A stretch of DNA of 64,000 bases, taken from positions 83,152-147,151 of the forward strand of contig CAZMID010000001.1 of NCBI GenBank assembly GCA_964566255.1. The letters run 5' to 3'. The position numbers and the translations under genes were made by a program. This document shows, piece by piece, positions 1 to 64,000 of the stretch (positions within the stretch are counted from its first letter, which is position 1; the number at the start of each line of letters is the position of its first letter). This stretch comes from an uncultured Planctomycetia bacterium (lineage in GTDB: Bacteria > Omnitrophota > Gorgyraeia > Gorgyraeales > Gorgyraeaceae). The notes beneath the pieces are model-generated. The model did not search any database. It worked only from the letters and a program-made list of their open reading frames with translations, and had not been told where the DNA came from.

Positions 1-895
1 AGAGAACTGTTCTGGCCTTAGGATATATATTTTGATTTTTTAAGCGCTTATTAATTTCTTCAATAAGATTATTAACAATCTTGGCGGTCAATTGTGCTGA
101 TTCTGTTTCAACTGTAGGTTCGACCTTCCATGGCTTTTCACCATTTGAACCTGGATCAGAATCAGTTATATCGCTAGACAAGTCTTTACCTTTCAACACC
201 ACTGCCAGACGATGTTCCTTTGATGAATGGACTTCAACATTTACGCCATCTATTGTGATATCAGAAAGGCACTTTTTCACAAGCTTATTATTAATATCCG
301 TAGGAACACGTCCAGCTCTACGATCTGTAACAACATTTTCTTTATTAATGGTTGCAAAGTTACCTCTTACAATTATATCACCAGCTTCTAACTCAACGCC
401 TGATCCCAATGCCTCAAGAATTCCACGACCTGGTGTAAATCTATCCTGATTAGAGCCAAACATAGAAAAATGACCTGCACCACTACCTGGAACCACTCCA
501 CTAGAAATCACAGTCGCACTACCAAGAGCAGCCCCTTTGTTTATTAAATTATCTAAATTAGGATGATTAGCTATCTCGAGTTCTGTGCCACCATGCTCTT
601 CCACATGAACCCCTGAAACACCATCTATCACTAAAAATATAATCTTAGAAGGAGTTCTCTTAGAAGTTCGACTCATTCTATATAATTGAATATCCTCTGG
701 TGTTATAATAACAGGTATTGGTAATTGTGAATCACTTTTAGCCATCGCTTTTTCTGTGTCTTCTAGTCTATATTTATCTATCATAGGAACTCGAAGATGA
801 AAAACGTCAGATGTATAAGCATTGGTAGGCAGAAAAATTGCTAGGATAAGTAAACTAATTAATCTAATTATCAATGGTTTTTTAACTTTCAACAT
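1..895 (-). CDS. ApgM-family metalloenzyme (cofactor-independent phosphoglycerate mutase, archaeal type); C-terminus lies beyond the window edge
   Basis: Minus-strand frame is open from 895 to the window edge (my own translation; not in the ORF track). Motifs match ApgM: IIFLVIDGVSG (metal/Ser site), TPNLDNL, GSGAGHFSMFG, GRGILEALGSG, VRGNFAT. There is an unusual ~65-aa N-terminal extension with a hydrophobic signal-like segment; an alternative ATG at 676 (MSRTSKRTPSKIIFLVIDG) gives a canonical ApgM N-terminus. Confidence 0.6.
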   Translation of the reverse strand, partial: MLKVKKPLIIRLISLLILAIFLPTNAYTSDVFHLRVPMIDKYRLEDTEKAMAKSDSQLPIPVIITPEDIQLYRMSRTSKRTPSKIIFLVIDGVSGVHVEEHGGTELEIANHPNLDNLINKGAALGSATVISSGVVPGSGAGHFSMFGSNQDRFTPGRGILEALGSGVELEAGDIIVRGNFATINKENVVTDRRAGRVPTDINNKLVKKCLSDITIDGVNVEVHSSKEHRLAVVLKGKDLSSDITDSDPGSNGEKPWKVEPTVETESAQLTAKIVNNLIEEINKRLKNQNIYPKARTVL

Positions 896-965
896 AATGT
901 AGATAAAAAATAACCCCTGTCATTAGGATTTAGTTGATATTTTTTTAACACTTATTTATGAAAAG

Positions 966-995
966 ATTATAACACATTTATAGGTACACTGTAAA
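966..995 (-). promoter_or_regulatory. Candidate sigma70-like promoter for the ApgM-family gene (TTTACA-N18-TATAAT on the minus strand)
   Basis: Reverse complement of 990-995 is TTTACA and of 966-971 is TATAAT, with 18-nt spacing, in the 117-bp gap upstream of the 895 start. Confidence 0.3.
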
Positions 996-1014
996 GCACT
1001 TTTATCTATTGATT

Positions 1015-2100
1015 TTACATGCCAAATGAAGTACCGACAGCGATGGCAGATTTGATAATAGGGTCTTTTGGTGAAACATGCCTAATAGCCTTGACTGCAT
1101 CCTTTAAATCTACTGCTTTTATTTCCCTACCTTTTAAGGCAGCCATTTTACCAAATTCATTCCTTACTACTAAATCACAGGCAAATGTGCCTAAACGAGT
1201 TGCAAGTAACCTATCAAATGGAGATGGATTTCCACCCCTTTGAAGATGACCTAAAACAGTTACCCTTGTCTCAAGACCAGTACATTGTTCAATATCATTT
1301 GCTATTTTATTTCCTATGCCTCCTAAGCGAATAGGATCGGTAGAATCTTTGACTACTCTTTTTACAATCATTTTGCCACCTTTTGGCTTTGCACCTTCTG
1401 ATATTACTACAATACTGAATCTTTTGCCTTTTTTGTTTCTTTCTCTAACCCTCTGACAGACCTTTTTAATATCATACGGGATTTCAGGGATTATAATTAT
1501 ATCTCCACCACCTGCTATACCTGAATAAAGAGCAAGCCAGCCTGCATATCTACCCATTACCTCTATTACCATTACCCTATGGTGAGATTGAGCAGTAGTA
1601 TGAAGTTTATCTATAGCCTCTGTAGCGGTCAGTACTGCAGAATCAAAACCAATGGTCACATCAGTAGCCATCAAATCATTATCTATGGTCTTTGGAACTC
1701 CAACTAGATTCAAACCTTTTTTATATAATTTATAAGCGATATTAAGACTACCATCCCCTCCTATACACACAAGGCCGTCTAACTCCATCATATCAATATT
1801 TTTTAAGACAGTACTAGATACATCTCTGAATTTACCAGAAGGTGAAGGATGCCTAAAAGGATTTGCCTTATTTGATGAACCTAAAAGAGTGCCTCCTTCT
1901 GTCAGGATACCTGAGACATCTCTATAAGATAAGTCGATATATCTATTTTCTATAAGACCGAGATATCCATCCTTTATACCTATAACATCCATGTCATAAT
2001 TAAGGATGGCTGTTTTGGCAACACCTCTTATGGCGGCATTAAGTCCTGGACAATCCCCTCCTCCTGTAAAAACGCCTATCCTTTTTTTATTTTCTGGCAT
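1015..2100 (-). CDS. pfkA: 6-phosphofructokinase
   Basis: GGDGS and MGR motifs; PKTIDND motif with Lys at the position that is Gly in ATP-PFKs (mixed ATP/PPi signature); 361 aa. Confidence 0.85.
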   Translation of the reverse strand: MPENKKRIGVFTGGGDCPGLNAAIRGVAKTAILNYDMDVIGIKDGYLGLIENRYIDLSYRDVSGILTEGGTLLGSSNKANPFRHPSPSGKFRDVSSTVLKNIDMMELDGLVCIGGDGSLNIAYKLYKKGLNLVGVPKTIDNDLMATDVTIGFDSAVLTATEAIDKLHTTAQSHHRVMVIEVMGRYAGWLALYSGIAGGGDIIIIPEIPYDIKKVCQRVRERNKKGKRFSIVVISEGAKPKGGKMIVKRVVKDSTDPIRLGGIGNKIANDIEQCTGLETRVTVLGHLQRGGNPSPFDRLLATRLGTFACDLVVRNEFGKMAALKGREIKAVDLKDAVKAIRHVSPKDPIIKSAIAVGTSFGM

Positions 2101-2183
2101 GACGTTTTCCTTTTCTCTTCTTTTTTTGCTTTGCTCTACGAGTTCTGCGTGTCATTTATGCCTCCTTTGTTCAATTTCAGTTA

Positions 2184-2996
2184 TTATAAAATCTCTAATT
2201 GCGAAGGATGATTAACTATTATCTCTGAGGAACCCTTATACTTTTTTATTATACCATATACCTTGATAGTCTTGTACTTAAAATAAGTATCTGGTGACCG
2301 TGAAACCGTCTTCGGAAAATACCTTAAATTATTCTTAAATATAGCAACTTTAAAATTATTCTTACAGTTTAATATCAATACCTTATCCGAAAGATACGTA
2401 TTAGTAACATTAGCCTCTACCATCTTTATAAAACCGATGTTTTCCTTGGCTTTAGAACTAGATATTATTCCCTTTTCTAAATCACGCCATAATCCCTCTT
2501 TATTTTCTCTTGCAAAACGCTGGGCTTTCAAAAATTCCTCTACATATTTTACATTCGGAGGAAAGGTATATATCATTGCATAACCCTTTTTAATCATTTC
2601 AAGATTAATCATCTTATCTTCAACATATACATATGCTAGAAGACGGTTATATTTATCTTTTTTTTGGACATCAAACTCTAGTCTTATTTTCTTTCCTCCT
2701 ACAAGCTTCCTATTGAATTCCATTGCCTCTTTCCCATAAGGCCTTGGATTGTAACTCCATGTAGATCCAATCTTATCATGTACCTCAGGAGTGTCTATAC
2801 CTATATACCTTAGCATTTGTCCATTTGAAAGCTCTACAGTATCTCCGTCTATTACCCGTAAAACATATAGCTCCTTTTTGAAATCCCTCGTTACTGCTGA
2901 TGGTGCTTGCAAAAATCTTGATATTGAAAATAAAATAGCTATAGAGGCTATTATTAAAACTGATATGGTTTTATTTTTAATTAATTTTCGTTTCAT
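2184..2996 (-). CDS. Secreted thermonuclease (staphylococcal nuclease/SNase family) with a C-terminal extension
   Basis: N-terminal TM/signal segment; SNase motifs VIDGDT, YIGIDTPE and NRLLAYVY; about 110 extra C-terminal residues. Confidence 0.75.
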   Translation of the reverse strand: MKRKLIKNKTISVLIIASIAILFSISRFLQAPSAVTRDFKKELYVLRVIDGDTVELSNGQMLRYIGIDTPEVHDKIGSTWSYNPRPYGKEAMEFNRKLVGGKKIRLEFDVQKKDKYNRLLAYVYVEDKMINLEMIKKGYAMIYTFPPNVKYVEEFLKAQRFARENKEGLWRDLEKGIISSSKAKENIGFIKMVEANVTNTYLSDKVLILNCKNNFKVAIFKNNLRYFPKTVSRSPDTYFKYKTIKVYGIIKKYKGSSEIIVNHPSQLEIL

Positions 2997-4948
2997 TTTA
3001 ACATCAGAGGGTTATAATTATACTTTGCAAATATTGTATAAGTAGTACCGGCCGTAGAACCGGTCCTAGAACCTCCTGTCACCCTCCATCCGTGACCAGT
3101 ATCTACATCATCCTGACTGGCATAAGGCAAACACCCCTCACCCTGCCCAAGTCTAGAAGGGCTTGAGATTACCATTTTTTCTAACTCAGATAGATAAAAA
3201 TTTCTCTTTCTTTTATAAAAATTTGCTTTTTGAAAATCGTCTTTATTTTTATGATAATCCACCATAATTTCAAATGCAACTACCATTTGAGCAGTCCATT
3301 CTGTAGATATAATCCCCCCTCGCGCCAAATGAGCATGTTTTCCAAAATCAAAACCAGTAATCTTGAGGTGTTTGCCGTCGGGCCGCATATAGTCAACTGT
3401 AACAAGGCAGTTTTCTTCTGCAAAGTTTATAATCTCATCAGGATCCATACCTGACTTATTTAAAACTTCAGGTCCAAGTGCTGCAATGGCCCAGGCAAAT
3501 GTATCTGTAGCAATAGTAGCATCGCCCTTGCCCCTATTTATCCTTCCGCCACTATTACTAAAGGCGTATTTTTTTAGCCACTTGAGTGTCTTTCCTTGGG
3601 CATCTGAATATTTTGCTTCTTTTGTGATTTTATAAAACATGTCGAAAAACGCAAATGCATCCAAATTATGCTCTGTACTAAACCAATCAACTCCAGGACC
3701 TCCTTTTATCCCAAAATCCCTATCTTTTCCCTGCAATAAAATAAGCCAATTACCTATATCCTCTGCAATACTTAGATATTGCCTGTCCTTAAACTTATTA
3801 GTATATTGAAGCACTGCTATCCCAAGCCATATGTTAGGGCCTGCGTGAACATTGTATTCTAAAACACTGCCAGTATGGGCATCGTAAGCATTCGTAAACC
3901 CTCCATCTATCTTCTTGGCCCTTTTTTTATAAAAATTAAATATCTCCTGGGCATTATTTCTATCTCCCATCAAAGTAAAACATTGGCTCGCAAGAGATTG
4001 ATCATAGGTAAAACTCCAATCTTCGAGTTCCTTATCACCCTCATAACTTACCACTAAACCAGAATGTCTATTCTGGTGATTCTTTATCCATTTATACATA
4101 CTAGAGATACCCCTTTCCTCTACCTCTTCAAAAGAAGGTAAGAGCTCTTTTAATTTATCTTCTACTGAAGTTGTATCTTTTGACAGTTCAGATATTCTAT
4201 CCTTTAAATATTCAGTCTCTTCTGATAAACTAACCACCTCTTCAGAAAGCCTTACCTTTTCAGAAAGCGCATCTTTAAGCTTATCCTCTTTTAAATCAAT
4301 AATCAGTATCTCCAATTCATCAAGCCTCTTTTTGTATTCTCCGATCTTTTTTTCTTTTTCCAAAAGCGTTTTTTCTTTTCCCCTGCGCTCGGCATAAAAT
4401 CTAAAAATATCATTTTCAAGTTCGGATTTTATACCTGAAAGATCAACTAACTCCCTAATCAATAATCTATTTTCCCTTCTCAATTTAAAATCTACTGAAG
4501 AAAAATACACAATCCCTAAGGCCAAAAATAAAACTAAAACTGCGATAAATTTAGGTGCTAAAGAAATCCTCCTTGCATAAAAATAAATCCTTATTTGGTC
4601 TCTTGGATCTATCTGTAAGAATGAAAGCCCAATAAGATATTTATTTGGATGGCCTTCTATCTTTTCATACCAAACAATATTAGCTACGGCCTTTGTTTCT
4701 TTGCGGTCTAATGGAATATGTATACAAAGGTTTAATCTGGTCTTTCCCTGCTTCAAACTCTCTTCAAAAGTAGCATCTACATCGTTAAGCTCTAAACAGA
4801 TCCCACCCTTAGCAACATTCCTTGTAAAACCCTGCTTCATATTACCAAGAGGTACGCCTGTTACATCATCTAAAAACTGAAACTCTACAGGAAATGCTAC
4901 GTTTAGTCTTATATAGTTTCTACGCTCAATTTCTTGAAGTTGCAACAT
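2993..4948 (-). CDS. PilZ-domain (c-di-GMP-binding) membrane protein with a coiled-coil and a large C-terminal globular domain (possibly six-hairpin glycosidase-like)
   Basis: N-terminal RRNYIRLNV ... NVAKGGICLE matches the PilZ RxxxR / (D/N)xSxxG motifs; a TM helix (FIAVLVLFLALGIVYF); a Glu/Lys-rich coiled-coil; an aromatic-rich ~330-aa C-terminal domain of uncertain family. Confidence 0.55.
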   Translation of the reverse strand: MLQLQEIERRNYIRLNVAFPVEFQFLDDVTGVPLGNMKQGFTRNVAKGGICLELNDVDATFEESLKQGKTRLNLCIHIPLDRKETKAVANIVWYEKIEGHPNKYLIGLSFLQIDPRDQIRIYFYARRISLAPKFIAVLVLFLALGIVYFSSVDFKLRRENRLLIRELVDLSGIKSELENDIFRFYAERRGKEKTLLEKEKKIGEYKKRLDELEILIIDLKEDKLKDALSEKVRLSEEVVSLSEETEYLKDRISELSKDTTSVEDKLKELLPSFEEVEERGISSMYKWIKNHQNRHSGLVVSYEGDKELEDWSFTYDQSLASQCFTLMGDRNNAQEIFNFYKKRAKKIDGGFTNAYDAHTGSVLEYNVHAGPNIWLGIAVLQYTNKFKDRQYLSIAEDIGNWLILLQGKDRDFGIKGGPGVDWFSTEHNLDAFAFFDMFYKITKEAKYSDAQGKTLKWLKKYAFSNSGGRINRGKGDATIATDTFAWAIAALGPEVLNKSGMDPDEIINFAEENCLVTVDYMRPDGKHLKITGFDFGKHAHLARGGIISTEWTAQMVVAFEIMVDYHKNKDDFQKANFYKRKRNFYLSELEKMVISSPSRLGQGEGCLPYASQDDVDTGHGWRVTGGSRTGSTAGTTYTIFAKYNYNPLMLK

Positions 4949-5014
4949 AACACTCTCCCTTTATCTTTAGGTCTATCATAGTATATCACAAAACCTTTCT
5001 GCTTCAAGGGGGAC

Positions 5015-5043
5015 TTGACAAAGATAGTTTTGTATGCTAATAT
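5015..5043 (+). promoter_or_regulatory. Sigma70-type promoter TTGACA-N17-TAATAT for the marR-OMP-RND operon
   Basis: TTGACA at 5015-5020, a 17-nt spacer, TAATAT at 5038-5043, about 70 nt upstream of the marR ATG. Confidence 0.6.
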
Positions 5044-5056
5044 TTAGTTAAACTAA
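5044..5056 (+). promoter_or_regulatory. Palindromic candidate MarR operator (TTAGTT-a-AACTAA) overlapping the predicted transcription start
   Basis: Perfect 6-bp inverted repeat immediately downstream of the -10 element; a CTAACT direct repeat follows at 5052-5077. Confidence 0.4.
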
Positions 5057-5083
5057 CTATTAGGCTGGCTAACTAATATAAAA

Positions 5084-5102
5084 GGTAGGTTTTTGACCTA
5101 CC
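5084..5102 (+). other. 5'-UTR stem-loop (GGTAGGT-ttttg-ACCTACC) abutting the Shine-Dalgarno AAGGGAGG of marR
   Basis: Perfect 7-bp stem with a 5-nt loop ending 2 nt before the SD sequence. Confidence 0.4.
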
Positions 5103-5114
5103 AAGGGAGGCCTC

Positions 5115-5558
5115 ATGGCCACCATAGACCAAATAACCCATGAAATCTCTATTATGATCCCCAAGCTCATGAAGGGTGCAAAGAGTGACTTTCTTTCAAA
5201 AAGTAATATTACCAATGCCCAGATGATAATGCTTGCCTCAATACATGACTATAACGAATGTAATATTAAAACTCTAGCTAGACAACGGGGTATCTCCCCT
5301 CCTACTGCTACAGGCCTGGTAGATAGGCTCGTAAGGACTGGATATGTAAAAAGATCTACTATCCCGGAAGATAGACGCGTCGTAATAGTATCTCTTACAA
5401 AAAAAGGTGAAAATATAGTCCAGAGTTTTTTGGTTACAGTAAAGAATAGGTGGAAAAATATCCTTACAGAACTTACACCTGAAGAACAAGAGGAATATCT
5501 CAATATACTAAAAAAGATTGTAGCTATCTTGTCAGAAAAAGAAGGTCAATTTAAATGA
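5115..5558 (+). CDS. MarR-family transcriptional regulator
   Basis: Winged-helix region TLARQRGISPPTATGLVDRLVRTGYVKRSTIPEDRRVV is typical of MarR; 147 aa; first gene of the efflux operon. Confidence 0.8.
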   Translation: MATIDQITHEISIMIPKLMKGAKSDFLSKSNITNAQMIMLASIHDYNECNIKTLARQRGISPPTATGLVDRLVRTGYVKRSTIPEDRRVVIVSLTKKGENIVQSFLVTVKNRWKNILTELTPEEQEEYLNILKKIVAILSEKEGQFK

Positions 5559-7021
5559 AGCTCTTATTAAGTATATTTATAATAATAAATATTATATTCA
5601 CACCTTATAAAGAGGTCTTTTCTCAAGAGACAGGACAGGCAAAAACTCTATTTCTATCAGTCGACGGTGTCAGGTTAATTGCCATAAATAATAATCTGGA
5701 TGTAAAGCTCGCACAAATCGATTCAAAGATAAAAGGAACTGAACTTAGCTATAAAGAAGCAGTATTTGATGCACTTTTAAAGGCTGAAATAAATTACACA
5801 AGAGATGAAACTAAAAGTGTTTCTTCTCTAGCTGGCTCAAAAACTCTTACAAATAACTATGATATAAGTATTGATAAAAAGTTAAGAACTGGAACTGATG
5901 TAAGCGTAGATTTTACCAATAAAAGAGAATGGTCAGATTCAGCCTATGTATCAACCAACCCTTATCATGACTCCCAGATAGAAATAAATGTCACCCAACC
6001 TATAGCCAAGAATTTCTTTGGGTTGATTGATCGTGGAAATATAGAAATAATCAAATGGGAAATAAAAAATACTGAATTAGATTCTTATATAAAAATCGAG
6101 GATGCTATTATCCTCGCTGAAAGGTCTTATTGGAAACTAGTATTGGCACAAGAAGATTTTAAGATAAAAAAAGATATGTTGAAAAAATCAATCCGTCTAT
6201 TCAACCAACACCGCAGAAAATTAAAGATAGGTTTGGTTGAAACCGGTGAAGCCTTAGCAGCTGAGGCAAATATGCACCTAAGAGAAAGTGAACTCCTATT
6301 AGCTTCAAATGAGGTATCTTCAACTGAAGAACTCTTAAGGCTTAGACTTAATCTCGATAATAAAACCAGACTATTTCCTACTGATCCCCTCTCGGTTGCA
6401 GATCTTAATACCAACTTCATAGAAAGTTTAAATATTGCTTTCAAAAATAGACGTGATTATACTTCTAAAAAGAATGATATAGAATCAAAAAATATAAACC
6501 TGGAAATGAAAACTAACTCCCTCTTTCCCGAGATAGATCTAACAGCTACCTTTTCATCGAATGGCATAGATTCCACTTATCATGGAGCTATTGAAGATAT
6601 ATTTACAGATTCAAATCCTGAGTATTCTATAGGAATAGAATTTTCATTCCCACTTGAAAACAATGAAGCCGAAAGCGAACGCGAAAAAGCAAGATTACAA
6701 AAGAAAAAAGCAATTATAAATCTACAAAAGACCGAAAGACAAATCGTTTCAGATGTCGACGAGAAATTCAGAAAAATGTCTATTGATAAGACTAATTTAA
6801 AGAAGATGGAACGCATAGAAAACCTCCAAAAAGGAAAACTTAACCAGGAAGAAAAAAGATTTAAATATGGGAGGTCTAATTCTGATACCTTAATACGATA
6901 CCAAGAAGATCTATTAAACGCACAGCTTATGAAACAAAAGGCCTACTTTGATTACAAGGTTTCTATTTTAGACCTAATGGGTGCAGAAGATACATTTTTA
7001 AAATACACGGGATTAGAATAG
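5555..7021 (+). CDS. Outer-membrane efflux protein (TolC/OprM family)
   Basis: Signal peptide; 488 aa; alpha-helical coiled-coil repeat composition typical of OEP; 4-nt overlap with marR upstream; RND gene follows 14 nt downstream. Confidence 0.7.
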   Translation: MKLLLSIFIIINIIFTPYKEVFSQETGQAKTLFLSVDGVRLIAINNNLDVKLAQIDSKIKGTELSYKEAVFDALLKAEINYTRDETKSVSSLAGSKTLTNNYDISIDKKLRTGTDVSVDFTNKREWSDSAYVSTNPYHDSQIEINVTQPIAKNFFGLIDRGNIEIIKWEIKNTELDSYIKIEDAIILAERSYWKLVLAQEDFKIKKDMLKKSIRLFNQHRRKLKIGLVETGEALAAEANMHLRESELLLASNEVSSTEELLRLRLNLDNKTRLFPTDPLSVADLNTNFIESLNIAFKNRRDYTSKKNDIESKNINLEMKTNSLFPEIDLTATFSSNGIDSTYHGAIEDIFTDSNPEYSIGIEFSFPLENNEAESEREKARLQKKKAIINLQKTERQIVSDVDEKFRKMSIDKTNLKKMERIENLQKGKLNQEEKRFKYGRSNSDTLIRYQEDLLNAQLMKQKAYFDYKVSILDLMGAEDTFLKYTGLE

Positions 7022-7034
7022 TTAAGGAGTTGGT

Positions 7035-10000
7035 ATGAGTTTACCGCGATTTAGCGTCAATCAATCACTTTTTGTTAATCTGATTTCAGTTATCATCATC
7101 ATAATCGGATTAATAGTTGTATTTGGCATGAATAGGGAAATCTTTCCAAATGTTGATTTTGATGTAGTAAGCGTCAGCACTATTTATCCAGGCGCAACCC
7201 CATTAGATGTTGAAAAACTCATTACTGTACCTATAGAAAAAGAGCTCAAAGAGGTGGATGGTATAAAAGAAATACGCTCCTCTTCTTCTCAGGGGGCATC
7301 TTTTATAACTATTGAACTTGATCCAGATGAAAAAGATAAGAAAAAAATAATAAATGACATAAAAAGCGCTGTAGATAGAGTAAAAGATCTTCCTAGGGAT
7401 ATAAATGAAGATCCTATAGTTATAGAAATCTCTACCAAACAATATCCTGTAATAGAAGTCTCTCTTTCGGGAGATATGACTGAGGCAAAGTTACAAGCCT
7501 ATGCAGATGCATTAGAAGATCAGCTTGAAGATGCATATGGCGTTGCAAAAATAGAAAAATCTGGCTACAGGGATAGAGAAATCCAGGTTCATGTCGACCC
7601 TAAAAAGATGCGAGATAAATATGTATCATTCGATGAAATCGAAGAAGCACTTTCTTCTAGAAATGTCAGCATACCTGCAGGTGAAATAAATACTAAAAAC
7701 ACTGAATATAGCATTCGTACAACCGGTGAATTCTCGACGGCAAAAGAGGTAGAAAATATAATCATAAGGGCAAACGACGTAGGTAACTGGTTAAGGATTA
7801 AAGACGTTGCGGAGGTAAAAGATTCTTTTAAGAAAGAAGACATAATCTATAAAACACTTGGTACTCGTTCAATAAACTTATTGGTAAAGAAAAAAGGGTC
7901 AGGAGATGCAATAAGAATTGTAGATGAAATCAAAAAAGTCTGCGATCAATTCTTAGAAAATTGCCCTGATAAACTTGAAATTTCCTATGTAAATGACTAT
8001 TCCTTCTTTGCAAGAAGAAGGCTTAATGTACTAAAAAATAATGGGTGGGCAAGTTTAATATTAATAACTATTGCAATGCTGTTATTTTTACAACGCCGCG
8101 TTGCTTTTATGACAATTCTGGGTATCCCCATAGCATTCCTTGCTACCTTCGTAATAATGAACATGATGGGGATCACTATAAATCTTATCAGTATGTTCGG
8201 GCTCATAATAGTCTTGGGTATGCTTGTAGATGATGGGATCATAGTAGCTGAAAATTCATATCGCTATTTGGAAGAAGGTCTACCTCCCAGAAAAGCTGCT
8301 ATCAAAGGTACTGAGGAAGTAATGAGGGCGGTTACAACTGCTGTTTTTACGACAATAGCTGCATTTTCACCATTACTTTTCATGACAGGTATTATAGGTA
8401 AATTCATAAGAAATATCCCTACTGTCTTAATTATTGCTCTTTTGGCCTCCCTTGGAGAAGCCCTCATAATATTACCCAGTCATTTGACTGACTTTGTAAA
8501 AATGAAATATGACTCTCAAGGAAAACCCATGGGTCTAGTAAAAGACATGCCATGGTTTAAGGCTATTGTAAGGTTTTACGGAAAAATAGTAACTGGTGCG
8601 ATTAGAAGAAAATACAAAGTTGTTGCTGGATTTACACTAATACTTTTAGTATGCGCGTTTCTTGCATTCAATGTAATAAAATTCATACTTTTTCCACCTG
8701 CAGGGATTAATTTCTTTTTCATAAGGGCTGAGGCGCCCATAGGAACACCTCTTGAGAAGACAAATGAACTTATACTTCCTGTAGAAAAAATAGTATCCAA
8801 GATTCCCAAAGAAGATATGGATACTTTTGTAACTTCTGTAGGAGAGATTTCTGAAGATCGTCATGATCCTTTTGCAGGACAAGCAAGCCACCTTGTACAA
8901 ACAACAGTATACTTGCCACCTGAGGCGGATAGAAAAAGAAATGCCGACGATATAATAGATGATATACGAGAAGATATAGAAAAAGTAAAAGGCTTTACAG
9001 ATATAAGGTTTGATAGGGCTGAATCCGGTCCACCCGTAGGAAAAGCAGTAGAGGCTAAAATAAGAGGAGAAAATTTTGAAACACTTGATGTTATTGCAAA
9101 AGAATATATGGACTACTTAAAAACAATAGACGGAACAACTGATATAGCATGGGACCACAAGCCTGGAAAAGAAGAAATACGCATAAAAGTTGACAATGAT
9201 AAAGCTACTCTTTCTGGCCTTAATGTATCTCGAATAGCAAAGACTGTAAGAAGTGTCTTTGAAGGAAGTATTGCCACCAAGATAAAACCTGTTAAAGCCG
9301 AAGAAGAAACCGATGTTACTGTAATGTTTCCTGAGGAATCATCAGGAGATATTAATATTTTTAAGAATATACTCATACGCAATAAATTCGGCAACCTCAT
9401 ACCTCTTAAAAACGTAGCTTCTATAGAAAAAGTTCCTGGCACTACAACAATTCATCATTTAGATGGAAAACGTGTCGTAACTGCTTCAGCCAATGTAGAC
9501 ACAGATAAAATAACCTCTCTAAAAGTAAATAACTTGCTAGAAAAAAAGTTTAAGGATATTTCCCGTAAACACATGGGTTACTCTGTTAAATATGGAGGTG
9601 AACACGAAGAAAGTATGGACTCACTAATAAGTCTCCTAAAGGCTTTCTTCTATGCATTCCTTATAATATATTTAATACTCGCTTCTTCTTTTAAATCCTT
9701 GATCCAACCTCTCATTATAATGCTTGCCATTCCCTTTGGGCTTATCGGTGTAGTTATTGCCTTTCTTGTGCATGGACTTCCTTTATCTTTCATGGCTATC
9801 CTTGGAATAGTTGGTTTAAATGGAATTGTCGTAAATGATTCTATTGTACTTGTGGATTTTATAAATAAATTACGTCGTGAAGGAATAGACAGGCGCAGTT
9901 CAATAATAAAAGCCGGTCAGATGAGGTTAAGACCAGTACTTTTAACTACTATTACTACAGTAGGTGGACTATCAACTGTTGCTTATGGAATAGGCGGTAA

Positions 10001-10181
10001 AGATCCCTTTCTAGTTCCCATGGCCCTTTCCATATGCTGGGGGATCGCCTTTGCAACAATGCTCACGCTTATCGTAATCCCATGTATCTATTCTATCGTA
10101 GATGACATAGCACTAAAATTAACAAAGCATTCAAGCATGATCGATAGTGTCACATTGAATAATCACGATAGCGTGAAATAA
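7035..10181 (+). CDS. RND efflux transporter permease (AcrB/HAE1 family)
   Basis: 1048 aa; 12-TM topology with two large periplasmic loops; typical HAE1 N-terminus (MSLPRFSVNQSLFVNLISVIIIIIG); SD AAGGAG upstream. Confidence 0.85.
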   Translation: MSLPRFSVNQSLFVNLISVIIIIIGLIVVFGMNREIFPNVDFDVVSVSTIYPGATPLDVEKLITVPIEKELKEVDGIKEIRSSSSQGASFITIELDPDEKDKKKIINDIKSAVDRVKDLPRDINEDPIVIEISTKQYPVIEVSLSGDMTEAKLQAYADALEDQLEDAYGVAKIEKSGYRDREIQVHVDPKKMRDKYVSFDEIEEALSSRNVSIPAGEINTKNTEYSIRTTGEFSTAKEVENIIIRANDVGNWLRIKDVAEVKDSFKKEDIIYKTLGTRSINLLVKKKGSGDAIRIVDEIKKVCDQFLENCPDKLEISYVNDYSFFARRRLNVLKNNGWASLILITIAMLLFLQRRVAFMTILGIPIAFLATFVIMNMMGITINLISMFGLIIVLGMLVDDGIIVAENSYRYLEEGLPPRKAAIKGTEEVMRAVTTAVFTTIAAFSPLLFMTGIIGKFIRNIPTVLIIALLASLGEALIILPSHLTDFVKMKYDSQGKPMGLVKDMPWFKAIVRFYGKIVTGAIRRKYKVVAGFTLILLVCAFLAFNVIKFILFPPAGINFFFIRAEAPIGTPLEKTNELILPVEKIVSKIPKEDMDTFVTSVGEISEDRHDPFAGQASHLVQTTVYLPPEADRKRNADDIIDDIREDIEKVKGFTDIRFDRAESGPPVGKAVEAKIRGENFETLDVIAKEYMDYLKTIDGTTDIAWDHKPGKEEIRIKVDNDKATLSGLNVSRIAKTVRSVFEGSIATKIKPVKAEEETDVTVMFPEESSGDINIFKNILIRNKFGNLIPLKNVASIEKVPGTTTIHHLDGKRVVTASANVDTDKITSLKVNNLLEKKFKDISRKHMGYSVKYGGEHEESMDSLISLLKAFFYAFLIIYLILASSFKSLIQPLIIMLAIPFGLIGVVIAFLVHGLPLSFMAILGIVGLNGIVVNDSIVLVDFINKLRREGIDRRSSIIKAGQMRLRPVLLTTITTVGGLSTVAYGIGGKDPFLVPMALSICWGIAFATMLTLIVIPCIYSIVDDIALKLTKHSSMIDSVTLNNHDSVK

Positions 10182-10190
10182 GGTGGGAAT

Positions 10191-10598
10191 TTATTTAAAA
10201 TTATCTGAAATTGTATTTAATACTTCTTCCTCTACAAAAATAGGTGCCTTTGCTCGCATCGCTAGAGCAATACTGTCACTGGGTCTGGCATCTATTTCCT
10301 CCATCCTTGAATCTATCTGCAGGACCAACTTTGCAAAAAATGTATTATGCTGGAGCTTTGTAACGACGATTCTATCGATCTTGGCACCAAGCTGTTTTAA
10401 AACAATATGGAATAAATCGTGAGTCATTGGCCGAGGAGTAGATACCCCACTTACCTCCATCTTTATAGCAGTAACCTCCATTATTCCTATTACAATAGGT
10501 AAGAGCCTTTCGCCTTTTTTCTCCTTTAAGACAATAACCTGCTCTCCCCTATTCTCATCAATCCGAATTTTATTTAATTCCATCTCTACTATAGCCAT
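10191..10598 (-). CDS. Bifunctional nuclease family protein (BFN/DUF151)
   Basis: 135 aa; RPSDSIALAMRAKAPIFV matches the conserved BFN core. Confidence 0.65.
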   Translation of the reverse strand: MAIVEMELNKIRIDENRGEQVIVLKEKKGERLLPIVIGIMEVTAIKMEVSGVSTPRPMTHDLFHIVLKQLGAKIDRIVVTKLQHNTFFAKLVLQIDSRMEEIDARPSDSIALAMRAKAPIFVEEEVLNTISDNFK

Positions 10599-10613
10599 AT
10601 CGAGTTCAGATTA

Positions 10614-11075
10614 TCACAGGCCTTTTATATTGTCAAGCAGCAAACCTTTGATTTTTTTTAAAGTCTCTTTTACCCCTTCACTTAAACCCTCCTGAAACTT
10701 ACTTGATGCAGGTTTTATACCTAATATATAAATTTCAGCATTTGTAGACGAGGCTAAGTACTCTATTAAAAGTTTTGGAGACACATCGTGCGTAGAAATC
10801 TTGCCTGTCCTCAGGTCTTCACTCTTAAAAAGTCTTATTTCCCCTGATTTTCCTTCAAACTCTACAGCATCTATTATAACAATAGTGTCTGGATTAAGTC
10901 TTTTTATAACACCTGTATAATTTTCAGGTGTAGTACCTGCATCTATAACCTCATATGGAACTTTATCCTTTATAGAGCTAGCTAAAAGAGGTCCTACTCC
11001 ATCATCACCTCTATCTATATTACCCAAACAAAGTAAAACTACTTTTCCTTTTAGGATATCTTTTAAATTTAACAT
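10614..11075 (-). CDS. hycI: Hydrogenase maturation endopeptidase (HycI/HyaD family)
   Basis: 153 aa; N-terminal VVLLCLGNIDRGDDGVGPLLA motif of Ni-dependent C-terminal-processing proteases; last gene of the hydrogenase operon. Confidence 0.8.
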   Translation of the reverse strand: MLNLKDILKGKVVLLCLGNIDRGDDGVGPLLASSIKDKVPYEVIDAGTTPENYTGVIKRLNPDTIVIIDAVEFEGKSGEIRLFKSEDLRTGKISTHDVSPKLLIEYLASSTNAEIYILGIKPASSKFQEGLSEGVKETLKKIKGLLLDNIKGL

Positions 11076-11091
11076 AAAAATTTCGGGAAAA

Positions 11092-11691
11092 TTATGTATT
11101 GAGTGTAATCTCTCTCCTACATTTCGGACAGAGCACTTTTATACGATCCTGGCGAGTAAGTTCATCGGATTTTTCAACTTTAAGGTGTGCTAATTTTAGG
11201 TCTTTTAATGCTGATAGATATGAAGTAGGGCTTGAATACGCAAGTGGCCCGAGCTTTTTTGAAATCCACTTTAAATGGTCTTTGGCGCCGACTATACATC
11301 CGCAGCCTTCGCACAAGAGAAGTTCCTTTTCAACAGACTCTATAGCTTCATTCCTATCAAATACAGCCAAATCAAATTTATCAGATAATTTTATGCCTTC
11401 TTGAGTAATACAGGCTGCCTGACACTGTCCGCAGAATATACAACTATCTAAATGTAAATCTAATTTTCTTAGAGGGATCTCAGCCTCTGGAATATCCTTA
11501 GTCTTTATGCAGCCTGGCGGACAAACTTCACTGCAGGCATTGCATCCTACGCAGCCATCTTTATCATATTCTGGTTTGCCCCTGAAGCTCTTCTCAGGCA
11601 CATGAGGCTTAAAAGGAAAACTCGATGTATAAGGTCCTTTAATAACCGCTGTTATTGCCTCAACTAATTCTCGTAATTTTGGATATCTCAT
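11092..11691 (-). CDS. NuoI/EchF/MbhN-like 2x[4Fe-4S] subunit with a C-terminal Cys-rich extension
   Basis: RGKPEYDKDGCVGCNACSEVCPPGC and CIFCGQCQAACI ferredoxin motifs, plus extra CEGCGC ... CPKC pairs. Confidence 0.65.
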   Translation of the reverse strand: MRYPKLRELVEAITAVIKGPYTSSFPFKPHVPEKSFRGKPEYDKDGCVGCNACSEVCPPGCIKTKDIPEAEIPLRKLDLHLDSCIFCGQCQAACITQEGIKLSDKFDLAVFDRNEAIESVEKELLLCEGCGCIVGAKDHLKWISKKLGPLAYSSPTSYLSALKDLKLAHLKVEKSDELTRQDRIKVLCPKCRREITLNT

Positions 11692-11696
11692 TTTAA

Positions 11697-12026
11697 TTAA
11701 TTCCCGTCTTCAGCGTATCTATCTACAACACTCTTATCCCACAGCTTCACATCTGACTTATGAGCGCCTCTTGCAAGGGCATGGGCTGAAACAGGAGAAG
11801 TTAATATCAAAAATAACATACAAACCATGGCCTTTATACCTAAGGCAGTAAATCCGTACATAAGAAAAACACCAAATAAAATACTACATGTCCCCAGAGT
11901 TATACACTTTGTAGCTGCCTGAAGTCGGTTATAGACATCTGGAAGTCTTACTAGACCCAGGCATCCCATAAAATCAAAGAAAAGCCCAATAGATATAAAA
12001 ATTATGGCTACTGTATCAATCATCAA
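11697..12026 (-). CDS. Mrp antiporter subunit G-like (MbhC-like)
   Basis: 109 aa; GLVRLPDVYNRLQAATKCITLG matches the MnhG signature. Confidence 0.65.
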   Translation of the reverse strand: MMIDTVAIIFISIGLFFDFMGCLGLVRLPDVYNRLQAATKCITLGTCSILFGVFLMYGFTALGIKAMVCMLFLILTSPVSAHALARGAHKSDVKLWDKSVVDRYAEDGN

Positions 12027-12390
12027 AAGCCTTCCCCTCTAAAAATTTGGCAAGTGCAAGCGTTGCTATAAAACTCTGAAGTGCCCAGGCAATTGCTATA
12101 TCAATATACCAGCTCCTCCCAGTAGAAATCCCCATGATAGCACAAAAACCAACAATTAAAATACCTAACATATCAATAGTAACAGCTCTATCTGCAGAAG
12201 TAGGACCTCTTAAAATCCTATATAGACATAATATGGAGGAAAATAAAAGTACAAAAAATGCCCTCTTCAAAAAACCTATAAAAGGTAAATCCTGACAGAA
12301 AAGAATCGGTATGGGCTTAAATAATATTATAGCCATAATAGCTATAATCACACCTACGCCTAACATATAACGAAATCTAGATCTTTTCAT
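12016..12390 (-). CDS. Mrp antiporter subunit F-like (MbhB-like)
   Basis: 124 aa; LRGPTSADRAVTIDMLGILIV matches the MnhF signature. Confidence 0.6.
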   Translation of the reverse strand: MKRSRFRYMLGVGVIIAIMAIILFKPIPILFCQDLPFIGFLKRAFFVLLFSSILCLYRILRGPTSADRAVTIDMLGILIVGFCAIMGISTGRSWYIDIAIAWALQSFIATLALAKFLEGKAFDD

Positions 12391-12884
12391 TATTCAAATA
12401 TCCTCTTTAAAATATTCTGAAATCTATCTACTATCAACTTTGTTGCCTTATCAATATCTTTATTTTTTACCTCGATCCAATGAATATATAAAACCCCTTC
12501 TTCCTTATCCACATCTACTGTCAATGTCCCAGGTGTAAGGGTAATAGAATTTGCTAAAAATGTGAGGGCTGTATCTGATTTTAAAGTGGTCTTTACCTTC
12601 ACTATGCCAGGGTGTATTGGTAAATCAGGATGAAGAACTCTATACGCTACATCAATATTTGCCTTAAAACACTCCCATATAAATATAGGTATATAATATA
12701 AAAACCACAAATATCTCTCAATATGCGTAAAAAGATGCGCCCTTTTTACAAAAAGGTCTCCTGTCATATGGGCGACAAAGGCTGAGACAAAAACACCTAC
12801 AACTATATGCTGCCAATCAGGCACCCAGTTCAACAAGCTCCAGACCAAAAATCCTAATAAAAATAACAAGATCTTACTTTTCAT
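12390..12884 (-). CDS. Mrp antiporter subunit E-like (MbhA-like)
   Basis: 164 aa; two N-terminal TM helices plus a soluble domain; size and position match MnhE. Confidence 0.55.
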   Translation of the reverse strand: MKSKILLFLLGFLVWSLLNWVPDWQHIVVGVFVSAFVAHMTGDLFVKRAHLFTHIERYLWFLYYIPIFIWECFKANIDVAYRVLHPDLPIHPGIVKVKTTLKSDTALTFLANSITLTPGTLTVDVDKEEGVLYIHWIEVKNKDIDKATKLIVDRFQNILKRIFE

Positions 12885-14380
12885 TTTATAGCTCCGAAAA
12901 TAACACCTGCATATTCTTTCCCGATCAATACTGCGTCTCTAGCAACTTTAAGAAAATCATCAGAAATCGCGGGCATTAAAAGAAGTCCACCTATTAAACA
13001 AATAAGTGCCAAAGTAATCATTGAAAACTTCATAAAAAACGGGACTTCCTTTATATGCTTTAAATTCTCTTTTAGCTCTCCGAAAAAGGCGAGCCTTTGG
13101 ACCTTCATAAAATATGCCAAAGTCAAGATACTCGCTACAACTGCCCAAACAGCATACGCAAAATGCTGTGCCTGGATACATGCGACTATGATAATCAATT
13201 TACTCCAGAAGCCATTAAAAGGCGGTACACCTGCAATAGCCATAGACCCTATAAGCGAGGTATTGGCTGTTATAGACATCTTCTCCCTAAGTCCACCCAA
13301 CTTGTCTAAATCCCTTATCCCTGTAGAATACTCCACTGCACCAGAATTCAAAAATAACAAAGACTTAAACACAGAATGATTTAATAGATGTAAAAGGCCT
13401 CCCATAATGCCAAGAGGTGTGCCTAAGCCAATCCCAAGTATAATATAACCAACCTGACTTATAGAGCTATAAGCCAAAAGTCTCTTAAAATCCTTTTGTC
13501 CAAGCGCAAGGCATACCCCTATAATCATCGACAAGGCCCCTAAGGCCATCAATGCACCCAAAATCTTTGGGTTTGGACCCAAGACACTAAAAAATATCCT
13601 TATCATTGCGTAGGCACCAAGGGATTTTATAAGAAGACCTGAAAGCATTGCTGAAATCGGCGCAGGCGCAGATGGATGTGCATCTGGAAGCCATGCATGA
13701 AAAGGAACAAGTGCTGTTTTTAACCCAAAACCCATGAGGAATAAAACGCTAACAAGTAATATTATACGAGGAGTCTCTCCTTTAGCTAATTCCAATGACA
13801 TATCAGCCATGTTCAAGGTAGAAGTAAAGCTATATAAAAACACTATCCCTAATAAAATAAATGAAGAGGCCAACGTCCCCATCACAGCATATTTAAAAGA
13901 CGCCTCAAGCTCTTCATGTTCTGTACCAAATGCAACTAATGCATAACTTGAAATAGCAGCTATCTCAAGGAATACATACAGATTAAACATGTCTCCAGAT
14001 ATCACAACCCCATTCATGCCAGCAATCATCAAAAGAAATAGGCAATAAAAATTCCATTTCTCAGTATATCTCTCCATATAATTTATAGAGTAAATGCTAA
14101 TCAAAAATGCGATTGTATTTATTACAACCAGCATAAATATAGTCAATCCATCCATAACCATTGAAATGCCTATAGGAGGTATCCATCCACCAACTTTATA
14201 TACGATAATGCCTATCTGTCTAAATAGGATCACAGAGTATACTGAAAGTGCTGCCAGAGAAAATGTGGCGATACCAGATAATATATCTGAAAAAGACTTT
14301 ATCTTTTTCCCAAGGAGCGAATTTAAAAACGCAGCCCCTAATGGTATAGCAACAAATAATGGCAATAGATTATGATTCAT
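12881..14380 (-). CDS. Mrp subunit D / NuoM-NuoN-like proton-pumping antiporter subunit
   Basis: 499 aa polytopic protein; conserved HAWLPDAH-type motif (FHAWLPDAHPSAP). Confidence 0.75.
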   Translation of the reverse strand: MNHNLLPLFVAIPLGAAFLNSLLGKKIKSFSDILSGIATFSLAALSVYSVILFRQIGIIVYKVGGWIPPIGISMVMDGLTIFMLVVINTIAFLISIYSINYMERYTEKWNFYCLFLLMIAGMNGVVISGDMFNLYVFLEIAAISSYALVAFGTEHEELEASFKYAVMGTLASSFILLGIVFLYSFTSTLNMADMSLELAKGETPRIILLVSVLFLMGFGLKTALVPFHAWLPDAHPSAPAPISAMLSGLLIKSLGAYAMIRIFFSVLGPNPKILGALMALGALSMIIGVCLALGQKDFKRLLAYSSISQVGYIILGIGLGTPLGIMGGLLHLLNHSVFKSLLFLNSGAVEYSTGIRDLDKLGGLREKMSITANTSLIGSMAIAGVPPFNGFWSKLIIIVACIQAQHFAYAVWAVVASILTLAYFMKVQRLAFFGELKENLKHIKEVPFFMKFSMITLALICLIGGLLLMPAISDDFLKVARDAVLIGKEYAGVIFGAIK

Positions 14381-14383
14381 AAA

Positions 14384-14722
14384 TCAACCTTTTAACTTAC
14401 GTATCTTTGTAATATCAAATGTCTTGTATTTTTCATAAACCCTTATAGCAATAGCTGCTATTAATGCAGTAACTGCAAGACCAATGACTATAGCAGTCAA
14501 AACAAGCGCCTGCGGCAAGGGATCCACCATATCAAGGACTAACTGGTCCTGGGAATGTATTGGAGAACGGCCATTCATCTTATAACCTACCAACACAAAA
14601 AAGAGATTCACTGCATATTCAACTATGGCTATACCTATAATAATCTTTATTAGGTTGCGCTTCCTAAGTATGCAATAAAGTCCTATAGAAAAAAGTACAA
14701 GGCATAGAAAATAAACACTCAT
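14384..14722 (-). CDS. Mrp subunit C / NuoK-like
   Basis: 112 aa; 3 TM helices; NuoK/MnhC-like. Confidence 0.6.
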   Translation of the reverse strand: MSVYFLCLVLFSIGLYCILRKRNLIKIIIGIAIVEYAVNLFFVLVGYKMNGRSPIHSQDQLVLDMVDPLPQALVLTAIVIGLAVTALIAAIAIRVYEKYKTFDITKIRKLKG

Positions 14723-15177
14723 TTTTTATCGCCATCCTTTTTATTTATCTTAAATAGTACGAGTATAACAAATATAATAAAAAGACCTGAAGCTACCTTA
14801 AGGCTTATCGCTATATTATATAAAGGAATAAGGCCTGAACTGAAAAGATTGAACGGTTCTCCCTTTGGCATAAAATTCAAAAAGAAATACCCAGTTAGAA
14901 TACCAAGAACTGCTAATGTAATAAAAATAAGTGCGCCCAAACTTTCAAACAAAGATGCAACATTTAAACTTACTTTTTTAAGTGCTACGTCTTTTCCAAA
15001 GGCAAGCATTATATGAATAAAAGAAAGCGCAACGATTACCCCTCCTGCAAAACCTCCACCAGGACTAACATGGCCATGTCCGATAATATAGATACCAAAC
15101 AGAAATATCAGCCCTACTGTTAAGCGTGTAATCGTCTTTACTATTAAACTCATTCCATTCTGGGCTTCTCTCATCAA
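14719..15177 (-). CDS. Mrp subunit B-like (MnhB domain)
   Basis: 152 aa; HGHVSPGGGFAGGV matches the MnhB signature. Confidence 0.65.
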   Translation of the reverse strand: MMREAQNGMSLIVKTITRLTVGLIFLFGIYIIGHGHVSPGGGFAGGVIVALSFIHIMLAFGKDVALKKVSLNVASLFESLGALIFITLAVLGILTGYFFLNFMPKGEPFNLFSSGLIPLYNIAISLKVASGLFIIFVILVLFKINKKDGDKK

Positions 15178-15695
15178 TCCTTCTTCCTTCCGACCCTTCT
15201 CATAACTGCTAAAACACCTATTGCAGCTGTAAACAATATGGTCGCCTCTCCTAATGTATCATATGCCCTATAATCTAAAACAACAGATGCAACTAAATTA
15301 GCTGAACCCGTCTTATCAAGGCCGTGGCTTAAAAAGTTCTGTGCTACTCTCATTATCGGCTCTCCAAATTGAGGCAGATCCTTCATGCAAAAATATCCAA
15401 AACCTAAAAATATAGCAAGGAATAAAAACGTTATAAACGTATTAAAAAACCATCTTCCGCTCGTAGAAAACGGTAGATCCCTTCTGATAGTAGCCCTTAT
15501 CAATATTATCACGCATAATATTTCGACCACGAGCTGAGCAATTGCTAAATCAGGTGCCTTGAGGATCAAAAACGCAAGTGATAGCCCAAGACCGGCTGTA
15601 CCCACTGCTATAACCGAGGAAAGTAGATCCTTTGATGCCACTGCGATTATTGCGCCTATAATTATAAATACTAGGAGTATCTGTAGTTCAAGCAT
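15174..15695 (-). CDS. Mrp-associated small membrane subunit (MbhD/E-like, DUF4040-type)
   Basis: 173 aa polytopic protein between the MrpA-like and MrpB-like genes. Confidence 0.45.
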   Translation of the reverse strand: MLELQILLVFIIIGAIIAVASKDLLSSVIAVGTAGLGLSLAFLILKAPDLAIAQLVVEILCVIILIRATIRRDLPFSTSGRWFFNTFITFLFLAIFLGFGYFCMKDLPQFGEPIMRVAQNFLSHGLDKTGSANLVASVVLDYRAYDTLGEATILFTAAIGVLAVMRRVGRKKD

Positions 15696-15702
15696 GCTTC
15701 AA

Positions 15703-17481
15703 TTACCTCACTATCGTAAAAAGAAATACTATCATCCCTAACAAACACCACACAAGATACGTCGGCAATATCCCATTGTGCAAATACTGGAATATACGGA
15801 TAAAGAAAAATACTATTCTTCTAGTTTGATCATAAATATCAAAGGCCTTTCTTTCGGCCCTTAAATAAAGTCCCTTTATTAATGGCATTTCTTTTATTGT
15901 GTTGTAAAATTCTGTACCTGAGAGCTTCATGTCTTTTGCAAGCTCTTCTCCTCCTATATAAGAATCAGTCTCTCTTACGCCCTTAAAATTACCCAATAAG
16001 TATATCAAGATTCCTACCAAAATCCCTATACCTAAGAATAACGTAGCCTGCGAAGATGGCCAGATACCAATAAACCTTAAACTACCTTGCAAGGCTGGGA
16101 TTATAAAATGCCTTAAAGGAATGTGATACGCAAATATCCCAAAGATAATACAAAGGCCTGCTAAGACTACAGGGCCAAGCCACATAGTCCACGATACTTC
16201 ATTTCGCTTTTCGTCTTTTGACTTACCTAAAAATATTGCATGCATAAATTTTATAAAGGATGCTAATGTTAGGGCGCTGCCAATGACAGCGGCTACTATG
16301 CAAAATATCCAAAGTGTACCACCTGATCTACCTTTTTCTATCAAGCCCTGATATACCATCCATTTTGAGAAAAATCCATTAAAAGGCGGAACGCCCGATA
16401 TAGATAAGGCTGCTATAAGCGCGGAGAAAAAACTTATTGGCATTACCTTTGCCAATCCGCCTAAAGAATCTAGATCTGATGTTTTAGACTTATATTGAAC
16501 ATTGCCCCCTGTAAGAAATAGGCAACATTTATATATTGCATTATTAAGCATATGAAAAAGTCCACCTGCAATACCTATGACACTTCCAGTGCCTAATCCA
16601 AGCACCATATAACCAACTTGACTTACTGCATGATAACCAAGAAGTTTTTTAAAATCATGCTGCACAAGCGCCATCATAACTGCTGCTACTATAGTAACAG
16701 CACCCACTACCATAAGAAGTGCATAAGTAAAATTATCCAATATAAAAATATTCAACACCAATCTTGCCAATAGATAAATACCAAGTAATTTATCAAGTGA
16801 GGCTGGTAAAAATGCAGTCACAGGTATATGGGCCTCTTTTGCTGTATCAGGTATCCATGTATGAAAAGGCATTGCACCTGCCTTTGCAAAAGCACCTATT
16901 GCTATCAATAAAAATGCCCAGAAGGACAAACTATTATTTATAGGTATCTCCAACTCGCTTAAACTTAAAGATCTTGTCATAAGCCATATAATCGCAAAAC
17001 CCAATATCATAAGACTGTCAGAGCCACCTATTATAATAAAGGTCTTTTTACTTATTGCAGCTGATCGAGGTCCTGCTACATTGATCAACATATAAAGCGT
17101 AAACCCTAAAAACCCCCATGCAACCAGAAGGATCATGATATTATTTGAAACTGCTGCTAAAATAGAAAAACCAATAGTCCATATAATATTAGCATAATAT
17201 GATCGTATTTCTTCACATGAAGCCATAAAACGTATTGAATATAAGCTAACTATCACCCCAAAGAACCCTACTCCCAGCACGATAAACCTGGAAAGACCAT
17301 CTACATATAAAAATTTTCCAAAGATTGGGGCCTGGATAAAGATTTTTATCGACGCTATAAAAAGGTATATGGCAGTGATAAGGCTGACGCCTTCTATTAC
17401 CTTCCTAAACTTCTTTGGAATAAGAAGGATAAAAGTCCCTATAATTATTGAAAGTATTATTGGTCTTAACAGTGTTTCCAT
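15703..17481 (-). CDS. MrpA / NuoL-like antiporter subunit (MbhH-like)
   Basis: 592 aa polytopic protein; MPFHTWIPDTAKEAHIPVTAF motif typical of the NuoL/MrpA family. Confidence 0.75.
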   Translation of the reverse strand: METLLRPIILSIIIGTFILLIPKKFRKVIEGVSLITAIYLFIASIKIFIQAPIFGKFLYVDGLSRFIVLGVGFFGVIVSLYSIRFMASCEEIRSYYANIIWTIGFSILAAVSNNIMILLVAWGFLGFTLYMLINVAGPRSAAISKKTFIIIGGSDSLMILGFAIIWLMTRSLSLSELEIPINNSLSFWAFLLIAIGAFAKAGAMPFHTWIPDTAKEAHIPVTAFLPASLDKLLGIYLLARLVLNIFILDNFTYALLMVVGAVTIVAAVMMALVQHDFKKLLGYHAVSQVGYMVLGLGTGSVIGIAGGLFHMLNNAIYKCCLFLTGGNVQYKSKTSDLDSLGGLAKVMPISFFSALIAALSISGVPPFNGFFSKWMVYQGLIEKGRSGGTLWIFCIVAAVIGSALTLASFIKFMHAIFLGKSKDEKRNEVSWTMWLGPVVLAGLCIIFGIFAYHIPLRHFIIPALQGSLRFIGIWPSSQATLFLGIGILVGILIYLLGNFKGVRETDSYIGGEELAKDMKLSGTEFYNTIKEMPLIKGLYLRAERKAFDIYDQTRRIVFFFIRIFQYLHNGILPTYLVWCLLGMIVFLFTIVR

Positions 17482-18653
17482 TTTCTTCTCAACTTTTCTG
17501 TTTTTTCCTGCGAAAGTCGTATTAGATCATGTCCATCCATAATCTTTCTACCATTATTACAATCTACAACTGCCATTCGTTCTGTACAACAGTAACACGG
17601 ATCCACTGCAGCTAAAATTATAGTAGCATCTGAAATGGTTTCACCTATTACAGCCTTTTTATTAGATGCGATATTCATGTAACTTGGAGCCCTTACCTTA
17701 TGCCTAGCAGGAGAATTGCTACCATCAGACATTATATAATGAAATACTTCTCCTCTTGGAGCTTCATGCCTACCAATGCCTTCTCCAACAGGCATATCCT
17801 TTATCTTTAAGTCGATTTCACCTTTTGGCATTGTATCAAGACACCTTAATATAATATTAGTAGATTCATAAAGTTCTAATATCCTTACAGCTGCCTTTGC
17901 AAAAACCCCTCCTCCTTCATTAGAAATCATCTTCCAGTCTATTTTATCGTATGCAGCATAAGGATCATCTTTTCTGACATCAATACCGACTCCTGAAGCC
18001 CTCGCTGTCGGACCCACAACAGAATAATCATGTACATCCTGTTTTGTTAATACTCCGACTCCTTTGGTCCTTGCATGTATCACAGGATCATCCATTACAG
18101 CACCCTTAAACATATCAAATTTAGGAATTAAATCTGTAAGGGTCTTTTTTATCCAGGGAATGTCTTCTTCTAAAATATCCCTTCTTACTCCACCTGGCTT
18201 AAACATAGCATAATGATTTCTATTTCCAGTAATTCTTTCAAATATATCAAGGACTGGTTCTCTATACCTCCATGCCCACATCCATACAGTATTATATCCT
18301 AAAAAGTGTCCTGCAAGGCCTAACCATAAAAGATGACTATGGACTCTTTCGAGCTCTCCTATTATTGTGCGGATATAAAGAGCTCTTTCAGGGACTTCAA
18401 CACCTAAAAGATCATCAATAGCATTTGTATAAGCAAAAGGGTGCGATGTAGAACAAATTCCACAGATCCTTTCAACTAAAAATGTTACTTGATCATAACT
18501 TTTGGATTCGGCTATTTTTTCAATAGCCCTATGATTATAGCCGATTTCAATATCTATATCGACGACAGTCTCACCATCTACGTGAAGCCTAAAAAATTCC
18601 GGCTCTTCCTGTAATGGATGATAAGGTCCTATTGGAATAATTTTATGTGCCAT
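17466..18653 (-). CDS. Group-4 [NiFe]-hydrogenase large subunit (NuoD-like, MbhL/EchE-type)
   Basis: N-terminal RICGICSTSH and C-terminal DPCYCCTER Ni-Fe ligand motifs, followed by a ~35-aa C-terminal extension (substrate for the HycI protease). Confidence 0.85.
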   Translation of the reverse strand: MAHKIIPIGPYHPLQEEPEFFRLHVDGETVVDIDIEIGYNHRAIEKIAESKSYDQVTFLVERICGICSTSHPFAYTNAIDDLLGVEVPERALYIRTIIGELERVHSHLLWLGLAGHFLGYNTVWMWAWRYREPVLDIFERITGNRNHYAMFKPGGVRRDILEEDIPWIKKTLTDLIPKFDMFKGAVMDDPVIHARTKGVGVLTKQDVHDYSVVGPTARASGVGIDVRKDDPYAAYDKIDWKMISNEGGGVFAKAAVRILELYESTNIILRCLDTMPKGEIDLKIKDMPVGEGIGRHEAPRGEVFHYIMSDGSNSPARHKVRAPSYMNIASNKKAVIGETISDATIILAAVDPCYCCTERMAVVDCNNGRKIMDGHDLIRLSQEKTEKLRRKWKHC

Positions 18654-18657
18654 AATA

Positions 18658-19092
18658 TTATTGATCTCTCCTCAAAGGAAAATTACCTTCAGGCCAATCG
18701 TCTTTTAAAAGTAAATGCTTTGGATTTGGGTGGCCTCTAAATTTTACACCCAGAAGTTCGCGTATCTCCATTTCTATCCATTCTGCGCATTTCATTATAG
18801 AAGTAAGGCTATCTATTTCAAGGTTTGATTTGTCCAGAATAACCTTTAATGTAACTATAAGTCCGATATCATCTATTGAAAAGTGATAAAGTATCTCAAC
18901 TGCTTCTCTTGTATCCACTCCGGATGCTATTGAAAATCGTGCCTTTCTTTCATTAAAAAGATATCTCACTATTTTAGGAAGTATTTCTTTCTTAATCGTA
19001 ACATAAACCCTTCTTTTGGATTTATCTATAAGTTCCAGCATGTCTTTGCCGGCACGGACTTTTATATTTTCTATTATCTCTCGCCTCTTCAT
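18658..19092 (-). CDS. NuoC-like hydrogenase subunit (MbhK-like)
   Basis: 144 aa; lies between the large and small subunits as in Mbh/Ech operons. Confidence 0.55.
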   Translation of the reverse strand: MKRREIIENIKVRAGKDMLELIDKSKRRVYVTIKKEILPKIVRYLFNERKARFSIASGVDTREAVEILYHFSIDDIGLIVTLKVILDKSNLEIDSLTSIMKCAEWIEMEIRELLGVKFRGHPNPKHLLLKDDWPEGNFPLRRDQ

Positions 19093-19514
19093 TTATTCCC
19101 TCTTAATTTACCAATCAACTTCACTATACCTAGTATCATTGCCTCTGGTTTTGGCGGGCAACCTGGTATATAAACATTTACCGGAAGAATAGAATCTACA
19201 GGATTTGGCGTATTTGGTCCATTTGCAAACATACCCTGACCACAAGAGCACGCTCCTATCGCAATAACAACGCATGGCTTTGGGGCCTGATCATAGATAG
19301 CCTTTACCCTAGGTATTGTCTTAAGGTTTAAGGCACCTGTTACAAGTATTGCATCAGCATGCTTTATGCTACCAACAAGCATTATCCCGAATCTTTCCAC
19401 GTCGAATCTCGGAGTCAGAAGATCCAGGATTTCTATATCGCAATTATTGCAACTACCTGTTGAAAGGTGGTAAACCCAGATAGATTTTGTTAATGCTTTT
19501 AATTTTAAGCTCAT
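19089..19514 (-). CDS. [NiFe]-hydrogenase small subunit (NuoB-like, MbhJ-type)
   Basis: 141 aa; CNNCDIE ... GACSCGQG ... GCPPKPE are the cysteines of the proximal [4Fe-4S] cluster. Confidence 0.8.
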   Translation of the reverse strand: MSLKLKALTKSIWVYHLSTGSCNNCDIEILDLLTPRFDVERFGIMLVGSIKHADAILVTGALNLKTIPRVKAIYDQAPKPCVVIAIGACSCGQGMFANGPNTPNPVDSILPVNVYIPGCPPKPEAMILGIVKLIGKLRGNK

Positions 19515-20416
19515 TACATGCCTCGCACTGCAAGAAATACTGCAATTACAGCTATTAAAGTCATTTTTCCCCAGAAAAATCTCATTGCCTGATCAACCCT
19601 AACCCTGGGATTCGTATTCCTCATTAAAATTATTACAACTAAAAGTACTACGTATTTCCATATACTAAATCCGCCCCAAAATACCGTAATTAAAAATAGA
19701 GGAAGTGCTACCATCATCATTGTCTTTGTAAGTTTAAATATAGCAAGTAAAATCCCTGAATACTCTATATGAGTACCTGCCATTATCTCTGTCTCTGCCT
19801 CTCCTGCATCAAAAGGTACAAGCCCTAACTTTGCCTGCATACAGAATATTGCAACTAATATGGAAAGAATTCCTGACAAACTTGATATAAATGCCCCATT
19901 CATTGCCTGATAAGTAAGTAATTCATGCAACCTTAAAAGTCCATTACTTTTTATAATAGGTACAGTTAATACTAGAATAAAAGGTAATTCATAAGAAAGC
20001 ATAAGCTTTATCTCTCTTGATAGGCCAACCGATGCCAAAGGATTACCGCTGGCTGATGCACCTAACATAAGAGAAATCGCTGGTAATGTCAATAAATACA
20101 AAATAACTATTAAATCTCCCCTAAAACCACTTGGCATTACCTCTATATTAGATAGCCACAGAAAAGTTGAAGCCAATATTACAGCACTAAGTCCTATAAA
20201 AGGCGAAGCCATAAAAAGTGTCTTTGAGGAAGACTTTGGAATAGTGATTTCCTTTATGCTTAATTTTACTAAATCTATAAGAGGCTGGTACCAAGGTGGA
20301 CCTACCCTCCACTGTACGCGGGCCGTAACCTTACGATCTATCCAGCTTGCGACCAAACCGACAGCTGCTGTAAAAATAAATCCAGGAAATATTAAAAAAT
20401 TAAATAATAGTTTCAT
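19514..20416 (-). CDS. NuoH-like membrane subunit (MbhM/HycD-type)
   Basis: 300 aa with about 8 TM helices; position matches Mbh/Ech operons. Confidence 0.7.
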   Translation of the reverse strand: MKLLFNFLIFPGFIFTAAVGLVASWIDRKVTARVQWRVGPPWYQPLIDLVKLSIKEITIPKSSSKTLFMASPFIGLSAVILASTFLWLSNIEVMPSGFRGDLIVILYLLTLPAISLMLGASASGNPLASVGLSREIKLMLSYELPFILVLTVPIIKSNGLLRLHELLTYQAMNGAFISSLSGILSILVAIFCMQAKLGLVPFDAGEAETEIMAGTHIEYSGILLAIFKLTKTMMMVALPLFLITVFWGGFSIWKYVVLLVVIILMRNTNPRVRVDQAMRFFWGKMTLIAVIAVFLAVRGM

Positions 20417-20898
20417 TATGGGTGATATTTCTTCCAGGGTTTTGCATGGACTGCAATATTTTTACCTATTAAAAATATATCGTCCTTTTCTGATTCATCT
20501 ACTTCGGTAAATTTCACTGCATCTTTTATGGAACAACTCTTTACACATACAGGTACTTCTTTTTTACTCCTATCTATACAAACATCGCACTGGGAAGTAA
20601 TATAAGGTACTGTCTCAATAGGGATTGTACCAAAAGGGCACGACATACTACAAGATTTACAAGATATACATCTCATTGTATAACGCTTTATCGTACCATC
20701 ATCTTGTTTTTCCAGTGCGTCTTTAGGACAACTCGTTACACAGGGTGCCTCTTCGCACTTCCTGCAGATATGTAAAAATTGTGCTATTTCTCTTAAGCGG
20801 GTTATGCCTGAATTCCCAGGACGGTAATAATAACTGCAATCTGCCTTTACCTCTTCACAGCTATATAATTTTTCAAGATCTATAAATAAACGTTTCAT
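20416..20898 (-). CDS. 4Fe-4S poly-ferredoxin (HycB-like electron-transfer subunit)
   Basis: 160 aa with four CxxC-type cysteine clusters (CRKCEEAPCVTSCP, CISCKSCSMSCP, CDVCIDR ... CVKSC). Confidence 0.65.
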   Translation of the reverse strand: MKRLFIDLEKLYSCEEVKADCSYYYRPGNSGITRLREIAQFLHICRKCEEAPCVTSCPKDALEKQDDGTIKRYTMRCISCKSCSMSCPFGTIPIETVPYITSQCDVCIDRSKKEVPVCVKSCSIKDAVKFTEVDESEKDDIFLIGKNIAVHAKPWKKYHP

Positions 20899-20900
20899 AC

Positions 20901-21725
20901 CTAGTCCCAGATTTCGTGAATGTTATTTATTTTATCATACCTAAATACAGGACCGTCTTTACATACATAAAAATTTCCGATCCTACAGTGGCCACATTTA
21001 CCTACGCCGCAACTCATATTCTTTTCCATTGATAGATAGATTTGATTTTCTTTATATCCTACCTCAAGTAATTTAAAGGTTGAAAATTTCATCATTATTG
21101 GCGGGCCGCATACAATTGCTACACTATTTTTTAGATGAAGGTGTAAATTATCAAGTGTTGTGGTCACAAGACCAACTTTTCCTTTCCAACTATCATCTTT
21201 TTTATCAACTGTAACCCTAAAATCTACCTTTTTATCTATCTTCTGCCATTTATCTAAAACACTATCCTTAAATATAATATCTGATGGTGTCTTCGAGCCA
21301 CAGCAGAATAATATACTTTTATATTTATCTATATCGTGAACTAATGCCAAAAATAACGCCCTTAATGGTGCGAGCCCTACTCCTCCTCCTACAAGTAAAA
21401 TCTCTTTACCTTCAAACTCAGTTAGAGGATATTCATTACCATATGGGCCTCTTAATCCTACTATATCTCCTTTTTTTAAATCATGTATTCTAGAGGTAAC
21501 TAAACCTACTTTCATGATGCTGATTTCTATTTTACTCTTTTGATAAGGAGAAGATGATGGCGTAAATGGCGCTTCTCCTACACCAGGAATAGTCATTTCC
21601 ATAAACTGGCCTGCCTTAAAATGCATTGGCTTATCAGGTTTAAGAGAAAACGTCTTTATAGTAGGACTCTCACTGCATACATCCAGGACCTCTGCTTTTG
21701 TAGGTATATAAGGATTTTCTATCAT
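20901..21725 (-). CDS. FAD/NAD(P)-binding oxidoreductase subunit with C-terminal [2Fe-2S] (HydG/AsrB/PyrK-like)
   Basis: 274 aa; ferredoxin-reductase-type fold motifs; C-terminal CGVGKCGHCRIGNFYVC 2Fe-2S motif. Confidence 0.7.
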   Translation of the reverse strand: MIENPYIPTKAEVLDVCSESPTIKTFSLKPDKPMHFKAGQFMEMTIPGVGEAPFTPSSSPYQKSKIEISIMKVGLVTSRIHDLKKGDIVGLRGPYGNEYPLTEFEGKEILLVGGGVGLAPLRALFLALVHDIDKYKSILFCCGSKTPSDIIFKDSVLDKWQKIDKKVDFRVTVDKKDDSWKGKVGLVTTTLDNLHLHLKNSVAIVCGPPIMMKFSTFKLLEVGYKENQIYLSMEKNMSCGVGKCGHCRIGNFYVCKDGPVFRYDKINNIHEIWD

Positions 21726-22741
21726 AATTTACTAAGGACCTCATCGATGCGTATCTTGCCAGGACAGGCTTCACTGCACCTTCCGCAGCCAGTACAGCCA
21801 AATCTTCCGATCGTATCTGGGAAAAAATTAAATTTTTTATCAAAACGGTTTCTTATTCGCTCTGCTAAAAGTTTTCTTGGATTTGCATTGCCTGCAACTC
21901 TTGCGAAAGAAAGTAAAAGACAAGAATCCCACAGCCTCAACCTTTCAAACCCTCCTTCTTTAGCCTGATCCTTTAAGATAAAACAGTGACAAGCAGGACA
22001 TATTACATTACAAGCACCACACTCGACACACGTTTTGACAGTCTCTTCCCATAACTTTGAATCAAACTTCTTCTTAAAAAGGTTCTGAACTTTAGAAGCA
22101 TCTGGTATATTTTTCTTTTTTGTATGCTTTGCGATTTCTTCTTCTAATTTTTTCCTATGCGTTTCCTTTTTTTCAATATAAAGATCTGCATTCTGGAATA
22201 ATTTAAAATACTCTTTTACTATTTTTTCTCCTTTTTCTGAACCTATTTCTGCAACGTAACCACTTTCTATCTCTGAAAGATTTATATCAAACCCTTCTTT
22301 TGGATATGGCATTATACCCAAAGCTACACAAAAACAAGTATCTTTATAACAAGTGCAATCACTTGAAATTATAAGACTCTCTTCTCTTCGGGAAATATAA
22401 GATGGATCCTTAAAAGAATCTTGACTAAAGACATAATCCATCACCTTTAATGAAGCCAAATCACACGACTTGGCGCCTATTATAGCTACAGGTCTTATCT
22501 TTTTATCGGAAATCTTCTCAGAAAAGTAATCTGCTACTTTTGTCCTGGCGAGAAAATAGAAACTCTTTATAGATTGTACTGGTCTTACCTCGCCTATGAC
22601 AGCATCTTCAAGCCCTTTATCTCCAACACGTTTATACTGTAAATTATCGTCGGATTTTACAGGGGCATAAACCCTGTGTGTCTTAAAAAGGGACTTGGCG
22701 AGTCTGTCAAGATTTGGTCGATTTATAAAATACGTGTCCAA
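21722..22741 (-). CDS. Iron-sulfur subunit (HydB/AsrA-like)
   Basis: 339 aa; CVECGACNVICPACHC and CTGCGRCSEACPG motifs; 4-nt overlap with the HydG-like gene; apparent TTG start. Confidence 0.65.
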   Translation of the reverse strand: MDTYFINRPNLDRLAKSLFKTHRVYAPVKSDDNLQYKRVGDKGLEDAVIGEVRPVQSIKSFYFLARTKVADYFSEKISDKKIRPVAIIGAKSCDLASLKVMDYVFSQDSFKDPSYISRREESLIISSDCTCYKDTCFCVALGIMPYPKEGFDINLSEIESGYVAEIGSEKGEKIVKEYFKLFQNADLYIEKKETHRKKLEEEIAKHTKKKNIPDASKVQNLFKKKFDSKLWEETVKTCVECGACNVICPACHCFILKDQAKEGGFERLRLWDSCLLLSFARVAGNANPRKLLAERIRNRFDKKFNFFPDTIGRFGCTGCGRCSEACPGKIRIDEVLSKL

Positions 22742-22760
22742 AGAAGTGACTTTCTAGAAG

Positions 22761-22780
22761 TTTGTGAAAATTATCACAAA
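22761..22780. promoter_or_regulatory. Perfect CRP/FNR-family palindrome TTTGTGA-N6-TCACAAA in the 5' UTR of the hydrogenase operon
   Basis: TGTGA at 22763-22767, a 6-nt spacer, TCACA at 22774-22778, with 7-bp perfect arms; it lies between the predicted -10 and the first gene start. Confidence 0.45.
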
Positions 22781-22794
22781 GTTTGTAAAATAAA

Positions 22795-22823
22795 AAAGCA
22801 ACCACTATTCAACAACTATAATA
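22795..22823 (-). promoter_or_regulatory. Sigma70-type promoter TTGACA-N17-TATAGT for the HydB/G-Mbh-Mrp operon
   Basis: Reverse complement of 22818-22823 is TTGACA and of 22795-22800 is TATAGT, with a 17-nt spacer. Confidence 0.5.
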
Positions 22824-22851
22824 CAAAGCCTTTTTTGTGTCAAGAGAAAAA

Positions 22852-23271
22852 TTAAAAATGTAGCTCCATTGCTCGCGGCGGACAGGCCTTTATGCATAAT
22901 TCGCAAGCAATACACTTGTCATTATGAAAAAGTACTTTTTGTGTTTTAGGATCTATTATTAATGCCTCTGTTGGGCATATAGGAACGCATGCCCCGCAAT
23001 GAGTACACTTCTCTTCATCCCTCTTTATATCCTTAGAAAGTGGTTGAACCGCAAGACCTAAGGATTTGGCATACTTTAGAGCCTTATCAAAATTCTTATC
23101 CTCACCTTTAAGTTCAAGGACCAAAAGCCCTTCTTCCTTTGGAGTGACATGTGCCTTTAATATATTAAACTCCAAGTCATAATCCTTCACCATCTTATAG
23201 ATTATAGGTTGATCTACGAGTCTATGGGGAAATTTTAAAACAATTCGTTCGCATTTCATTTTAACCTCCAA
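22852..23271 (-). CDS. NIL-domain / 4Fe-4S ferredoxin fusion protein
   Basis: 139 aa; N-terminal NIL-like domain (as in the MetN C-terminus); C-terminal CTHCGACVPICP and CIACELCIKACP motifs. Confidence 0.6.
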   Translation of the reverse strand: MEVKMKCERIVLKFPHRLVDQPIIYKMVKDYDLEFNILKAHVTPKEEGLLVLELKGEDKNFDKALKYAKSLGLAVQPLSKDIKRDEEKCTHCGACVPICPTEALIIDPKTQKVLFHNDKCIACELCIKACPPRAMELHF

Positions 23272-23998
23272 CTAATTCTATATCTCCTAAAACACCAAAA
23301 TCCTTTTTATAGATTATAAGGGCTCCTTTTACACCTTTTATATTAAGGGCCCACTTGAGACTAGGTTTAATATCTTCTTTTCTCTTTACTCTATTACTCG
23401 TTGCAGTTGCAACTGCATCTGCTAAAATCGTAGATTTAGATATTATAACACAGGCGTCTGCTTTTCCAAAGCTTAAAGAATGCCCTATTGTACCAGATGA
23501 CGTACATATACCAAGAGGTGTATCTTCTGATTTTATCTTTATAAAAAGCTTATTTGTAAGAGGTGAATCACCTGCGTATATCGCTACAGTCCTATCGATA
23601 TCGGATTTTATAAATATATCGCCTCCATTTTCAATTATAACCTCTTTAGTAGTAGATAAAAGATCTTTTCCTACAAATTCTGATATTGCTCCTGCAACAC
23701 TTGCCATTGGTCCGACCTCGGCTTGAGTAGATTTAATCATCATATCCTTTATAATACTAGGTGCATTTTGATCTAAAGGTAATGACTTGAGGCTCGTCTT
23801 AAAATCAGGGTGAATTTTAATATAATTTTCTATTTCACATCTATATTTTTCTATTAATTCCTTGGCAATATTTTTTACATCCTTTTTAGCATAGATAAAA
23901 ATATCCGTTTCATTAACAGTAACTTCTTGAGGAATAAGATCATCTGAAGCTATCCATTTTCTATAAAATCTTTCTTGGTAATCTTTGCTCTTAGCCAT
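23261..23998 (-). CDS. UPF0280 / ApbE-like family protein
   Basis: 245 aa; GPMASVAGA and GICTSSGTIGHS motifs resemble the ApbE-related UPF0280 family. Confidence 0.45.
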   Translation of the reverse strand: MAKSKDYQERFYRKWIASDDLIPQEVTVNETDIFIYAKKDVKNIAKELIEKYRCEIENYIKIHPDFKTSLKSLPLDQNAPSIIKDMMIKSTQAEVGPMASVAGAISEFVGKDLLSTTKEVIIENGGDIFIKSDIDRTVAIYAGDSPLTNKLFIKIKSEDTPLGICTSSGTIGHSLSFGKADACVIISKSTILADAVATATSNRVKRKEDIKPSLKWALNIKGVKGALIIYKKDFGVLGDIELVGG

Positions 23999-24000
23999 AA

Positions 24001-24345
24001 TTATTCGATCTCTATTGAAGCAACTGATATGCCTTTACCTTCGATCAAGTCATTTATATTGCTTTTACACTTAGGACATCCCCCAAGACCGGTTTCAACT
24101 TGAAATTCATAACTACAGTTCTTACATTTAAACTTAGCTTCTACTTTTTCAAAGTTAAGTTCTGCCTTTTCAAGAGAAGTTCCTTTTGCACGCTCTCTAA
24201 AATGAAATTCAAAATGTTCTGAACTTATTCCTTCTAATTCACCTATAAGTATATTTATCTTTTTAACCTTTGAATTAAGCTTTTCTTCTTTTAACTTAGC
24301 ATTTATAACACAAAGTATATCATCTACCATGCCTATTTCATGCAT
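24001..24345 (-). CDS. hypA: Hydrogenase nickel-incorporation protein HypA
   Basis: 114 aa; starts MHEIGM; zinc motifs CKNCSYEF and CPKCKS. Confidence 0.85.
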   Translation of the reverse strand: MHEIGMVDDILCVINAKLKEEKLNSKVKKINILIGELEGISSEHFEFHFRERAKGTSLEKAELNFEKVEAKFKCKNCSYEFQVETGLGGCPKCKSNINDLIEGKGISVASIEIE

Positions 24346-24357
24346 ATCTGTCTCCTT

Positions 24358-25356
24358 CTAACATATCCTTGGTAATTGTTCACCCCTTGCCATATCTAAA
24401 ATCCTTGATCCACCTATTTCAGTCTTTAAATAAACCTTTCTATCTTTTTTTCTTTCAATTTCACCTATAATTTGACTATTTTTACCTAAAGGGTGTTTTT
24501 TCATTCTAGATAAGACTTTTGAGGCAGCACTTTTTGAAACTATAACTACTACCTTACCTTCATTTGCCATATATAAAGGATCAAACCCTAATATCTCACA
24601 TAATGCCTTTACTGACTCTTTTATAGGTACTTTTGATTCATCTATACCTATATTATAGCCTGAAGCCATACTAATCTCATTTAATGTGGTAGCAAGGCCC
24701 CCTCTAGTAGGATCCCTCATAAACTTTATATCCTTAGATATAATAGACGATATAAGGCTATTTAAAGGGGCGCAATCACTAAGAATTCTTGATTTAAATC
24801 TAAGATCCTCCCTTGCAAGTAAAATACTTGATGCATGATCTCCTACAGTACCGCTTATAATAACCTTATCTGTCGGACTTATCCGGTCAATTGAGATCCT
24901 GGCATCCTTAATGATTTCTCCTACCCCGGAGGTATTTATAAAAATCTTATCTATGGAACCTTTTTCAACAACCTTAAAATCTCCTGCAACTATATTTACA
25001 CCTGCTTTTTTAGAAGCTAATTTTATAGAAAGAGTTATTTTTTCTAAATCTTTATAAAGAAATCCTTCTTCTACGATCATCCCGCATGATATATACTTAG
25101 GTCTTGCACCAGATACAGATAAATCATTAACTGTACCGCAAATAGAAAGCTTTCCTATGTCTCCTCCAGGAAAAAATATAGGATTAATAACAAAAGAATC
25201 CGTTGTATAGGCAAATTTTTTACTTTTAGTATCAATAAGTGCAGAATCTCCTAACTTTTTTAAAAAAGGATTGTCTAAATGCTTTAAAAATAAATCCTTT
25301 ATTAAATCATGCATCAGACTTCCGCCGCTTCCATGGGATAAGGTTATCTTTTTCAT
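24358..25356 (-). CDS. hypE: Hydrogenase maturation factor HypE
   Basis: 332 aa; AIR-synthase-related fold; ends with the conserved PRIC. Confidence 0.85.
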   Translation of the reverse strand: MKKITLSHGSGGSLMHDLIKDLFLKHLDNPFLKKLGDSALIDTKSKKFAYTTDSFVINPIFFPGGDIGKLSICGTVNDLSVSGARPKYISCGMIVEEGFLYKDLEKITLSIKLASKKAGVNIVAGDFKVVEKGSIDKIFINTSGVGEIIKDARISIDRISPTDKVIISGTVGDHASSILLAREDLRFKSRILSDCAPLNSLISSIISKDIKFMRDPTRGGLATTLNEISMASGYNIGIDESKVPIKESVKALCEILGFDPLYMANEGKVVVIVSKSAASKVLSRMKKHPLGKNSQIIGEIERKKDRKVYLKTEIGGSRILDMARGEQLPRIC

Positions 25357-26441
25357 CGCCTATACCTATAATATGCACTACATGCACCTTCACTAGAGAC
25401 CATGCATGCCCCTATAGGATTAGAAGGGGTACATTTTTTAGAAAATAACTTACAGTCAAAAGGTATCTTTATACCTTTTAAGACATCCCCGCAAATACAA
25501 CCTCTATCAGGTACTGTTTTTATAGTCGGTAAAGAAAATCCTCTTTCAGCATCAAATTTGGAATATTTCTTTTTCAAAGTGAGACCACTTTTAGGGATAT
25601 TACCTATGCCTCGCCATTCAGAATCATCTATTGAAAAAACTTCATTCATTAAATTCATGGCCTTTTTATTACCTAAAGGTTTAACTACTCTTTTATATTG
25701 ATTTTCGACCTTACTCTTTTTTAAACGAATCTGTTCTACGATCATCAAGATTCCCTGCAATACATCAAGTGGTTCAAATCCCGTTACAACACATGGAATA
25801 TTATATTTTCCGCTGACTATATTATAAGGTTTTGTACCTATAATAGTACTTACATGGGCTGGGCATAAAAATCCATCTATATTTACATTAGGATCTTTTA
25901 CCAAAACCTCCATTGCAGGTAAAATTACTTTATGTCCAGAATATAGAAAAAAATTCCTGATATTTTTCTTTTTTGCATATATCAAACTTGCGGCTATAGT
26001 AGGAGATGTGGTCTCAAACCCTACAGCAAGAAATATCACTTTTTTATCTTTGTTTTTTCTGGCAATATCTACTGCATCCAAAACTGAATATACAACTTTT
26101 ACTAAACCTCCTTTTGATTTTTCATCTATAAGACTGGAGTGAGACCCCGGTACCCTCATCATATCTCCAAAAGTCACTATAATAACTCCGGGAAGTTTAG
26201 ATAAAGCTATAGTTTTATCTATGTAGGATTTTGGAGTTACGCATACAGGACATCCTGGACCTGATAGAAGGTTTATATTTTCAGGTATTAGTTTACGGAT
26301 GCCAAATTTACAGATAGACATTGTATGTGTACCACACACCTCCATTATATTTATAGGTCCTAGACCTAAGGCCTTATCAAAAATAATCTTTGAAACTCTT
26401 TTAGCTATTTTATTATTTCTGAATTCGTCTATATACTTCAT
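25353..26441 (-). CDS. hypD: Hydrogenase maturation factor HypD
   Basis: 362 aa; GPGCPVC and FLCPAHV motifs of HypD. Confidence 0.85.
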   Translation of the reverse strand: MKYIDEFRNNKIAKRVSKIIFDKALGLGPINIMEVCGTHTMSICKFGIRKLIPENINLLSGPGCPVCVTPKSYIDKTIALSKLPGVIIVTFGDMMRVPGSHSSLIDEKSKGGLVKVVYSVLDAVDIARKNKDKKVIFLAVGFETTSPTIAASLIYAKKKNIRNFFLYSGHKVILPAMEVLVKDPNVNIDGFLCPAHVSTIIGTKPYNIVSGKYNIPCVVTGFEPLDVLQGILMIVEQIRLKKSKVENQYKRVVKPLGNKKAMNLMNEVFSIDDSEWRGIGNIPKSGLTLKKKYSKFDAERGFSLPTIKTVPDRGCICGDVLKGIKIPFDCKLFSKKCTPSNPIGACMVSSEGACSAYYRYRR

Positions 26442-26647
26442 AGGACATCCTTTAACATCTGAAGGGTCTCTTGTGCCTTTTTAGGACTTATTTTTTCTAT
26501 GGCAAAACCCGCATGGACAACTACATAATCTCCTATTTTTGGATTAGTTAAAAAATTAATGGCAATCTTGCGCTGTATATTTGCTGCAGATACTATTGCC
26601 CTATCACCTTCTATCTTTAAAATCTTCATTGGTATTCCTAAACACAT
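26438..26647 (-). CDS. hypC: Hydrogenase maturation factor HypC
   Basis: The true start is the internal MCLGIP (HypC always begins MC(L/A)(G/A)IP), preceded by a GAGGT SD; the ORF track's upstream extension is not used; 69 aa. Confidence 0.8.
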   Translation of the reverse strand: MCLGIPMKILKIEGDRAIVSAANIQRKIAINFLTNPKIGDYVVVHAGFAIEKISPKKAQETLQMLKDVL

Positions 26648-26657
26648 ATCTATTACC

Positions 26658-27761
26658 TCATCCAGCAAGGGCTGCTTGACCCAATGCAATATTACCATCG
26701 TGAAATGGAACATTTTTATGTAAATATACCTTAAAATCTTCTTTTTCTAAAAGAGGGGTTACACGATCTATCAAATATCTATTTTGAAATACCCCTCCAC
26801 TCAAAACTACCTTAGAAATCTTATATTTTTTTCTTAATAAAATGGAAAGTTCTTTTATCATATCGCAAATTGTATTATGAAATTTTAAAGATATAGTGCC
26901 TTTAGGAATTTTTCTCTTAAGGTCATTAACTACACCTTTAATAAGTTTATTATGCTTTATTACAAAAATATCTTTATTCTTCACGATATCAAAATTATAA
27001 GATTTTGTATTTTTTGCATTTGATATTACCTTTTCCAGTTCAATTGCTGCTTGAGCATCGTATTTTGCAATATTACATATGTCGAGAATAGATGATACGG
27101 CATCAAAAAGCCTTCCCACACTAGAGGTCAAAGGTGAATTTATACTTTTTTTAATAATTTGTATCAAAAATTCTGATTTTCCTCTTTCTAACTTGATGAT
27201 ATTTGGAAAGTTATCCCCGTATACACTATATAAATAACTCAACGCCATGCGATACGGCTCTTTTACTGCCATCTCTCCTCCAGGCATAGGTACATATTGT
27301 AAATGGCTAGCTCTTTTAAATCCTTTAATGCCACCTACAAAAAACTCACCTCCCCAAATATTTCCATCAAGACCGAATCCTGTTCCATCAAATGCAATAC
27401 CTATTACATCGCCTTTTATTTTATTATCTACAATTGAACTTGCTATATGAGCATGATGATGTTGAATAGATTTTAACTTAAAATTACTATTTTTTACCAA
27501 ATCATCTGCATATTTAGTAGATATGTATTCTGGGTGAAGATCGCATGCAATAATGCGTGGAGTTAACTTTAGCTTTTTCTTTAAATTCTTTATTCGCCTT
27601 TCAAAAACCCTGAAACTTTCCATATTACTTAAATCTCCATCGGGCTTTGAAAGATAAGCTATATTATTTTTAACAAAACAAAAGCTATTCTTTGATTGTG
27701 CGCCGACAGCAAAAATTTCAGCTTTTTTCCGCCGAGGAAAATTTATCGTAGTGTAATCCAT
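26658..27761 (-). CDS. hypF: Carbamoyltransferase HypF, C-terminal Kae1/YgjD-like domain only (the N-terminal acylphosphatase, Zn-finger and YrdC domains are absent)
   Basis: 367 aa; HHHAHIAS and C-terminal LSGGVFQN ... DGNIALGQA motifs of the HypF C-domain. The gene starts 6 nt after the stop of the unrelated upstream gene. Confidence 0.7.
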   Translation of the reverse strand: MDYTTINFPRRKKAEIFAVGAQSKNSFCFVKNNIAYLSKPDGDLSNMESFRVFERRIKNLKKKLKLTPRIIACDLHPEYISTKYADDLVKNSNFKLKSIQHHHAHIASSIVDNKIKGDVIGIAFDGTGFGLDGNIWGGEFFVGGIKGFKRASHLQYVPMPGGEMAVKEPYRMALSYLYSVYGDNFPNIIKLERGKSEFLIQIIKKSINSPLTSSVGRLFDAVSSILDICNIAKYDAQAAIELEKVISNAKNTKSYNFDIVKNKDIFVIKHNKLIKGVVNDLKRKIPKGTISLKFHNTICDMIKELSILLRKKYKISKVVLSGGVFQNRYLIDRVTPLLEKEDFKVYLHKNVPFHDGNIALGQAALAG

Positions 27762-27767
27762 GGTAAG

Positions 27768-28817
27768 TTATCTTAAATTATCTTTTGCTAACTGGCTGAG
27801 TCCTGGAAGTTTAGACAAGACTTTATCTGTCAAATCTTGGGAGAGCGTACCCATTCCACAACTGGGAGTAATTAAAGATTGACGTATTAATAAATCTCGG
27901 GGGATTCCTTTTTTCTCCAGTTTTTTGATTTCTGATGAAAGCTTATCAAAAAGCGACTTTTCAGTCTCCTTTAATATAGCGTTAGATGTAGGAACAATAC
28001 CCCAGGCAAAGACTCCACCTCTTTTTAAAAACTCAGTTATATCGCTAGGATACAATGAAAGTCCATCTACATAAGAATATGCATCAAAATTTATAATATC
28101 GACGTTTGATTCAGTAAAAAGCGACCAATCTGTGTTACCGCAACAGTGAATTCCACTTAACGCTCCTTCTGAATGTATCTTATCTATTATAGAATTGAGC
28201 ATCAAGATCACATCCTGCCTTTCGATATTAACAAAACTCGAACCAAAGCTCGTAAGGTATGGCTCATCTACAAATATAATGACATTTTTAGAAATATTCT
28301 TTAATTTATGTATCTGATGAGCAGCTTTTATTTCTAAAAGTTTAACAAATCCCTCTTTTAAGGTATCGTTATATATTATGGACTTTCCTTTTTCATCAAC
28401 AACGCTTAATCCAAAACTAACAGGACCTGTAACATGACCTTTTACATAATTTGGATTGAATTTTTTAGCTAGATCCAAAAATACATAAAGACCCTCTGCA
28501 AAATCCCTTGAAAGCCCAAACGATTCATAGTCTCCTGAAAGATAAGCCTCATAGATCTTACCTAACCCTTCGCTTAAATCTTTGGTAGTATCTACAAATA
28601 TCTTTCTATTTTTTTCATCTATGGTAAGTGAGGGTAGACCCTCTGCGAACTGAACATACATGTTTTCTTTAAAGCTCCTCTTTGTTAGCTGAGGCCAAAA
28701 AGGTATGTCAAATTTAGTAGAGATTAGTTCTATGGATGCCTTTAAATCAACTAAAGGCAAACTCCCTATTCCAGTTGTAAGAAACTTTTCCTTGATCTTC
28801 ATGATTTGTAAACTCAA
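27768..28817 (-). CDS. Cobalamin-independent methionine synthase (MetE) catalytic-domain-like / URO-D-superfamily protein
   Basis: 349 aa; putative zinc-ligand motifs IHCCGN and ITPSCGMG resembling the MetE C-terminal domain; its first ~70 nt overlap bioD. Confidence 0.45.
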   Translation of the reverse strand: MSLQIMKIKEKFLTTGIGSLPLVDLKASIELISTKFDIPFWPQLTKRSFKENMYVQFAEGLPSLTIDEKNRKIFVDTTKDLSEGLGKIYEAYLSGDYESFGLSRDFAEGLYVFLDLAKKFNPNYVKGHVTGPVSFGLSVVDEKGKSIIYNDTLKEGFVKLLEIKAAHQIHKLKNISKNVIIFVDEPYLTSFGSSFVNIERQDVILMLNSIIDKIHSEGALSGIHCCGNTDWSLFTESNVDIINFDAYSYVDGLSLYPSDITEFLKRGGVFAWGIVPTSNAILKETEKSLFDKLSSEIKKLEKKGIPRDLLIRQSLITPSCGMGTLSQDLTDKVLSKLPGLSQLAKDNLR

Positions 28818-29463
28818 CCTTTCTTTTAGACCTATCTTTATTATAATACATTATACCTAAAATTCCTACCCCTGAAAGCTCTCTTATTATATCAGGGTTT
28901 GTTTCTATGGAGATATCCTTTTTTATAGGCGAAGTATAATTAAAAATAATACCTTCTATACTTATGCCTTTACTCTTAAGAATCTCTACTGTCATAATGG
29001 TATGATTTATGGTTCCTAAATCTGGTCTTGCAACTATAATAACTGGAAGGTCCATCTTTAACATCATATCTGGAACATAAAGAGTCTCTTTATCTTTCTC
29101 GCATATAGGTACCATTACACCACCGATGCCTTCTACTATCATTATATTATTTGCCTTACTCAAGGTCTTAAATCTATCCCATACGATATTTAAATCTATA
29201 TCCTTCTTCTCTAATCTGCTGGCAACTAAAGGTGCAAGCGGAAGTTTTAGTGTTATAGGATTTATATAATCTATTGGGTCTTTTGAAGAGGCACTTCTTT
29301 TTAAAATTTCCGCATCTTCTGAAAACCCATTCTCAACACCTGTTGCTATAGGCTTCATTACACCTACTTTAAAAGATTTATCTAAAAATCTTTTTGCAAG
29401 ATAACTTGCAACTTCGGTTTTTCCAACGCCTGTATCAGTTCCTGTTACAAAAAAGCCCTTCAT
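28747..29463 (-). CDS. bioD: Dethiobiotin synthetase
   Basis: 238 aa; N-terminal P-loop GTDTGVGKT; later EGIGG motif. Confidence 0.85.
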   Translation of the reverse strand: MKGFFVTGTDTGVGKTEVASYLAKRFLDKSFKVGVMKPIATGVENGFSEDAEILKRSASSKDPIDYINPITLKLPLAPLVASRLEKKDIDLNIVWDRFKTLSKANNIMIVEGIGGVMVPICEKDKETLYVPDMMLKMDLPVIIVARPDLGTINHTIMTVEILKSKGISIEGIIFNYTSPIKKDISIETNPDIIRELSGVGILGIMYYNKDRSKRKVEFTNHEDQGKVSYNWNREFAFS

Positions 29464-30622
29464 TTTTTATTCTCCTAAATATTTCTATTGCATTATCTAT
29501 ATGTTCTTCAGTATGCGTTGCCATTAAAGACGTCCTTATCCTACATTTTGACTTTGCTACTGTTGGCGGCCTTATACCTGGTGCAAAAATATTATTTTTT
29601 AATAAAAATTCAGCTATCTTCATAGTATTCGAGGCCTCTCCTACCCAAACTGGAATTATTTGTGTCTTTGTATCCATAATATCAAAGCCCATTTCAATAA
29701 GTGCTTTAGAAAATTTATCGATATTAGACCAAAGCCTTTTTCTTAAAGTAGTATCTCTTTCTACTATCTCTATAGCCTTTATCGCCCCAGAAACTACTGC
29801 TGGTGGTAAACCAGTAGAATATATAAAAGAACGGGCTTTATTGCATATATAGTCTATTAAAGTCCTAGAACCGACAATATACCCTCCTAGATTCCCAAAG
29901 GCCTTACTGAACGTCCCCATTTGAATATCTACACCATCTTTTATTCCAAAATATTCACAGGTACCTTTTCCGTTCTTACCTAAAACACCTGTTGCATGGG
30001 CATCATCCACCATTAATATAGCCTCGTACTTTTTACAAATCTTTACAAGATCAGGTAAAGGTGCAATGTCACCATCCATGCTAAAAACACCATCTGTAAT
30101 AAGAAGTTTTCTTCTATAAGAAGTGTTCTTTTTAAAAATATCCTCTAATCTTTCAATATTTTTATGAGGATAAACCCTTAAATCTGCACCACTCAAGCGT
30201 ACACCATCTATGAGACTTGCATGATTTAATTTATCACAGAGTACAAGGTCTTTTTCTCCTACAATGGAGGTAATAACTCCAAGATTAGTCATATACCCTG
30301 TAGGAAAAACAATTGCAGCCTCTCTACCTTTAAATTTAGCTATTTTTTCTTCTAATTTTTCATGTAGCTCCATGTTCCCGGAAATAAGCCTAGATGCACC
30401 TGAAGATGCACCGAATTCTTTTATTGCTTGAATCTGTACCTCTTTTACTTCCGGATGATTAGCTAATCCCAAATAATTATTAGAAGAAAGTAATATTACT
30501 TCTTTACCGTCGATAACGACGGTAGGACCACTTGTAGCATCAATACGCTTCATGCTTCTAAAAAGTCCCTGCCTTTTAAATTCACTCAATTCTTTCTCTA
30601 AAACTGAATCTAAATTAAACAT
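29435..30622 (-). CDS. bioF: 8-amino-7-oxononanoate synthase
   Basis: 395 aa; class-II PLP aminotransferase fold; SNNYLGL motif; TFSKAFG PLP-lysine region. Confidence 0.85.
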   Translation of the reverse strand: MFNLDSVLEKELSEFKRQGLFRSMKRIDATSGPTVVIDGKEVILLSSNNYLGLANHPEVKEVQIQAIKEFGASSGASRLISGNMELHEKLEEKIAKFKGREAAIVFPTGYMTNLGVITSIVGEKDLVLCDKLNHASLIDGVRLSGADLRVYPHKNIERLEDIFKKNTSYRRKLLITDGVFSMDGDIAPLPDLVKICKKYEAILMVDDAHATGVLGKNGKGTCEYFGIKDGVDIQMGTFSKAFGNLGGYIVGSRTLIDYICNKARSFIYSTGLPPAVVSGAIKAIEIVERDTTLRKRLWSNIDKFSKALIEMGFDIMDTKTQIIPVWVGEASNTMKIAEFLLKNNIFAPGIRPPTVAKSKCRIRTSLMATHTEEHIDNAIEIFRRIKNEGLFCNRN

Positions 30623-31575
30623 TATTTTACTATCATTGGCATAAATTCAGTGGAACCGAATATGCCATATATCTTATGCTCCTTAAGCCATAAGGCCCTC
30701 TTCATATATCCAAGTGCTGGCCCTACAACATTGGCTGCCATAGATGTCTCATCCCCGAGTATAAATCTATGGCTTGACTTTTTACCATCAAAAGTGATAC
30801 CTGTGAGTGTCATTGTAGTAGAGACTGGTTTTTTGGCATTCCTTGTATCCATTATCCCACCCACTGAAACCTTCTTTAAAGAATCAACAACCCCTGTATT
30901 CTTAAGCAATATATCATCTGCATGTTCCATCTCGCGCAGCACAAGTTTTCCATTTCTTTTATCTAAAAACTTTTCAACTTCTTTATCTGTCATCCTTTTT
31001 GCCTTACTAACTGTATAGCCTGGCAAGTGTGCAATGTCTTCTCTTATGGTAGCCTTATATTTATCCCAATTAGAAATCCCAACACCCCACCAAATATTTA
31101 CATCCTCTACCTTTATAAATGATTGGGCTGCCAAAGTTGCTGCGGCTGATAAAAGTCCAGGTGTTGCACCGCATCCAGTTATATAAACACTTTTATTCTT
31201 CTTTAATTCATTATTCAAACTCATCATCAATCTAACAGCTCTGGTCCGTTTCAAGGTATCTGTAAAAACTCCGTTAAAACCTCCCTTTACGAAACGCCTT
31301 ATTACCGACGGTATAAAATCATTAGGAAGGTTTGGAAGCGCTACAAAAACTCCATCTAATTTATTTTTTAATTTTACGACTTCACCTATAGAATCTTTTG
31401 AGGGTTTAAGTTTTTTTAGATCTTTAGTAGTTATTCCATTTTTAGAATATAAAAATCCTCCAGAATCACAAATGCTAATTACCTTTAATTCCTTTTTCTT
31501 AGCTACAATATCTAAACATGCCTTGCCAAGTCCCCCTGCCCCCAAAACTGCTACTTTCATAACTCCCCCTTTCAT
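30622..31575 (-). CDS. NAD(P)-binding Rossmann protein (saccharopine/DAP-dehydrogenase-like); candidate bioA-replacing DAPA-forming enzyme (BioU-like hypothesis)
   Basis: 317 aa; N-terminal VAVLGAGGLGKA dinucleotide-binding motif; sits between bioB and bioF in a bio operon with no bioA. Confidence 0.4.
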   Translation of the reverse strand: MKGGVMKVAVLGAGGLGKACLDIVAKKKELKVISICDSGGFLYSKNGITTKDLKKLKPSKDSIGEVVKLKNKLDGVFVALPNLPNDFIPSVIRRFVKGGFNGVFTDTLKRTRAVRLMMSLNNELKKNKSVYITGCGATPGLLSAAATLAAQSFIKVEDVNIWWGVGISNWDKYKATIREDIAHLPGYTVSKAKRMTDKEVEKFLDKRNGKLVLREMEHADDILLKNTGVVDSLKKVSVGGIMDTRNAKKPVSTTMTLTGITFDGKKSSHRFILGDETSMAANVVGPALGYMKRALWLKEHKIYGIFGSTEFMPMIVK

Positions 31576-32552
31576 AATTCAAACCCTAAATCCTTAACCA
31601 TCTGTAAATCCTCTTTTACGGACCTTCCTTTTGTAGTAAGGTATCCTCCTATTATCATACCATTGGCACCTGCTAAAAATGCCATTGCCTGAAAATCCTT
31701 TAAACCATATTCCCTTCCTCCTGCTACCTTTATAATAGAATCAGGTAATATTAATCTAAAAACCGCTATTGTCTTTAATATTTCCATTGGAGAAAGAGAC
31801 TCTACATCTTCAAGGGGTGTACCTTTTCTAGGATTAAGTATATTTATAGGTACACACTTTATACCTAATTCTTTCAAACTAAAGATAAGTTTTAATCTTT
31901 CTTCAATATCTTCCCCTAGACCTATTATACCGCCACAGCAGGCATCCAAACCTACATCCTTTAACATGCCCACCATATCTAAGCGATTCTTATAAGAGTG
32001 GGTCTTACATATATCTTTATAAAAATCTTTGGAAGTTTCCAGATTATGATTATATCTTGTAACACCTAATTGCTTTAACTCTTTTATCATAGCTATCTCT
32101 AGAATCCCAAGTGAACAATCTATCTTTATACCAACTTCCTTATTTATTTTTACTATTGCCTTTTTAATCTTATCAAATTCTTCACTGTTAGGTCCTGGGC
32201 CACTAATTACAATGCAAAAATTAGTAGCACCTGCTCTCTTTGCCTCTCTAGCAGCAGAGACTATCTTTTCAATACTCAAAAGTGGGTAAGTCTCACAATT
32301 TGTCTTATACCTTGAAGATTGTGCGCAAAATTTACAATCCTCTGAACAAAGTCCACTTTTTGCATTTACTAAAGAACATAAATCTATCTTATTCCCGCAA
32401 AATTTTCGTCTTACAGCATCTGCTGTATGCATAAGAAGAGGGACATCATCCCTTTCTAAAGTCAAGAGGACTCTTGCATCTTTAAAGCTTAAACTCTTAC
32501 CATCCAACACGCCATCTAAGATACCTTTAATCATACGTAGTATTTTACCCAA
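31572..32552 (-). CDS. bioB: Biotin synthase (radical SAM)
   Basis: 326 aa; CSEDCKFCAQS radical-SAM CxxxCxxC motif. The annotated start is a TTG at 32552; an alternative ATG at 32534 would make the mRNA near-leaderless. Confidence 0.85.
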   Translation of the reverse strand: MGKILRMIKGILDGVLDGKSLSFKDARVLLTLERDDVPLLMHTADAVRRKFCGNKIDLCSLVNAKSGLCSEDCKFCAQSSRYKTNCETYPLLSIEKIVSAAREAKRAGATNFCIVISGPGPNSEEFDKIKKAIVKINKEVGIKIDCSLGILEIAMIKELKQLGVTRYNHNLETSKDFYKDICKTHSYKNRLDMVGMLKDVGLDACCGGIIGLGEDIEERLKLIFSLKELGIKCVPINILNPRKGTPLEDVESLSPMEILKTIAVFRLILPDSIIKVAGGREYGLKDFQAMAFLAGANGMIIGGYLTTKGRSVKEDLQMVKDLGFEL

Positions 32553-32562
32553 TATATCTTGA

Positions 32563-32594
32563 TTGTCAACCTAACCCTAAAACTAGGTTAACAA
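32563..32594. promoter_or_regulatory. BirA-operator-like inverted repeat TGTCAACC-N14-GGTTAACA overlapping the putative bioB -35 element
   Basis: Half-sites at 32564-32571 and 32586-32593 match the bacterial BirA box consensus TGTAAACC-N14/15-GGTTTACA. The reverse complement of 32565-32570 is TTGACA, and a TAAAAT (reverse complement of 32542-32547) lies 17 nt downstream. Confidence 0.55.
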
Positions 32595-32596
32595 TA

Positions 32597-33130
32597 TTAT
32601 ATCATTAGGATTTTAGTAATTAAGAGGGAGATTTTTAAAGTTTTGGATTTTTTCTTTTTGGGAATCAAACTAAATCTATTTACTTTTATTAATTGGTGGG
32701 ATTTTTCTAATTGGTAGATAAAATCCATCAATAACGACATCTCTGATTCTGCTTCTATAGTCACTTTATATTCAATATATAAACCTTTTTCTTCCATTGG
32801 AAGTGGTTTTATGTTTTTAATCAAAACAGATGTTTTGCGTCCAAGTTTTTCTATCTCACTCGATAGACTTGCTATCTCTTCTTCGTCTGAGGCAACCTTT
32901 TTTAAGCCTTGTATAATTTTTTCGTATTTATCTCGTATCGAATCCTTCTCATTCCATATAAACATAGAACGCTCTAGCTTCTTCTCATAGGTGGATATCT
33001 CTTTATTCAAATTATCTAAGATCCTCATTGCTGGAGAAATCATAACCTTATCAATAAAAAGAGAAGAGATAACTATAACTGATATATATACTACATATTT
33101 TTCACGTTGTGATAACTTTGAGAAAAACAT
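32597..33130 (-). CDS. PilO/GspM-like pilus assembly protein
   Basis: 177 aa; N-terminal TM helix then a coiled-coil; located after a PilMN fusion gene. Confidence 0.5.
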   Translation of the reverse strand: MFFSKLSQREKYVVYISVIVISSLFIDKVMISPAMRILDNLNKEISTYEKKLERSMFIWNEKDSIRDKYEKIIQGLKKVASDEEEIASLSSEIEKLGRKTSVLIKNIKPLPMEEKGLYIEYKVTIEAESEMSLLMDFIYQLEKSHQLIKVNRFSLIPKKKKSKTLKISLLITKILMI

Positions 33131-33131
33131 T

Positions 33132-34616
33132 TTAATACTCCCTCAATAATCTTTGTAAGGCTGCACTTAAGGGACAAATTATTTCAAACTCTGCTGTCTC
33201 CTCGCCCTTTACTATGTTTTTAGAGACATATTTTGTCTTAACATTCTCAAAATATTCCGATTTTTCCAATTCATTTACAAATTTAAATACTTCAGACATT
33301 ACGCTGGAAGAACCTCGTAAAGTTAGGATATGTTTTCCATCAAAACTGACAGATAATAGATACATATCTGGAGAAATCACGTTATATGCTTCATAAAGAA
33401 TATTAAGCACAGATCCTTTTGCATCTGAACGAGATTTTACTATTTCCATTTTCTCCTTCATAAGACCTAGATCATCTGCTTCGCCTTTTATCGAAGCTAT
33501 CTTATTCTTTAATTGAGTTAAATAACGTTCCCTACTGTAGAATTTTTCCAGGAAAACACTGGATGTAGCTATTAAAATCAATGCCAGAAGTATACCCAAA
33601 AGATATAAATCCTTTGCCCTCTTCTTCATAGTCCTTTCTAGTTTAATCTCATGAGGAAGAAGATTAATATGTTCTTTTCCGTATATAAAAGCTAATCCTA
33701 TGAGGCTAGAAAGGGATATATCCTTTAAGTCTCCTCCGTATAGATCAAGCGCCTCTTTAGTCACGGGAATATTCTTAAATTGAGGGGTGATTTCTACGGG
33801 CAAATTGAAACTTTCTCTTAAAAGATTATCATTAAGTTTTGCAGTAACTCTTTCTGAACCACCAATAACAATCTTAGATATATCTTTATTTACCATCTCA
33901 TTTTGATAGGCATAAATAGAACGGTTTATCTCTTCTATTAATTCCTTTTGCCATTTATCCATATCTTCTACAGATTGAGAAAACCCCAAGGAGATATTCC
34001 TATCGAATATTATTTTATTATTCAATATGGCTATAAAATTACTTTCGGTATTATCCACATCTACAAGGAGGTATGGCTCATCTTCAACTTTTTTTTCTTG
34101 ATAACTTAATCTGCACCAGTTTAGCGTACCCTCGGAACTCAAACCTATCCTTGCAGGCTTAAGCCCAGCTTTTTCAAGAACCCTGAAATATCTATTTACG
34201 ATATCGATATGAACAATAACAAGCATAACTCTGCTGTATCCGTCAGGGCTTGTATACACAATCTGATAATCGCTAACTATCTCATTTGTAGAATAAGGAG
34301 TCTGTTTTCCTATCTGTAGTTCTACCATATCCTTTATTTCTTCAGAATCTAAGGAAGGGAATTCAGGATTCCTGATAGTAGCAAATTGTGTTGGCATAGA
34401 TATAATAAGATGATCCGGATCTATCTTAAACTGCTTAGATAGACCCGTTATCATCTTAATAAGTTCATTCTCAGAAATACCATTGATTTTTTTTACTACG
34501 CTTCGAAAGATCTTTTTTTCTCTAGGAGAGGGTCTGAGCTGCACCATCTTCAGGAAATTTTCATCCATTTCTAAAACAGTTATAATTTTATCTTTTCCTG
34601 TAAATGGTAGTTTCAT
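33132..34616 (-). CDS. PilM-PilN fusion (actin-like ATPase domain + TM + PilN domain; GspL-like)
   Basis: 494 aa; actin-like N-terminal domain; TM helix LYLLGILLALILIATSSVFL preceded by an INLLPHEIK-type PilN motif. Confidence 0.65.
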   Translation of the reverse strand: MKLPFTGKDKIITVLEMDENFLKMVQLRPSPREKKIFRSVVKKINGISENELIKMITGLSKQFKIDPDHLIISMPTQFATIRNPEFPSLDSEEIKDMVELQIGKQTPYSTNEIVSDYQIVYTSPDGYSRVMLVIVHIDIVNRYFRVLEKAGLKPARIGLSSEGTLNWCRLSYQEKKVEDEPYLLVDVDNTESNFIAILNNKIIFDRNISLGFSQSVEDMDKWQKELIEEINRSIYAYQNEMVNKDISKIVIGGSERVTAKLNDNLLRESFNLPVEITPQFKNIPVTKEALDLYGGDLKDISLSSLIGLAFIYGKEHINLLPHEIKLERTMKKRAKDLYLLGILLALILIATSSVFLEKFYSRERYLTQLKNKIASIKGEADDLGLMKEKMEIVKSRSDAKGSVLNILYEAYNVISPDMYLLSVSFDGKHILTLRGSSSVMSEVFKFVNELEKSEYFENVKTKYVSKNIVKGEETAEFEIICPLSAALQRLLREY

Positions 34617-34618
34617 TT

Positions 34619-35632
34619 TTACTCCTCATGCCAATATAATATCTCAAAATCCTGCTCTTCTTTCTTTCTTTTAACAACACAAGCAATTTTTCTTCTTAAA
34701 TCATTATCTCCGCGCTTCAAAATACCGAATGAGTTAATGCGAAAAACATTAGAAATAACACTAAGTACGTTTAGTGAAATAAGACGATTTAATATTATAG
34801 ATTCTTCTGTAAATAGTGGTCCTATCTCTCTTAAATCCTCTACTGTTTCAAAGATATTATCATCTTCTGTTCCAGGTATTTCATCTGAGCCATCGCGAAA
34901 TTCAACAATGCGCTCAGCAAGGCTCTCATCCCCTCCCAAAGCATAAAATGTAGAAAAACTGGCTGTATTGATATTTACTCTACCTTCTCCATAAATAGTA
35001 ATTGCATCTTTGATCTTTAAAAATATATCTTTAGTCATACCTTTTACTAAAAGTAGTTCTTCTAGAGCCTCAAAATCTCTATCTTTGCATTCATATGGTG
35101 TATCTAAAGATGTATAATGATCGTCTTCAGCACCATTAATAGAAGGAAATATATCTACGTCCCTCCAATCTACAATAGCATCAGCTATATCAGATGCCTC
35201 TATATCTTCTACTTCTCCTAGCGTCTTTAATAAACTTTCTAAAGCCTCTTTCGGCACACGATTTATATTTATCTTACTTCCTTCATCCATAGCACCATAT
35301 AAAATATGTGTTTTTTCTCCATCTTTATCTTTTAAATCATAACTTACGGTAAAATGTCCTGACTCTAGCAAGTTTTCTTTGAAGATCTCTTTATTATTAG
35401 AATAATTATCGCTCAGCGTATCATAATTAATAGTTTCATCCATAAAAAGTTCGGCTGTAGCTCGTTGTATACCAGCCTTTGCGAGATAATACATTACTAA
35501 GCGATTCTTAAAATAAGATGCAAAATTTACCTGAGATGATATATTGCATCCAATACCAATACTATATATAGTTAAAATACTTAATACCCAAAGAGTAATT
35601 ATTAATATACTACCAGAGTTAGCCTTCATCAA
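34619..35632 (-). CDS. gspK: Minor pseudopilin GspK-like
   Basis: 337 aa; N-terminal hydrophobic segment GSILIITLWVLSIL typical of GspK; follows the gspJ/I/G homologues. Confidence 0.55.
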   Translation of the reverse strand: MMKANSGSILIITLWVLSILTIYSIGIGCNISSQVNFASYFKNRLVMYYLAKAGIQRATAELFMDETINYDTLSDNYSNNKEIFKENLLESGHFTVSYDLKDKDGEKTHILYGAMDEGSKININRVPKEALESLLKTLGEVEDIEASDIADAIVDWRDVDIFPSINGAEDDHYTSLDTPYECKDRDFEALEELLLVKGMTKDIFLKIKDAITIYGEGRVNINTASFSTFYALGGDESLAERIVEFRDGSDEIPGTEDDNIFETVEDLREIGPLFTEESIILNRLISLNVLSVISNVFRINSFGILKRGDNDLRRKIACVVKRKKEEQDFEILYWHEE

Positions 35633-36269
35633 CTATGCCTTCTATTAAAGTGTCTAATTCCAAACTTTGTTCTCCCGTACCTATTGGTATAAAAACTGTC
35701 TTTGTAAAATCTAGGGTTTCATTTTCGTATTTATTAAGACTGAACTCTATCTTTACTGCTCGAGGAATAGAATCCTGTTCTTCTTTCTTCCATGAATCCT
35801 TCCATTTATATTCACCAGTAGCATTATCTAAATAACAATAAGTAAATTTCCAATCACTAACATCTGAAATAAAAACTGTACCTCCGAAGCTGTCTATTTC
35901 TGAATTTGGATCTACACCATAAAGTTCAATATATGTTCTTTCATTTTTATAAAGCTTATTTTCGCTATCATCAAAAAAATAAGTCATCCTACCAACTTCA
36001 TCTTCGCTAACAATTGCCGGAAAAGAAATTGCCTCATCAGTCCCTTCAAAAGGAATATTAGAAAATTCAAAAGTATTCCTTATAGATCTTGCAATCTTTG
36101 TTAAGTTAATTGCAATATCCCTTTCAACTTCTCTATTGATAGTGCACCTTCGCCATACATTTACTCCATTAGAAAATGCTGAATATACAGCCCCAGCCAC
36201 TAGAAAAATTATGGATGTAGCTATAAAAAGCTCTACTAATGAAAAACCTCTATTCCTCTTCTTTCTCAT
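35619..36269 (-). CDS. Pseudopilin with prepilin leader (GspJ-like)
   Basis: Leader MRKKRNRG|FSLVELFIA matches the class-III prepilin cleavage/methylation motif. Confidence 0.6.
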   Translation of the reverse strand: MRKKRNRGFSLVELFIATSIIFLVAGAVYSAFSNGVNVWRRCTINREVERDIAINLTKIARSIRNTFEFSNIPFEGTDEAISFPAIVSEDEVGRMTYFFDDSENKLYKNERTYIELYGVDPNSEIDSFGGTVFISDVSDWKFTYCYLDNATGEYKWKDSWKKEEQDSIPRAVKIEFSLNKYENETLDFTKTVFIPIGTGEQSLELDTLIEGIVDEG

Positions 36270-36690
36270 GCTTTATTAAATGTGTAGCTACTATAATCTT
36301 ATTCTTTCTATTTTTTTCATCCCAGGATAAAATAGCATTAAAATCATAAAGGTTCTCATATAATAATTCTTCTTCATATGTATCTTTTTTTAGCTCAATT
36401 GGCGATATATCTGTAACTAATTTAAAGGTATTGCCAGAATCTTTAATAATATCGCTATCACTAAATATATCACGACCTTCTTTAAAATTAATCTCTATAT
36501 CAGCTACTTTATTTTCAAATAATAAAGACGCCCTTACATAATCTTCGGAGGATCTAAGCACACTTAACGAATGACTAAAATATTGAAGTATCAAAACCAG
36601 GCCTAATGATAAAATTGCTATAGCGACCATTATTTCAATAAGTGTAAAACCAGACCTAGTCCCTTTATGCATAATAATCAATTCTCCCAA
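36250..36690 (-). CDS. Pseudopilin with prepilin leader (GspH/GspI-like)
   Basis: GTRSG|FTLIEIMVAIAIL prepilin motif; the start is probably the internal Met at 36672. Confidence 0.6.
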   Translation of the reverse strand: MGELIIMHKGTRSGFTLIEIMVAIAILSLGLVLILQYFSHSLSVLRSSEDYVRASLLFENKVADIEINFKEGRDIFSDSDIIKDSGNTFKLVTDISPIELKKDTYEEELLYENLYDFNAILSWDEKNRKNKIIVATHLIKHEKEEE

Positions 36691-37097
36691 TTAGTAATAT
36701 CATCGCCACTTTGAGTCCCATCTAATCCTAATGAATAAAGATCATAAGTACCCCTACCGCCATGAGAACCTGGAAAATTATATTCATATGGATTGCCCCA
36801 TGGGTCATTAGGCTCCTTCTTAAGGTAAGGGCCGTTCCAGTTTACTGGACTTGGAGAAGATGAAGGTTTTGATATAAGCGCCTTTAAACCTTGATCTGTA
36901 GTAGGATATGTACCATTATCTAATTCATAAAGATCTAGTGCTAAAGCTATATTAGAAGTTATATCGGCCTTGGCAATAGCAACCCTTGCCTGTTCTGAAC
37001 GCCCAGCTAACCTCGGTAATATCATGGCAGCAAGTGCGCCTATTATAATTACCACTAGCATCAGTTCTATTAAAGTGAAAGCACGGTTTCTTTTCAT
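36678..37097 (-). CDS. gspG: Major pseudopilin GspG
   Basis: MKRNRA|FTLIELMLVVIIIGALAAM and a downstream DLYSLGLDG region typical of GspG; 139 aa. Confidence 0.8.
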   Translation of the reverse strand: MKRNRAFTLIELMLVVIIIGALAAMILPRLAGRSEQARVAIAKADITSNIALALDLYELDNGTYPTTDQGLKALISKPSSSPSPVNWNGPYLKKEPNDPWGNPYEYNFPGSHGGRGTYDLYSLGLDGTQSGDDITNWEN

Positions 37098-37111
37098 ATA
37101 TTACCTCCTGG

Positions 37112-38335
37112 TTATCTTACTGCCAAATTTATCTCAAAAATAGGCAGAAGCATCGCAAATACAATAAATCCAACAATCAGACCCATTACCAAAATTATAG
37201 CTGGCTCCAATAAAGAAGTGATTATTTTTATCATCTTACGTACTTCTCGCTCATAAGAATGGGCAACCTCTAATAAAACCCCTTCTAAATTCCCTCCTTT
37301 TTCGCCTACTGCAATCATATTGACCATAAAAGGAGGAAAATAACTAGAACTCTCAATGCTTTTTGCCAAAGGTGCACCATCGACAATAGATTTTTCAACC
37401 TTCTCGAGTGCCCTTTTAAAGATTTGATTATCCAATGTCAATATAGCAATGCGAATGGCCTGGATAACTGGTATACTTGCTCCAAGAAGTACGCCAAAAG
37501 ATCTGGCAAATCTTGCCAGGCTCGCTTTTTTAATCATAACTCCAAATACAGGTATTTTTAATCTTAACTTATCGAGAACTATTTTTTCCTTATCACTTAT
37601 ACCTCTTCTTTTAAACATAAAAAACATGCCTGACAAGATTATTACCAGCCAATACCAGTAATTCTTCATCTTAGTACCTATTGAAATCATCACCTTCGTT
37701 ACAAATGGTAAGGCCTGTTGAGACTCTTCAAATAAAACTGTCAATCGAGGTACAGCAAAAGTAATAAGGACAATTATGGTAATTATACCGACGATAACTA
37801 TAAAAATAGGGTATGCCAAGGCTGAAGTAACAGTGGAACGCATCTCTTCCTCTTCTTCCCTAAACTTATCGAGTCTAATAAGACTATTTTCTAATACACC
37901 ACCAAATTCACCTGCGCGGACCATATTAATATATAAGGGGGAGAAAACCTTTGGATATTTATTCAATGAATCAGAAAGACTTTTTCCATCTTTTAATTCT
38001 GCATATACATCAGATAATATATCCTTCATATGTTTATTTTCGGTCTGCCTAAGAAGAATACCAATGGACTCCAATAACGAAACCTTAGATCTAACTAAAC
38101 TGGTAAGCTGTTGAGTAAATAAAGTTACATCTATAGGGCGAATTCTACTTGAAAATTTAAAACTAGAATGGGGGTTTTTTGTTTTCGATCTTCCTTTCGT
38201 TTCTTCTTTGACCTGTATAGGGACATAACCCTTTCCTATTAACTGACTAATAGCCTTGTCTCTGGTCTCTGCATCAATGGTTCCTTCTATAATCTTACCA
38301 GGACCTTTTTTTGCTTTATAAATAAATCTTGGCAT
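37112..38335 (-). CDS. gspF: Type II secretion / type IV pilus platform protein GspF/PilC
   Basis: 407 aa; two GspF repeats with 3 TM helices. Confidence 0.8.
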   Translation of the reverse strand: MPRFIYKAKKGPGKIIEGTIDAETRDKAISQLIGKGYVPIQVKEETKGRSKTKNPHSSFKFSSRIRPIDVTLFTQQLTSLVRSKVSLLESIGILLRQTENKHMKDILSDVYAELKDGKSLSDSLNKYPKVFSPLYINMVRAGEFGGVLENSLIRLDKFREEEEEMRSTVTSALAYPIFIVIVGIITIIVLITFAVPRLTVLFEESQQALPFVTKVMISIGTKMKNYWYWLVIILSGMFFMFKRRGISDKEKIVLDKLRLKIPVFGVMIKKASLARFARSFGVLLGASIPVIQAIRIAILTLDNQIFKRALEKVEKSIVDGAPLAKSIESSSYFPPFMVNMIAVGEKGGNLEGVLLEVAHSYEREVRKMIKIITSLLEPAIILVMGLIVGFIVFAMLLPIFEINLAVR

Positions 38336-38351
38336 ATATTAAATCCTATTT

Positions 38352-38588
38352 TTAAGCTTTATCTACTAAGATCGAAAGTTCTTCATCTCTCATGCCTGCA
38401 ACGCCACTCTTTATGCGTAGATTCATTCCATCTACTTTAAGCTTTCCTTTTTTTAAAGTAGCAATGAACGGTTGATGAAAATCTAAAACCGTCATCTCTC
38501 CATCTTCGCCAGGCAATATGACACTTGAGACATTATCCTGGAATATTAAAGATGCTTCTTTTATATCTAATATAGATACCTTAAACAT
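38352..38588 (-). CDS. atpC: F1 ATP synthase epsilon subunit, N-terminal beta-sandwich domain only
   Basis: 78 aa; aligns position-by-position with the epsilon N-domain pattern (VSILDIKEASLIFQDNVSSVILPGEDGEMTVLDFHQPFIATLKKGKLKV ... ILVDKA against E. coli DVVSAE..FSG.V..V.V.GSEGELGI.PGHAPLLTAIKPG ... LADTA); the C-terminal helical hairpin is absent. Confidence 0.65.
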   Translation of the reverse strand: MFKVSILDIKEASLIFQDNVSSVILPGEDGEMTVLDFHQPFIATLKKGKLKVDGMNLRIKSGVAGMRDEELSILVDKA

Positions 38589-38597
38589 CTCGAAGTA

Positions 38598-40322
38598 TCA
38601 CTCCATCATCTGAGTTATCTTCATTACCTCAGTTGGCGTAGTTAGTCCTTGTATAATTTTATTCCATCCAGACAAGGCAAGTGATTTCATGCCGGACTTT
38701 ATTGCAGCTTGCCTTATCTTATCAGCCGAAACCCTTTCTAAAACTAATTCTTTAATTGTATTATCAAGTCTTAAGATCTCACAGACTGCTATACGCCCTC
38801 TAAAACCAGTAAAATTACATTTTTCACAACCCTTGCCTCTATAAAAAATAATATCAGCTCCTTTTATATCCTTTTTAGCAATATCTTTTCCTAAAATAGA
38901 CTGTGCTATCTGAAACTTAGCATCATTACTTATAGTCTCATCCTTTTCTTTGCAAGATGAACAAATCAACCTTACTAACCTTTGGGCAATAAAAGCCTCC
39001 ACAGAAGAAACCAATAAATAAGGCTGGACCCCTATATCTAAAAGCCTTGTCACTCCACCTGCTGCATCATTTGTATGTAATGTACTAAATATAAGATGTC
39101 CTGTTAAAGCAGCTCGTATAGTAAGTTCTGCCGTTTCAAAATCTCTTACTTCTCCTACCATCATTATGTCAGGATCATGACGCAACATACTTCTTAACCC
39201 TTCTGCAAAATCAAACTTTATCTCAGGCGCTACTTGAATCTGGCTTATACCTTCTATTTCATACTCTATAGGATCTTCTATGGTAAGGATTTTATTTTCA
39301 CTGGATTTTATTTTATTAAGGCATGTATATAACGTAGTGGTCTTACCGCTTCCTGTAGGGCCTGTTACGAATATAACGCCGTGAGGTTTTTTAATTAATT
39401 CTTCCAATATTTTTAAATCATCCTTTTCCATGCCTAATTTTTCAAGGCTAAAAAGCATCTTTGCAGGTAATATCCTTATAACAATACCTTCACCATACCT
39501 AGTAGGAATAGTAGAAATCCTCAAATCAAGTTCTTCATCGCCTACTTTTACAGTAGCACGGCCATCCTGCGGAAGACGTCTTTCTATAATATCCATCTTG
39601 GACATTATCTTTATACGAGATATTATTGCTGAGAAAAATTGCTCAATATCTTTAGGGATACTCGCATCGTACAATACTCCATCTATACGGTAACGTATAT
39701 TCATCTTGCCTCTAAAAGGTTCAATATGAATATCAGTAGCGTTTTTCTCTTTTGCATCTAAAAGAATTTGATTTACTAGATTTATAACTGAGGCGTCCTC
39801 AGTTACTTTTTCTATATCAGCTACATCTTCTTTAGCTTTATACTGTTCTTTAGACTTTCTAGGGCTTTCTGCGATAATTCTTTCTACAGTTTCAGCTCCT
39901 ACGCCGTAATATCTCCTGATGCATTCGACGATTTCTTTCTCAGTAGATAACACTTGGGTTATCTCACACCCTAAAAGCAACTTTACATCATTAAGCGGGA
40001 ATAAAGGATCAGAAGTCGCTATAGTCAGGATATTGCAGTCAAATTTTATTGGCATAATAGTATAGTGCCATGCAAATTTAGCTGGGAGCTTCTTAACAAC
40101 TGATGGATCTATCCTTATCTCCTTTAATTTCATATAAGGAATACCCAATTGTTCAGAAAGCGCCAGTAAAAGATCCTCTTCCTTTATAAGGCCCATCTTG
40201 ATTAATATTGTACCCAAGCGCTCACCAGTCTTACTTTTACGCTGTTTATCAAGCGCTTCTTTAAGTTGTTTAGAATTTATTAGATTTTTTTTAAGTAATA
40301 TCTCTCCTAATCTGATTGCCAT
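38598..40322 (-). CDS. gspE: Type II secretion / type IV pilus assembly ATPase GspE/PilB
   Basis: 574 aa; Walker A GPTGSGKTT; Asp and His boxes; tetracysteine zinc motif CSSC ... CEKC. Confidence 0.85.
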   Translation of the reverse strand: MAIRLGEILLKKNLINSKQLKEALDKQRKSKTGERLGTILIKMGLIKEEDLLLALSEQLGIPYMKLKEIRIDPSVVKKLPAKFAWHYTIMPIKFDCNILTIATSDPLFPLNDVKLLLGCEITQVLSTEKEIVECIRRYYGVGAETVERIIAESPRKSKEQYKAKEDVADIEKVTEDASVINLVNQILLDAKEKNATDIHIEPFRGKMNIRYRIDGVLYDASIPKDIEQFFSAIISRIKIMSKMDIIERRLPQDGRATVKVGDEELDLRISTIPTRYGEGIVIRILPAKMLFSLEKLGMEKDDLKILEELIKKPHGVIFVTGPTGSGKTTTLYTCLNKIKSSENKILTIEDPIEYEIEGISQIQVAPEIKFDFAEGLRSMLRHDPDIMMVGEVRDFETAELTIRAALTGHLIFSTLHTNDAAGGVTRLLDIGVQPYLLVSSVEAFIAQRLVRLICSSCKEKDETISNDAKFQIAQSILGKDIAKKDIKGADIIFYRGKGCEKCNFTGFRGRIAVCEILRLDNTIKELVLERVSADKIRQAAIKSGMKSLALSGWNKIIQGLTTPTEVMKITQMME

Positions 40323-40340
40323 AATGCTATCTCCTTGGTT

Positions 40341-44425
<4,085 letters not shown>

Positions 44426-44426
44426 A

Positions 44427-45164
44427 TTAATCTTTCTTTTTTAACTTGGCTATTTCGTCTCTTAATTCTTTCATCCTGAGTTCTCTATCTACAGTTACAT
44501 CTTTAAATCTTTCTAGTTCTTTTATCTTCTCTGCCAGTTCTTTAGTCCGGACTTCGATGTTTTTCTCTAAATCTTCATTAAGTCTATTAATTTGTTCTTC
44601 TATTTTTTTACGTTCAGTATTATCCATAATAGAAAATATGAAACCTCTATCAAGATCGGCTTTATCAACTGCCTGCATTTTTACTACAACAGGGACTATA
44701 TGTCCATCTTTATGTAGATAACTATATTCATATGAAACACGTCCTTTTCTGGCTATATCTTTATAGATAATATCGTTTTCTACCCTTTCAAACTCCTCTT
44801 TGGAAGGATACGAAAAAGAGGTATTCTCTTCATTAAGCCATTTTTCTAGAGGCCAGCCAAGGATGTCTTTTATGGATTTACTTGCCCAAATGACTCTATG
44901 TTTTTTTACAAAAAGAATTGCTGCGGGAGAACTCTCCAGTATAAGAAGTGTGAGTTTCCGTGACTCTCCTTCTTTCTCCTCTGTATTTTTTACTTTTGAT
45001 TCCCACATCCAAGCTAGATATAAAAATGGTAAGCTAATTATGGGTAACGCTCCAAAAAGATAAAGCGGTGCATCATACGCTTCTATTATAAATATAAAAA
45101 TAGTGACAGTAATAAGTAATACTATTATAAGTATCTGAAATTTATACCTCAAGATATTAGCCAT
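44427..45164 (-). CDS. Membrane-anchored PAS-domain protein with a C-terminal coiled-coil
   Basis: 245 aa; 2 TM helices; PAS-like core (VKKHRVIWASKSIKDILGW ... YSYLHKDGHIVPVVV); Glu/Lys/Arg-rich coiled-coil tail. Confidence 0.55.
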   Translation of the reverse strand: MANILRYKFQILIIVLLITVTIFIFIIEAYDAPLYLFGALPIISLPFLYLAWMWESKVKNTEEKEGESRKLTLLILESSPAAILFVKKHRVIWASKSIKDILGWPLEKWLNEENTSFSYPSKEEFERVENDIIYKDIARKGRVSYEYSYLHKDGHIVPVVVKMQAVDKADLDRGFIFSIMDNTERKKIEEQINRLNEDLEKNIEVRTKELAEKIKELERFKDVTVDRELRMKELRDEIAKLKKKD

Positions 45165-46031
45165 TTAATCAGTAACCCTTTGTCTTAACACCATACTACT
45201 AGCAAAGATCTCTCTGATATTTTTATCACTCTCTTCGTGGACAGCACGAAAATAAGCAAGTCTGGCTGATCTAGCCTGGTTCTTTACTTCATCTGAAGAG
45301 CCTTCTAGGTGAAGTACCCTAGCAGCCCATTCTGAAAGTTTACTTTCCCAAAAAATACTATATATAATATAAGTTAGCCATATTTCTACTAAATCTTCTA
45401 TTACCCTTTTAAAAGATGGCTCTACAATGAGCTTTTCCTCCTCTTCCTCCTCCTTACTAACTACCTCAACCTTTTTTGAAAATAGATTGCATGGAAACAG
45501 CTGTAAAGTCTGAATCTCCTGGATAGCAAAAGAGACAAAATGCGAATAGACGATGATAGTACGTCCTGCTTTTTTCTCACGGACTTGCTTAATAATATAA
45601 TTTTTTAAGTTTTCTACTTCTTTTACAGAGATATAATCACTTATCCCAGGAAAACTATGATATTCACTTGTTTTTTCTTCTACATACCGCTCACCTTGTC
45701 TTCCAACTACAGTCAAAAAATCCCCCTCGTTATACTCTTCAAAAGCAGTCACAATAATCTCAACATTCATCTTTCCTAAAAGACCTGAATCAGAAGTGAT
45801 AAGAACTATATTGGAAGGAAGTTTTGATTCATCTACAAAAACATGTGAAAAACCATTAAGCTTTACTACCTGAAAAAGTTTTCTTATATATTCATCGAAT
45901 TCTCCAAATTTTTTCCTTTCTCTTTGAAGGTGGGCAAATTCAGAGGCAGCAACTCCCTTTAAGACATTTATTATGCCAGCTATCTCTTTATTAAATTGTA
46001 ACTCTTCGCGTAAACTTGTTAGCTTTGCCAT
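45165..46031 (-). CDS. atpG: F1 ATP synthase gamma subunit
   Basis: 288 aa; N- and C-terminal helices with conserved gamma patterns (C-terminal ARSARLAYFRAVHEESDKNIREI). Confidence 0.75.
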   Translation of the reverse strand: MAKLTSLREELQFNKEIAGIINVLKGVAASEFAHLQRERKKFGEFDEYIRKLFQVVKLNGFSHVFVDESKLPSNIVLITSDSGLLGKMNVEIIVTAFEEYNEGDFLTVVGRQGERYVEEKTSEYHSFPGISDYISVKEVENLKNYIIKQVREKKAGRTIIVYSHFVSFAIQEIQTLQLFPCNLFSKKVEVVSKEEEEEEKLIVEPSFKRVIEDLVEIWLTYIIYSIFWESKLSEWAARVLHLEGSSDEVKNQARSARLAYFRAVHEESDKNIREIFASSMVLRQRVTD

Positions 46032-47500
46032 TCTGTCTTAAAGAACTTCTCAAGGGCAGTATCTAAGCCCTTTTTTATTTCCACAGTAAGCATCTTTTGA
46101 GAAGTTATATTTTCAATTAAATGTGGTTGGTTACTAACTAGATATTTATAAATCTGCGACTTGAATCTTTTCATTGCAGCTCTATCTAAGATTTCAGGGA
46201 ACTCCTTTGAAAATGCATAAAAAAGAACAACCTCTTCAGCCAATGATAAAGGACTTCCTTTATCCTGTATCAAAAGTTCATCCAAAGCCATACCTTTTCT
46301 GAGTCTAGTTTCTACTTCGGTGGAAAGCTTTGTCCTTATCTTAGTTAAGCTCACTAGTTCTCTATATTGGGCATGCTCCAACTTTAAAGCCTTACTTACT
46401 TCTTTTATCGCCTTAGTCTGAACCTTACTACCTATTCGAGAAACACTAAGCCCTAGATCAACTGCCGGCCTAAAACCTTCATTAAATAAATTGGTATTTA
46501 AATATAGCTGACCATCTGTCATTGAGACAAGGTTAGAACATACTAACCCTGTAACATCTCCTTCTTGGGTTTCTACAATAGGTAAAAGAGTCATAGAGCC
46601 TGCACCGTTTTCATCGCTTAATTTTGCGCCTCTTTCTACAAGCTGTGAATGTACATAAAATATATCACCAGGATATGCCTCTCTTCCAGGAGGCCTCTGC
46701 AACAATAAGGAAATCTGCCTATAGATCCAGGCATGCTTGGTAAGATTATCAAAAATCACCAATACATCTTTTCCGTGATTCATAAAATATTCGCCTAGTG
46801 CACAAGCTGAATAAGGGACTATATACTGTTCTGCTGGAGAGTCCGACGCACTAGCAGCTACAATAATACTATAATCCATTGCACCACCTATACGCAGCGA
46901 CTCAATAATCCTCATAAGAGCTGAGTGACTACCTCCTATCCAGCAAAAAATACATATAACATCTTTTCCTTTTTGATTAAGAATTGTATCAAGTGCAATA
47001 GTAGTCTTCCCTGTAACCCTATCTCCAAGAATGAGCTCTCTCTGGCCTTTACCAATAGGTATACAGGTATCTATTATCTTTATTCCGGTCTCTAAAGGCT
47101 CTTCTACGGGTTGCCTCTCCATTACACCAGGTGCTTCTATAAAAACAGGGTAATAATCATCTTCCTGGATCGCACCTTTTCCATCGGAAGGAATACCAAA
47201 ACTATTAAGTATTCTACCAATAGTATTCTTACTGACAGGAATCCTAAATACACCCTCTTCAGCATAAACCGTATCGCCTATGCTCAGATGACTTTCATCT
47301 CCTAATGCCAATGCCAATACTATCTGCTCACTAAACCCTATAACTATACCTTTAACATCAGAATGTAGTTCAAGTATCTGACCGTTTATACAGTTAGAAA
47401 GCCCTGTAATCTTTACTATACCTTTTTTGATTTCTTTGATGTTTCCAGTATCTCTTATTTCAAGTGGGGCTATTTTTATATTTCGTTTTGTCTTTGCCAT
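46019..47500 (-). CDS. atpA: F1 ATP synthase alpha subunit
   Basis: 493 aa; P-loop GDRVTGKTT; alpha-specific C-terminal helical domain. Confidence 0.85.
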   Translation of the reverse strand: MAKTKRNIKIAPLEIRDTGNIKEIKKGIVKITGLSNCINGQILELHSDVKGIVIGFSEQIVLALALGDESHLSIGDTVYAEEGVFRIPVSKNTIGRILNSFGIPSDGKGAIQEDDYYPVFIEAPGVMERQPVEEPLETGIKIIDTCIPIGKGQRELILGDRVTGKTTIALDTILNQKGKDVICIFCWIGGSHSALMRIIESLRIGGAMDYSIIVAASASDSPAEQYIVPYSACALGEYFMNHGKDVLVIFDNLTKHAWIYRQISLLLQRPPGREAYPGDIFYVHSQLVERGAKLSDENGAGSMTLLPIVETQEGDVTGLVCSNLVSMTDGQLYLNTNLFNEGFRPAVDLGLSVSRIGSKVQTKAIKEVSKALKLEHAQYRELVSLTKIRTKLSTEVETRLRKGMALDELLIQDKGSPLSLAEEVVLFYAFSKEFPEILDRAAMKRFKSQIYKYLVSNQPHLIENITSQKMLTVEIKKGLDTALEKFFKTEWQS

Positions 47501-47503
47501 ATA

Positions 47504-48238
47504 CTATCCCTCTCTAACTTTTTGTTTCATTACAGGAATAACTTTCTTTAGTTTATTCTTAACGCTACCATCTATGACAAAACTTCCTATCTCTATAAAA
47601 AGACCTGCTACTACATCTTCCTGTAATTTTTCAGTCAAAGTAATATCCTTACCTAATTTAGAAGAAAGTACTGCCTTCAATTTTTCTTTTTGTTTATCTT
47701 CTAACTTAAATGCAGAAACAACCTGTACCCTATCCTGCTTAACATTAACTGGCTTTACATCCAAGGTCTTTATATCTTCAATAAGACCACTTATCAGTTG
47801 AGTGTGTAAGGTTTCTAAGTCTTTATCTGTAAAAATATACCTAACCATATCTGTTGCAATATGAATGGCTTTACTTTCCATTTCTAAAAGCATATCCTTT
47901 TCCCTCATCTTGGTATCTTTTACTGCATCAGCAATAATCCTTTTTGCCTCTTCCTTTGATCTAGCAACCAATTCTTCTCTTTCCTTCTCAGCAGTTATCT
48001 TTGCTTCTTCTTTCATCTTCTCTGATTCAGCCTTGGCCTTTTCTATCTCAATGTCTGCTTGTTTTTTGGCTCGTTCAATCTCATCTTTAAGTATCTTTTC
48101 CTTCTGCATATTCTGTTGATTAAGTTTTTGTAGCCTCTTTACTGCCCTAGCAATCTGACTATATAAAAGCCATCTTAAGAATAAAACAATAGCAGTAAAT
48201 GTAACCATCTGGATCAGAATAAAATGGATTATATTCAT
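47504..48238 (-). CDS. atpF: Fo ATP synthase b subunit fused to a delta (OSCP)-like C-terminal domain
   Basis: 244 aa; N-terminal TM helix; long Lys/Glu-rich coiled-coil; C-terminal VAGLFIEIGSFVIDGSVKNKL resembles the delta C-terminus. Confidence 0.6.
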   Translation of the reverse strand: MNIIHFILIQMVTFTAIVLFLRWLLYSQIARAVKRLQKLNQQNMQKEKILKDEIERAKKQADIEIEKAKAESEKMKEEAKITAEKEREELVARSKEEAKRIIADAVKDTKMREKDMLLEMESKAIHIATDMVRYIFTDKDLETLHTQLISGLIEDIKTLDVKPVNVKQDRVQVVSAFKLEDKQKEKLKAVLSSKLGKDITLTEKLQEDVVAGLFIEIGSFVIDGSVKNKLKKVIPVMKQKVREG

Positions 48239-48240
48239 AA

Positions 48241-48453
48241 TTATCCCCCAAATAGATTATATACGATTAAAAGTCCAATAACGGCAATAGCCTCTGCAAA
48301 TAAAAACGCCAATATCATAGCTAGTAAAATCTTAGGAGCTGCTGAAGGGTTCCTTCCTAAGGCCCTAACACTTGAATATCCTACTGCAGCTATAACACCA
48401 GACGGGCCTAAGGTACTAATTAACATTATGAGAATAACAGTAAAGTTTTTCAT
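48241..48453 (-). CDS. atpE: Fo ATP synthase c subunit (proteolipid)
   Basis: 70 aa; two TM helices joined by a polar loop ALGRNPSAAP (the ARQP-type loop); ion-binding Glu in FAEAIAVIGLL. Confidence 0.75.
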   Translation of the reverse strand: MKNFTVILIMLISTLGPSGVIAAVGYSSVRALGRNPSAAPKILLAMILAFLFAEAIAVIGLLIVYNLFGG

Positions 48454-49241
48454 AATTTACCTATCCACGCCTCCTCTAATTGGTTTAAATCCTCAAATTT
48501 ATACGTTTTTAATAACGCTTCTTGCCAATCATCTTTATCCCTGATGGCACGACAAAAATCTACAAACCTCTTTCTTCCATACTCTTCCAAAAGAAACGAT
48601 ACTAAACTTGCTGCCTCACTATATAAAACCACTGGCGGAATCTTTTGGTAATCCCTTATTTTAGATAATTCACTCACTGAAACAAAATTATCAGTCCCTA
48701 TAATCTTTTTAGCAGTATTAAGATATTTACTTCTATCTTTTTCTTGTAAAACTGCAACGCCTTCATCTAGCCATAAGGGTAATTTTTTATCATACCCTAT
48801 AGTCTCCCTAAATATAATATGCCCGAGTTCATGAGGAAGCGCCTCCTCCAGAAACTGCTCTTCTCTAGCATAAGTGATGATTTCTTTCTTAATGACTTGA
48901 ACTCTTGCCTTTGCCCAGTAATTAGTATCCCCATTGGATAGATATTGCTCCTTATTAGTATATAGATATATCCTACAGCGTTTTTTCCAGGTCCAGAAGT
49001 CAAGCCTCCTAAACCCTAAATAATTAGTAATATTTTTATAATATCTTTCAGCATTACTTACTATTTGGCTAAGATAGTCTCCAGAGCCTTCTTTATAATA
49101 GACGATAAAATGCTTACTCTTCTTTATCTTCCAGTTATTGTCCTGGGCACTTACAGTACTTACACATAGAAAAATACCTACGACCAATATTAGATAAATA
49201 TTAAACCTATTACACTGCTTCATTTTGTAATAGTGTATCAT
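48450..49241 (-). CDS. Secreted gluzincin (MA-clan) metallopeptidase-like protein
   Basis: Signal peptide (MKQCNRFNIYLILVVGIFLCVSTVSA); HELGH zinc motif followed about 20 aa later by LWLDEGVAV (an M1-type third-ligand motif WLxEG); 4-nt overlap with atpE. Confidence 0.55.
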   Translation of the reverse strand: MIHYYKMKQCNRFNIYLILVVGIFLCVSTVSAQDNNWKIKKSKHFIVYYKEGSGDYLSQIVSNAERYYKNITNYLGFRRLDFWTWKKRCRIYLYTNKEQYLSNGDTNYWAKARVQVIKKEIITYAREEQFLEEALPHELGHIIFRETIGYDKKLPLWLDEGVAVLQEKDRSKYLNTAKKIIGTDNFVSVSELSKIRDYQKIPPVVLYSEAASLVSFLLEEYGRKRFVDFCRAIRDKDDWQEALLKTYKFEDLNQLEEAWIGKL

Positions 49242-49285
49242 ATAGATTTATGCAAATCAAATTTAAATGAGGCTGTAACTATCTT

Positions 49286-50074
49286 CTATGTTTTTTGTTC
49301 GGGGGAAGCTGGTGGTGGGGTAGTTTCGGTCTTAAGTTCTTTTTCTTCTGATTCATCTACATTACCAAGGCCTGCCTGGCGGTGCCAGATAATGAAAAAT
49401 ACAAAGGAAAGCAGTGCCAATATAACAATAACTGCGAAGATTAATCTCCAAGTCGCCTTAACAGAGATTCTGCCAGAAGCCGGTACCCCTTCTCCTGCAG
49501 CCTTTGATAGTTTAAGCTTAAGCGCCATCTCATTTAAGTCAGCAAGGTTGGCTTTTATATTATTAAGTCTTTTTACATTCTCTCTATATGCGGCTATGTG
49601 GGTCTGAGGAACAGCATCCATTGCTTCATCTTGTTTCTTTAGAATCTTTTGTGCATCTTTTTCAACATTGATTTGTAAACTACCAGCTATCTCACCATAA
49701 GTAGTATTCTTTAATTTATCAACTAAATCTTTTATCTGATTAATTAATTCATTTACATCTGTCTTTGATATTACCCAAACATCTTCTATCTCAACAGCCC
49801 TCATAGCACTTTCACCAGGGGCTAATTCAACCTGTTTATAAACAAAATAAAGTGATTTGGTAATATCATAATCTATTTTCATGTCTTCCATATCAATGAT
49901 ATCTTCAGGGGTTACTTCTTTAGGAAGGTATGCCTTGAGCATTGCTTTTTGAGTCCTTGTCTTTGATGGATTAACAACAACTGTTTTTAATACAATACTA
50001 GCCCAGGAACAGGTAGCAACATAAAATATAATAAGTCCCATTAAAAACAGTATTCTTATTCTAACTTTATTCAT
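49286..50074 (-). CDS. Bitopic membrane protein of unknown function (N-terminal signal-anchor, coiled-coil, C-terminal TM, acidic/Pro-rich tail)
   Basis: 262 aa; two hydrophobic segments; AGGAGA SD 7 nt upstream of the ATG. Confidence 0.45.
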   Translation of the reverse strand: MNKVRIRILFLMGLIIFYVATCSWASIVLKTVVVNPSKTRTQKAMLKAYLPKEVTPEDIIDMEDMKIDYDITKSLYFVYKQVELAPGESAMRAVEIEDVWVISKTDVNELINQIKDLVDKLKNTTYGEIAGSLQINVEKDAQKILKKQDEAMDAVPQTHIAAYRENVKRLNNIKANLADLNEMALKLKLSKAAGEGVPASGRISVKATWRLIFAVIVILALLSFVFFIIWHRQAGLGNVDESEEKELKTETTPPPASPEQKT

Positions 50075-50126
50075 TTAATATTTCTCCTATATAGGTATTA
50101 GTGTATATGATGTTTTTAGTTTTTGC

Positions 50127-50168
50127 AAATAAAAAATCTAACCAGTTTCATTCTAGTCTGGTTAGATT
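50127..50168 (-). terminator. Rho-independent terminator after the giant gene (11-bp perfect stem AATCTAACCAG/CTGGTTAGATT with a U-tract)
   Basis: Stems at 50135-50145 and 50158-50168; a 12-nt loop; an A-run at 50127-50136 gives the U-tract on the minus-strand RNA; 40 nt downstream of the giant gene's stop. Confidence 0.65.
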
Positions 50169-50205
50169 TTATTAATTCCAATAGAGTAAACATATTCTCT
50201 ATTTT

Positions 50206-53200
50206 TTATTCTTCTATTGTCTCTATAATTCCTGTATCCATTTCTGCGGTTTCTGATGATACCATCCAAGTTGTCTGCACTGGTGCATCATTTCCTTGTT
50301 CTATAATATCCCTTACAAGATCAACTCCTGCTTTAACTTCTTCCTGCTTCTCTTGAATATACTTTCTATCACTCTTTCCTTCTTCTACGATCTTACCCAT
50401 ATTTCCTAAATCAACTCCTACCTGGCTAGTAACATTGTCAAATGCCTTACTGATATTAGCAAGGGCTGAAGATATACTCTGATTAAGCTCACTGGATATA
50501 GAATCTACTTCACTAGCCATACTAGTCAAGCCACCTAAAGCACCACTTAATGTTGCCAGTGATGACTCAAGAGTAGCTATAGTTGCAGCTGCAGATGCTA
50601 AGCTAGCTGTATCTATACCTGATACTGAACCCATAACAGCAGTGATATTAGAACTAATTGTTTCAAGATCTGCACTTATTGCCGCAACCGCTATTACATC
50701 AGTTGTGCCGTTAGATCCACTACATACAATACTATACAATCCTTCATCATCAGTTTCAAAATCATACGTATATATCCCTGTAGTCCCTACCTCTGACATT
50801 GAAGCAGCGCTTACTACTGTCTCCTCATCTGCATCATAAATACTTACAGTACAAGTAATGCCTGAAGTGGTCCTATATCTTATTTGGAAGGTATCTCCTG
50901 CCTCAAAATTAGTATATTCATTTATGATACGCGCACTTGCCTGCTTAGTTACAGCACTTGTTATGCTTGATTGCGATGAAGTAACAGCACTGGCTATAGT
51001 GGACTGTGAAGTAGTAATCGCTGTAGCTGTCGAGGCAGTGCCTGCTGTTATTGCAGCTTGAGTTGTGCTAGCGCTTGCTGTTACTGCGGCTTTGGTCAAT
51101 GTAGCTTGACTAGCTACTGTAGTCGCTAGTGAAGTTGTGCTGGCTGTTAACCTACTAACTATTGAATCTCCTCCACTTAACATATCAGCATCTGACATAC
51201 CAAACGCCCTATTAATCCTATACATCGTCATTGCTTCAGTAATATCAATTATATTCATATTCCAATGATAAGTACCTTCGTATTCAGCTCTTACCCTGGC
51301 TGAATATCTTGTACCTTCCTCAAGGTATCCATCAGCCCTTACATCTTCCCATACTGCCAGGAATTCTCCTGTAGTATTTAGCGTTGTAGTAGCAGTAGTA
51401 GATGTAAGCACTTCTGTATTACCATCAAATATCTGCACATAAAACTCAGTTACTCCTACTATACTATTATCCTCATCATTCTTAGGAATTAGGTTTTCTT
51501 GTTCCCTTAACCGAGCATTTAAATAAAGCATATCTGTAGAAGGACGATAATAGTGTTCTATTTCAACTGTTCTTTCCTTATTTATCGCTGCAGCATCAAG
51601 TGCTATATTAATCGTTTTATCATTCTCATCTGCCAAAAAGTTCGTAGAACCTGCTAAATAACCATTTCTTGAAACCTCAACACTAAACTGTACATTTGGT
51701 GTAAAGTATTGAGTTGCTGGAGAAACCACACCAGTAAAATCCCCGAATGTTAAACCTGTAGATGAATAATTAATGGTTACTGCAAGAGCTCTAAGGTGTC
51801 CGACAAGACCAGCAAGATCAGTTACATTTAACGTTGCTGCATAATAACTATTTGTAAAATCCCTAGTACCATAAACTGTTGAATCACTAGAATCTACTAT
51901 CTTAAAAGAAATAGCCTTGGGTGTATTATCGTTATTGACTGCATCAGGAGAACTCCATGAGTAGCTTCCATCATTAGCTATTTCACTATCTGCATATCCT
52001 TCATCTGTAGACTCTAAGTCTGCCATATTCTTCCAAGTGGTGCCACCGTCAGAACTGTAGAATAAATCTACATTTGCAATGGTTCCTGTTGTAGTCCACT
52101 CAATATCTTGAGCTACTCCAACATAAAATGTTGCATCAGCAGCAGGACTAGTTATAGTTAAAGCACCTTTAATACTAAGATTTGTATCAGAGGTATCATA
52201 TATACTAAGGTTAGAATCATCATATACCCTTACCTTAACTGTATCTGATATATCATCAGGGATATCTGTCCAAGTGTAAGTTCCATCATCTAAAGTAGAA
52301 TCTACTATTAAGGTAGAGCTACTAAAATTATCTGTAGAATATCTTATCTCAACATTGGCCCCTATAGATTCTCCTCTTGAAGTCCATGTAATATCAGTAC
52401 TACCAGCAACTGTCAGGGTATCTCCGCCATTAGGTGCAGTAAGATCTATCCTAGGTGCCGTTATCTCAAACACACCAGATGTTCCAATAACATCATAACC
52501 TGCAGTATCCCACGTCATATCCTGTGCTCTTATCTTAGCTGTATCTGATACTGTAAGATCATTTGGTATCTCCCATGAATAAGTGCCGTCATTGGTTTCA
52601 CCTGTGGCAATATCAACAACATCACCACTAAAAGTGCCACTTGGAGAATACTGTATTTTCATATCATCATAACATGTTCCTGCAGTAGACCACTTGATTG
52701 TATTCGTGTCGTTTCTTACCCAGATATTGCCTGCAACAGGTGCAGTAATAGTAATGCTTGCTAAGGAAATAGTAAATACTGCATCAGATGTATCGGATAC
52801 AGTACTGTCACTTGTACTAATTATCTTAATCTTACAATTACTAGAATCTGCTGTTGGTACAGTCCAAGTGTAAGTTCCAGTATTACTAAGACCTGTGACT
52901 ATATCAGTCCAAGTAGAGCCACTATTAGTTGAATATTGTAAGTCAACTTGTGAAACTGTTCCTGTATTTGTCCAGGTAATATCATTAGTTGTACCTACTG
53001 CCCAGTCCTGTCCGCCATTAGGCGCAGTCAATGTAAACTCTGGCTTAATGGAAAACACTGCATCAGAAATATCAAATATCCCTGAATCCTCTGCATCTAC
53101 TATTTTCACTAAACAATTATCCGAAATAGCATCAGGGATAGTCCAGTTATATTGTCCTGTAGCATCATCAAGGCTTCCTCCAACTAATGCATTCCATGTA

Positions 53201-56200
53201 GGAGTCTCCAAATCTCCATCTGTAGCATAATATAACCTTACATTATTAATAACGCCAGTTGTACTCCATTCAATAGGATGCTGTGTTCCAACCTTCCAGG
53301 TTACTGTACTATTAGGAGATGTTACTGCCAGGCTTCCTCGTTTTAAACTAAAAGTACTTGAATCTACATAAGCATATGTAGTACTATCACTAGCATCTGA
53401 TATTCTGACTTTTGCAGTAGTCGTAGAAAGACCTGCTGTTATATTCCAAACTTCAGAATGATCATTTGTAGCGGTATAATCACCTTCGTTAATCTCTGTC
53501 CAACTCCCTGAACCTGTAAGTGAATATTCTATTGTTACAGTATCTGCACTTACCCCTGCAGTAGTCGTCCATCCAATAACATAAGCAGTTCCTGCTGTAA
53601 GAATTATATCTGCTGGAGGAGTAGTAACAGTAAAAGGTGTAGCTATAGTTGTAGCATCAGTAACAGCATATATGTTCGAATCTGAAGAATGTGCTACTTT
53701 TATAAGTACATTAGCACTTGGCGTATTCTCTACTGCCCAAGGCCCATCATCACCTGTACCTGTACCATTATATTCATCATCATTAGTCACAGAAGTTTTA
53801 ATATTAGTCCAGTTAGTTCCTCCATCAATAGAATAAGATATATTCACGCTTGCTACTGTACCAGTAGTAGTCCATCCAATATCATAGGAATTACCGCAAA
53901 TAAAAGTAGTTCTTTCTGTATCTCCACCAGCATCAGTTATTGTAACTGCAGTTAAGCTACCTGCACCTACTGTAAAACTATTATCAGAAATATCATAGAC
54001 ATTTGCCTCATTATCTGCATCAGTTACTTTTATATAGACGTTGTTTGACTGATGTCCACCAGAAGGACTCCATTCATAAGAAGTTCCTGAAGTTGTAGCA
54101 AGTGCTTCACCCCAAACATCTCCTTCTGCACCTGTAGTTGAACAATATACCTTTACATCACCAAGGGTCCCTGTCTTAGTAAATGTAATATTACGAGCTG
54201 TTCCTACAGGCCAGCCTATACCTTCATCATTAGGATAGGTCAGAGCCAACACACCTCTTATATTAAATGTATCTGATAGATCTAATACACTTTCTTCAAC
54301 TGCTCCATTAAGTACTGCAGCTACCTTTATTTTACAATCCTCTGATATAGCATCAGCTACTGTCCAATCATATGTATTAGCCCCATCTGAATTAGCAATA
54401 GCAACAGGTGTTATAAGTGTCCATGTTGGAGTCCCAGCACTTGCATCAGTAGAATACCAGAGTTTTACTTCTGTAATACCACCTGATGATGTCCATGCAA
54501 TCTCAGGAGTAGAATCTACATTGAGTGTTGCACCAGAAGCAGGTGTAGTAATTTCAAAAGTAGGATTAAGTACCCAGTTAGTATTATTGCCTGAATCAAA
54601 ACAATTAGTACCTATACGCTCTGCTGTTAATGTAGAATCCTTTATATCAGCATAGGATACACTTACAGCTGCTGGAGCTAGAGTATGTGTTAGACCAGCT
54701 ATAGGACTACGTATTTGTACTCGGTCTGCTCCGGCTCCTCCTGTAATAGTAAAGGTGCCTGTCATTGTCTGAGTCTCACCTTGTTTAAACTGAAGTACCT
54801 TACCTTCAGAAGTACATGAAAAATTATAGAATGTAAATGGACCGTCTATAATTGAAATACTTCCTGATGTACCTGATATGGTAACGTTTCTGCTGTTATG
54901 AGTGAACGTTCCTGCTGTGAGTGTAAGGTTCCCCTTAACATCCAAAGTATCCTGCAAGGTCCAGGTAGTATCAGCATCATTAAATGTAAGATGATTTAGA
55001 GTCTGGCCTCCTGCTTTAACAGTCTTTGCACCTGTTGAAGAGGTCATATTCACTGTAGATGTACCTGAAGTGAGTGCAATATTAGTAAAATCTAATGATC
55101 CACTACAGTTAATAGTGGAGGACTCCATGTTCATAGCCTGTGTCCCTGTGGGCGTACCTGAATAGGCCTTTGATATATTAGCTATACTATGAGTGCCACC
55201 ATCTAGACGTAAGTCTGCACCATAAGTAATTTGAGCATCATGGCCTAATTTTAAATCTCCGCAACTAAGGTTATTTCCATCTAAATCTATAAAACTATCC
55301 TGTGCAGGTGTCTCATAAAATGCTACAGTATTATTACTAAAGTTCCAATTACCAAGGGCAGTAATGCCTCCCTGAGTAGTAGCTTTAACATATACCTTTC
55401 CTGAAACTAAACTATCAGGAAGCTGGAATGCTATCTGTGATGTAAGGGCTTCAAGATAGATATTTCCTAAGGTACTACTAACTGTAGTTGCTCCTGCTGG
55501 AGAAATCATGCCACTCAATGCTCCATAAAGATATATATCATTTGTAGCGCCTGCTATAGTACCATCTGCAAGAGTCAATTTATTAGCATGGATATCTCCA
55601 TCAAGCGTACTAGTAACACCAGTTGAGGCAAGAACTAAATCATTAATCTTACTTCCTGAATGTTGACAGTTTATAGTTCCACTAGCAGTTTGAGTCCACG
55701 TACCAGTAGAAGTAAGTAGATCTGTTACAGCTGCAGTTGATAGATTTACAAAACTGACTGTCTTTGCATTATCGATAAGTTTTCCTAAAGTTAAAGTAAG
55801 ATTATTACTTACTGTAAGATTCTTCTGCAATGTCCATTCTCCCTCTGAACCATTAACTGTCATATTATAGAAAGAGTTAACTATAGGTATATCGATAGTC
55901 TTTCCACTAGAAGTGCCATTAAATACTACAGTAGAAGTTGCTGGCGTAAAAGTAGTAGCAATAACAAAGCTTCCTGAACAATTAATTGTCTTTGTGCCTG
56001 TTACTGTAGCAGTATCATCAACAGTAAAATCCCCTGTTATGGTAAATGGACCCGCACCACTAAAATTTACAGTATCAAATGTAATATCACCTGTAGTAAA
56101 AGTCTGAGCAGCTGCGCCATTAAGGGTTATTGTAGTAGTCTCAAAATGTGTGAAGGTATTACTAGCACTTACATTCAAATGACGACCAACTAACAAGGTA

Positions 56201-59200
56201 TTAGTATCTACTGTAAAAGTACCACCGCTACCACTAAAAATTAAATCTCTAACGACTGTCATTGAGGTTCCTGCTGTTATTGTGTACTGACGTGTAGATG
56301 TCCCAGATGCAATAAGGTCTCGCCCAACATAAACTGTGTTATTATTATCACTAAATGTACCTTGGGTAAGTGTAAGGTCATTTTCAACCCTTAAATTATT
56401 CGTTGTAGACCAACTACCACTTGCACCATTAAAAATAAGATTATAGAATTTATTTAATGTTGGGCTACCTCCACTATAAACAGGAATATTTACAGTATTA
56501 CCTGAATCTGTAGCAGTAAAAGTAGCACTAGATGTACCAGGTGTAAATTGTGTACTTACAGCAAGGTTTCCACCTAAAGTAAGTGTCTGAGTTGCACCAT
56601 TCATATTCAATGTTGCTATGCTAAAATTTCCTGGTATAGCAATATTAGCATTATCATCTGTCATATTAAGGGTGCCTGTTGATGAACTAACCGTACCATA
56701 AGTAAGGTCCATATCTCCTGCAACTGAAGTAGCACCTGTCCCAAAATTAACATAACCATGGGTGTATTCACCAGGTACATAGAGATTCCCACCGATAGAA
56801 TGTGTACCTGATGAAAATAGAACCTCTCCATAAAGGGCATTTGGATAACTTCCACTATTAAAACCTAACTGTAAATTACCAGTTACTGTAAGATTATTAC
56901 CATTGGTATTAAGCGTAGCCTTTGAACCTGTTCCAGAACTTCCATATATAATAAGGTTCCCACCAACACTCCAATTACCAGTCATAGTAAGGGTGAGATT
57001 ATTAGTCCAGTTATATTGTACATTCCCACCAAAAGTAAGGGCTCCTTGACTTCTGGCAGCATTTATTCGCATACTAACCTCTGAAGAAATAGTAGCACCT
57101 GAGCCTTGAGTAATAAAATTATTTATAGCTGGATTATACAAAGTCACCATTGAACCAGTAATTGTAGAATTTGTTCCTAATATAAGACGTTTGGCACAGG
57201 TTTCAGCTGTCAAAGTCGCTGTTACGCTATTAGCTATTTGATAAGTGCTAAATGTATTAGAGCTTTCTTGTGAATTTGAAACATTACCACTTGCAGTCTG
57301 GTTCCATATACCAGTTGAAGTCAGACGAGACGCCTCATCAGCAATAGTAGCATTCACAAAATTAACTGTTCTTCCATTATCGACAAGCGTTCCATCATTA
57401 ACAATAATAGTCCCTGTTGAAGTAAGGTTTTGACCTCCGGTAGCACTTAATGTAACTGTACCAGTATAACCATCCTGCATACTGAAATTCGTTACTGCAA
57501 GTGCCTGGTTCACTGAGCAATCAGCTGTAGAAGTGCTATTAAATATTACATTATCACTTGCACCTGGAACACTTTCTGTTGACCAGTTACCTGCTGTTGC
57601 AAATAAACCATTTCCTGCACCATTTGTCCAGATAACATCATTGGCTAAGCCAAAATACCAGTTTGTATTATTCCCTGAATTAGTTGATGATATAGTTGCA
57701 ATAGCATTTCCACTGGATGCGTTTGAATCCTGGACATCCAGATAACTCATTCCTACAGCTATGCCTGATAGATTTATATTCCATGCATTTCCTGCAGAAG
57801 TACTATCTAATGTAATAAGATTTCCATCGGCACCTGTAAAGGTAAGATTCCCTGCTACAGTTACAGTCTTACCTGCTACAAAAGTAAGAGGCTTACCTGC
57901 TACAGTACAATTAAGGTTATAGAAAGGTGCTGTATTAAGAGCATCTCCCTCTTTATCATAATCATAGTCGATAATAGAATATATGGTTGCAGCGCCTGCA
58001 GTTGTAAGATTTACTGTAGATGTTCCTACATCAGTAACAGTGGAATACCTAAAATCTACATCCCCTGCTACATTTATAGTACCTGAACCGAAATTAATAT
58101 AACCATGGGTATATTGGCCAGCTGTATAAAGCTTTCCGCCAATAGTATGGGTACCTGATGAAAAAAGAATCTCTCCATAATACTTATCCAGATAAGATAC
58201 ATTATTAAGACCCAAACGTAAATCACCTGTTATTGTAAGGTTATTACCATTGGTATCAAGGGTATTTTTGATCTGTCCGTATCCTCCATATATCCTTAGG
58301 TCTCCACCTACATTCCAATTACCAGTCATAGTAAGTGTTTTATTTCCGCCGGAAACACTTACATTAGATCCAGCAGCAGTAGTTATGGTTCCTTGAGTTA
58401 TATTCGTACCCATATTATACCAAGCAATATTCGAATTAATAGTAGCACCTGAACCCTGAGTAAAAGAATCATTTACAGTAGGAGCCCACAGATAAAGTGT
58501 ACTACCATTAACTGTACTATTAGCACCTAATATAATTCTTTGTGCATAAGTAGCACCTGTTAAAGTGGCGGTCACACCACTAGCCACTTCATAAATATAC
58601 AATGGATAATTGCCGTATGTACTTATTATCGTCCCATCTGCAGTCTGTTTAAAGGTACCAGTTGATGCAATACGATTTGCTTCATGATCAATGGCTAAAT
58701 TTACAAAATTTATTGTCCTTCCATTATCATCAAGAGTTCCATTTTGAAGAGTAATAGTATCAGTTACAGTAAGGTCTTCATCTGCAGTAGGGCTTAATGT
58801 AACTGTCCCTGTATAATCATCATTTAAGGTAAGGTTTGCTATTGTATATGGATCAGTTACTGAACAGTTATCTGTAGAAGCAGAACTGAACATCACTGTA
58901 TCACCTGCACCAGGAACGCTTCCTGTTGACCAGTTGCCTGCACTTGAAAATAAACCATCTCCTGCACCATTTGTCCAGACTGTCTCCCCTGCACTACCAA
59001 AATACCAGTTTGTATTACCTGTTGAATCTGTAGAAGATAATGTTGCAATACCATTACCACTAGATGCATCAGAATCTTTAACATCTAAATAAGCACAATC
59101 TAAGGAATTTCCAGAAAGGTTTAAATTCCATGCAGTACCATCAGAGCTACTACGTAATGTAATATCATTATCTGTTCCAGATGTACCTGTAAGAGTAAGA

Positions 59201-62200
59201 TCATTTGCAATAGTTACAGTCTTCCCCGCCTCAAAGTTAATCTGCTTGTCAGGCTCAGTACAGGTGAGGTTATGGAAAGGTATATTACTAAAATCATCAG
59301 CGTATAAAGTCGCAGTATCTGCGCCTATCAAAGTAACAGTAGAGGTTCCTATAGTAACATCAGAATGACTGAAATCAATATCCCCTCCCACAGATACAGT
59401 GCCTGAGCCTAAATTAATAGTACCTGCTGTATTTGCTCCATGTACATAGAGACTACCTCCTATAGAATGTGTACCAGATGAGAAAAGGATTCCTCCATAT
59501 ATACGGTCCTCGTAAGATGGATGGCTATAACCCAACCGCAAATTATCACTCACTGTAAGAGTATTAGCATTAGTATCAAGAGTGCAAATTGATCCTATAC
59601 CTTCAGTCCAAACTCCATATATAGTAAGATTTCCAGTAATATCCCAATTACCATTCATGGTGATGGTACCAGCATAATCTACCATACTTACATTCCCAGA
59701 AATAGTAAGAGCTCCTAAACTTTTACTGCCAGTAGCAAAAGTAATATTCGAAGAAATTGTAGCACTTGAATCTTGAACAATAAAATTATTTACAGTAGGT
59801 CTTATAAAAATAGTACCGCCAGTAACTGTAGAATTAGCTCCTAAGACAAGTTTTTTGAAATAGCTAGTACCAGATATTGTCCCAGTTACTTCATCAGCCA
59901 ATTCATAATTAAATTTATTACTATGATTTTTTGGATTCGAAACAGTACCGCTTGCTGTCTGGTTCCATATACCAGTAGAAGTTAGGCGGGTTGCTTCATT
60001 GTCAATTGCCACATTTACAAAATTAACAGTCCTTCCATTATCAATTACTTTTCCATTCTGTAAAGTAACAGTGTCACTTACAGTAAGGTTCTGGCCTCCT
60101 GTAGTACTCAAGGAAACTTTCCCTGTTGTAGCATAACTATCTGATGTTGCAAAGTCATCTGCAAGTGTAAGGTTTGCTATTTCATATGATGCACCAGTTA
60201 AAGAACAATTTGCAGTTGAAAAATCACTGTCAAATATTACATTACTGCTTGAAGTTGGTACACTTCCTGTTGACCAGTTAGCAGCAGTTCCAAATAATCC
60301 ATCTCCTGAATTATTAGTCCAGTAGGTGTCATTAGCTGAACCAAAAACCCAACCAGTATTACCTGTAGAATCTGTTGAATTTAGAGTTACAATGTCATCT
60401 CCTGAAGAAGCATTTGAATCCTCAACATCTAAGTAATTCATTCCTGTAGCTGCGCCTGATACATTAAGATTCCATGCAGTATCAGGTGTAGTACTGTCTA
60501 ATGTAATAAGATTTCCATCGGCACCTGTAAAGGTAAGGTTATTTGCTATTGTAACAGTCTTACTTGCTTCAAAAGTAAGAGCCTTACCAGCAGTAGTGCA
60601 TGTCAGGTTATAAAAAGGAGTAGTATTTATATCATCACCGGTTGTACAAGCATACAATCTTGAGTCATCGGTTATAGTAACAGTAGATGTTCCTTCTACA
60701 ACAGTAGCCCTTCTAAAATTAACATTACCTCCTACTGAAATAGTGCCTGATCCTAAATTGAAAGTACCAGCGGTATCTGCATCAGCATAAACATACATAT
60801 TGCCGCCTATGGAATGAGTGCCTGATGAAAAGAGGATCTCACCTAAGTCGCTATTTGCAGTAACAGTTGCATCACCCAGTCGCAAATAACCACTTACTGT
60901 AAGATTATTACCATTGGTATCAAGAGTGGCCTTTGAGCCAGCGGCAGGTCTTCCATGTATCGTAAGGTTCCCTCCAACAGTCCAGTTACCAGTCATGGTA
61001 ACAGTAACACTATCTGCTTCTTTGATATTTAAATCTCCAGAAGTAGTAATAGCACCTTGTGTCCTACTATGATTTAATTGCATATAAACTGTACAAGAAA
61101 TAGTAGTGCCTGTCCCCTGAGTAATACAATCATCAAAAGTAGCCTTAGTGTATGGATATAATTTAAGAATTGAACCACCAGTAATAGTAGAATTATTTCC
61201 TAAGATAAGTCGAGCTGCATGGGTAAGGCCTGTTAAGGTTGCTGTTACACTTGCATCTATTTCAAGTGTACGAATAGGATTTGTATAGTGTGCATTTCTT
61301 ATAGTACCACTTGCTGTTTGTTTAAAAGTGCCATTTGAACTTAATCGTCCGGTTTCATAAGCAATAGAAAGATTTACAATATTTACTTGTCTTGAATTAT
61401 CATTAAATGTTCCATCAGCAATACTAATAGTATCTGTTACAGTAAGGTCCTGATCTGCAGTACCACTTAATGTAACTGTGCCAGTATAACCATCTTGCAT
61501 TGTGAAATTCGCTACTGTAGGTGTTGCACCAGCCAAAGAACAGTCAGCTGTGGAAGCAGAGCTAAACATTGCTGTATCCCCTGCACCAGGTACTGCTCCT
61601 GTTGACCAGTTACCTGCAGTTGAGAACAATCCGTCTCCTCCCGCATTTGTCCAAACTACTTCACCAGCTGATCCAAAATACCAGTTAGTGTTACCTGTTG
61701 AATCTGTAGAAGATATAGTCGCAATAGCATTTCCACTAGATGCATCAGAATTCTTAACGTCTAAATAAGCACAATTTAAGGAATTTCCTGAAAGATTAAG
61801 ATTCCAAGTAGTGGCACCACCTGTTACACTATCTAAAGTTATAAGATTACCATCTGCGCCAGTAAAGGTAAGATCATTGGCAACAGTTACAGTTTTGCCA
61901 TCTTCAAAGTCAATGGTTTGACCAGCTGTAGTAGAGATTAAGTTATAGAAAGGTGCTGTATTAAGAGGATCTCCTCCATCCTTATAAGTATAATCAACTA
62001 TAGAATATATAGTTGGAGTTGCACCTGTCAATGTTACAGTGGAAGTTCCTACAGTAACAGAAGCATATCTAAAATCAATATCTCCTCCCACTGAAACCGT
62101 ACCTGAACCCAAATTAAAATGACCGTGAGTGTATTGGCCTTCTACATAGATCTTTCCACCAATGGAGTGAGTTCCTGATGAAAATAGAATTGCACCCTGA

Positions 62201-64000
62201 TAACCATCTGGATAACTTCCACTACTCTGACCCAATTTTAAGTAACCACCTACTGTGAGATTATAGCCATTTGTATCTAAAGTACACACTGAGCCTGCAG
62301 TATGCATTCCATACACTTTAAGATTTCCAGTAATATTCCAATTACCAGTCATAGTGTTAGTAATAGAAGCTCCTTCACCCTGCATATATACATATCCGTT
62401 AATGGTCATAGCTCCTTGGGTTTTGTTGTTATTTCTATTTAAGACAACATTTGAATTAATAGTAGCGCCTGAACCTATAGTAATATAATCATTTACCGAA
62501 ACGTTATAAACGGATAGTATCGTACCATTAATAGTAGAATTAGCTCCCAAAATAACCTGTCTAACTATACTACTTGTAGTACTCGCAGTTATACTTGGAG
62601 CTAATTCATATATTTTAAGAGCGTTAGTATAATAATAGTTTGAAAGAGTTCCACTTGCTGTCTGATACCATTTGCCGGTTGAAGTTATACGAGTTGATGC
62701 ATAAGGAACAGTAAGATTTACAAAATTCACCTGCCTACCATTGTCAACTAATAACCCTTGATTAATAGTAATAGTACCTGTTGATGTAAGATCATGTCCT
62801 GAAGTGGCACTCAAAGTAATTGTTCCTGTATAATCATTAGTCATTGTCAAATCCACCACTGAAACCGCACCGCTTGTATTACAATCAGCTGTTGAAGTAG
62901 AATTAAATATTATATTATCTCCTGCAATTGGCACCGTATCGCATGTCCAGTTGGCTGCAGTTGAATATGCATTATCTGCCCCATCATTGGTCCAGATAAA
63001 ATTATTTGTAAAAGTCCAATTTGTGTTATTTCCACCGTTGGTTGATCGACATGCTGTAACTGCATTTCCACCAGATGAATTCATGTATGAAGCACTTACA
63101 TATACAACCTCTGCTGTTCCTGATACTGTAAGAGGTGAATCATTAGCTGCTGTTACAGGACCTAGTGTAATTAAGTTTCCATTGGCACCCTTTAAGTACA
63201 TTACCCCTGAAACCGTAGTAGTATTGGTAGAATCAAACTTTATAGTCTTACCTGCTGTAACACAACGTAAATTAACAAATGTACTTGTTCCTGTGATTTC
63301 TGAGGTGCCGGCTCCAGCAATTAATAAGGTAGAACCAGTATCAGCTGTAAGAGTACCGTTATTTGTAAAGTCACCACTTATAGTAAAAGTAATATTATCA
63401 TCAATGTGGAATACACCATTATTCTGTATAGTAACATTACCGACTGTAGTTCCAGTAATACCACTCTTAATCAAAGTAGTTGCCGTAGGAGCATCTACGC
63501 TATTATTATCAATTATTAGATCTCCTGCATTAGCACCCTGAGATGCTGTTTGTTTATAAATTGTACCAGCAGCACCTGTATGAATACCATTATAACTTGA
63601 TCCTCCATATGCCTGCATTGTAATACTTCCGAATGTATTTCCTGATGTCAATTTAACCGCTATTCTGCCGCCACCGCCGCCGCCATTGCCGCCGGCTGCA
63701 GTATCACTGCCGCCATCAGCTCTTATAACTCCTGTTCCACTAATAGTAGCTGTAGTAATATTAACTGTTCCTCCTGAACCGCACCCATAACCATCAGTAA
63801 AACCCACAGATCCTGCTGATATCGTTCCATTAATTGTTGTTGCGCCTGTAACAGTTAATATAGCTGCGCCGCCGCCATTATTAGTATTAGCAGATGAGCC
63901 GCCATCGCCTGCACTACCTATATTTACAGGGTTAGTTATAGAACCATAGGTAGTTCCATTTGTGCCATTTGGGTCTTTCCCTTCTCCTCCATATCCTGCT
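50206..64000 (-). CDS. Giant repetitive surface/adhesin-like protein (more than 4,597 aa; N-terminus beyond the window)
   Basis: Single uninterrupted minus-strand frame; the frame is still open at the window edge (checked by translating 63808-64000). Gly/Thr/Asn/Ser-rich with beta-helix-like repeats; nine tandem ~88-aa Ig-like domains; a Ser/Thr/Ala low-complexity linker; a C-terminal coiled-coil-like domain. No LPxTG or PEP-CTERM signal. Confidence 0.8.
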   Translation of the reverse strand, partial: AGYGGEGKDPNGTNGTTYGSITNPVNIGSAGDGGSSANTNNGGGAAILTVTGATTINGTISAGSVGFTDGYGCGSGGTVNITTATISGTGVIRADGGSDTAAGGNGGGGGGRIAVKLTSGNTFGSITMQAYGGSSYNGIHTGAAGTIYKQTASQGANAGDLIIDNNSVDAPTATTLIKSGITGTTVGNVTIQNNGVFHIDDNITFTISGDFTNNGTLTADTGSTLLIAGAGTSEITGTSTFVNLRCVTAGKTIKFDSTNTTTVSGVMYLKGANGNLITLGPVTAANDSPLTVSGTAEVVYVSASYMNSSGGNAVTACRSTNGGNNTNWTFTNNFIWTNDGADNAYSTAANWTCDTVPIAGDNIIFNSTSTADCNTSGAVSVVDLTMTNDYTGTITLSATSGHDLTSTGTITINQGLLVDNGRQVNFVNLTVPYASTRITSTGKWYQTASGTLSNYYYTNALKIYELAPSITASTTSSIVRQVILGANSTINGTILSVYNVSVNDYITIGSGATINSNVVLNRNNNKTQGAMTINGYVYMQGEGASITNTMTGNWNITGNLKVYGMHTAGSVCTLDTNGYNLTVGGYLKLGQSSGSYPDGYQGAILFSSGTHSIGGKIYVEGQYTHGHFNLGSGTVSVGGDIDFRYASVTVGTSTVTLTGATPTIYSIVDYTYKDGGDPLNTAPFYNLISTTAGQTIDFEDGKTVTVANDLTFTGADGNLITLDSVTGGATTWNLNLSGNSLNCAYLDVKNSDASSGNAIATISSTDSTGNTNWYFGSAGEVVWTNAGGDGLFSTAGNWSTGAVPGAGDTAMFSSASTADCSLAGATPTVANFTMQDGYTGTVTLSGTADQDLTVTDTISIADGTFNDNSRQVNIVNLSIAYETGRLSSNGTFKQTASGTIRNAHYTNPIRTLEIDASVTATLTGLTHAARLILGNNSTITGGSILKLYPYTKATFDDCITQGTGTTISCTVYMQLNHSRTQGAITTSGDLNIKEADSVTVTMTGNWTVGGNLTIHGRPAAGSKATLDTNGNNLTVSGYLRLGDATVTANSDLGEILFSSGTHSIGGNMYVYADADTAGTFNLGSGTISVGGNVNFRRATVVEGTSTVTITDDSRLYACTTGDDINTTPFYNLTCTTAGKALTFEASKTVTIANNLTFTGADGNLITLDSTTPDTAWNLNVSGAATGMNYLDVEDSNASSGDDIVTLNSTDSTGNTGWVFGSANDTYWTNNSGDGLFGTAANWSTGSVPTSSSNVIFDSDFSTANCSLTGASYEIANLTLADDFATSDSYATTGKVSLSTTGGQNLTVSDTVTLQNGKVIDNGRTVNFVNVAIDNEATRLTSTGIWNQTASGTVSNPKNHSNKFNYELADEVTGTISGTSYFKKLVLGANSTVTGGTIFIRPTVNNFIVQDSSATISSNITFATGSKSLGALTISGNVSMVDYAGTITMNGNWDITGNLTIYGVWTEGIGSICTLDTNANTLTVSDNLRLGYSHPSYEDRIYGGILFSSGTHSIGGSLYVHGANTAGTINLGSGTVSVGGDIDFSHSDVTIGTSTVTLIGADTATLYADDFSNIPFHNLTCTEPDKQINFEAGKTVTIANDLTLTGTSGTDNDITLRSSSDGTAWNLNLSGNSLDCAYLDVKDSDASSGNGIATLSSTDSTGNTNWYFGSAGETVWTNGAGDGLFSSAGNWSTGSVPGAGDTVMFSSASTDNCSVTDPYTIANLTLNDDYTGTVTLSPTADEDLTVTDTITLQNGTLDDNGRTINFVNLAIDHEANRIASTGTFKQTADGTIISTYGNYPLYIYEVASGVTATLTGATYAQRIILGANSTVNGSTLYLWAPTVNDSFTQGSGATINSNIAWYNMGTNITQGTITTAAGSNVSVSGGNKTLTMTGNWNVGGDLRIYGGYGQIKNTLDTNGNNLTITGDLRLGLNNVSYLDKYYGEILFSSGTHTIGGKLYTAGQYTHGYINFGSGTINVAGDVDFRYSTVTDVGTSTVNLTTAGAATIYSIIDYDYDKEGDALNTAPFYNLNCTVAGKPLTFVAGKTVTVAGNLTFTGADGNLITLDSTSAGNAWNINLSGIAVGMSYLDVQDSNASSGNAIATISSTNSGNNTNWYFGLANDVIWTNGAGNGLFATAGNWSTESVPGASDNVIFNSTSTADCSVNQALAVTNFSMQDGYTGTVTLSATGGQNLTSTGTIIVNDGTLVDNGRTVNFVNATIADEASRLTSTGIWNQTASGNVSNSQESSNTFSTYQIANSVTATLTAETCAKRLILGTNSTITGSMVTLYNPAINNFITQGSGATISSEVSMRINAARSQGALTFGGNVQYNWTNNLTLTMTGNWSVGGNLIIYGSSGTGSKATLNTNGNNLTVTGNLQLGFNSGSYPNALYGEVLFSSGTHSIGGNLYVPGEYTHGYVNFGTGATSVAGDMDLTYGTVSSSTGTLNMTDDNANIAIPGNFSIATLNMNGATQTLTLGGNLAVSTQFTPGTSSATFTATDSGNTVNIPVYSGGSPTLNKFYNLIFNGASGSWSTTNNLRVENDLTLTQGTFSDNNNTVYVGRDLIASGTSTRQYTITAGTSMTVVRDLIFSGSGGTFTVDTNTLLVGRHLNVSASNTFTHFETTTITLNGAAAQTFTTGDITFDTVNFSGAGPFTITGDFTVDDTATVTGTKTINCSGSFVIATTFTPATSTVVFNGTSSGKTIDIPIVNSFYNMTVNGSEGEWTLQKNLTVSNNLTLTLGKLIDNAKTVSFVNLSTAAVTDLLTSTGTWTQTASGTINCQHSGSKINDLVLASTGVTSTLDGDIHANKLTLADGTIAGATNDIYLYGALSGMISPAGATTVSSTLGNIYLEALTSQIAFQLPDSLVSGKVYVKATTQGGITALGNWNFSNNTVAFYETPAQDSFIDLDGNNLSCGDLKLGHDAQITYGADLRLDGGTHSIANISKAYSGTPTGTQAMNMESSTINCSGSLDFTNIALTSGTSTVNMTSSTGAKTVKAGGQTLNHLTFNDADTTWTLQDTLDVKGNLTLTAGTFTHNSRNVTISGTSGSISIIDGPFTFYNFSCTSEGKVLQFKQGETQTMTGTFTITGGAGADRVQIRSPIAGLTHTLAPAAVSVSYADIKDSTLTAERIGTNCFDSGNNTNWVLNPTFEITTPASGATLNVDSTPEIAWTSSGGITEVKLWYSTDASAGTPTWTLITPVAIANSDGANTYDWTVADAISEDCKIKVAAVLNGAVEESVLDLSDTFNIRGVLALTYPNDEGIGWPVGTARNITFTKTGTLGDVKVYCSTTGAEGDVWGEALATTSGTSYEWSPSGGHQSNNVYIKVTDADNEANVYDISDNSFTVGAGSLTAVTITDAGGDTERTTFICGNSYDIGWTTTGTVASVNISYSIDGGTNWTNIKTSVTNDDEYNGTGTGDDGPWAVENTPSANVLIKVAHSSDSNIYAVTDATTIATPFTVTTPPADIILTAGTAYVIGWTTTAGVSADTVTIEYSLTGSGSWTEINEGDYTATNDHSEVWNITAGLSTTTAKVRISDASDSTTYAYVDSSTFSLKRGSLAVTSPNSTVTWKVGTQHPIEWSTTGVINNVRLYYATDGDLETPTWNALVGGSLDDATGQYNWTIPDAISDNCLVKIVDAEDSGIFDISDAVFSIKPEFTLTAPNGGQDWAVGTTNDITWTNTGTVSQVDLQYSTNSGSTWTDIVTGLSNTGTYTWTVPTADSSNCKIKIISTSDSTVSDTSDAVFTISLASITITAPVAGNIWVRNDTNTIKWSTAGTCYDDMKIQYSPSGTFSGDVVDIATGETNDGTYSWEIPNDLTVSDTAKIRAQDMTWDTAGYDVIGTSGVFEITAPRIDLTAPNGGDTLTVAGSTDITWTSRGESIGANVEIRYSTDNFSSSTLIVDSTLDDGTYTWTDIPDDISDTVKVRVYDDSNLSIYDTSDTNLSIKGALTITSPAADATFYVGVAQDIEWTTTGTIANVDLFYSSDGGTTWKNMADLESTDEGYADSEIANDGSYSWSSPDAVNNDNTPKAISFKIVDSSDSTVYGTRDFTNSYYAATLNVTDLAGLVGHLRALAVTINYSSTGLTFGDFTGVVSPATQYFTPNVQFSVEVSRNGYLAGSTNFLADENDKTINIALDAAAINKERTVEIEHYYRPSTDMLYLNARLREQENLIPKNDEDNSIVGVTEFYVQIFDGNTEVLTSTTATTTLNTTGEFLAVWEDVRADGYLEEGTRYSARVRAEYEGTYHWNMNIIDITEAMTMYRINRAFGMSDADMLSGGDSIVSRLTASTTSLATTVASQATLTKAAVTASASTTQAAITAGTASTATAITTSQSTIASAVTSSQSSITSAVTKQASARIINEYTNFEAGDTFQIRYRTTSGITCTVSIYDADEETVVSAASMSEVGTTGIYTYDFETDDEGLYSIVCSGSNGTTDVIAVAAISADLETISSNITAVMGSVSGIDTASLASAAATIATLESSLATLSGALGGLTSMASEVDSISSELNQSISSALANISKAFDNVTSQVGVDLGNMGKIVEEGKSDRKYIQEKQEEVKAGVDLVRDIIEQGNDAPVQTTWMVSSETAEMDTGIIETIEE
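50930..51180 (-). repeat. Ser/Thr/Ala low-complexity linker coding region of the giant protein
   Basis: Encodes LTASTTSLATTVASQATLTKAAVTASASTTQAAITAGTASTATAITTSQSTIASAVTSSQSSITSAVT. Confidence 0.6.
51900..54580 (-). repeat. Array of nine tandem ~85-95-aa Ig-like beta-sandwich domains (Kre9/KNH-like pattern) in the giant protein
   Basis: Recurring pattern: TxPxxGxxWxVGxxxxIxWxxxGxxxxVxLxYSxDGGxTWxxIxxxxxxxGxYxWTxPxxxSxxCKIKIxxxxDS. Confidence 0.6.
57100..63500 (-). repeat. About five tandem ~1.34-kb coding repeats (~445-aa units, alternating A/B subtypes) inside the giant gene
   Basis: DNA segments at ~57.6, 58.9-59.1, 60.4, 61.5-61.8 and 63.0-63.1 kb are 75-85% identical at a ~1340-nt period. 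The protein units repeat motifs such as TGADGNLITLDS ... WNLNLSGNSL ... YLDVKDSDASSGN ... STDSTGNTNWYFG ... WTNGAGDGLFSTAGNWSTGSVPGAGD. Confidence 0.7.

Follow-up and report, generated by a model that had tools for sequence, protein, structure and literature searches.

Glass et al. (2021, bioRxiv 10.1101/536078) gave the name Hun to a complex of 16 subunits (hunA-P) in Atribacteria, Omnitrophica and Kosmotoga and assigned its large subunit, HunG, to HydDB group 4g. In this paper, the only one to name the complex, the electron donor was predicted to be ferredoxin, acting via HunABC, and neither Rex nor NAD(P)H is mentioned. The architecture itself had been noted still earlier, in 2019 and 2020, and is thus not a new discovery. 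Among solved enzymes, the MBH of P. furiosus (group 4d, 6CFW) resembles Hun in having a NuoB/C/D/H/I-like core and Mrp-like subunits including MbhD/MbhE domains, and in either complex H2 turnover is presumed to be linked with ion translocation. However, MBH has 14 subunits, accepts ferredoxin directly and has no HunABC-like input module, and its operon begins with the Mrp-like genes. E. coli formate hydrogenlyase (FHL; group 4a, 7Z0S) shares with Hun the HycI protease, a C-terminal extension of the large subunit and two ferredoxins, HycB and HycF, which correspond to HunC and HunP. Its input enzyme is a molybdopterin formate dehydrogenase, FdhF, in place of which the 64-kb stretch of DNA analysed here (the window) has HunAB, and its membrane arm, made up of just HycC and HycD, falls short of a full Mrp set. 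Sulfhydrogenase I of P. furiosus (SHI; group 3b, 9NEZ) is, unlike Hun, a soluble heterotetramer, and its group-3b alpha and delta subunits are missing from the window; its beta and gamma subunits share their Cys, FAD and NAD(P) motifs and the [2Fe-2S] site with HunA and HunB. We found no solved relatives nearer to the Hun subunits than MBH, FHL or SHI. A functional analogy can be drawn with complex I and with the "dehydrogenase-linked MBX" of Desulfurococcaceae, in which a pyridine-nucleotide dehydrogenase module feeds a NuoB/C/D/H/I core and antiporter-like subunits; for Thermosphaera aggregans, a broadly similar membrane complex linked to NADPH has been proposed. The input module is, however, of the HydBG/AsrAB type in Hun, NuoEFG in complex I and of the SudA/GltD type in the MBX proposal, and the acceptor of Hun would be protons at a NiFe site, not quinone as in complex I.

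The window carries, at 10614-22741, 17 closely packed genes on the minus strand, read from 22741 to 10614 and assigned with Pfam and NCBIfam models. They comprise HunA and HunB, a HycB-like ferredoxin, a NuoH/B/C/D-like core, eight Mrp-like membrane subunits, a HycF-like ferredoxin and HycI, so that the whole inventory listed in the first-pass annotation was recovered:

21722..22741, minus strand: hunA, 339-aa HydB/AsrA-like Fe-S protein, TTG start (Pfam Fer4_22, 4.6e-29)
20901..21725, minus strand: hunB, 274-aa HydG/AsrB-like flavoprotein (Pfam FAD_binding_6, NAD_binding_1 and a [2Fe-2S] domain)
20416..20898, minus strand: hunC, 160-aa HycB/CooF-like multi-cluster ferredoxin (Pfam Fer4_11)
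19514..20416, minus strand: hunD, NuoH/MbhM/HycD-like membrane anchor with eight TM-like segments (Pfam NADHdh, 3.1e-59)
19089..19514, minus strand: hunE, NuoB-like hydrogenase small subunit, cluster Cys conserved (Pfam Oxidored_q6, 4.9e-27)
18658..19092, minus strand: hunF, NuoC-like subunit (Pfam Complex1_30kDa, 6e-24)
17466..18653, minus strand: hunG, [NiFe] large subunit (Pfam Complex1_49kDa and NiFeSe_Hases)
15703..17481, minus strand: hunH, 592-aa NuoL/MrpA-like antiporter subunit, end-to-end with NuoL models (Pfam Proton_antipo_M, 3e-52)
15174..15695, minus strand: hunI, MbhD and MbhE domains (Pfam MbhD, 6.4e-16; MbhE, 9.3e-11)
14719..15177, minus strand: hunJ, MnhB/MrpB-like (Pfam MnhB, 1.1e-23)
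14384..14722, minus strand: hunK, MrpC/NuoK-like (Pfam Oxidored_q2, 4.8e-28)
12881..14380, minus strand: hunL, MrpD/NuoM/N-like antiporter subunit (Pfam Proton_antipo_M, 1.6e-68)
12390..12884, minus strand: hunM, MrpE-like (Pfam MNHE, 8e-46)
12016..12390, minus strand: hunN, MrpF-like (Pfam MrpF_PhaF, 5.4e-17)
11697..12026, minus strand: hunO, MrpG-like (Pfam PhaG_MnhG_YufB, 2.9e-25)
11092..11691, minus strand: hunP, 199-aa HycF/NuoI-like 2x[4Fe-4S] ferredoxin with a C-terminal Cys quartet (C127/C130/C188/C191)
10614..11075, minus strand: hycI, [NiFe] large-subunit maturation endopeptidase (Pfam HycI, 4.5e-19)

Judged by its sequence, this is a complete hun operon from a member of the Omnitrophota, comprising hunA-P and hycI. 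Its gene types and their order match the published hunA-P gene for gene, HunG carries the diagnostic CGIC...CYCC, and the AsrA/AsrB-like HunAB without AsrC and the Mrp-like module are likewise as published (bioRxiv 10.1101/536078). This lineage differs from the published Hun by a hyp/UPF0280/NIL-ferredoxin block upstream and by hycI and a BFN-domain gene downstream, while the window lacks a molybdopterin protein between hunB and hunC; the arguments on Rex and NAD(P)H given below are also additions to that description. The earlier label "Mbh-type" was thus correct as to group 4 and the Mrp subunits, yet imprecise, as the operon is the published Hun, group 4g according to Glass et al., with an FHL-like input arm.

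The same arrangement is widespread. In 45 of the 49 species-representative loci with at least 7 kb of downstream DNA, from at least six phyla, hunA is followed co-directionally by hunB-hunG, and hunB lies immediately 3' of hunA in 74 of 77 loci. The hunA-G order was seen in Omnitrophota, Aegiribacteria/Fermentibacteria, Spirochaetota, Atribacterota and Sumerlaeota; two Atribacterota loci (L062 and L074) have the gene order of the window and proteins 46-66% identical to those encoded there. In a Latescibacterota variant, a HunA-like protein is accompanied by another kind of NAD(P)H flavoprotein and by rex.

The [NiFe] ligand motifs expected of the large subunit were found in HunG as RICGIC (L1, residue 64) and DPCYCC (L2, residue 351), each block being at least 98% conserved in 55 homologues. 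Its closest solved relatives are the group-4 subunits MbhL (5.3e-87) and, practically as close, HycE (5.3e-85), in agreement with the initial assignment to group 4. Within that group, HunG is set apart at the sequence level from other enzymes: among 150 sequences representing clusters at 50% identity, just 4 have CYCC. The two nearest cluster representatives score 513-534 bits and the next full-length one at most 400 bits. A 36-aa C-terminal extension past DPCYCC is, by its appearance, the type of substrate cleaved by HycI, whose own identity is supported by NCBIfam scores of 112.8 bits (TIGR00142) and 104.7 bits (TIGR00072, cutoff 47.45). Because all four NiFe Cys are retained and hycI stands in the operon with hyp genes adjacent, Hun is read as a hydrogenase, and an MBS-like sulfur reductase was ruled out.

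HunA has 16 Cys, 15 of them invariant among homologues, and aligns over nearly its full length with SHI beta (9nez_B, 2.7e-40); HunB does so with SHI gamma (9nez_C, 3.3e-57). In HunB, the motifs GEAPFTPSS, GGGxGxAP and CGPP and the four Cys ligands of the [2Fe-2S] cluster (CGxGKCGHC...C) are invariant or nearly so (at least 76 of 77 homologues), and position 145 is basic (K/R) in all 77 and aligned to an Arg of the NADPH-dependent SHI gamma, even if a confident call between NADH and NADPH is more than the sequence gives. The first-pass suggestion of HydB/HydG- or AsrA/AsrB-like head genes holds as a likeness only, as the NCBIfam scores fall under the equivalog cutoffs: the top match of HunA is ShyB (180 bits, under cutoff) and that of HunB is AsrB (242.9 bits, cutoff 288.6), AsrA matches HunA below its cutoff of 323, and scores against HydB/HydG and ShyB/ShyC are far under theirs. 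HunC, previously described as a polyferredoxin, proved to be a HycB/CooF-like ferredoxin of 160 aa that has 14 Cys and a degenerate first cluster motif, and its closest solved relative is the FHL subunit HycB (7z0s_B, 1.2e-13). For HunP it is HycF (7z0s_F, 7.4e-20), followed by MbhN of MBH (5.1e-15). The Cys-rich tail noticed in this NuoI-like protein is real, but it is not an extra: C127/C130/C188/C191 align to C117/C120/C155/C158 of HycF, a known quartet at the interface with the input module, where it holds one metal ion (PMC9474812). Because HunC best matches HycB, and HunP best matches HycF including this quartet, the electron-input wiring of Hun appears to resemble that of FHL more closely than that of Mbh.

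Transcription was proposed to start from one promoter, and both the gene spacing and the upstream DNA bear this out. All junctions across the operon lie between -16 and +16 nt (an overlap, or a gap of at most 16 nt), with hunA, hunB, hunC and hunD overlapping their neighbours or 2 nt apart. A BFN-domain gene at 10191-10598 begins 15 nt past hycI and may be co-transcribed with the operon. The following features lie upstream of hunA:

22762..22779, minus strand: Rex-operator-like palindrome TTGTGATAATTTTCACAA, matching 13 of the 14 specified bases of the consensus TTGTGAANNNNTTCACAA (drawn from PMC6391272 and PMC5317091)
22815..22843, minus strand: promoter-like site, -35 TTGACA, 17-nt spacer, -10 TATAGT (11/12 match)
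22852..27761, minus strand: accessory block encoding HypF C-terminal (Kae1-like), hypC, hypD, hypE, hypA, UPF0280 and a NIL + 2x[4Fe-4S] ferredoxin

The accessory genes were assigned by Pfam, with PRK04334 (NCBIfam) at 285.8 bits against a cutoff of 271, and in the majority of the nearest Omnitrophota loci the same hyp/UPF0280/NIL-ferredoxin block lies 5' of hunA. The promoter-like site is the top sigma-70-like match in the 17.7 kb scanned (9800-27500) and falls within the 110-nt gap 5' of hunA. As the total number of promoter-like matches in the scan was not enriched over shuffles (68 versus 70.7), the call is based on position and footprinting: across nine related Omnitrophota upstream regions with otherwise diverged flanks, CTTGACA and TTTGTATTATA do not vary. 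The candidate Rex operator, between promoter and hunA, is invariant in the same alignment, and it is the sole match with at most one mismatch in 64 kb (0.14 expected). In related loci, 21 exact Rex sites occur in 24.4 kb upstream of hunA as against one in 1.17 Mb elsewhere, an approximately 1000-fold enrichment. A rex gene adjoins hunA in 26 of 73 related loci and a further 15 have the Rex box only; neither was found in the remaining 32, and rex is absent from the 64-kb window. The site does not by itself identify the substrate of Hun, because in C. bescii the targets of Rex repression include a ferredoxin-dependent membrane [NiFe] hydrogenase (Ech).

What feeds electrons to Hun may be judged from these features taken together. 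Because the flavin- and NAD(P)-binding motifs of HunB are conserved and a candidate Rex operator lies in the promoter region, NAD(P)H is a plausible redox partner, an idea further supported by the near full-length alignment of HunAB with SHI beta/gamma, the close spacing from hunA to hunD and the Latescibacterota variant. We therefore lean, with slightly better than balanced confidence, towards an ion-translocating, Rex-controlled hun operon of Omnitrophota that is coupled to NAD(P)H via HunAB.

The strongest competitor, which we consider rather unlikely though well worth weighing, is that Hun uses ferredoxin only: HunABC would be a pure Fe-S wire to the NiFe site, H+ or Na+ would be exported as in Mbh, and HunB would have no pyridine-nucleotide role. 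This would leave unexplained why the FAD, GGGxGxAP, CGPP and [2Fe-2S] motifs should be invariant or nearly so among 77 HunB sequences spanning several phyla, and in characterised HunB relatives (SHI gamma, PyrK, NfnA, AsrB) hydride is exchanged with NAD(P)(H). Nor would it give a reason for three extra subunits, since Mbh accepts ferredoxin directly at its NuoI-like subunit. On the other hand, it is the proposal of Glass et al. (bioRxiv 10.1101/536078), group 4g is entered in HydDB as putatively coupled to ferredoxin, HunP has a ferredoxin-accepting homologue in MbhN, Rex control extends to a ferredoxin-dependent Ech as well, and the computed 24-39 kJ/mol released from ferredoxin to H2 at 10 Pa H2 easily covers ion pumping.

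A branched enzyme seems to us improbable. Here ferredoxin would enter at HunP or HunC and electrons leave either at HunG, reducing protons, or at HunB, reducing NAD(P)+, making Hun an ion-pumping Fd:NAD(P)+ oxidoreductase (an Rnf-like function) with H2 overflow or, alternatively, a non-flavin-bifurcating device that combines ferredoxin and NAD(P)H for H2. The operon encodes a ferredoxin-type entry, the HycF/MbhN-like HunP, together with an intact NAD(P) module, the step from ferredoxin to NAD+ is computed to yield 19-35 kJ/mol, the related Mbx complex was once proposed to make NADPH, and Rex control would suit a role in setting the NADH/NAD+ ratio. However, the Omnitrophota reported with group-4g Mrp-linked hydrogenases also encode Rnf, beside which such an enzyme would be redundant. 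A bifurcating flavin has no support either; FAD of the HydG/NfnA type is not known to be the bifurcating site. Finally, a sulfur-linked role, with HunAB as a sulfur/polysulfide reductase, an activity of which sulfhydrogenase beta-gamma is capable, or part of an Asr-type sulfite reductase that exchanges electrons with the hydrogenase, is very improbable: AsrA/AsrB and sulfhydrogenase beta/gamma models match HunA/HunB, and directly upstream lie UPF0280 and NIL-ferredoxin genes, relatives of which are linked to sulfide handling in methanogens, but the matches stay below the equivalog cutoffs and the catalytic AsrC of Salmonella-type AsrABC, or any siroheme protein, is missing from the operon and from the 64-kb window, where a separate sulfite-reductase system had been suggested as the thing to look for.

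In the NAD(P)H-coupled Hun that we favour, the complex would be built from three parts: a catalytic core of NuoB/C/D/H/I-like subunits, an ion-translocating membrane arm that is Mrp-like, and an FHL-like peripheral input module in which HunAB, homologous to the NADPH-binding beta-gamma pair of sulfhydrogenase, takes the place of the formate dehydrogenase. From these homologies we infer that electrons would pass from NAD(P)H to the FAD and [2Fe-2S] cluster of HunB, to the [4Fe-4S] clusters of HunA and onward through HunC, HunP and HunE to the NiFe site of HunG, where protons would be reduced to H2; ferredoxin might still enter at HunP or HunC. Turnover would be coupled to H+ or Na+ movement via HunD and the Mrp-like subunits, and expression from the single promoter upstream of hunA would rise as the 5'-leader operator is freed of Rex at a high NADH/NAD+ ratio. 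According to our calculations, H2 formation from NAD(P)H is endergonic above about 100-1000 Pa H2 and releases just 10-16 kJ/mol at 1 Pa, enough for about one ion per H2 at best. Because the NAD(P)H/H2 couple is near equilibrium at environmental H2 levels, Hun would be reversible: ion export would be limited to H2 of about 1 Pa and below, and at higher H2 the ion gradient would be spent on disposing of NAD(P)H as H2.

Judged by its gene content and motifs, the operon under study (10614-22741, minus strand) is a further copy of a published architecture. The 16-subunit Hun complex was named by Glass et al. (bioRxiv 10.1101/536078) in Atribacteria, Omnitrophica, Elusimicrobia, Bacteroidetes and Kosmotoga isolates. 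They described HunA and HunB as AsrA- and AsrB-like proteins without AsrC, HunC as a ferredoxin, HunD-G as NuoH/B/C/D-like, HunH-O as Mrp-like and HunP as NuoI-like, with an unusual motif pair, CGIC-CYCC, in HunG. The identity as Hun can be regarded as settled because the window operon matches this description in each gene and motif. Earlier papers had already noted this architecture in Saganbacteria, where the nearest sequences were those of Zixibacteria and Omnitrophica, and in Elusimicrobia as the 'Mbh-Mrp-oxidoreductase type'. The family is named but uncharacterised. In the literature searched, the name 'Hun' is used only by the original paper; functional data on Hun did not emerge from searches for Kosmotoga or Atribacter laminatus, and experiments on any Hun complex were not found in the searchable literature. 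The additions made here are the Rex operator and the rex linkage, the HycB/HycF-type wiring including a Cys quartet, and the strict conservation of the HunB cofactor motifs. A JGI metagenome contig encodes a protein identical to HunA (339 aa); among named relatives, the nearest to HunA all come from Omnitrophota.

Other features of the window to which the text refers are:
7035-10181: RND-type transporter ORF
22852-23998, minus strand: UPF0280 protein and NIL-domain 2x[4Fe-4S] ferredoxin, between hypA and hunA
26658-27761, minus strand: short HypF-like gene (367 aa; HypF_C and HypF_C_2), the sole HypF-like gene of the hyp cluster
40341-48453, minus strand: F-type ATP synthase row (c, b/delta fusion, alpha, gamma ... 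beta)
50206-63807, minus strand: giant ORF of 4533 aa, GTG start, highly repetitive and rich in T/S/G/N

The first-pass annotation had listed a HydB/HydG-like pair, a ferredoxin, a NuoH/B/C/D-like core, a full Mrp set and HycI. Seventeen minus-strand genes form an unbroken row from 22741 to 10614 (ORF list) with junctions of -16 to +16 nt, and hunA-P, from 22741 to 11092, stand in exactly the published order: AsrA-like, AsrB-like, ferredoxin, NuoH, NuoB, NuoC, NuoD, eight Mrp-like genes and NuoI-like. According to Pfam and NCBIfam, HunA is a Fer4_22 Fe-S protein (best models sulfhydrogenase beta and AsrA), and HunB carries FAD_binding_6, NAD_binding_1 and DHODB_Fe-S (best models AsrB and sulfhydrogenase gamma); HunC is a Fer4_11 ferredoxin (Pfam). 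The same two resources resolve the membrane genes into a NuoL/MrpA-like protein and an MbhD+MbhE protein, then MnhB, MrpC, MrpD, MrpE, MrpF and MrpG, and the operon end into a NuoI/HycF-like ferredoxin and HycI. HunG bears the metal-site motifs RICGIC (L1, residue 64) and DPCYCC (L2, residue 351), the latter followed by a 36-aa C-terminal extension of the kind removed by HycI. Simple hydropathy assigns HunA, B, C, E, F, G and P to a soluble arm and the remaining subunits to a membrane arm. The domain assignments, the junctions, the HunG motifs and tail, and the two-arm hydropathy therefore bear out the listed inventory, and it was right to propose a group-4 hydrogenase that combines an Mrp module with a HydBG-like head. 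Some labels need correction. The supposed polyferredoxin is actually a 160-aa HycB-like protein (HunC); the Cys-rich tail on the NuoI-like protein is present, but it is a known HycF feature and not an extra; and 'Mbh-type' should give way to 'Hun-type' (group 4g in the literature) with an input arm like that of E. coli formate hydrogenlyase (FHL). At the 3' end, a bifunctional-nuclease (BFN) gene (10191-10598, minus strand) lies 15 nt beyond hycI on the same strand, convergent with the RND-type transporter gene, and it may be co-transcribed with hun.

Among solved structures, the nearest to HunG are group-4 enzymes. The features of this group are found in the operon, namely a NuoD-like large subunit with two CxxC pairs, a one-cluster NuoB-like small subunit and NuoC/H/I-like partners. 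Against solved structures, HunG scores equally close to MbhL of the P. furiosus membrane-bound hydrogenase MBH (5.3e-87, 295 bits) and to HycE of FHL (5.3e-85, 289 bits). Its CGIC and CYCC motifs are conserved in 55 homologues. When HunG was searched against 1.84 billion representatives of 50%-identity clusters, the two nearest reached 513-534 bits at 57-58% identity and the next full-length one 400 bits at 47%, and CYCC occurred in 4 of the 150 best-scoring representatives. By this score break and the rarity of CYCC, HunG thus forms a distinct clade inside group 4. The nearest non-identical cluster (P0121, 583 aa, 57% identity) is of NuoC-NuoD fusion length and has CYSC instead of CYCC at L2. 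Glass et al. (bioRxiv 10.1101/536078) report HydDB group 4g for HunG; Mrp-linked hydrogenases of Omnitrophota have likewise been placed in group 4g, with the flavoprotein passed over. Homology to group 4 predicts that the hun operon product evolves or takes up H2.

The soluble arm of Hun resembles that of FHL. The closest solved relative of HunC is HycB (1.2e-13), and that of HunP is HycF (7.4e-20), ahead of MbhN. Residues C127, C130, C188 and C191 of HunP align with the HycF quartet C117/C120/C155/C158, which in the FHL structure binds a single metal ion beside HycB and the formate dehydrogenase (PMC9474812). Electrons in FHL pass from FdhF through HycB, HycF and HycG to HycE. Hun shares the HycB-like connector and the HycF-like subunit with its Cys quartet; however, its operon lacks a molybdopterin formate dehydrogenase as the electron-input subunit. 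By homology, Hun would use the FHL connector with HunAB in place of FdhF. The comparison with MBH (group 4d) is different, as that complex has 14 subunits, MbhA-N, without a separate electron-input module, whereas Hun has three extra, HunABC; moreover, Mrp-like genes precede the hydrogenase genes in MBH, and the order is reversed in Hun.

Alignments spanning almost all of each protein pair HunA with the beta subunit (2.7e-40) and HunB with the gamma subunit (3.3e-57) of P. furiosus sulfhydrogenase I (SHI, 9NEZ), and all Cys motifs are shared. Such full-length alignments to solved SHI, FHL and MBH subunits settle the folds. Nevertheless, against the HydB/HydG or ShyB/ShyC equivalogs the two proteins reach 180 and 198 bits, with cutoffs of 600-750, and they also stay below AsrA (HunA, 129 versus 323) and AsrB (HunB, 243 versus 289). 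Because all these scores lie below the equivalog cutoffs, HunA and HunB are, as far as profiles tell, a sister family and not members of the HydB/G, ShyB/C or AsrA/B families. An Asr-type sulfite reductase can be ruled out on these scores and on the lack of its third component: an AsrC/NIR_SIR siroheme protein was found neither in the operon nor among annotated window ORFs of at least 150 aa other than those at 7035-10181 and 50206-63807. A soluble group-3b sulfhydrogenase is ruled out as well, there being no group-3 alpha/delta (large/small) subunits in the operon. A molybdopterin protein between hunB and hunC has been reported in some MAGs and in Saganbacteria; such a subunit is absent from the window operon and from all 80 related loci, where the largest gap is 348 nt.

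A conserved promoter with a candidate Rex operator precedes hunA. The strongest sigma-70-like match in 17.7 kb, TTGACA-17-TATAGT (22843-22815), lies in the 110-nt gap upstream of this gene. Terminator-like and promoter-like matches overall were no commoner than in shuffles, and none fell in any intergenic gap within the operon; the promoter site was therefore tested by footprinting, that is, by an alignment of the region upstream of hunA in the window and in eight related Omnitrophota loci. Invariance was confined to three blocks: CTTGACA, TTTGTATTATA and TTTGTGAT..TTTTCACAA. The first two are the promoter, and the third is Rex-operator-like. This third block, TTGTGATAATTTTCACAA (22762-22779), lies between the -10 element and the hunA start codon and agrees at 13 of 14 specified positions with the consensus TTGTGAANNNNTTCACAA (PMC6391272, PMC5317091) for operators of Rex, an NADH-sensing regulator. 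Within the 64-kb window it is the sole match with one mismatch or fewer (0.14 expected). In the fetched loci, exact sites numbered 21 in 24.4 kb upstream of hunA versus 1 in 1.17 Mb elsewhere. Among the 73 loci with enough upstream sequence, rex itself immediately precedes hunA, in the same orientation, in 26, Atribacterota included; a further 15 have a Rex box without rex, and 32 have neither. A rex gene was not found in the 64-kb window. The conserved promoter site points to the window operon as a predicted member of a Rex regulon, with Rex expected to bind there. The text of Glass et al. mentions neither Rex nor NADPH. A caveat to reading NAD(P)H from the operator is that, in C. bescii, Rex also represses a ferredoxin-dependent membrane [NiFe] hydrogenase. 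As for the start codon, hunA begins with TTG in the window (22741) and in five close relatives (L005, L007, L010, L011, L014), and with ATG at the aligned position in other relatives.

The first-pass annotation called for a comparison with other genomes, and the architecture held up there. A HunA-alignment scan with one genome per GTDB species gave 80 loci, onto which the window proteins were mapped. hunB is the next gene after hunA in 74/77 loci. Of the 49 loci for which 7 kb or more of sequence is available downstream, 45 carry hunB-hunG there, on the hunA strand. The four exceptions are L036 and L072, with runs of N just downstream (assembly gaps), L066, with only hunB-hunE despite about 9 kb downstream, and L049, which together with L034 represents a genuinely different Latescibacterota complex. 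The carriers include Omnitrophota in two tiers (HunA identity 69-79% and 45-51%), Aegiribacteria/Fermentibacteria, Spirochaetota, Atribacterota and Sumerlaeota. In an Atribacterota locus (L074), hunA-H keep the window order, with 46-66% identity to the window proteins, and hunA is present in L062. Spirochaetota have their Mrp genes in divergent orientation. In this phylum and relatives, three loci (L033, L063, L083) have hunA-G followed directly by hunP and hycI, with the Mrp-like genes divergent upstream, and a fourth (L081) has hunP between hunG and hunD. The Latescibacterota variant (L049, 9245-18120; L034) reads rex, HunA-like, MrpE, Pyr_redox_2 flavoprotein (a pyridine-nucleotide-disulfide oxidoreductase), MrpF, G, B, C, D, D, with a Rex-box-like site upstream of the hunA-like gene; neither HunB nor hydrogenase subunits were found within the locus.

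The maturation features expected of group 4 are present, namely the HunG tail, hycI and, directly upstream, hypA/C/D/E and a HypF C-terminal-domain protein. This short HypF-like protein consists of the C-terminal Kae1-like domains alone, without the acylphosphatase, zinc-finger and YrdC parts, and an equally short form occurs in a related locus (L001). The UPF0280 protein, which scores above cutoff with NCBIfam PRK04334 and is ApbE-like by precomputed Pfam PF27030, and the adjacent NIL-ferredoxin suggest a maturation or cofactor-supply role for Hun, because their position is kept in most of the closest Omnitrophota loci (69-79% HunA identity).

Elsewhere in the window, the ATP synthase row is broken between gamma and beta by a PAS protein (44427-45164) and an 895-aa Cache/HAMP/PAS histidine kinase (41738-44425), and no a-subunit gene was seen upstream of c. 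Na+-binding c subunits have an E-S/T pattern. The ion-site region of the c subunit reads FAEAIAV, without this pattern, which is not conclusive as to Na+ specificity. The giant ORF has long internal repeats of about 390 aa and ends in Ig-like-looking repeats and a coiled low-complexity tail.

What, then, is the electron partner of Hun? Two lines point to pyridine nucleotides, namely the HunB cofactor motifs and Rex regulation. In 77 HunB homologues from several phyla, GEAPFTPSS (the FAD site), GGGxGxAP (the nucleotide loop), CGPP and the four [2Fe-2S] cysteines are invariant or nearly so (at least 76/77). It is hard to reconcile a role of HunB as a mere scaffold with such conservation of its cofactor motifs. 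Residue 145 of HunB is basic (Lys or Arg) throughout, and its counterpart in the NADPH-dependent SHI gamma is an Arg; this residue may hint at NADPH over NADH, although it is not decisive. In the Latescibacterota variant, too, an NAD(P)H flavoprotein accompanies the HunA-type protein. On balance we favour coupling to NAD(P)H, unproven as it is. More tentatively, Hun could be an NAD(P)H:H+ oxidoreductase that translocates ions and is under Rex control, in effect a 'complex I that reduces protons', in which a non-homologous, sulfhydrogenase-type NAD(P)H module would be docked on an FHL-like connector.

Ferredoxin was proposed as the Hun donor by Glass et al. (bioRxiv 10.1101/536078), and energetics, calculated here from standard potentials, speak on this point. 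Ferredoxin to H2 yields 24-39 kJ/mol at 10 Pa, which, on physical grounds, is what speaks most for ferredoxin as donor and for branched models. From NAD(P)H to H2, the calculated values are +18 kJ/mol at 1 atm H2, about zero at 100-1000 Pa and -10 to -16 kJ/mol at 1 Pa (NADH 1:1, NADPH 10:1); one ion moved against 150 mV costs 14.5 kJ/mol. An NAD(P)H-linked Hun would therefore run near equilibrium. It would export ions only at very low H2, and at higher H2 the gradient would be needed to drive NAD(P)H electrons onto protons.

If NAD(P)H coupling is true, no energy-converting [NiFe] hydrogenase before Hun would have been shown to link NAD(P)H/H2 directly to an ion gradient, and Hun would be a second, independent case of a pyridine-nucleotide module grafted on the hydrogenase/Mrp scaffold ancestral to complex I. 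On the regulatory side, conservation of the Rex operator and linkage of rex to hunA offer a concrete handle that can be tested, and Kosmotoga isolates, reported carriers of hun, make Hun biochemistry feasible. Group-4g hydrogenases are widespread in uncultured anaerobes (Omnitrophota, Atribacterota, Fermentibacterota, Spirochaetota). Under NAD(P)H coupling, Omnitrophota and Atribacterota fermenters would vent NAD(P)H as H2 at the cost of membrane potential, or gain potential at very low H2, and models of redox balance and energy conservation in such fermenters would change.

Follow-up and report, generated by a model that had tools for sequence, protein, structure and literature searches.

A truncated HypF has been known since the 1990s in one bacterium, C. 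necator, where it occurs alongside full-length copies, and to our knowledge the source of its substrate was never established. In t6A synthesis (TsaC/Sua5 with TsaD/Kae1), the adenylate-making and transfer activities are located on separate proteins. As in HypF, YrdC makes the adenylate and Kae1 transfers the group, and the same holds for the TobZ/NodU-type O-carbamoyltransferases; TobZ-type enzymes differ from the protein described here in having the YrdC-like domain fused to their C-terminus. Canonical HypF contains three active sites joined by a channel and follows a three-step mechanism, in which the acylphosphatase domain turns carbamoyl phosphate into carbamate and the YrdC-like domain makes carbamoyl-AMP (PMC6022934, PMC9633730). 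The labile carbamoyl-AMP travels through the internal channel of the protein (PMC6022934). In the literature, HypF1 of C. necator is regarded as a natural truncation of HypF, one that probably requires carbamoyl adenylate. It did not complement an E. coli hypF mutant (PMC5350229) and was seemingly inactive under anaerobic conditions (PMC9100943).

We analyzed a 64-kb stretch of Omnitrophota DNA, hereafter called the window, which contains a short hypF (hypF-C) followed directly downstream by hypC, hypD, hypE and hypA, all of them intact:

26658-27761, minus strand: hypF-C, encoding the Kae1-like carbamoyltransferase domain of HypF as a protein of its own (367 aa, ATG start)
26438-26647, minus strand: hypC (69 aa; the PF01455 and TIGR00074 matches begin at residue 23 of a longer ORF)
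25353-26441, minus strand: hypD (PF01924, 509.6 bits; TIGR00075, 505.9 bits, over the cutoff)
24358-25356, minus strand: hypE, encoding the carbamoyl-group acceptor (TIGR02124, 460.4 bits, over the cutoff)
24001-24345, minus strand: hypA (PF01155, 91.6 bits; TIGR00100, 84.1 bits, slightly below the cutoff of 88.1)

The 367-aa protein has PF17788 (residues 12-111) and PF22521 (residues 121-362), both covered over their full length, and no other Pfam domain. It covers the hypF model TIGR00143 at profile positions 383-739 of 741 and scores 293.5 bits, below the cutoff of 466.1 for a whole, canonical HypF. When we searched the window with E. coli HypF (from NC_000913) by tblastn, the alignment was restricted to residues 394-739 (E 6e-44), and residues 395-745 of the 761 residues of Caldanaerobacter HypF (3VTH) aligned with HypF-C at 280 bits. 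A preliminary description of this DNA had proposed that only the Kae1-like half of HypF is encoded, in 367 aa, and that the gene begins at the Kae1-like domain; Pfam and the coverage of TIGR00143 bear out the first point, and the alignments with the full-length proteins from E. coli and Caldanaerobacter place the breakpoint at the boundary between the YrdC-like and Kae1-like domains. The ORF cannot be extended at its 5' end, where an in-frame TAA, the stop codon of the preceding gene, stands three codons before the ATG.

The preliminary description had also stated that the acylphosphatase, zinc-finger and YrdC-like domains are missing, and it named a frameshifted N-terminal HypF sequence directly upstream as one observation that would speak against its reading. 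Neither statement had to be revised. Residues 1-385 of E. coli HypF had no match in the 64-kb window (tblastn, best E 0.9), nor did an HMM of the N-terminal half (N-half), built from the five full-length HypFs of E. coli, C. necator, a Salmonella plasmid, Sulfobacillus and Mycobacterium, match the six-frame translation of the window. The acylphosphatase domain (PF00708), the two HypF zinc fingers (PF07503) and the YrdC-like domain (PF01300) had no Pfam match in HypF-C, and a HypF-type N-half containing them left no trace in the window by tblastn or HMM. Both searches thus ruled out a frameshifted or decayed N-half immediately upstream, where an intact 344-aa gene is found instead, or anywhere else in the window. 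Nothing relevant was found in the 10 kb of the source contig past the left end of the window.

Compared with the canonical four-domain HypF (E. coli, Caldanaerobacter 3VTH, Thermococcus 4G9I; TIGR00143), HypF-C is homologous over the full length of the Kae1-like domain and shares the metal residues and the operon partners, but without the acylphosphatase, zinc-finger and YrdC-like domains it has a single active site out of three and no channel. The residues equivalent to H475, H479, D502 and D727 of E. coli HypF, which we take to be the metal-binding residues of the Kae1-like site, are kept within the motifs QHHHAH, FDGTG and HDGN, and these positions were invariant in an alignment of 22 diverse members. 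HypF-C is not a TsaD: it scored 30.6 and 29.6 bits with the models of the t6A proteins TsaD/Kae1/Qri7 (TIGR03723 and TIGR00329), which have cutoffs of 296 and 208.

We asked how widespread the short form is. The best 120 relatives from a search of 5.8 billion protein clusters were all 309-432 aa long, 48-79% identical to HypF-C, and contained PF17788 and PF22521 only. The named members among them all came from Candidatus Omnitrophica/Omnitrophota MAGs except for one labelled just 'bacterium'. We then compared 20 Omnitrophota-type loci from independent assemblies, covering up to 10 kb around hypF-C and 270 kb in total. Their HypF-C proteins were 43-76% identical to the window protein, the common layout was hypF-C followed by hypC, hypD and hypE, mostly with hypA as well, and the N-half HMM detected no N-half in any of the 20. 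As a positive control, the same HMM was applied to 76 informative HypF loci from other lineages, and in 75 of them it located an N-half fused just ahead of the Kae1-like domain, so the lack of such a match in the Omnitrophota loci is meaningful; the sole exception, L099, was another Omnitrophota-type locus. The control loci came from a metagenome scan with the HypF-C alignment, in which the matches listed were mostly canonical HypFs, suited to a control more than to enlarging the set of Omnitrophota loci. Across a large Omnitrophota clade, the Kae1-only HypF is the usual form and not a quirk of one genome. Among the papers searched, none linked Omnitrophota and HypF. In annotation pipelines and metabolic reconstructions, these MAGs should not be scored as lacking hypF or as carrying a hypF pseudogene.

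The Kae1-only architecture itself is already known from HypF1 of C. necator H16 (megaplasmid pHG1, 394 aa), which has the same Pfam content, PF17788 and PF22521 only, keeps the HHHAH and DG motifs, and is encoded directly upstream of hypC-hypD-hypE in a hyp operon. HypF-C thus shares the hallmarks of the HypF1 type: a lone Kae1-like domain of about 370-400 aa, whose gene precedes hypC in a hyp operon. However, the two proteins are just 26-29% identical, whereas HypF-C reaches 39-49% identity with full-length HypFs and HypF1 reaches 37-38% with those of proteobacteria. Because both proteins resemble full-length HypFs more closely than they resemble one another, these identities suggest that the truncations did not descend from a common short ancestor and arose independently, by convergence. 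The settings differ as well: C. necator is an aerobe with an adjacent hypB and full-length HypF paralogues, whereas the organism studied here carries an anaerobe-type group-4 hydrogenase and no hypB nearby, and its short HypF occurs with hypC, hypD and hypE throughout the clade. The Omnitrophota form is an apparently independent, clade-wide case, and it refines a known pathway without adding a new kind of system.

The preliminary description had called hypA, hypE, hypD and hypC intact and hypB missing. The Pfam and NCBIfam matches agree with the former, as do the true hypC start, which is the ATG at 26647 (MCLGIP...), and the HypE translation, which ends in a C-terminal cysteine (...PRIC). With HypB1 and HypB3 of C. 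necator as queries, we found no hypB (CobW/HypB GTPase) in the window, as that description had it, or in the 20 Omnitrophota-type loci. Given that hypA is usual but hypB is not found near the hyp genes, nickel may be delivered by another NTPase encoded elsewhere. Further downstream, the window encodes a hydrogenase and a maturation protease:

17466-18653, minus strand: large subunit of a group-4 (Mbh/Ech-like) [NiFe] hydrogenase (PF00346 and PF00374)
10614-11075, minus strand: HycI-type hydrogenase maturation protease (PF01750, 69 bits)

In the large subunit, both CxxC motifs are retained (RICGICSTSH and DPCYCCTER) and a C-terminal extension is present; together with the HycI-type protease gene, this marks the adjacent group-4 hydrogenase as a real client of the hyp genes. 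Within the surrounding region (10191-22741, minus strand), the hydrogenase with its Mrp-antiporter-like subunits adjoins two further proteins, one of the Fer4_22 type and the other FAD/NAD-binding with a DHODB-type Fe-S domain, an arrangement that points to an ion-translocating complex linked to NAD(P). A gene for a protein with a bifunctional-nuclease domain (10191-10598) adjoins hycI. Elsewhere in the window, a giant ORF (50206-63807, minus strand, at least 4533 aa) may continue past the window end; its only Pfam matches were weak Amnionless-like and Reelin-subrepeat ones, with no single stretch passing.

We consider it likely that hypF-C is a genuine, functional and lineage-conserved stand-alone Kae1-like HypF whose adenylate is made in trans by a separate enzyme. 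The domain content, integrity, conservation, operon context and catalytic residues are direct observations on the DNA, and the activity of HypF-C and its supply in trans would follow this scheme: as suggested by the operon context with hypC, hypD and hypE, HypF-C would catalyze the final HypF step only, the S-carbamoylation of HypE. HypE would then dehydrate the carbamoylated product to the thiocyanate, the source of the CN ligands for the adjacent group-4 [NiFe] hydrogenase. The hydrolysis of carbamoyl phosphate and the adenylation of carbamate would be carried out in trans by a separately encoded enzyme. We infer a separate protein because the first two active sites are not encoded in the window or within up to 10 kb of the gene in the relatives, and supply in trans is feasible since t6A synthesis also uses separate proteins. 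Candidate suppliers are a HypF N-half encoded apart from hypF-C, a full-length paralogue elsewhere in the genome, or a YrdC protein of the TsaC/Sua5 type; no candidate for the adenylate-forming partner was found in the window, in the adjoining 10 kb past its left end, or in up to 10 kb around hypF-C of the 20 relatives. The presence of a conserved form with hypC, hypD and hypE by a hydrogenase across the clade argues that a HypF consisting of the Kae1-like domain alone can do its work in the cell and is no duplicate in decay.

Several points count against this reading. Supply in trans looks inefficient, since canonical HypF channels carbamoyl-AMP internally (PMC6022934). HypF1 of C. necator did not complement the E. 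coli mutant (PMC5350229) and seemed inactive anaerobically (PMC9100943), whereas the Omnitrophota hosts are apparent anaerobes. As a tentative and less probable extension, genomes of the clade may lack any HypF module with acylphosphatase, zinc-finger and YrdC-like domains, and the CN ligands may derive from carbamoyl-AMP, or from some other activated carbamoyl donor, provided by a non-Hyp enzyme, for example TsaC/Sua5. If true, the HypF reaction would here be divided naturally between two proteins in strict anaerobes, and such a system could show where truncated HypF1-type proteins obtain their substrate, which has long lacked an explanation. More generally, the Omnitrophota clade is a setting in which comparative genomics could reveal the source of the carbamoyl adenylate.

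The alternative that survives best, which we still regard as unlikely, is that HypF-C, like HypF1 in C. necator, is a paralogue with a redundant or accessory role, and that a full-length HypF encoded elsewhere does the work or supplies the adenylate. HypF1 indeed shares its plasmid with at least one full-length HypF (an 819-aa hypF product; three HypF matches in the record), and we found one partial full-length HypF labelled Candidatus Omnitrophica (P0445). However, P0445 lies on a 3.4-kb contig, for which binning is unreliable, and its Kae1 part is 47% identical to the window protein, no closer than the HypFs of other phyla. Moreover, the Omnitrophota short gene is embedded with hypC, hypD and hypE beside a hydrogenase and is conserved down to 43% identity, which speaks against a redundant copy.

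The lack of a partner gene in the 20 neighbourhoods would also be expected if the Kae1-like protein were self-sufficient, forming the adenylate itself or using another carbamoyl donor with no YrdC-type partner. The Kae1-like domain does bind nucleotide, and AMPCP marks its active site in a solved HypF (PMC6022934). Yet the YrdC-like domain is needed for the adenylate in all characterised relatives (HypF, TobZ-type O-carbamoyltransferases and TsaC/TsaD), and the 367-aa protein has no extra sequence or domain. We therefore give self-sufficiency a small chance and prefer an adenylate made by a separate enzyme.

We considered whether the gene directly upstream of hypF-C, which encodes a conserved 344-aa protein, could provide a new partner that replaces the missing N-half. 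This gene and two others, located on the far side of the hyp block, are as follows:

27768-28802, minus strand: predicted MesB-type core methionine synthase that flanks hypF-C and lies outside the maturation system (344 aa, intact, conserved)
23261-23998, minus strand: UPF0280/COG2122 protein, ApbE-like (NCBIfam NF003323, 285.8 bits; Pfam PF27030 was precomputed in loci of relatives)
22852-23271, minus strand: protein with an NIL domain and a ferredoxin part with two [4Fe-4S] clusters, MA1822-like (PF09383 and Fer4 families)

The observations in favor of such a partner are its position and conservation. In the window, a gap of 6 nt separates the 344-aa gene from hypF-C, and in 19 of the 20 Omnitrophota-type loci it is found directly upstream or, in a second subclade, 1.5-3 kb upstream; the contig of the 20th locus starts at hypF-C. 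This position ahead of hypF-C is kept even where genes farther upstream vary, and the product of the 344-aa gene is more conserved than HypF-C (63% versus 57% in L002). L006 keeps the mesB-hypF-C neighbourhood without hypC, hypD and hypE. The TAA of mesB is in frame with the ATG of hypF-C (window 27759-27770), and readthrough would fuse both proteins; the shared frame is probably a coincidence, as the frames differ in L002.

The identity of the 344-aa protein points elsewhere. It had no match in a Pfam scan, and a PDB sequence search with the MesB-like profile returned zero matches. Its AlphaFold (AF2) model (pLDDT 92) has a MetE barrel fold, with Foldseek matches to MetE and MesD structures. 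MesB is the core methionine synthase of Dehalococcoides, for which Price et al. listed the zinc- and homocysteine-binding residues (PMC7857596). The invariant residues S14, D179, H219, C221, D240 and C315 of the 344-aa protein correspond to MesB residues 15, 177, 214, 216, 235 and 311. By the model and this residue correspondence, the protein combines a MetE-type barrel, an H-C-D/E-C zinc site and the Ser/Asp homocysteine-binding residues, as in MesB. Homologues in Dehalococcoidia MAGs are 44-47% identical, and a collection of species-representative genomes held relatives on at least 592 stretches. We fetched 80 of these loci, and hypF was not found nearby in any that came from Chloroflexota, Elusimicrobiota, Clostridia or other non-Omnitrophota phyla. 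The upstream gene thus probably encodes a MesB-type methionine synthase, as predicted from model and sequence, and is probably unrelated in function to HypF; the preliminary description had likewise judged it unrelated, and we add that it is a strictly conserved neighbour.

The two genes at the far end of the hyp block offer a reason for this linkage. Desulfovibrio and Methanosarcina depend on both families, COG2122 and NIL/ferredoxin, to make homocysteine (PMC5764234). In the window (22852-28802) and in L002, L004, L008-L018 and L099, the block of hypF-C, hypC, hypD and hypE, with or without hypA, lies between mesB and the COG2122 and NIL/ferredoxin genes, and in L058 mesB is directly beside COG2122 with no intervening hyp genes. 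We saw no DUF39 gene beside the NIL/ferredoxin gene. The simplest reading is that the Omnitrophota hyp genes sit inside a methionine-biosynthesis cluster, seemingly having been inserted there, which would explain the linkage of mesB and hypF by the flanking homocysteine genes and the order in L058.

The second, more distant Omnitrophota subclade has genes of the arginase family (speB-like) and for a pyruvoyl arginine decarboxylase (pdaD) between mesB and hypF-C. The order there is htpX-like peptidase, mesB, speB-like, pyruvoyl arginine decarboxylase and hypF-C, as seen in L006 (8001-11708), L018, L033, L035, L041 and L042; hypF-C of L006 retains this neighbourhood, and the 8-kb flank shown has no hypC, hypD or hypE. 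L018 has three extra ORFs between hypD and hypE, one of them N-terminally NadE-like. The interposed speB, pdaD and other genes indicate that these operons mix unrelated functions. Set against its position and conservation, the MetE fold with the complete set of MesB zinc and homocysteine residues, the lack of hypF nearby in the non-Omnitrophota loci among the 80, the homocysteine-synthesis genes on the far side of the hyp block together with the adjacency in L058, and the interruption of the relatives' operons by unrelated housekeeping genes (speB, pdaD, the NadE-like ORF) make it very improbable that the 344-aa protein is a partner of HypF-C. Following the homologue search, the AF2 model, Foldseek and the 80 loci, we rejected it as such in favor of a MesB methionine synthase linked to hypF-C by operon context.

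There is next to no chance that the short gene is an assembly or sequencing artefact or a pseudogene, in which an indel or misassembly around 27761-27770 broke a full-length hypF: frameshift-type adjacent hypF splits are known in other assemblies, but here the upstream sequence is an intact, conserved and unrelated gene with no HypF N-terminal sequence, and the recurrence of the identical architecture, across 120 database clusters and at 20 loci assembled independently from many samples, effectively refutes this reading.

We also searched for Omnitrophota N-halves encoded apart from their C-half. The nearest full-length relatives, P0248 and P0246, are 48-49% identical to the window protein in their C-terminal half (C-half). 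A second N-half profile, built from these two proteins, identified about 20 database entries consisting of an N-half only, five of which we examined. In four of the five the C-half gene followed immediately, as in adjacent splits of the frameshift type, one of them recurring in 16 contigs and some found in error-prone long-read assemblies; the fifth, P0431, had no recognisable C-half and lies ∼0.8 kb from a contig end. None of the five was a remote stand-alone N-half or an Omnitrophota-like N-half.

Other arrangements of hypF were seen in the same material. In L096-L098 (P0401), hypF consists of two adjacent genes in different frames, 18 nt apart, encoding 420 and 330 aa (313-1575 and 1593-2585 in L096), and this split was reproduced in 16 short-read contigs from several samples. 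L179 (10001-12294) has a comparable overlapping pair encoding 410 and 370 aa. These splits could be due to a fixed frameshift, to programmed frameshifting, or to a genuine two-subunit HypF. In P0254 (928 aa), a HycI-type maturation protease domain is fused to the N-terminus of a four-domain, full-length HypF.

Follow-up and report, generated by a model that had tools for sequence, protein, structure and literature searches.

An operonic BioU-type gene predicted to replace bioA in an Omnitrophota-type genome

A 317-amino-acid (aa) protein encoded within a biotin (bio) operon is, with a probability that we put at roughly 85%, an ortholog of BioU (Slr0355) that performs the step done by BioA in Escherichia coli. 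Its gene (30622 to 31575, minus strand) lies in a 64-kb stretch of DNA, here called the window, from a genome that its nearest homologs place as Omnitrophota-type. The assignment is based on homology and fold, on the conservation of the catalytic residues, on the operon setting, and on the lack of a bioA gene nearby; the chemistry, the single turnover, and the dispensability of BioA are predicted by analogy with the characterized cyanobacterial enzyme. From homology, fold, and context, the gene is annotated as bioU-type, encoding an enzyme predicted to convert KAPA to DAPA(-carbamate) with NAD(P) and a donating lysine, in place of bioA. A BioU-type replacement of BioA had been proposed in an earlier sequence-only reading of this DNA, and it is supported by sequence, fold, residues K109 and H218, and a recurring gene context, with the activity itself remaining a prediction. 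To our knowledge, BioU is among the few enzymes that are self-destroyed to donate an atom, and we know of its characterization in one cyanobacterium only. Sakaki et al. 2020 (Nat Chem Biol) reportedly may have drawn on bio gene clusters from outside the cyanobacteria, in which case the present observation would be less novel.

Sequence and catalytic residues

The open reading frame (ORF) is real and measures 317 aa from its first ATG or 312 aa from its second (M6), which follows AAAGGGGGAG. The N-terminal GAGGLGKA motif noted in the sequence-only reading is part of VLGAGGLGKA at residues 10 to 19. The comparison with Slr0355 which that reading had suggested gave a full-length match, with 48% identity to the Synechocystis protein over 323 columns (E = 5e-115) and, against PDB chains of Slr0355, alignment of query residues 6 to 316 with chain residues 21 to 342 (E = 1.1e-95). 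Residues 8 to 317 matched model positions 1 to 323 of the NCBIfam BioU family NF047886 (E = 9.4e-115), and the next family reached only 1.6e-5.

In the Rossmann domain, the first beta-alpha turn carries a GxGGxG motif for dinucleotide binding, G12-A-G-G-L-G17 (codons at 31525 to 31542, minus strand). G12, G14, and G17 were invariant in alignment A1, and the structural model has a strand at residues 6 to 11 and then, past a turn, a helix at residues 15 to 25. The conserved catalytic lysine that had been named as a check is found in Lys109 (codon AAA, 31249 to 31251, minus strand), which occupies the alignment position of Lys124 in Synechocystis BioU; the local sequence is DTLKRT in the window, DALKRT in wild-type BioU, and DALART in the K124A structures (PDB 6itd and 6k37). 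His218 (codon CAT, 30922 to 30924, minus strand) aligns with His233, within MEHADD in both the window and wild-type BioU and MEAADD in the H233A structure (PDB 6k38). Equivalents of K109 and H218 were invariant in 40 close homologs and at 80/80 genome loci.

Fold

The AlphaFold model (pLDDT 88.7, pTM 0.85) had BioU structures as its best five Foldseek PDB matches (6k36, 6k38, 6itd, 6k37, and 6ir4; TM 0.91 to 0.92, root mean square deviation [rmsd] 2.0 to 2.3 Å). Next came the folds of meso-diaminopimelate (meso-DAP) dehydrogenase and D-amino-acid dehydrogenase (TM about 0.59) and, after these, of saccharopine dehydrogenase/reductase, so the "saccharopine/DAP-dehydrogenase-like character" ascribed to the protein from its sequence was right. 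Membership in the saccharopine dehydrogenase or Glu/Leu/Phe/Val dehydrogenase families was considered and rejected, because the structural similarity is distant and the only Pfam support is a 64-residue match in the Rossmann region. The sole Pfam matches were two short ones, to ELFV_dehydrog (29.2 bits, residues 7 to 70) and PglD_N (24.6 bits, residues 7 to 40); no Pfam or NCBIfam match to the saccharopine dehydrogenase or meso-DAP dehydrogenase families reached threshold.

The same data bear on a reading in which a protein of BioU fold would convert KAPA to DAPA as a multi-turnover reductive aminase, taking its amine from a free donor (ammonia, lysine, or another) or from a lysine that is re-armed. 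The nearest other folds (meso-DAP, D-amino-acid, and native amine dehydrogenases) do belong to multi-turnover enzymes, and the clade shares no more than 48% identity with the single characterized enzyme and lies under the equivalog cut-off. However, the sacrificial lysine and the histidine mutated in BioU are strictly conserved at all 80 loci, as self-sacrifice predicts, and inspection of K109, H218, and the Rossmann motif gave no sequence sign of another donor. We consider this alternative very unlikely and favor the self-sacrificing BioU-type enzyme.

Family extent and naming

The protein scored 383.1 bits on NF047886, below the 600-bit equivalog cut-off, which is a naming threshold and not a biochemical feature. 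Slr0355 (646.6 bits) and a Nostoc protein (629.2 bits) exceeded it, as only cyanobacterial proteins did in the test set, and homologs from Melainabacteria, Abditibacterium, Methanoperedens, Poribacteria, and Coatesbacteria scored 379 to 436 bits. Because their scores fall under 600 bits, close relatives are not automatically named BioU, and GenBank calls them "saccharopine dehydrogenase-like oxidoreductase." When 1.84 billion cluster representatives were scanned exhaustively with HMMER, only 13 clusters scored at E ≤ 1e-30, which therefore leaves little room for divergent paralogs. Two divergent clusters without the lysine or the histidine (P0127 and P0130) were clearly more distant than the 317-aa protein. 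Searchable literature yielded no biochemical tests of the non-cyanobacterial clade, the matches being mostly noise or cyanobacterial. The protein would be a new member of a known enzyme type, recognized by its sequence in a host where databases give no BioU name.

The bio cluster

The bio genes lie on the minus strand in the order bioB, the bioU-type gene, bioF, and bioD, and all four abut or overlap. Biotin synthase is encoded by bioB (31572 to 32552, minus strand), which heads the cluster; its product has Radical_SAM and BATS domains (Pfam), scores 403.8 bits on TIGR00433 (cut-off, 225), and is 36% identical to E. coli BioB (E = 1e-64, six-frame tblastn). The true bioB start may be an ATG 18 nucleotides (nt) downstream, matching a 320-aa call in public contigs. 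KAPA (8-amino-7-oxononanoate) synthase is encoded by bioF (29435 to 30622, minus strand; TIGR00858, 479.5 bits, cut-off 426.45; 34% identity to E. coli BioF, E = 2e-74, six-frame tblastn) and dethiobiotin synthetase by bioD (28747 to 29463, minus strand; TIGR00347, 173.7 bits, cut-off 83.3; Pfam AAA_26; E. coli BioD, E = 2e-25, six-frame tblastn). The contiguity of bioB, bioF, and bioD described in the sequence-only reading holds, with tight junctions and all three genes above their NCBIfam equivalog cut-offs.

The bioB stop and the first ATG of the 317-aa ORF overlap as ATGA, and the ORF stop shares a base with the bioF start as TAATG; because the genes abut or overlap in this way, all four are probably co-translated, which would suit an enzyme consumed stoichiometrically. 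A promoter-like site directly upstream of bioB (TTGACA-16 nt-TAAAAT, 32542 to 32569, minus strand) matches 11 of 12 consensus positions and is the sole match that strong within 26400 to 33400; from this consensus match, the bio genes may have a dedicated promoter there. Nearly all genes in the window share the minus strand and are separated by tiny gaps, and co-direction or adjacency at this one locus is weak evidence because the window is a long co-directional gene array.

The statement that no BioA aminotransferase accompanies these genes agrees with Pfam and tblastn searches over the 64-kb window. Aminotran_3 was absent from the window ORFs of at least 150 aa that had a Pfam scan or a precomputed Pfam record, and E. 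coli BioA gave nothing better than E = 0.5 against the six frames. A canonical bioA could lie elsewhere in the genome, outside the window. E. coli BioC had no tblastn match in the window, and no pimeloyl-precursor genes (of the bioC/H/W/I/Z type) were found there.

Gene context across genomes

Context was sampled from 80 species genomes with a relative (56 non-cyanobacterial and 24 cyanobacterial loci), using 10-kb flanks of public contigs. Bio genes adjoined the BioU relative at 38/56 non-cyanobacterial loci, versus 0/24 cyanobacterial loci, and BioA had no match near the relative at any of the 80. At the 38 loci the relative lies beside bioF/bioD, often with bioB, in varying gene orders that include a divergent bioF. 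These loci come from Omnitrophota, Desantisbacteria, Schekmanbacteria, Coatesbacteria, Armatimonadota/Abditibacteriota, and Methanoperedens archaea. The weight of the context evidence lies in this recurrence across phyla and not in co-direction within the window.

Recurrence also helps to weigh a second reading, in which the protein would be a BioU-family paralog acting on another substrate, a generic saccharopine/DAP-dehydrogenase-like oxidoreductase placed incidentally among bio genes, with BioA encoded elsewhere. The GenBank label of its close relatives, its score under the BioU cut-off, and the dense co-directional packing that weakens adjacency in this window would all fit, as would the bioA KO matches reported for 66/176 Omnitrophota genomes in a 2026 survey. 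That reading is, however, hard to reconcile with bioF/bioD neighbors at 38/56 non-cyanobacterial loci in many phyla and archaea with varied gene orders, with Pfam matches limited to short stretches of ELFV_dehydrog and PglD_N and none to a saccharopine dehydrogenase domain, and with a very compact family whose lysine- or histidine-less clusters are clearly more distant; moreover, the full bioF/bioA/bioD/bioB set occurs in none of the 176 complete genomes of that survey. We judge the paralog reading extremely unlikely, and assignment as the BioU ortholog is retained.

A MetE-like gene (27768 to 28817) follows bioD in the window and does so at 7/56 non-cyanobacterial loci, all of them in close relatives. 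Its product matched nothing among PDB sequences in single-sequence or profile searches and showed only moderate MetE/UroD similarity in a fold search. It was not counted as part of the bio system, given its restriction to close relatives at those seven loci and the low weight of adjacency in a co-directional array; there is a slim chance that it is a further unrecognized component of the biotin pathway in the closest relatives.

Proposed mechanism and wider reading

In Synechocystis BioU, the epsilon-amino group of K124 is given to the product and becomes N7 of DAPA (PMC12704756, PMC12915131), and the mechanism has been described in PMC12704756, PMC12915131, and PMC7133116. By analogy, KAPA made by BioF would be the substrate of the window protein, on which a saccharopine-like protein-DAPA adduct would next form. 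The new N7 of the adduct would be carboxylated, and oxidation by NAD(P)+ at its lysine side would then free DAPA-carbamic acid. Each BioU-type molecule would work once because its lysine has lost the amine. BioD, with ATP, would turn the BioU product into dethiobiotin by closing the ureido ring, and sulfur insertion by BioB would be the last step. The known mechanism of BioU is unchanged by the finding of an operonic ortholog in an Omnitrophota-type genome.

The 2026 survey, whose lack of any full bioF/bioA/bioD/bioB set is an independent hint in favor of the BioU-type reading, never mentions BioU; it describes the Omnitrophota biotin pathway as "uniformly partial" and counts this toward a host-dependent way of life. 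At the ring-assembly stage, the gap is probably filled by BioU. The bio-operon bioU pattern recurs in dozens of species across many uncultured phyla and in methane-oxidizing archaea, and we give about even odds to BioU, not BioA, being the usual KAPA-to-DAPA route, built into the bio operon, in Omnitrophota and several other mostly uncultured lineages. Those other lineages would be Desantisbacteria, Schekmanbacteria, Coatesbacteria, Abditibacteriota/Armatimonadota, Sumerlaeota, Melainabacteria, and Methanoperedens archaea. If BioU is the usual route, the "partial pathway" used to argue for host dependence of Omnitrophota would stem from BioU not being sought. The 600-bit naming rule hides these relatives, and pipelines that look for bioA only therefore score biotin synthesis as incomplete.

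Comparison with known systems

The closest known system is BioU of Synechocystis sp. PCC 6803 (Slr0355; PDB 6ir4, 6k36, 6itd, 6k37, and 6k38; NF047886), which the window protein resembles in length and domain order. The two share 48% end-to-end identity, a TM score of 0.92, the GxGGxG motif, and both key residues (K124 = K109 and His233 = H218), and both are set in a biotin pathway with bioF, bioD, and bioB and no nearby bioA. Unlike Slr0355, the window protein lacks an insertion of ~12 residues after residue 68, belongs to a non-photosynthetic, low-GC, Omnitrophota-type genome, and is known here from its sequence and a model, scoring 383 bits against the 600-bit cut-off. The window gene lies inside a bioB-bioU-bioF-bioD operon, whereas at each of the 24 cyanobacterial loci examined bioU is solitary.

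With meso-diaminopimelate, D-amino-acid, saccharopine, and L-lysine dehydrogenases, the protein shares an N-terminal Rossmann domain joined to an alpha/beta substrate domain (TM 0.56 to 0.60) and, as a prediction for the window protein, redox chemistry at the C-N bonds of lysine-like amines that is linked to NAD(P). It differs from them in sequence (11 to 18% identity) and in structural detail (rmsd 8 to 13 Å), and those dehydrogenases turn over free substrates.

The "BioU" of Ehrlichia (BioUh) has only its name in common with the window protein and is unrelated to it, being a pimeloyl-ACP methyl ester esterase of the alpha/beta-hydrolase type that has a Ser-Asp-His triad and takes the place of BioH. 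This clash of names can mislead literature and annotation searches.

BioA itself, adenosylmethionine-8-amino-7-oxononanoate aminotransferase, is a catalytic PLP transaminase that takes its amine from S-adenosylmethionine (SAM), or from lysine in Bacillus. The 317-aa ORF showed no Aminotran_3 or other PLP domain in Pfam, and tblastn with E. coli BioA was empty there. The window protein is like BioA in its predicted task, the step from KAPA to DAPA, and in the similar position of its gene in the bio operon; in contrast to BioA, a class III PLP enzyme, it is a Rossmann-fold NAD(P) enzyme, unrelated in fold and chemistry.

The biotin genes of the window formed a tightly packed minus-strand cluster of bioB (31572-32552; 326 aa; TIGR00433, 403.8 bits; cut-off, 225), a 317-aa open reading frame (ORF; 30622-31575), bioF (29435-30622; 395 aa; TIGR00858, 479.5 bits; cut-off, 426.45), and bioD (28747-29463; 238 aa; TIGR00347, 173.7 bits; cut-off, 83.3). 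A sequence-only reading had described bioB, bioF, and bioD as present and contiguous and had proposed that the 317-aa ORF replaces BioA in the manner of BioU (Synechocystis Slr0355); the three named genes passed their NCBIfam equivalog cut-offs, and Pfam concurred. The first ATG of the ORF overlapped the bioB stop (ATGA), and the bioF start overlapped the stop of the ORF (TAATG). Because a second in-frame ATG (Met6) was preceded by AAAGGGGGAG, the protein is 317 or 312 aa long. Upstream of bioB, a gap of 44 nt contained a near-consensus sigma-70-like site (TTGACA-16-TAAAAT, 32542-32569, minus strand, 11/12; consensus match only). The -10 element of this site ended ~8 nt before an alternative bioB ATG (32534), so that the leader would be very short or missing.

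The sole strong NCBIfam match of the 317-aa protein was NF047886, "(S)-8-amino-7-oxononanoate synthase BioU" (E value, 9.4e-115; 383.1 bits; residues 8-317 against model positions 1-323), with the runner-up family at 1.6e-5. A PDB sequence search returned Slr0355 chains only (E ~1e-95, full length), and when the Slr0355 residues taken from this match were compared by BLASTP, identity was 48% over 323 columns (E value, 5e-115). PDB entries 6itd and 6k37 (titled K124A) carry DALART in place of the wild-type DALKRT, and 6k38 (titled H233A) carries MEAADD in place of MEHADD; the window protein has DTLKRT and MEHADD at these places, so its K109 corresponds to K124, the sacrificial lysine of BioU, and its H218 to H233. 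VLGAGGLGKA occupied residues 10-19. With an AlphaFold model based on 40 homologs (pLDDT, 88.7; pTM, 0.85), Foldseek ranked the five BioU structures first (TM, 0.91 to 0.92; rmsd, 2.0 to 2.3 Å), followed after a large drop by meso-DAP and D-amino-acid dehydrogenases (TM, ~0.59). L-Lysine dehydrogenase, carboxyspermidine dehydrogenase, and saccharopine dehydrogenase/reductase were likewise far behind BioU, in line with the saccharopine/DAP-dehydrogenase-like character noticed earlier. Family model, identity to Slr0355, K109/H218, and fold all bear out the proposed BioU type.

The claim that the bio genes lack BioA held across the 64-kb window. No class III aminotransferase domain was present in window ORFs of ≥150 aa with a Pfam scan or precomputed Pfam record, and tblastn of Escherichia coli BioA against the whole window gave a best E value of 0.5 (positive controls: BioB, 1e-64; BioF, 2e-74; BioD, 2e-25). 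E. coli BioC had no tblastn match in the whole window, and no bioC/H/W/I/Z-type gene for the pimeloyl precursor was seen there.

Gene context was compared across genomes with a scan (one genome per species), which found at least 549 contigs encoding a relative, of which the best 80 were kept. These 80 came from Omnitrophota (some mislabelled Planctomycetia), Desantisbacteria, Schekmanbacteria, Coatesbacteria, Armatimonadota/Abditibacteriota, Sumerlaeota, Melainabacteria, and Cyanobacteria and, among archaea, from Methanoperedens/Methanosarcinales and "Nanoarchaeota" metagenome-assembled genomes (MAGs). The window bio proteins and E. coli BioA and BioC were searched (tblastn) against ~6 kb on each side of the 80 loci. 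Bio genes adjoined the homolog in 38 of the 56 non-cyanobacterial loci and in none of the 24 cyanobacterial loci among these best 80; BioA and BioC were found in neither group. The commonest layouts were bioB-bioU-bioF-bioD and bioU-bioF-bioD, with bioF divergent in some loci. The best functional evidence here is that the homolog keeps company with bioF and bioD in unrelated phyla and in differing gene orders; this outweighs adjacency in the window alone, where genes are almost all co-directional and tightly packed. Six archaeal MAG loci (L024, L025, L039, L051, L072, and L078; Methanoperedens/Methanosarcinales and MAGs labelled Nanoarchaeota) had BioU homologs 52 to 63% identical inside bio clusters, some with bioF divergent from bioU-bioD, and therefore indicate that the BioU route extends to archaea.

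The equivalents of the catalytic lysine, whose conservation the sequence-only reading had raised, and of the histidine were kept in 80/80 of these best loci out of at least 549 contigs. When 1.84 billion cluster representatives (50% identity) were scanned exhaustively with HMMER, only 68 proteins reached E ≤ 1e-3; 13 reached E ≤ 1e-30, and only about seven of them are full length. The BioU family is small, and its conservation is tight. Across an alignment of 18 sequences that covers the diversity of that scan, K109 and H218 were nearly invariant, the exceptions being the two most distant clusters, both with full-length representatives: P0127 (38% identity) has Asp at the sacrificial-lysine position and P0130 (31% identity) has Tyr at the His233 position, and the two are possibly paralogs with different, non-sacrificial chemistry. 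Strict conservation of the sacrificial lysine disfavours a multi-turnover aminase sharing the BioU fold. Cross-phylum synteny, a compact family, and the lack of any saccharopine-dehydrogenase model match likewise speak against an unrelated dehydrogenase that merely happens to lie in the operon, with BioA encoded elsewhere.

On NF047886, whose equivalog cut-off is 600 bits, Slr0355 scored 646.6 and a Nostoc ortholog scored 629.2; homologs from Abditibacterium (435.9), Melainabacteria (430.9), Methanoperedens (422.5), Poribacteria (396.7), and Coatesbacteria (378.8) fell below it, as did the window protein. Because these non-cyanobacterial homologs fall under the cut-off, close relatives from Candidatus Omnitrophota MAGs (75 to 89% identical) are named "saccharopine dehydrogenase-like oxidoreductase" in GenBank. 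We took the cut-off to be a cautious limit for assigning names and did not regard it as defining the enzyme.

Three steps are described for BioU, the second being carboxylation of the conjugate (PMC12704756, PMC12915131, PMC7133116). As residues and fold are conserved, the window protein would be expected to follow the same chemistry via Lys109, with BioF supplying its substrate and BioD closing the ring on the carbamate. Probable translational coupling at the two junctions would be in keeping with a protein that is used like a reagent and required stoichiometrically.

Overlapping the bioD end was a MetE/UroD-like ORF (27768-28817, minus strand; 349 aa, probably 344 aa from an MKIKEKF start) with no Pfam or PDB sequence match, only weak similarity to an NCBIfam model of archaeal methionine synthase (PRK00957; 1.7e-7), and relatives named "methionine synthase (cobalamin-independent)". 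Its AlphaFold model (pLDDT, 92) moderately resembled the MetE barrel and UroD (TM, 0.45 to 0.6), and its invariant H224-C225-C226 and C320 look like a candidate MetE-type zinc site. The gene came after bioD in seven close Omnitrophota loci and did not do so in locus L009; any link to biotin would be speculative. Next came a short HypF-like protein (26658-27761, minus strand; 367 aa) with the Kae1-like C-terminal domains alone (HypF_C and HypF_C_2); the acylphosphatase, zinc-finger, and YrdC-like regions that canonical HypF carries were missing; hypC, hypD, and hypE lay directly downstream (hyp maturation genes, 24.3 to 27.8 kb). A membrane-bound Mbh/Mrp-type [NiFe] hydrogenase cluster (10614-22741, minus strand) encoded Mrp antiporter-like, MbhD/E, NuoD-like large, NuoH-like, and ferredoxin subunits, a HycI protease, and an FAD/NAD-binding plus Fe-S module. 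F-type ATP synthase genes (37112-48238, minus strand) were interrupted by signalling and secretion genes in an unusual operon layout: b/delta fusion, alpha, gamma, PAS protein, Cache/PAS/HAMP histidine kinase, beta, T2SS/MshE ATPase, epsilon, then T2SS F and pseudopilin genes. For a giant ORF (50206-63807, minus strand; 4,533 aa), Pfam gave nothing beyond faint matches (Amnionless, Reelin subrepeat); proteins of great length are reported to be an Omnitrophota hallmark (bioRxiv 10.64898/2026.06.07.730766).

Among 176 complete Omnitrophota genomes, a 2026 preprint counted 79 with bioF, 66 with bioA, 74 with bioD, and 98 with bioB; it states that "no genome" holds the full bio set, and it never mentions BioU. 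These counts fit, and do not prove, BioU filling the Omnitrophota biotin gap, and "partial biotin pathway" statements on the phylum probably need revisiting. The value of the finding is corrective, in that an operonic non-cyanobacterial BioU clade is under-annotated; if the original BioU paper already described such operons, it is already known.

BioU has been known since 2020 and has crystal structures and an NCBIfam model, and KO-level (KofamKOALA) reconstructions already reported a BioU-mediated biotin route for a cyanobacterium. For these reasons, the window protein is a new, putative member of the known BioU family and not a new kind of system.

Follow-up and report, generated by a model that had tools for sequence, protein, structure and literature searches.

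What controls the biotin genes of this uncultured bacterium, and how far does that control reach? At positions 32563-32594 of the window, that is, of the whole 64 kb stretch of DNA analysed here, a 32 bp inverted repeat lies before the biotin synthase gene bioB, which is encoded on the minus strand. On the plus strand the repeat reads T-TGTCAACC-TAACCCTAAAACTA-GGTTAACA-A, or TTGTCAACC-N14-GGTTAACAA, and on the coding (minus) strand of bioB it reads TTGTTAACC-N14-GGTTGACAA; no strand is assigned to the repeat itself. The 8 bp cores occupy 32564-32571 and 32586-32593, and one extra base per side extends them to 9 bp half-sites, the promoter-proximal one at 32563-32571 (GGTTGACAA on the minus strand) and the promoter-distal one at 32586-32594 (TTGTTAACC on the minus strand). 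The published signal of the biotin repressor BirA is TTGTAAACC-[N14/15]-GGTTTACAA (PMC545781), which the half-sites and spacing in the window fit exactly, the variable base aside. The repeat has the form by which BirA operators are recognized, two inverted half-sites of 8-9 bp of the TTGT(A/T/C)AACC type with 14-16 bp between them. A preliminary description of this locus had seen in the repeat a biotin-repressor-like site, and both the coordinates and the sequence of that site hold. It is also the sole site of its kind, as no second BirA-type site is present in the 64 kb window at up to three mismatches, where shuffled sequences average 0.39 such matches. An exact match to the 14 specified bases is expected by chance about 2e-4 times per window, as estimated from base composition.

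The repeat coincides with the predicted promoter of bioB. As had been described previously, the half-site nearer to bioB holds a TTGACA -35 hexamer on the coding strand, located at 32569-32564 (minus strand, 32564..32569) within the proximal half-site. A -10 hexamer, TAAAAT, follows at 32542..32547 on the same strand, 16 bp from the -35. Together, TTGACA-16-TAAAAT matches 11 of 12 consensus positions and is the top promoter-like match within 24000-33200, and in 11 relatives the -10 is kept as TAAAAT or TACAAT at 16-17 bp from the -35. The site is therefore positioned as an operator would be, in the promoter region of a biotin gene, within the 62 bp gap before bioB, and overlapping a core element of the predicted promoter. 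An extended -10, TGATATAAT, can also be read at 32604-32596, at the end of the PilO-like gene upstream. If this promoter is used, its start site would be followed closely by the operator, and repression would be expected in this case too.

The size of the gap depends on the start codon of bioB. The 44 bp gap given in the preliminary description is correct for the longest open reading frame, from the stop codon of the PilO-like gene at 32597 to a TTG at 32552. This TTG falls within the spacer between the predicted -35 and -10, bioB homologues align from the ATG at 32534 and not from the TTG, and gene callers, applied independently to three further contigs of this organism, place the bioB start at the ATG as well. 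It is likely that bioB starts at the ATG at 32534, and the upstream gap is therefore 62 bp (32535-32596) rather than 44 bp. This ATG is 7 nt past the -10, and the operator ends 29 nt before it. No Shine-Dalgarno sequence precedes the ATG; a crude test finds one for 34 of the 53 genes in the window. Because the ATG follows the -10 by only 7 nt and has no Shine-Dalgarno sequence, the bioB mRNA is probably leaderless or nearly so, with the transcription start being a prediction. The same layout is present in L002, L199, and L004, where the bioB ATG is 6-12 nt after the -10. Other family members have bioB leaders of 40-200 nt, filled with palindromic repeats.

The genome to which the window belongs is that of a Candidatus Omnitrophota bacterium. 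The closest BioB sequences (67-73 % identity) come from metagenome-assembled genomes of Candidatus Omnitrophota, some of which are labelled 'uncultured Planctomycetia'. Had the motif not been conserved before the bio genes of related genomes, the preliminary description would have abandoned its interpretation; a site with no more than two mismatches was present before bioB in 15 of 19 Omnitrophota loci, with variant sites in three more. All eight close relatives have the site before bioB, seven as YGTTAAC(C/T)-N14-(G/A)GTTGACA and L005 with a 13 bp spacer, and so do five more distant Omnitrophota. Approximately 294 kb of Omnitrophota DNA contains 18 sites at up to two mismatches, 16 of them at the position upstream of bioB, including one (L115) in which the contig stops before bioB is reached. 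These sites serve BioU-type as well as BioA-type operons. When 11 sequences are aligned, the invariant columns are GTTAAC of the distal half-site, GTTGACAAT, and the -10, and the spacer is more variable; the half-sites are therefore conserved at the orthologous position to a greater extent than the sequence between them. Diverged sites are present before bioB in L010 (about 9935-9965), as TGTCGACC-N14-AGTCGACG, and in L011 (about 8255-8285), an indication that the half-site has drifted within the phylum. The bioB of L015 directly adjoins the gene before it, and in L014 and L016 the promoter is placed differently, with the distal half-site appearing to carry the -10.

The operator stays with bioB in varied upstream contexts: the window has a PilO-like gene, most relatives have a gene of the LacI family, L004 has an insert of 330 nt, and the distant members have other contexts. 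The LacI-family gene is directly upstream of bioB in L002 (8952-9953) and is in the same position in L003-L009, L115, L161, and L199. Its last codons (S-L-T-stop) overlap the distal half-site in most of the close relatives, and coding constraint could explain part of the conservation of this half-site in the LacI-bearing genomes. However, the distal half-site is outside the upstream coding sequence, and is nonetheless kept, in the window and in L004, where it is 330 nt past the LacI-family gene. The window and the Omnitrophota loci examined gave neither bioY nor a second site, so that the regulon is a single operon as far as can be seen.

Some of the relatives have hairpins between the promoter and bioB. 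These were considered as biotin-specific leaders and rejected, being a REP-like repeat common to most gaps between genes. This palindrome, AACTTTACA-(about 17 nt)-TGTAAAGTT, fills most intergenic gaps in L007, L009, and L161, with eight copies in 21 kb of L007 (for example at 9937-9971, 10959-10993, and 14143-14177), and is absent from the window.

Outside the phylum, the pattern GTTAACCT-N11-T-N-GGTTRACA was used to scan metagenomes and matched at least 120 contigs. Among the matches listed, there are 139 flanking open reading frames of at least 100 aa, of which 68 are biotin-related, including 50 BioY, nine BioB, three BirA (HTH_11+BPL+BPL_C), two BioA, and two BioD. Also among the matches listed, a full-length BirA whose N-terminal domain is a winged helix-turn-helix is encoded on eight contigs, in several cases directly behind the site. 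Across the listed metagenomic matches, the same motif marks other biotin genes, as is expected from the operator of a coherent regulon. Some unrelated metagenomic contigs (L178, 3047-8213; L139, 1-1913; L158) have birA in the vicinity of bioY and coaX (type III pantothenate kinase), and in L178 the operator precedes bioY-coaX.

The listed matches include 70 asymmetric sites (GTTAACC-N14-GGTTGACA; L082-L201). In 42 of these, a biotin gene follows downstream of the TTGACA half; in none is it on the opposite side. Because of this 42 to 0 orientation among the asymmetric sites listed, the sharing of a half-site with the -35 is, as read from these sequences, a general design, and the doubling of the proximal half-site as a -35 hexamer is a common arrangement rather than a chance feature of this window. 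Promoter function thus appears to set the 'variable' base in the BirA half-site.

Combined, the match to the published motif, the conservation in Omnitrophota, and the association with bioY, bioB, and birA in metagenomes make a BirA-type operator that overlaps the bioB promoter through its -35 a well-supported prediction. In E. coli and S. aureus, a BirA dimer carrying biotinoyl-5'-AMP represses transcription (PMC5640590), and the mechanism proposed for the window is taken over from these species. With ample biotin and with the acceptor proteins already biotinylated, BirA would retain biotinoyl-5'-AMP and dimerize. Each N-terminal winged helix-turn-helix would then read one of the two half-sites (TTGTTAACC and GGTTGACAA), 14 bp apart. 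Since the proximal half-site is also the -35, bound BirA would exclude RNA polymerase from TTGACA-16-TAAAAT, and the probably leaderless bioB-bioU-bioF-bioD transcript would be turned off. It is highly likely that the repeat is the operator of a bifunctional (group II) BirA that represses these four genes in this way, via the -35.

Comparable systems are well known. In E. coli, as in the window, inverted half-sites of the TGT-A-AACC type lie over core promoter elements of the biotin operon at bioO, and this site was found again between bioA and bioB in 5407 of 5426 genomes. The E. coli bioO has a 16 bp spacer and halves of TGTAAACC and GGTTTACA, as counted on the matched sequence, whereas the window has a 14 bp spacer, with T or C as the variable base; in addition, bioO serves two divergent promoters that are face to face, whereas in the window there is one promoter, of which only the -35 side is covered. 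The closest known variant is in Geobacter and Desulfuromonas, for which sites of TTGTcAACC-[N14]-GGTTgACAA were predicted upstream of bioB, bioF, or bioW (Rodionov et al., 2004; PMC545781, Table 1). The window site belongs to this variant class, with the same half-sites and the same N14 spacing. Geobacter and Desulfuromonas are of another phylum, however, their sites are 63-182 nt before the start codon as opposed to 29 nt in the window, and a bifunctional birA has been identified in their genomes, whereas the repressor of the window is inferred. In the Firmicutes (B. subtilis and S. aureus: bioO, bioY, yhfS-yhfT), a group II BirA represses genes for both biosynthesis and transport (PMC5640590; PMC11089781). 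These regulons use the same class of palindrome as the window, and likewise the listed metagenomic instances mostly precede bioY. The Firmicutes regulons include bioY, whereas the window and the Omnitrophota loci have no bioY and one operon as far as seen.

A gene for BirA itself was sought in several ways. None was found in the 64 kb window by tblastn with the E. coli, B. subtilis, and seven metagenomic BirA sequences or by a regular expression for the ligase signature; none is present in the 10 kb left flank of the window; and none is within 10 kb of bioB in 81 genomes. Protein searches returned BirA from Desulfobacterales and from a mixed set without Omnitrophota names, and none from Omnitrophota. 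Nothing relevant to BirA in Omnitrophota was found in the literature. No BirA gene was retrieved for this lineage in these searches; that BirA is the repressor at this site is inferred, and its dependence on biotinoyl-5'-AMP as corepressor would follow from the systems described above.

The eight BirA proteins encoded near the metagenomic sites were considered as Omnitrophota proteins and rejected, with a profile search leading to Desulfobacterales. The BirA of L178 is an orphan, its neighbours being a mixture of Methanosarcinales, Myxococcota, and Firmicutes. Tetranucleotide similarity of the metagenomic BirA contigs tracked G+C content only, and by tblastx these contigs and Omnitrophota DNA have nothing in common.

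The failure to retrieve a BirA for the lineage in the window, its 10 kb left flank, the 81 bioB loci, and the protein searches would also fit a lineage that has only a catalytic (group I) ligase and in which the operator, while real, is read by some other regulator, either an unnamed factor or the LacI-family neighbour. The presence of the LacI-family gene immediately before bioB in all close relatives examined, with its stop codon inside the distal half-site, is in keeping with the latter. Yet the window carries the site and has no LacI homologue in its 64 kb, and in the relatives two large genes (encoding about 500 and 860-910 aa) precede the LacI-family gene. Operators of the LacI family form one contiguous palindrome of about 16-20 bp, whereas the repeat in the window consists of two 9 bp halves that are 14 bp apart. 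The LacI-family neighbour was therefore rejected as the cognate regulator, based on the absence of a homologue from the window and on the form of the site. As for other factors, the BioR operator is TTATMKATAA and the BioQ operator is TGAAC-N3-GTTCA, and on direct reading neither motif is present in the 62 bp gap before bioB. BioR (GntR family), BioQ (TetR family), and BioL also repress biotin genes (PMC11089781; PMC12704756) and share the physiological role of BirA, but both the proteins and their operators are unrelated to the BirA system. Any regulator other than BirA would also have to use a motif that marks bioY, bioB, and birA in metagenomes and in the literature (PMC545781), and this explanation is considered improbable.

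Still less probable is that the repeat is no DNA operator and acts instead as an RNA hairpin, a terminator or stabilizer at the 3' end of the upstream pilus/secretion operon. If transcribed, the repeat is predicted to fold at -20.4 kcal/mol (z = -3.8), which was equalled by none of 200 shuffles, and it lies 3 nt after the PilO-like stop codon. There is, however, no U-run after the repeat. The terminator scan made no call there and Rfam gave no match at E values of up to 1, and thus neither an intrinsic terminator nor a structured RNA was recognized. The arms are conserved by sequence, with no covariation. In the relatives, the repeat follows an unrelated gene and always precedes bioB; likewise, the listed metagenomic sites precede biotin genes and are oriented by a rule that fits a promoter only. 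Similarly remote is the suggestion of a strong promoter only, with a TTGACA -35 beside a fortuitous palindrome and no biotin-specific control: the most conserved block does include the -35 and -10, but all 11 aligned sequences share the distal GTTAAC, which lies 14 bp before the -35 half, and the distal half is kept in distant Omnitrophota in which the promoter is placed otherwise (L014 and L016), in addition to the low chance expectation for the full motif (about 2e-4 per window).

The BirA-type operator is an ordinary regulatory element of a known type, in a phylum for which it had no earlier description. BirA boxes before bioB have been known across Bacteria and Archaea for more than 20 years (PMC545781), and no report of one in Omnitrophota was found in the literature. 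For biotin regulation there is nothing conceptually new beyond the extension of this very widely conserved signal to Candidatus Omnitrophota, an uncultured phylum for which hardly any transcriptional regulation has been described, and the usable handle that it provides there, comprising a promoter, an operator, and an effector, one of each and all predicted. Omnitrophota are thereby predicted to have a BirA that binds DNA and to sense biotin, a point of relevance to the debate on how far they depend on hosts.

How far the regulated unit extends is a separate matter. All of the genes around the operator are on the minus strand, and the gene upstream is therefore in the same direction as bioB. 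From its ATG, bioB (31572..32534) encodes a biotin synthase of 320 aa (TIGR00433, 404 bits). In place of bioA there is a BioU-like gene (30622..31575), matching NF047886 over its full length at 383 bits, which does not reach the curated cut-off of 600. This is the gene between bioB and bioF that had been noted as 'Rossmann'; its presence stands and, subject to that cut-off, it can be described more closely as BioU-like. Its start overlaps the bioB stop by 4 nt, and it is kept in close relatives. It is followed by bioF (8-amino-7-oxononanoate synthase, 29435..30622; TIGR00858, 479.5 bits) and by bioD (dethiobiotin synthase, 28747..29463; TIGR00347, 173.7 bits), with which the unit conserved alongside the operator ends. 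No bioC, bioH, bioW, bioI, or bioZ was identified among the genes of the operon, and bioY, coaX, nadC, and greA are absent from the 64 kb window.

Beyond bioD, and with gene overlaps and no intergenic gap, the minus strand encodes a 344 aa protein, the C-terminal half of HypF, hypC, hypD, hypE, and hypA (24001..28802). The start of the gene for the 344 aa protein (27768-28802) overlaps bioD by 56 nt in this genome. This protein has no Pfam family and no sequence relative in the PDB, and its NCBIfam match is weak and methionine-synthase-like. The best 120 homologues are all from Omnitrophota where named, with the PGAP label 'methionine synthase'. The HypF homologue (26658-27761) consists of the Kae1-like C-terminal half only (TIGR00143 positions 383-739; Pfam HypF_C and HypF_C_2), and no acylphosphatase, zinc-finger, or YrdC-like part of HypF was seen near the gene. 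Downstream of it are hypC, hypD, hypE, and hypA, and then group-4-like [NiFe]-hydrogenase genes.

In the preliminary description, everything from bioB to the hyp genes was predicted to be one biotin-responsive unit. The tight packing in this genome is as described: successive genes from bioB through hypE overlap or all but touch, and because of this, and of the 56 nt overlap of bioD with the next gene, read-through past bioD is likely here. In the relatives the picture differs. The operon of L008 ends after bioD, at a convergent IS200-like transposase gene, and hyp genes are not linked to bio there; L002 and L007 have gaps of 250-340 nt after bioD, with the REP-like palindrome in the gap of L007. 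The hyp genes of the window belong with the downstream [NiFe]-hydrogenase cluster, into which they lead. The order bioB-bioU-bioF-bioD is kept in L002, L005, L007, L008, and L161. From this comparison, the conserved target of the operator would be bioB-bioU-bioF-bioD, with the extension into hyp a possibility that is specific to this genome. It might be that one BirA-controlled leaderless transcript runs from bioB-bioU-bioF-bioD through the gene for the 344 aa protein and the HypF C-terminal half into hypCDEA, although this is doubtful. Were it the case, biotin status would gate the maturation of [NiFe]-hydrogenase, or the two odd proteins would help to make the biotin precursor.

The four-gene order is that of the close Omnitrophota family (L002-L008, L161, and L199), and more distant members have instead a gene of about 1.4 kb between bioF and bioD. 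In a 2026 preprint, the biotin pathway of Omnitrophota was scored as uniformly partial, based on KO counts that include bioA. Replacement of bioA by BioU could account for part of this score.

Upstream of the operator there are PilM- and PilO-like and pseudopilin genes, in a cluster resembling those for type IV pili or type II secretion. Towards the right, an open reading frame of giant size, with more than 4,500 codons, extends on the minus strand from 50206 to beyond 64000, running past the end of the window; the N-terminal part that was read is rich in Gly, Thr, and Asn, and it fits the very long proteins that have been reported for Omnitrophota.
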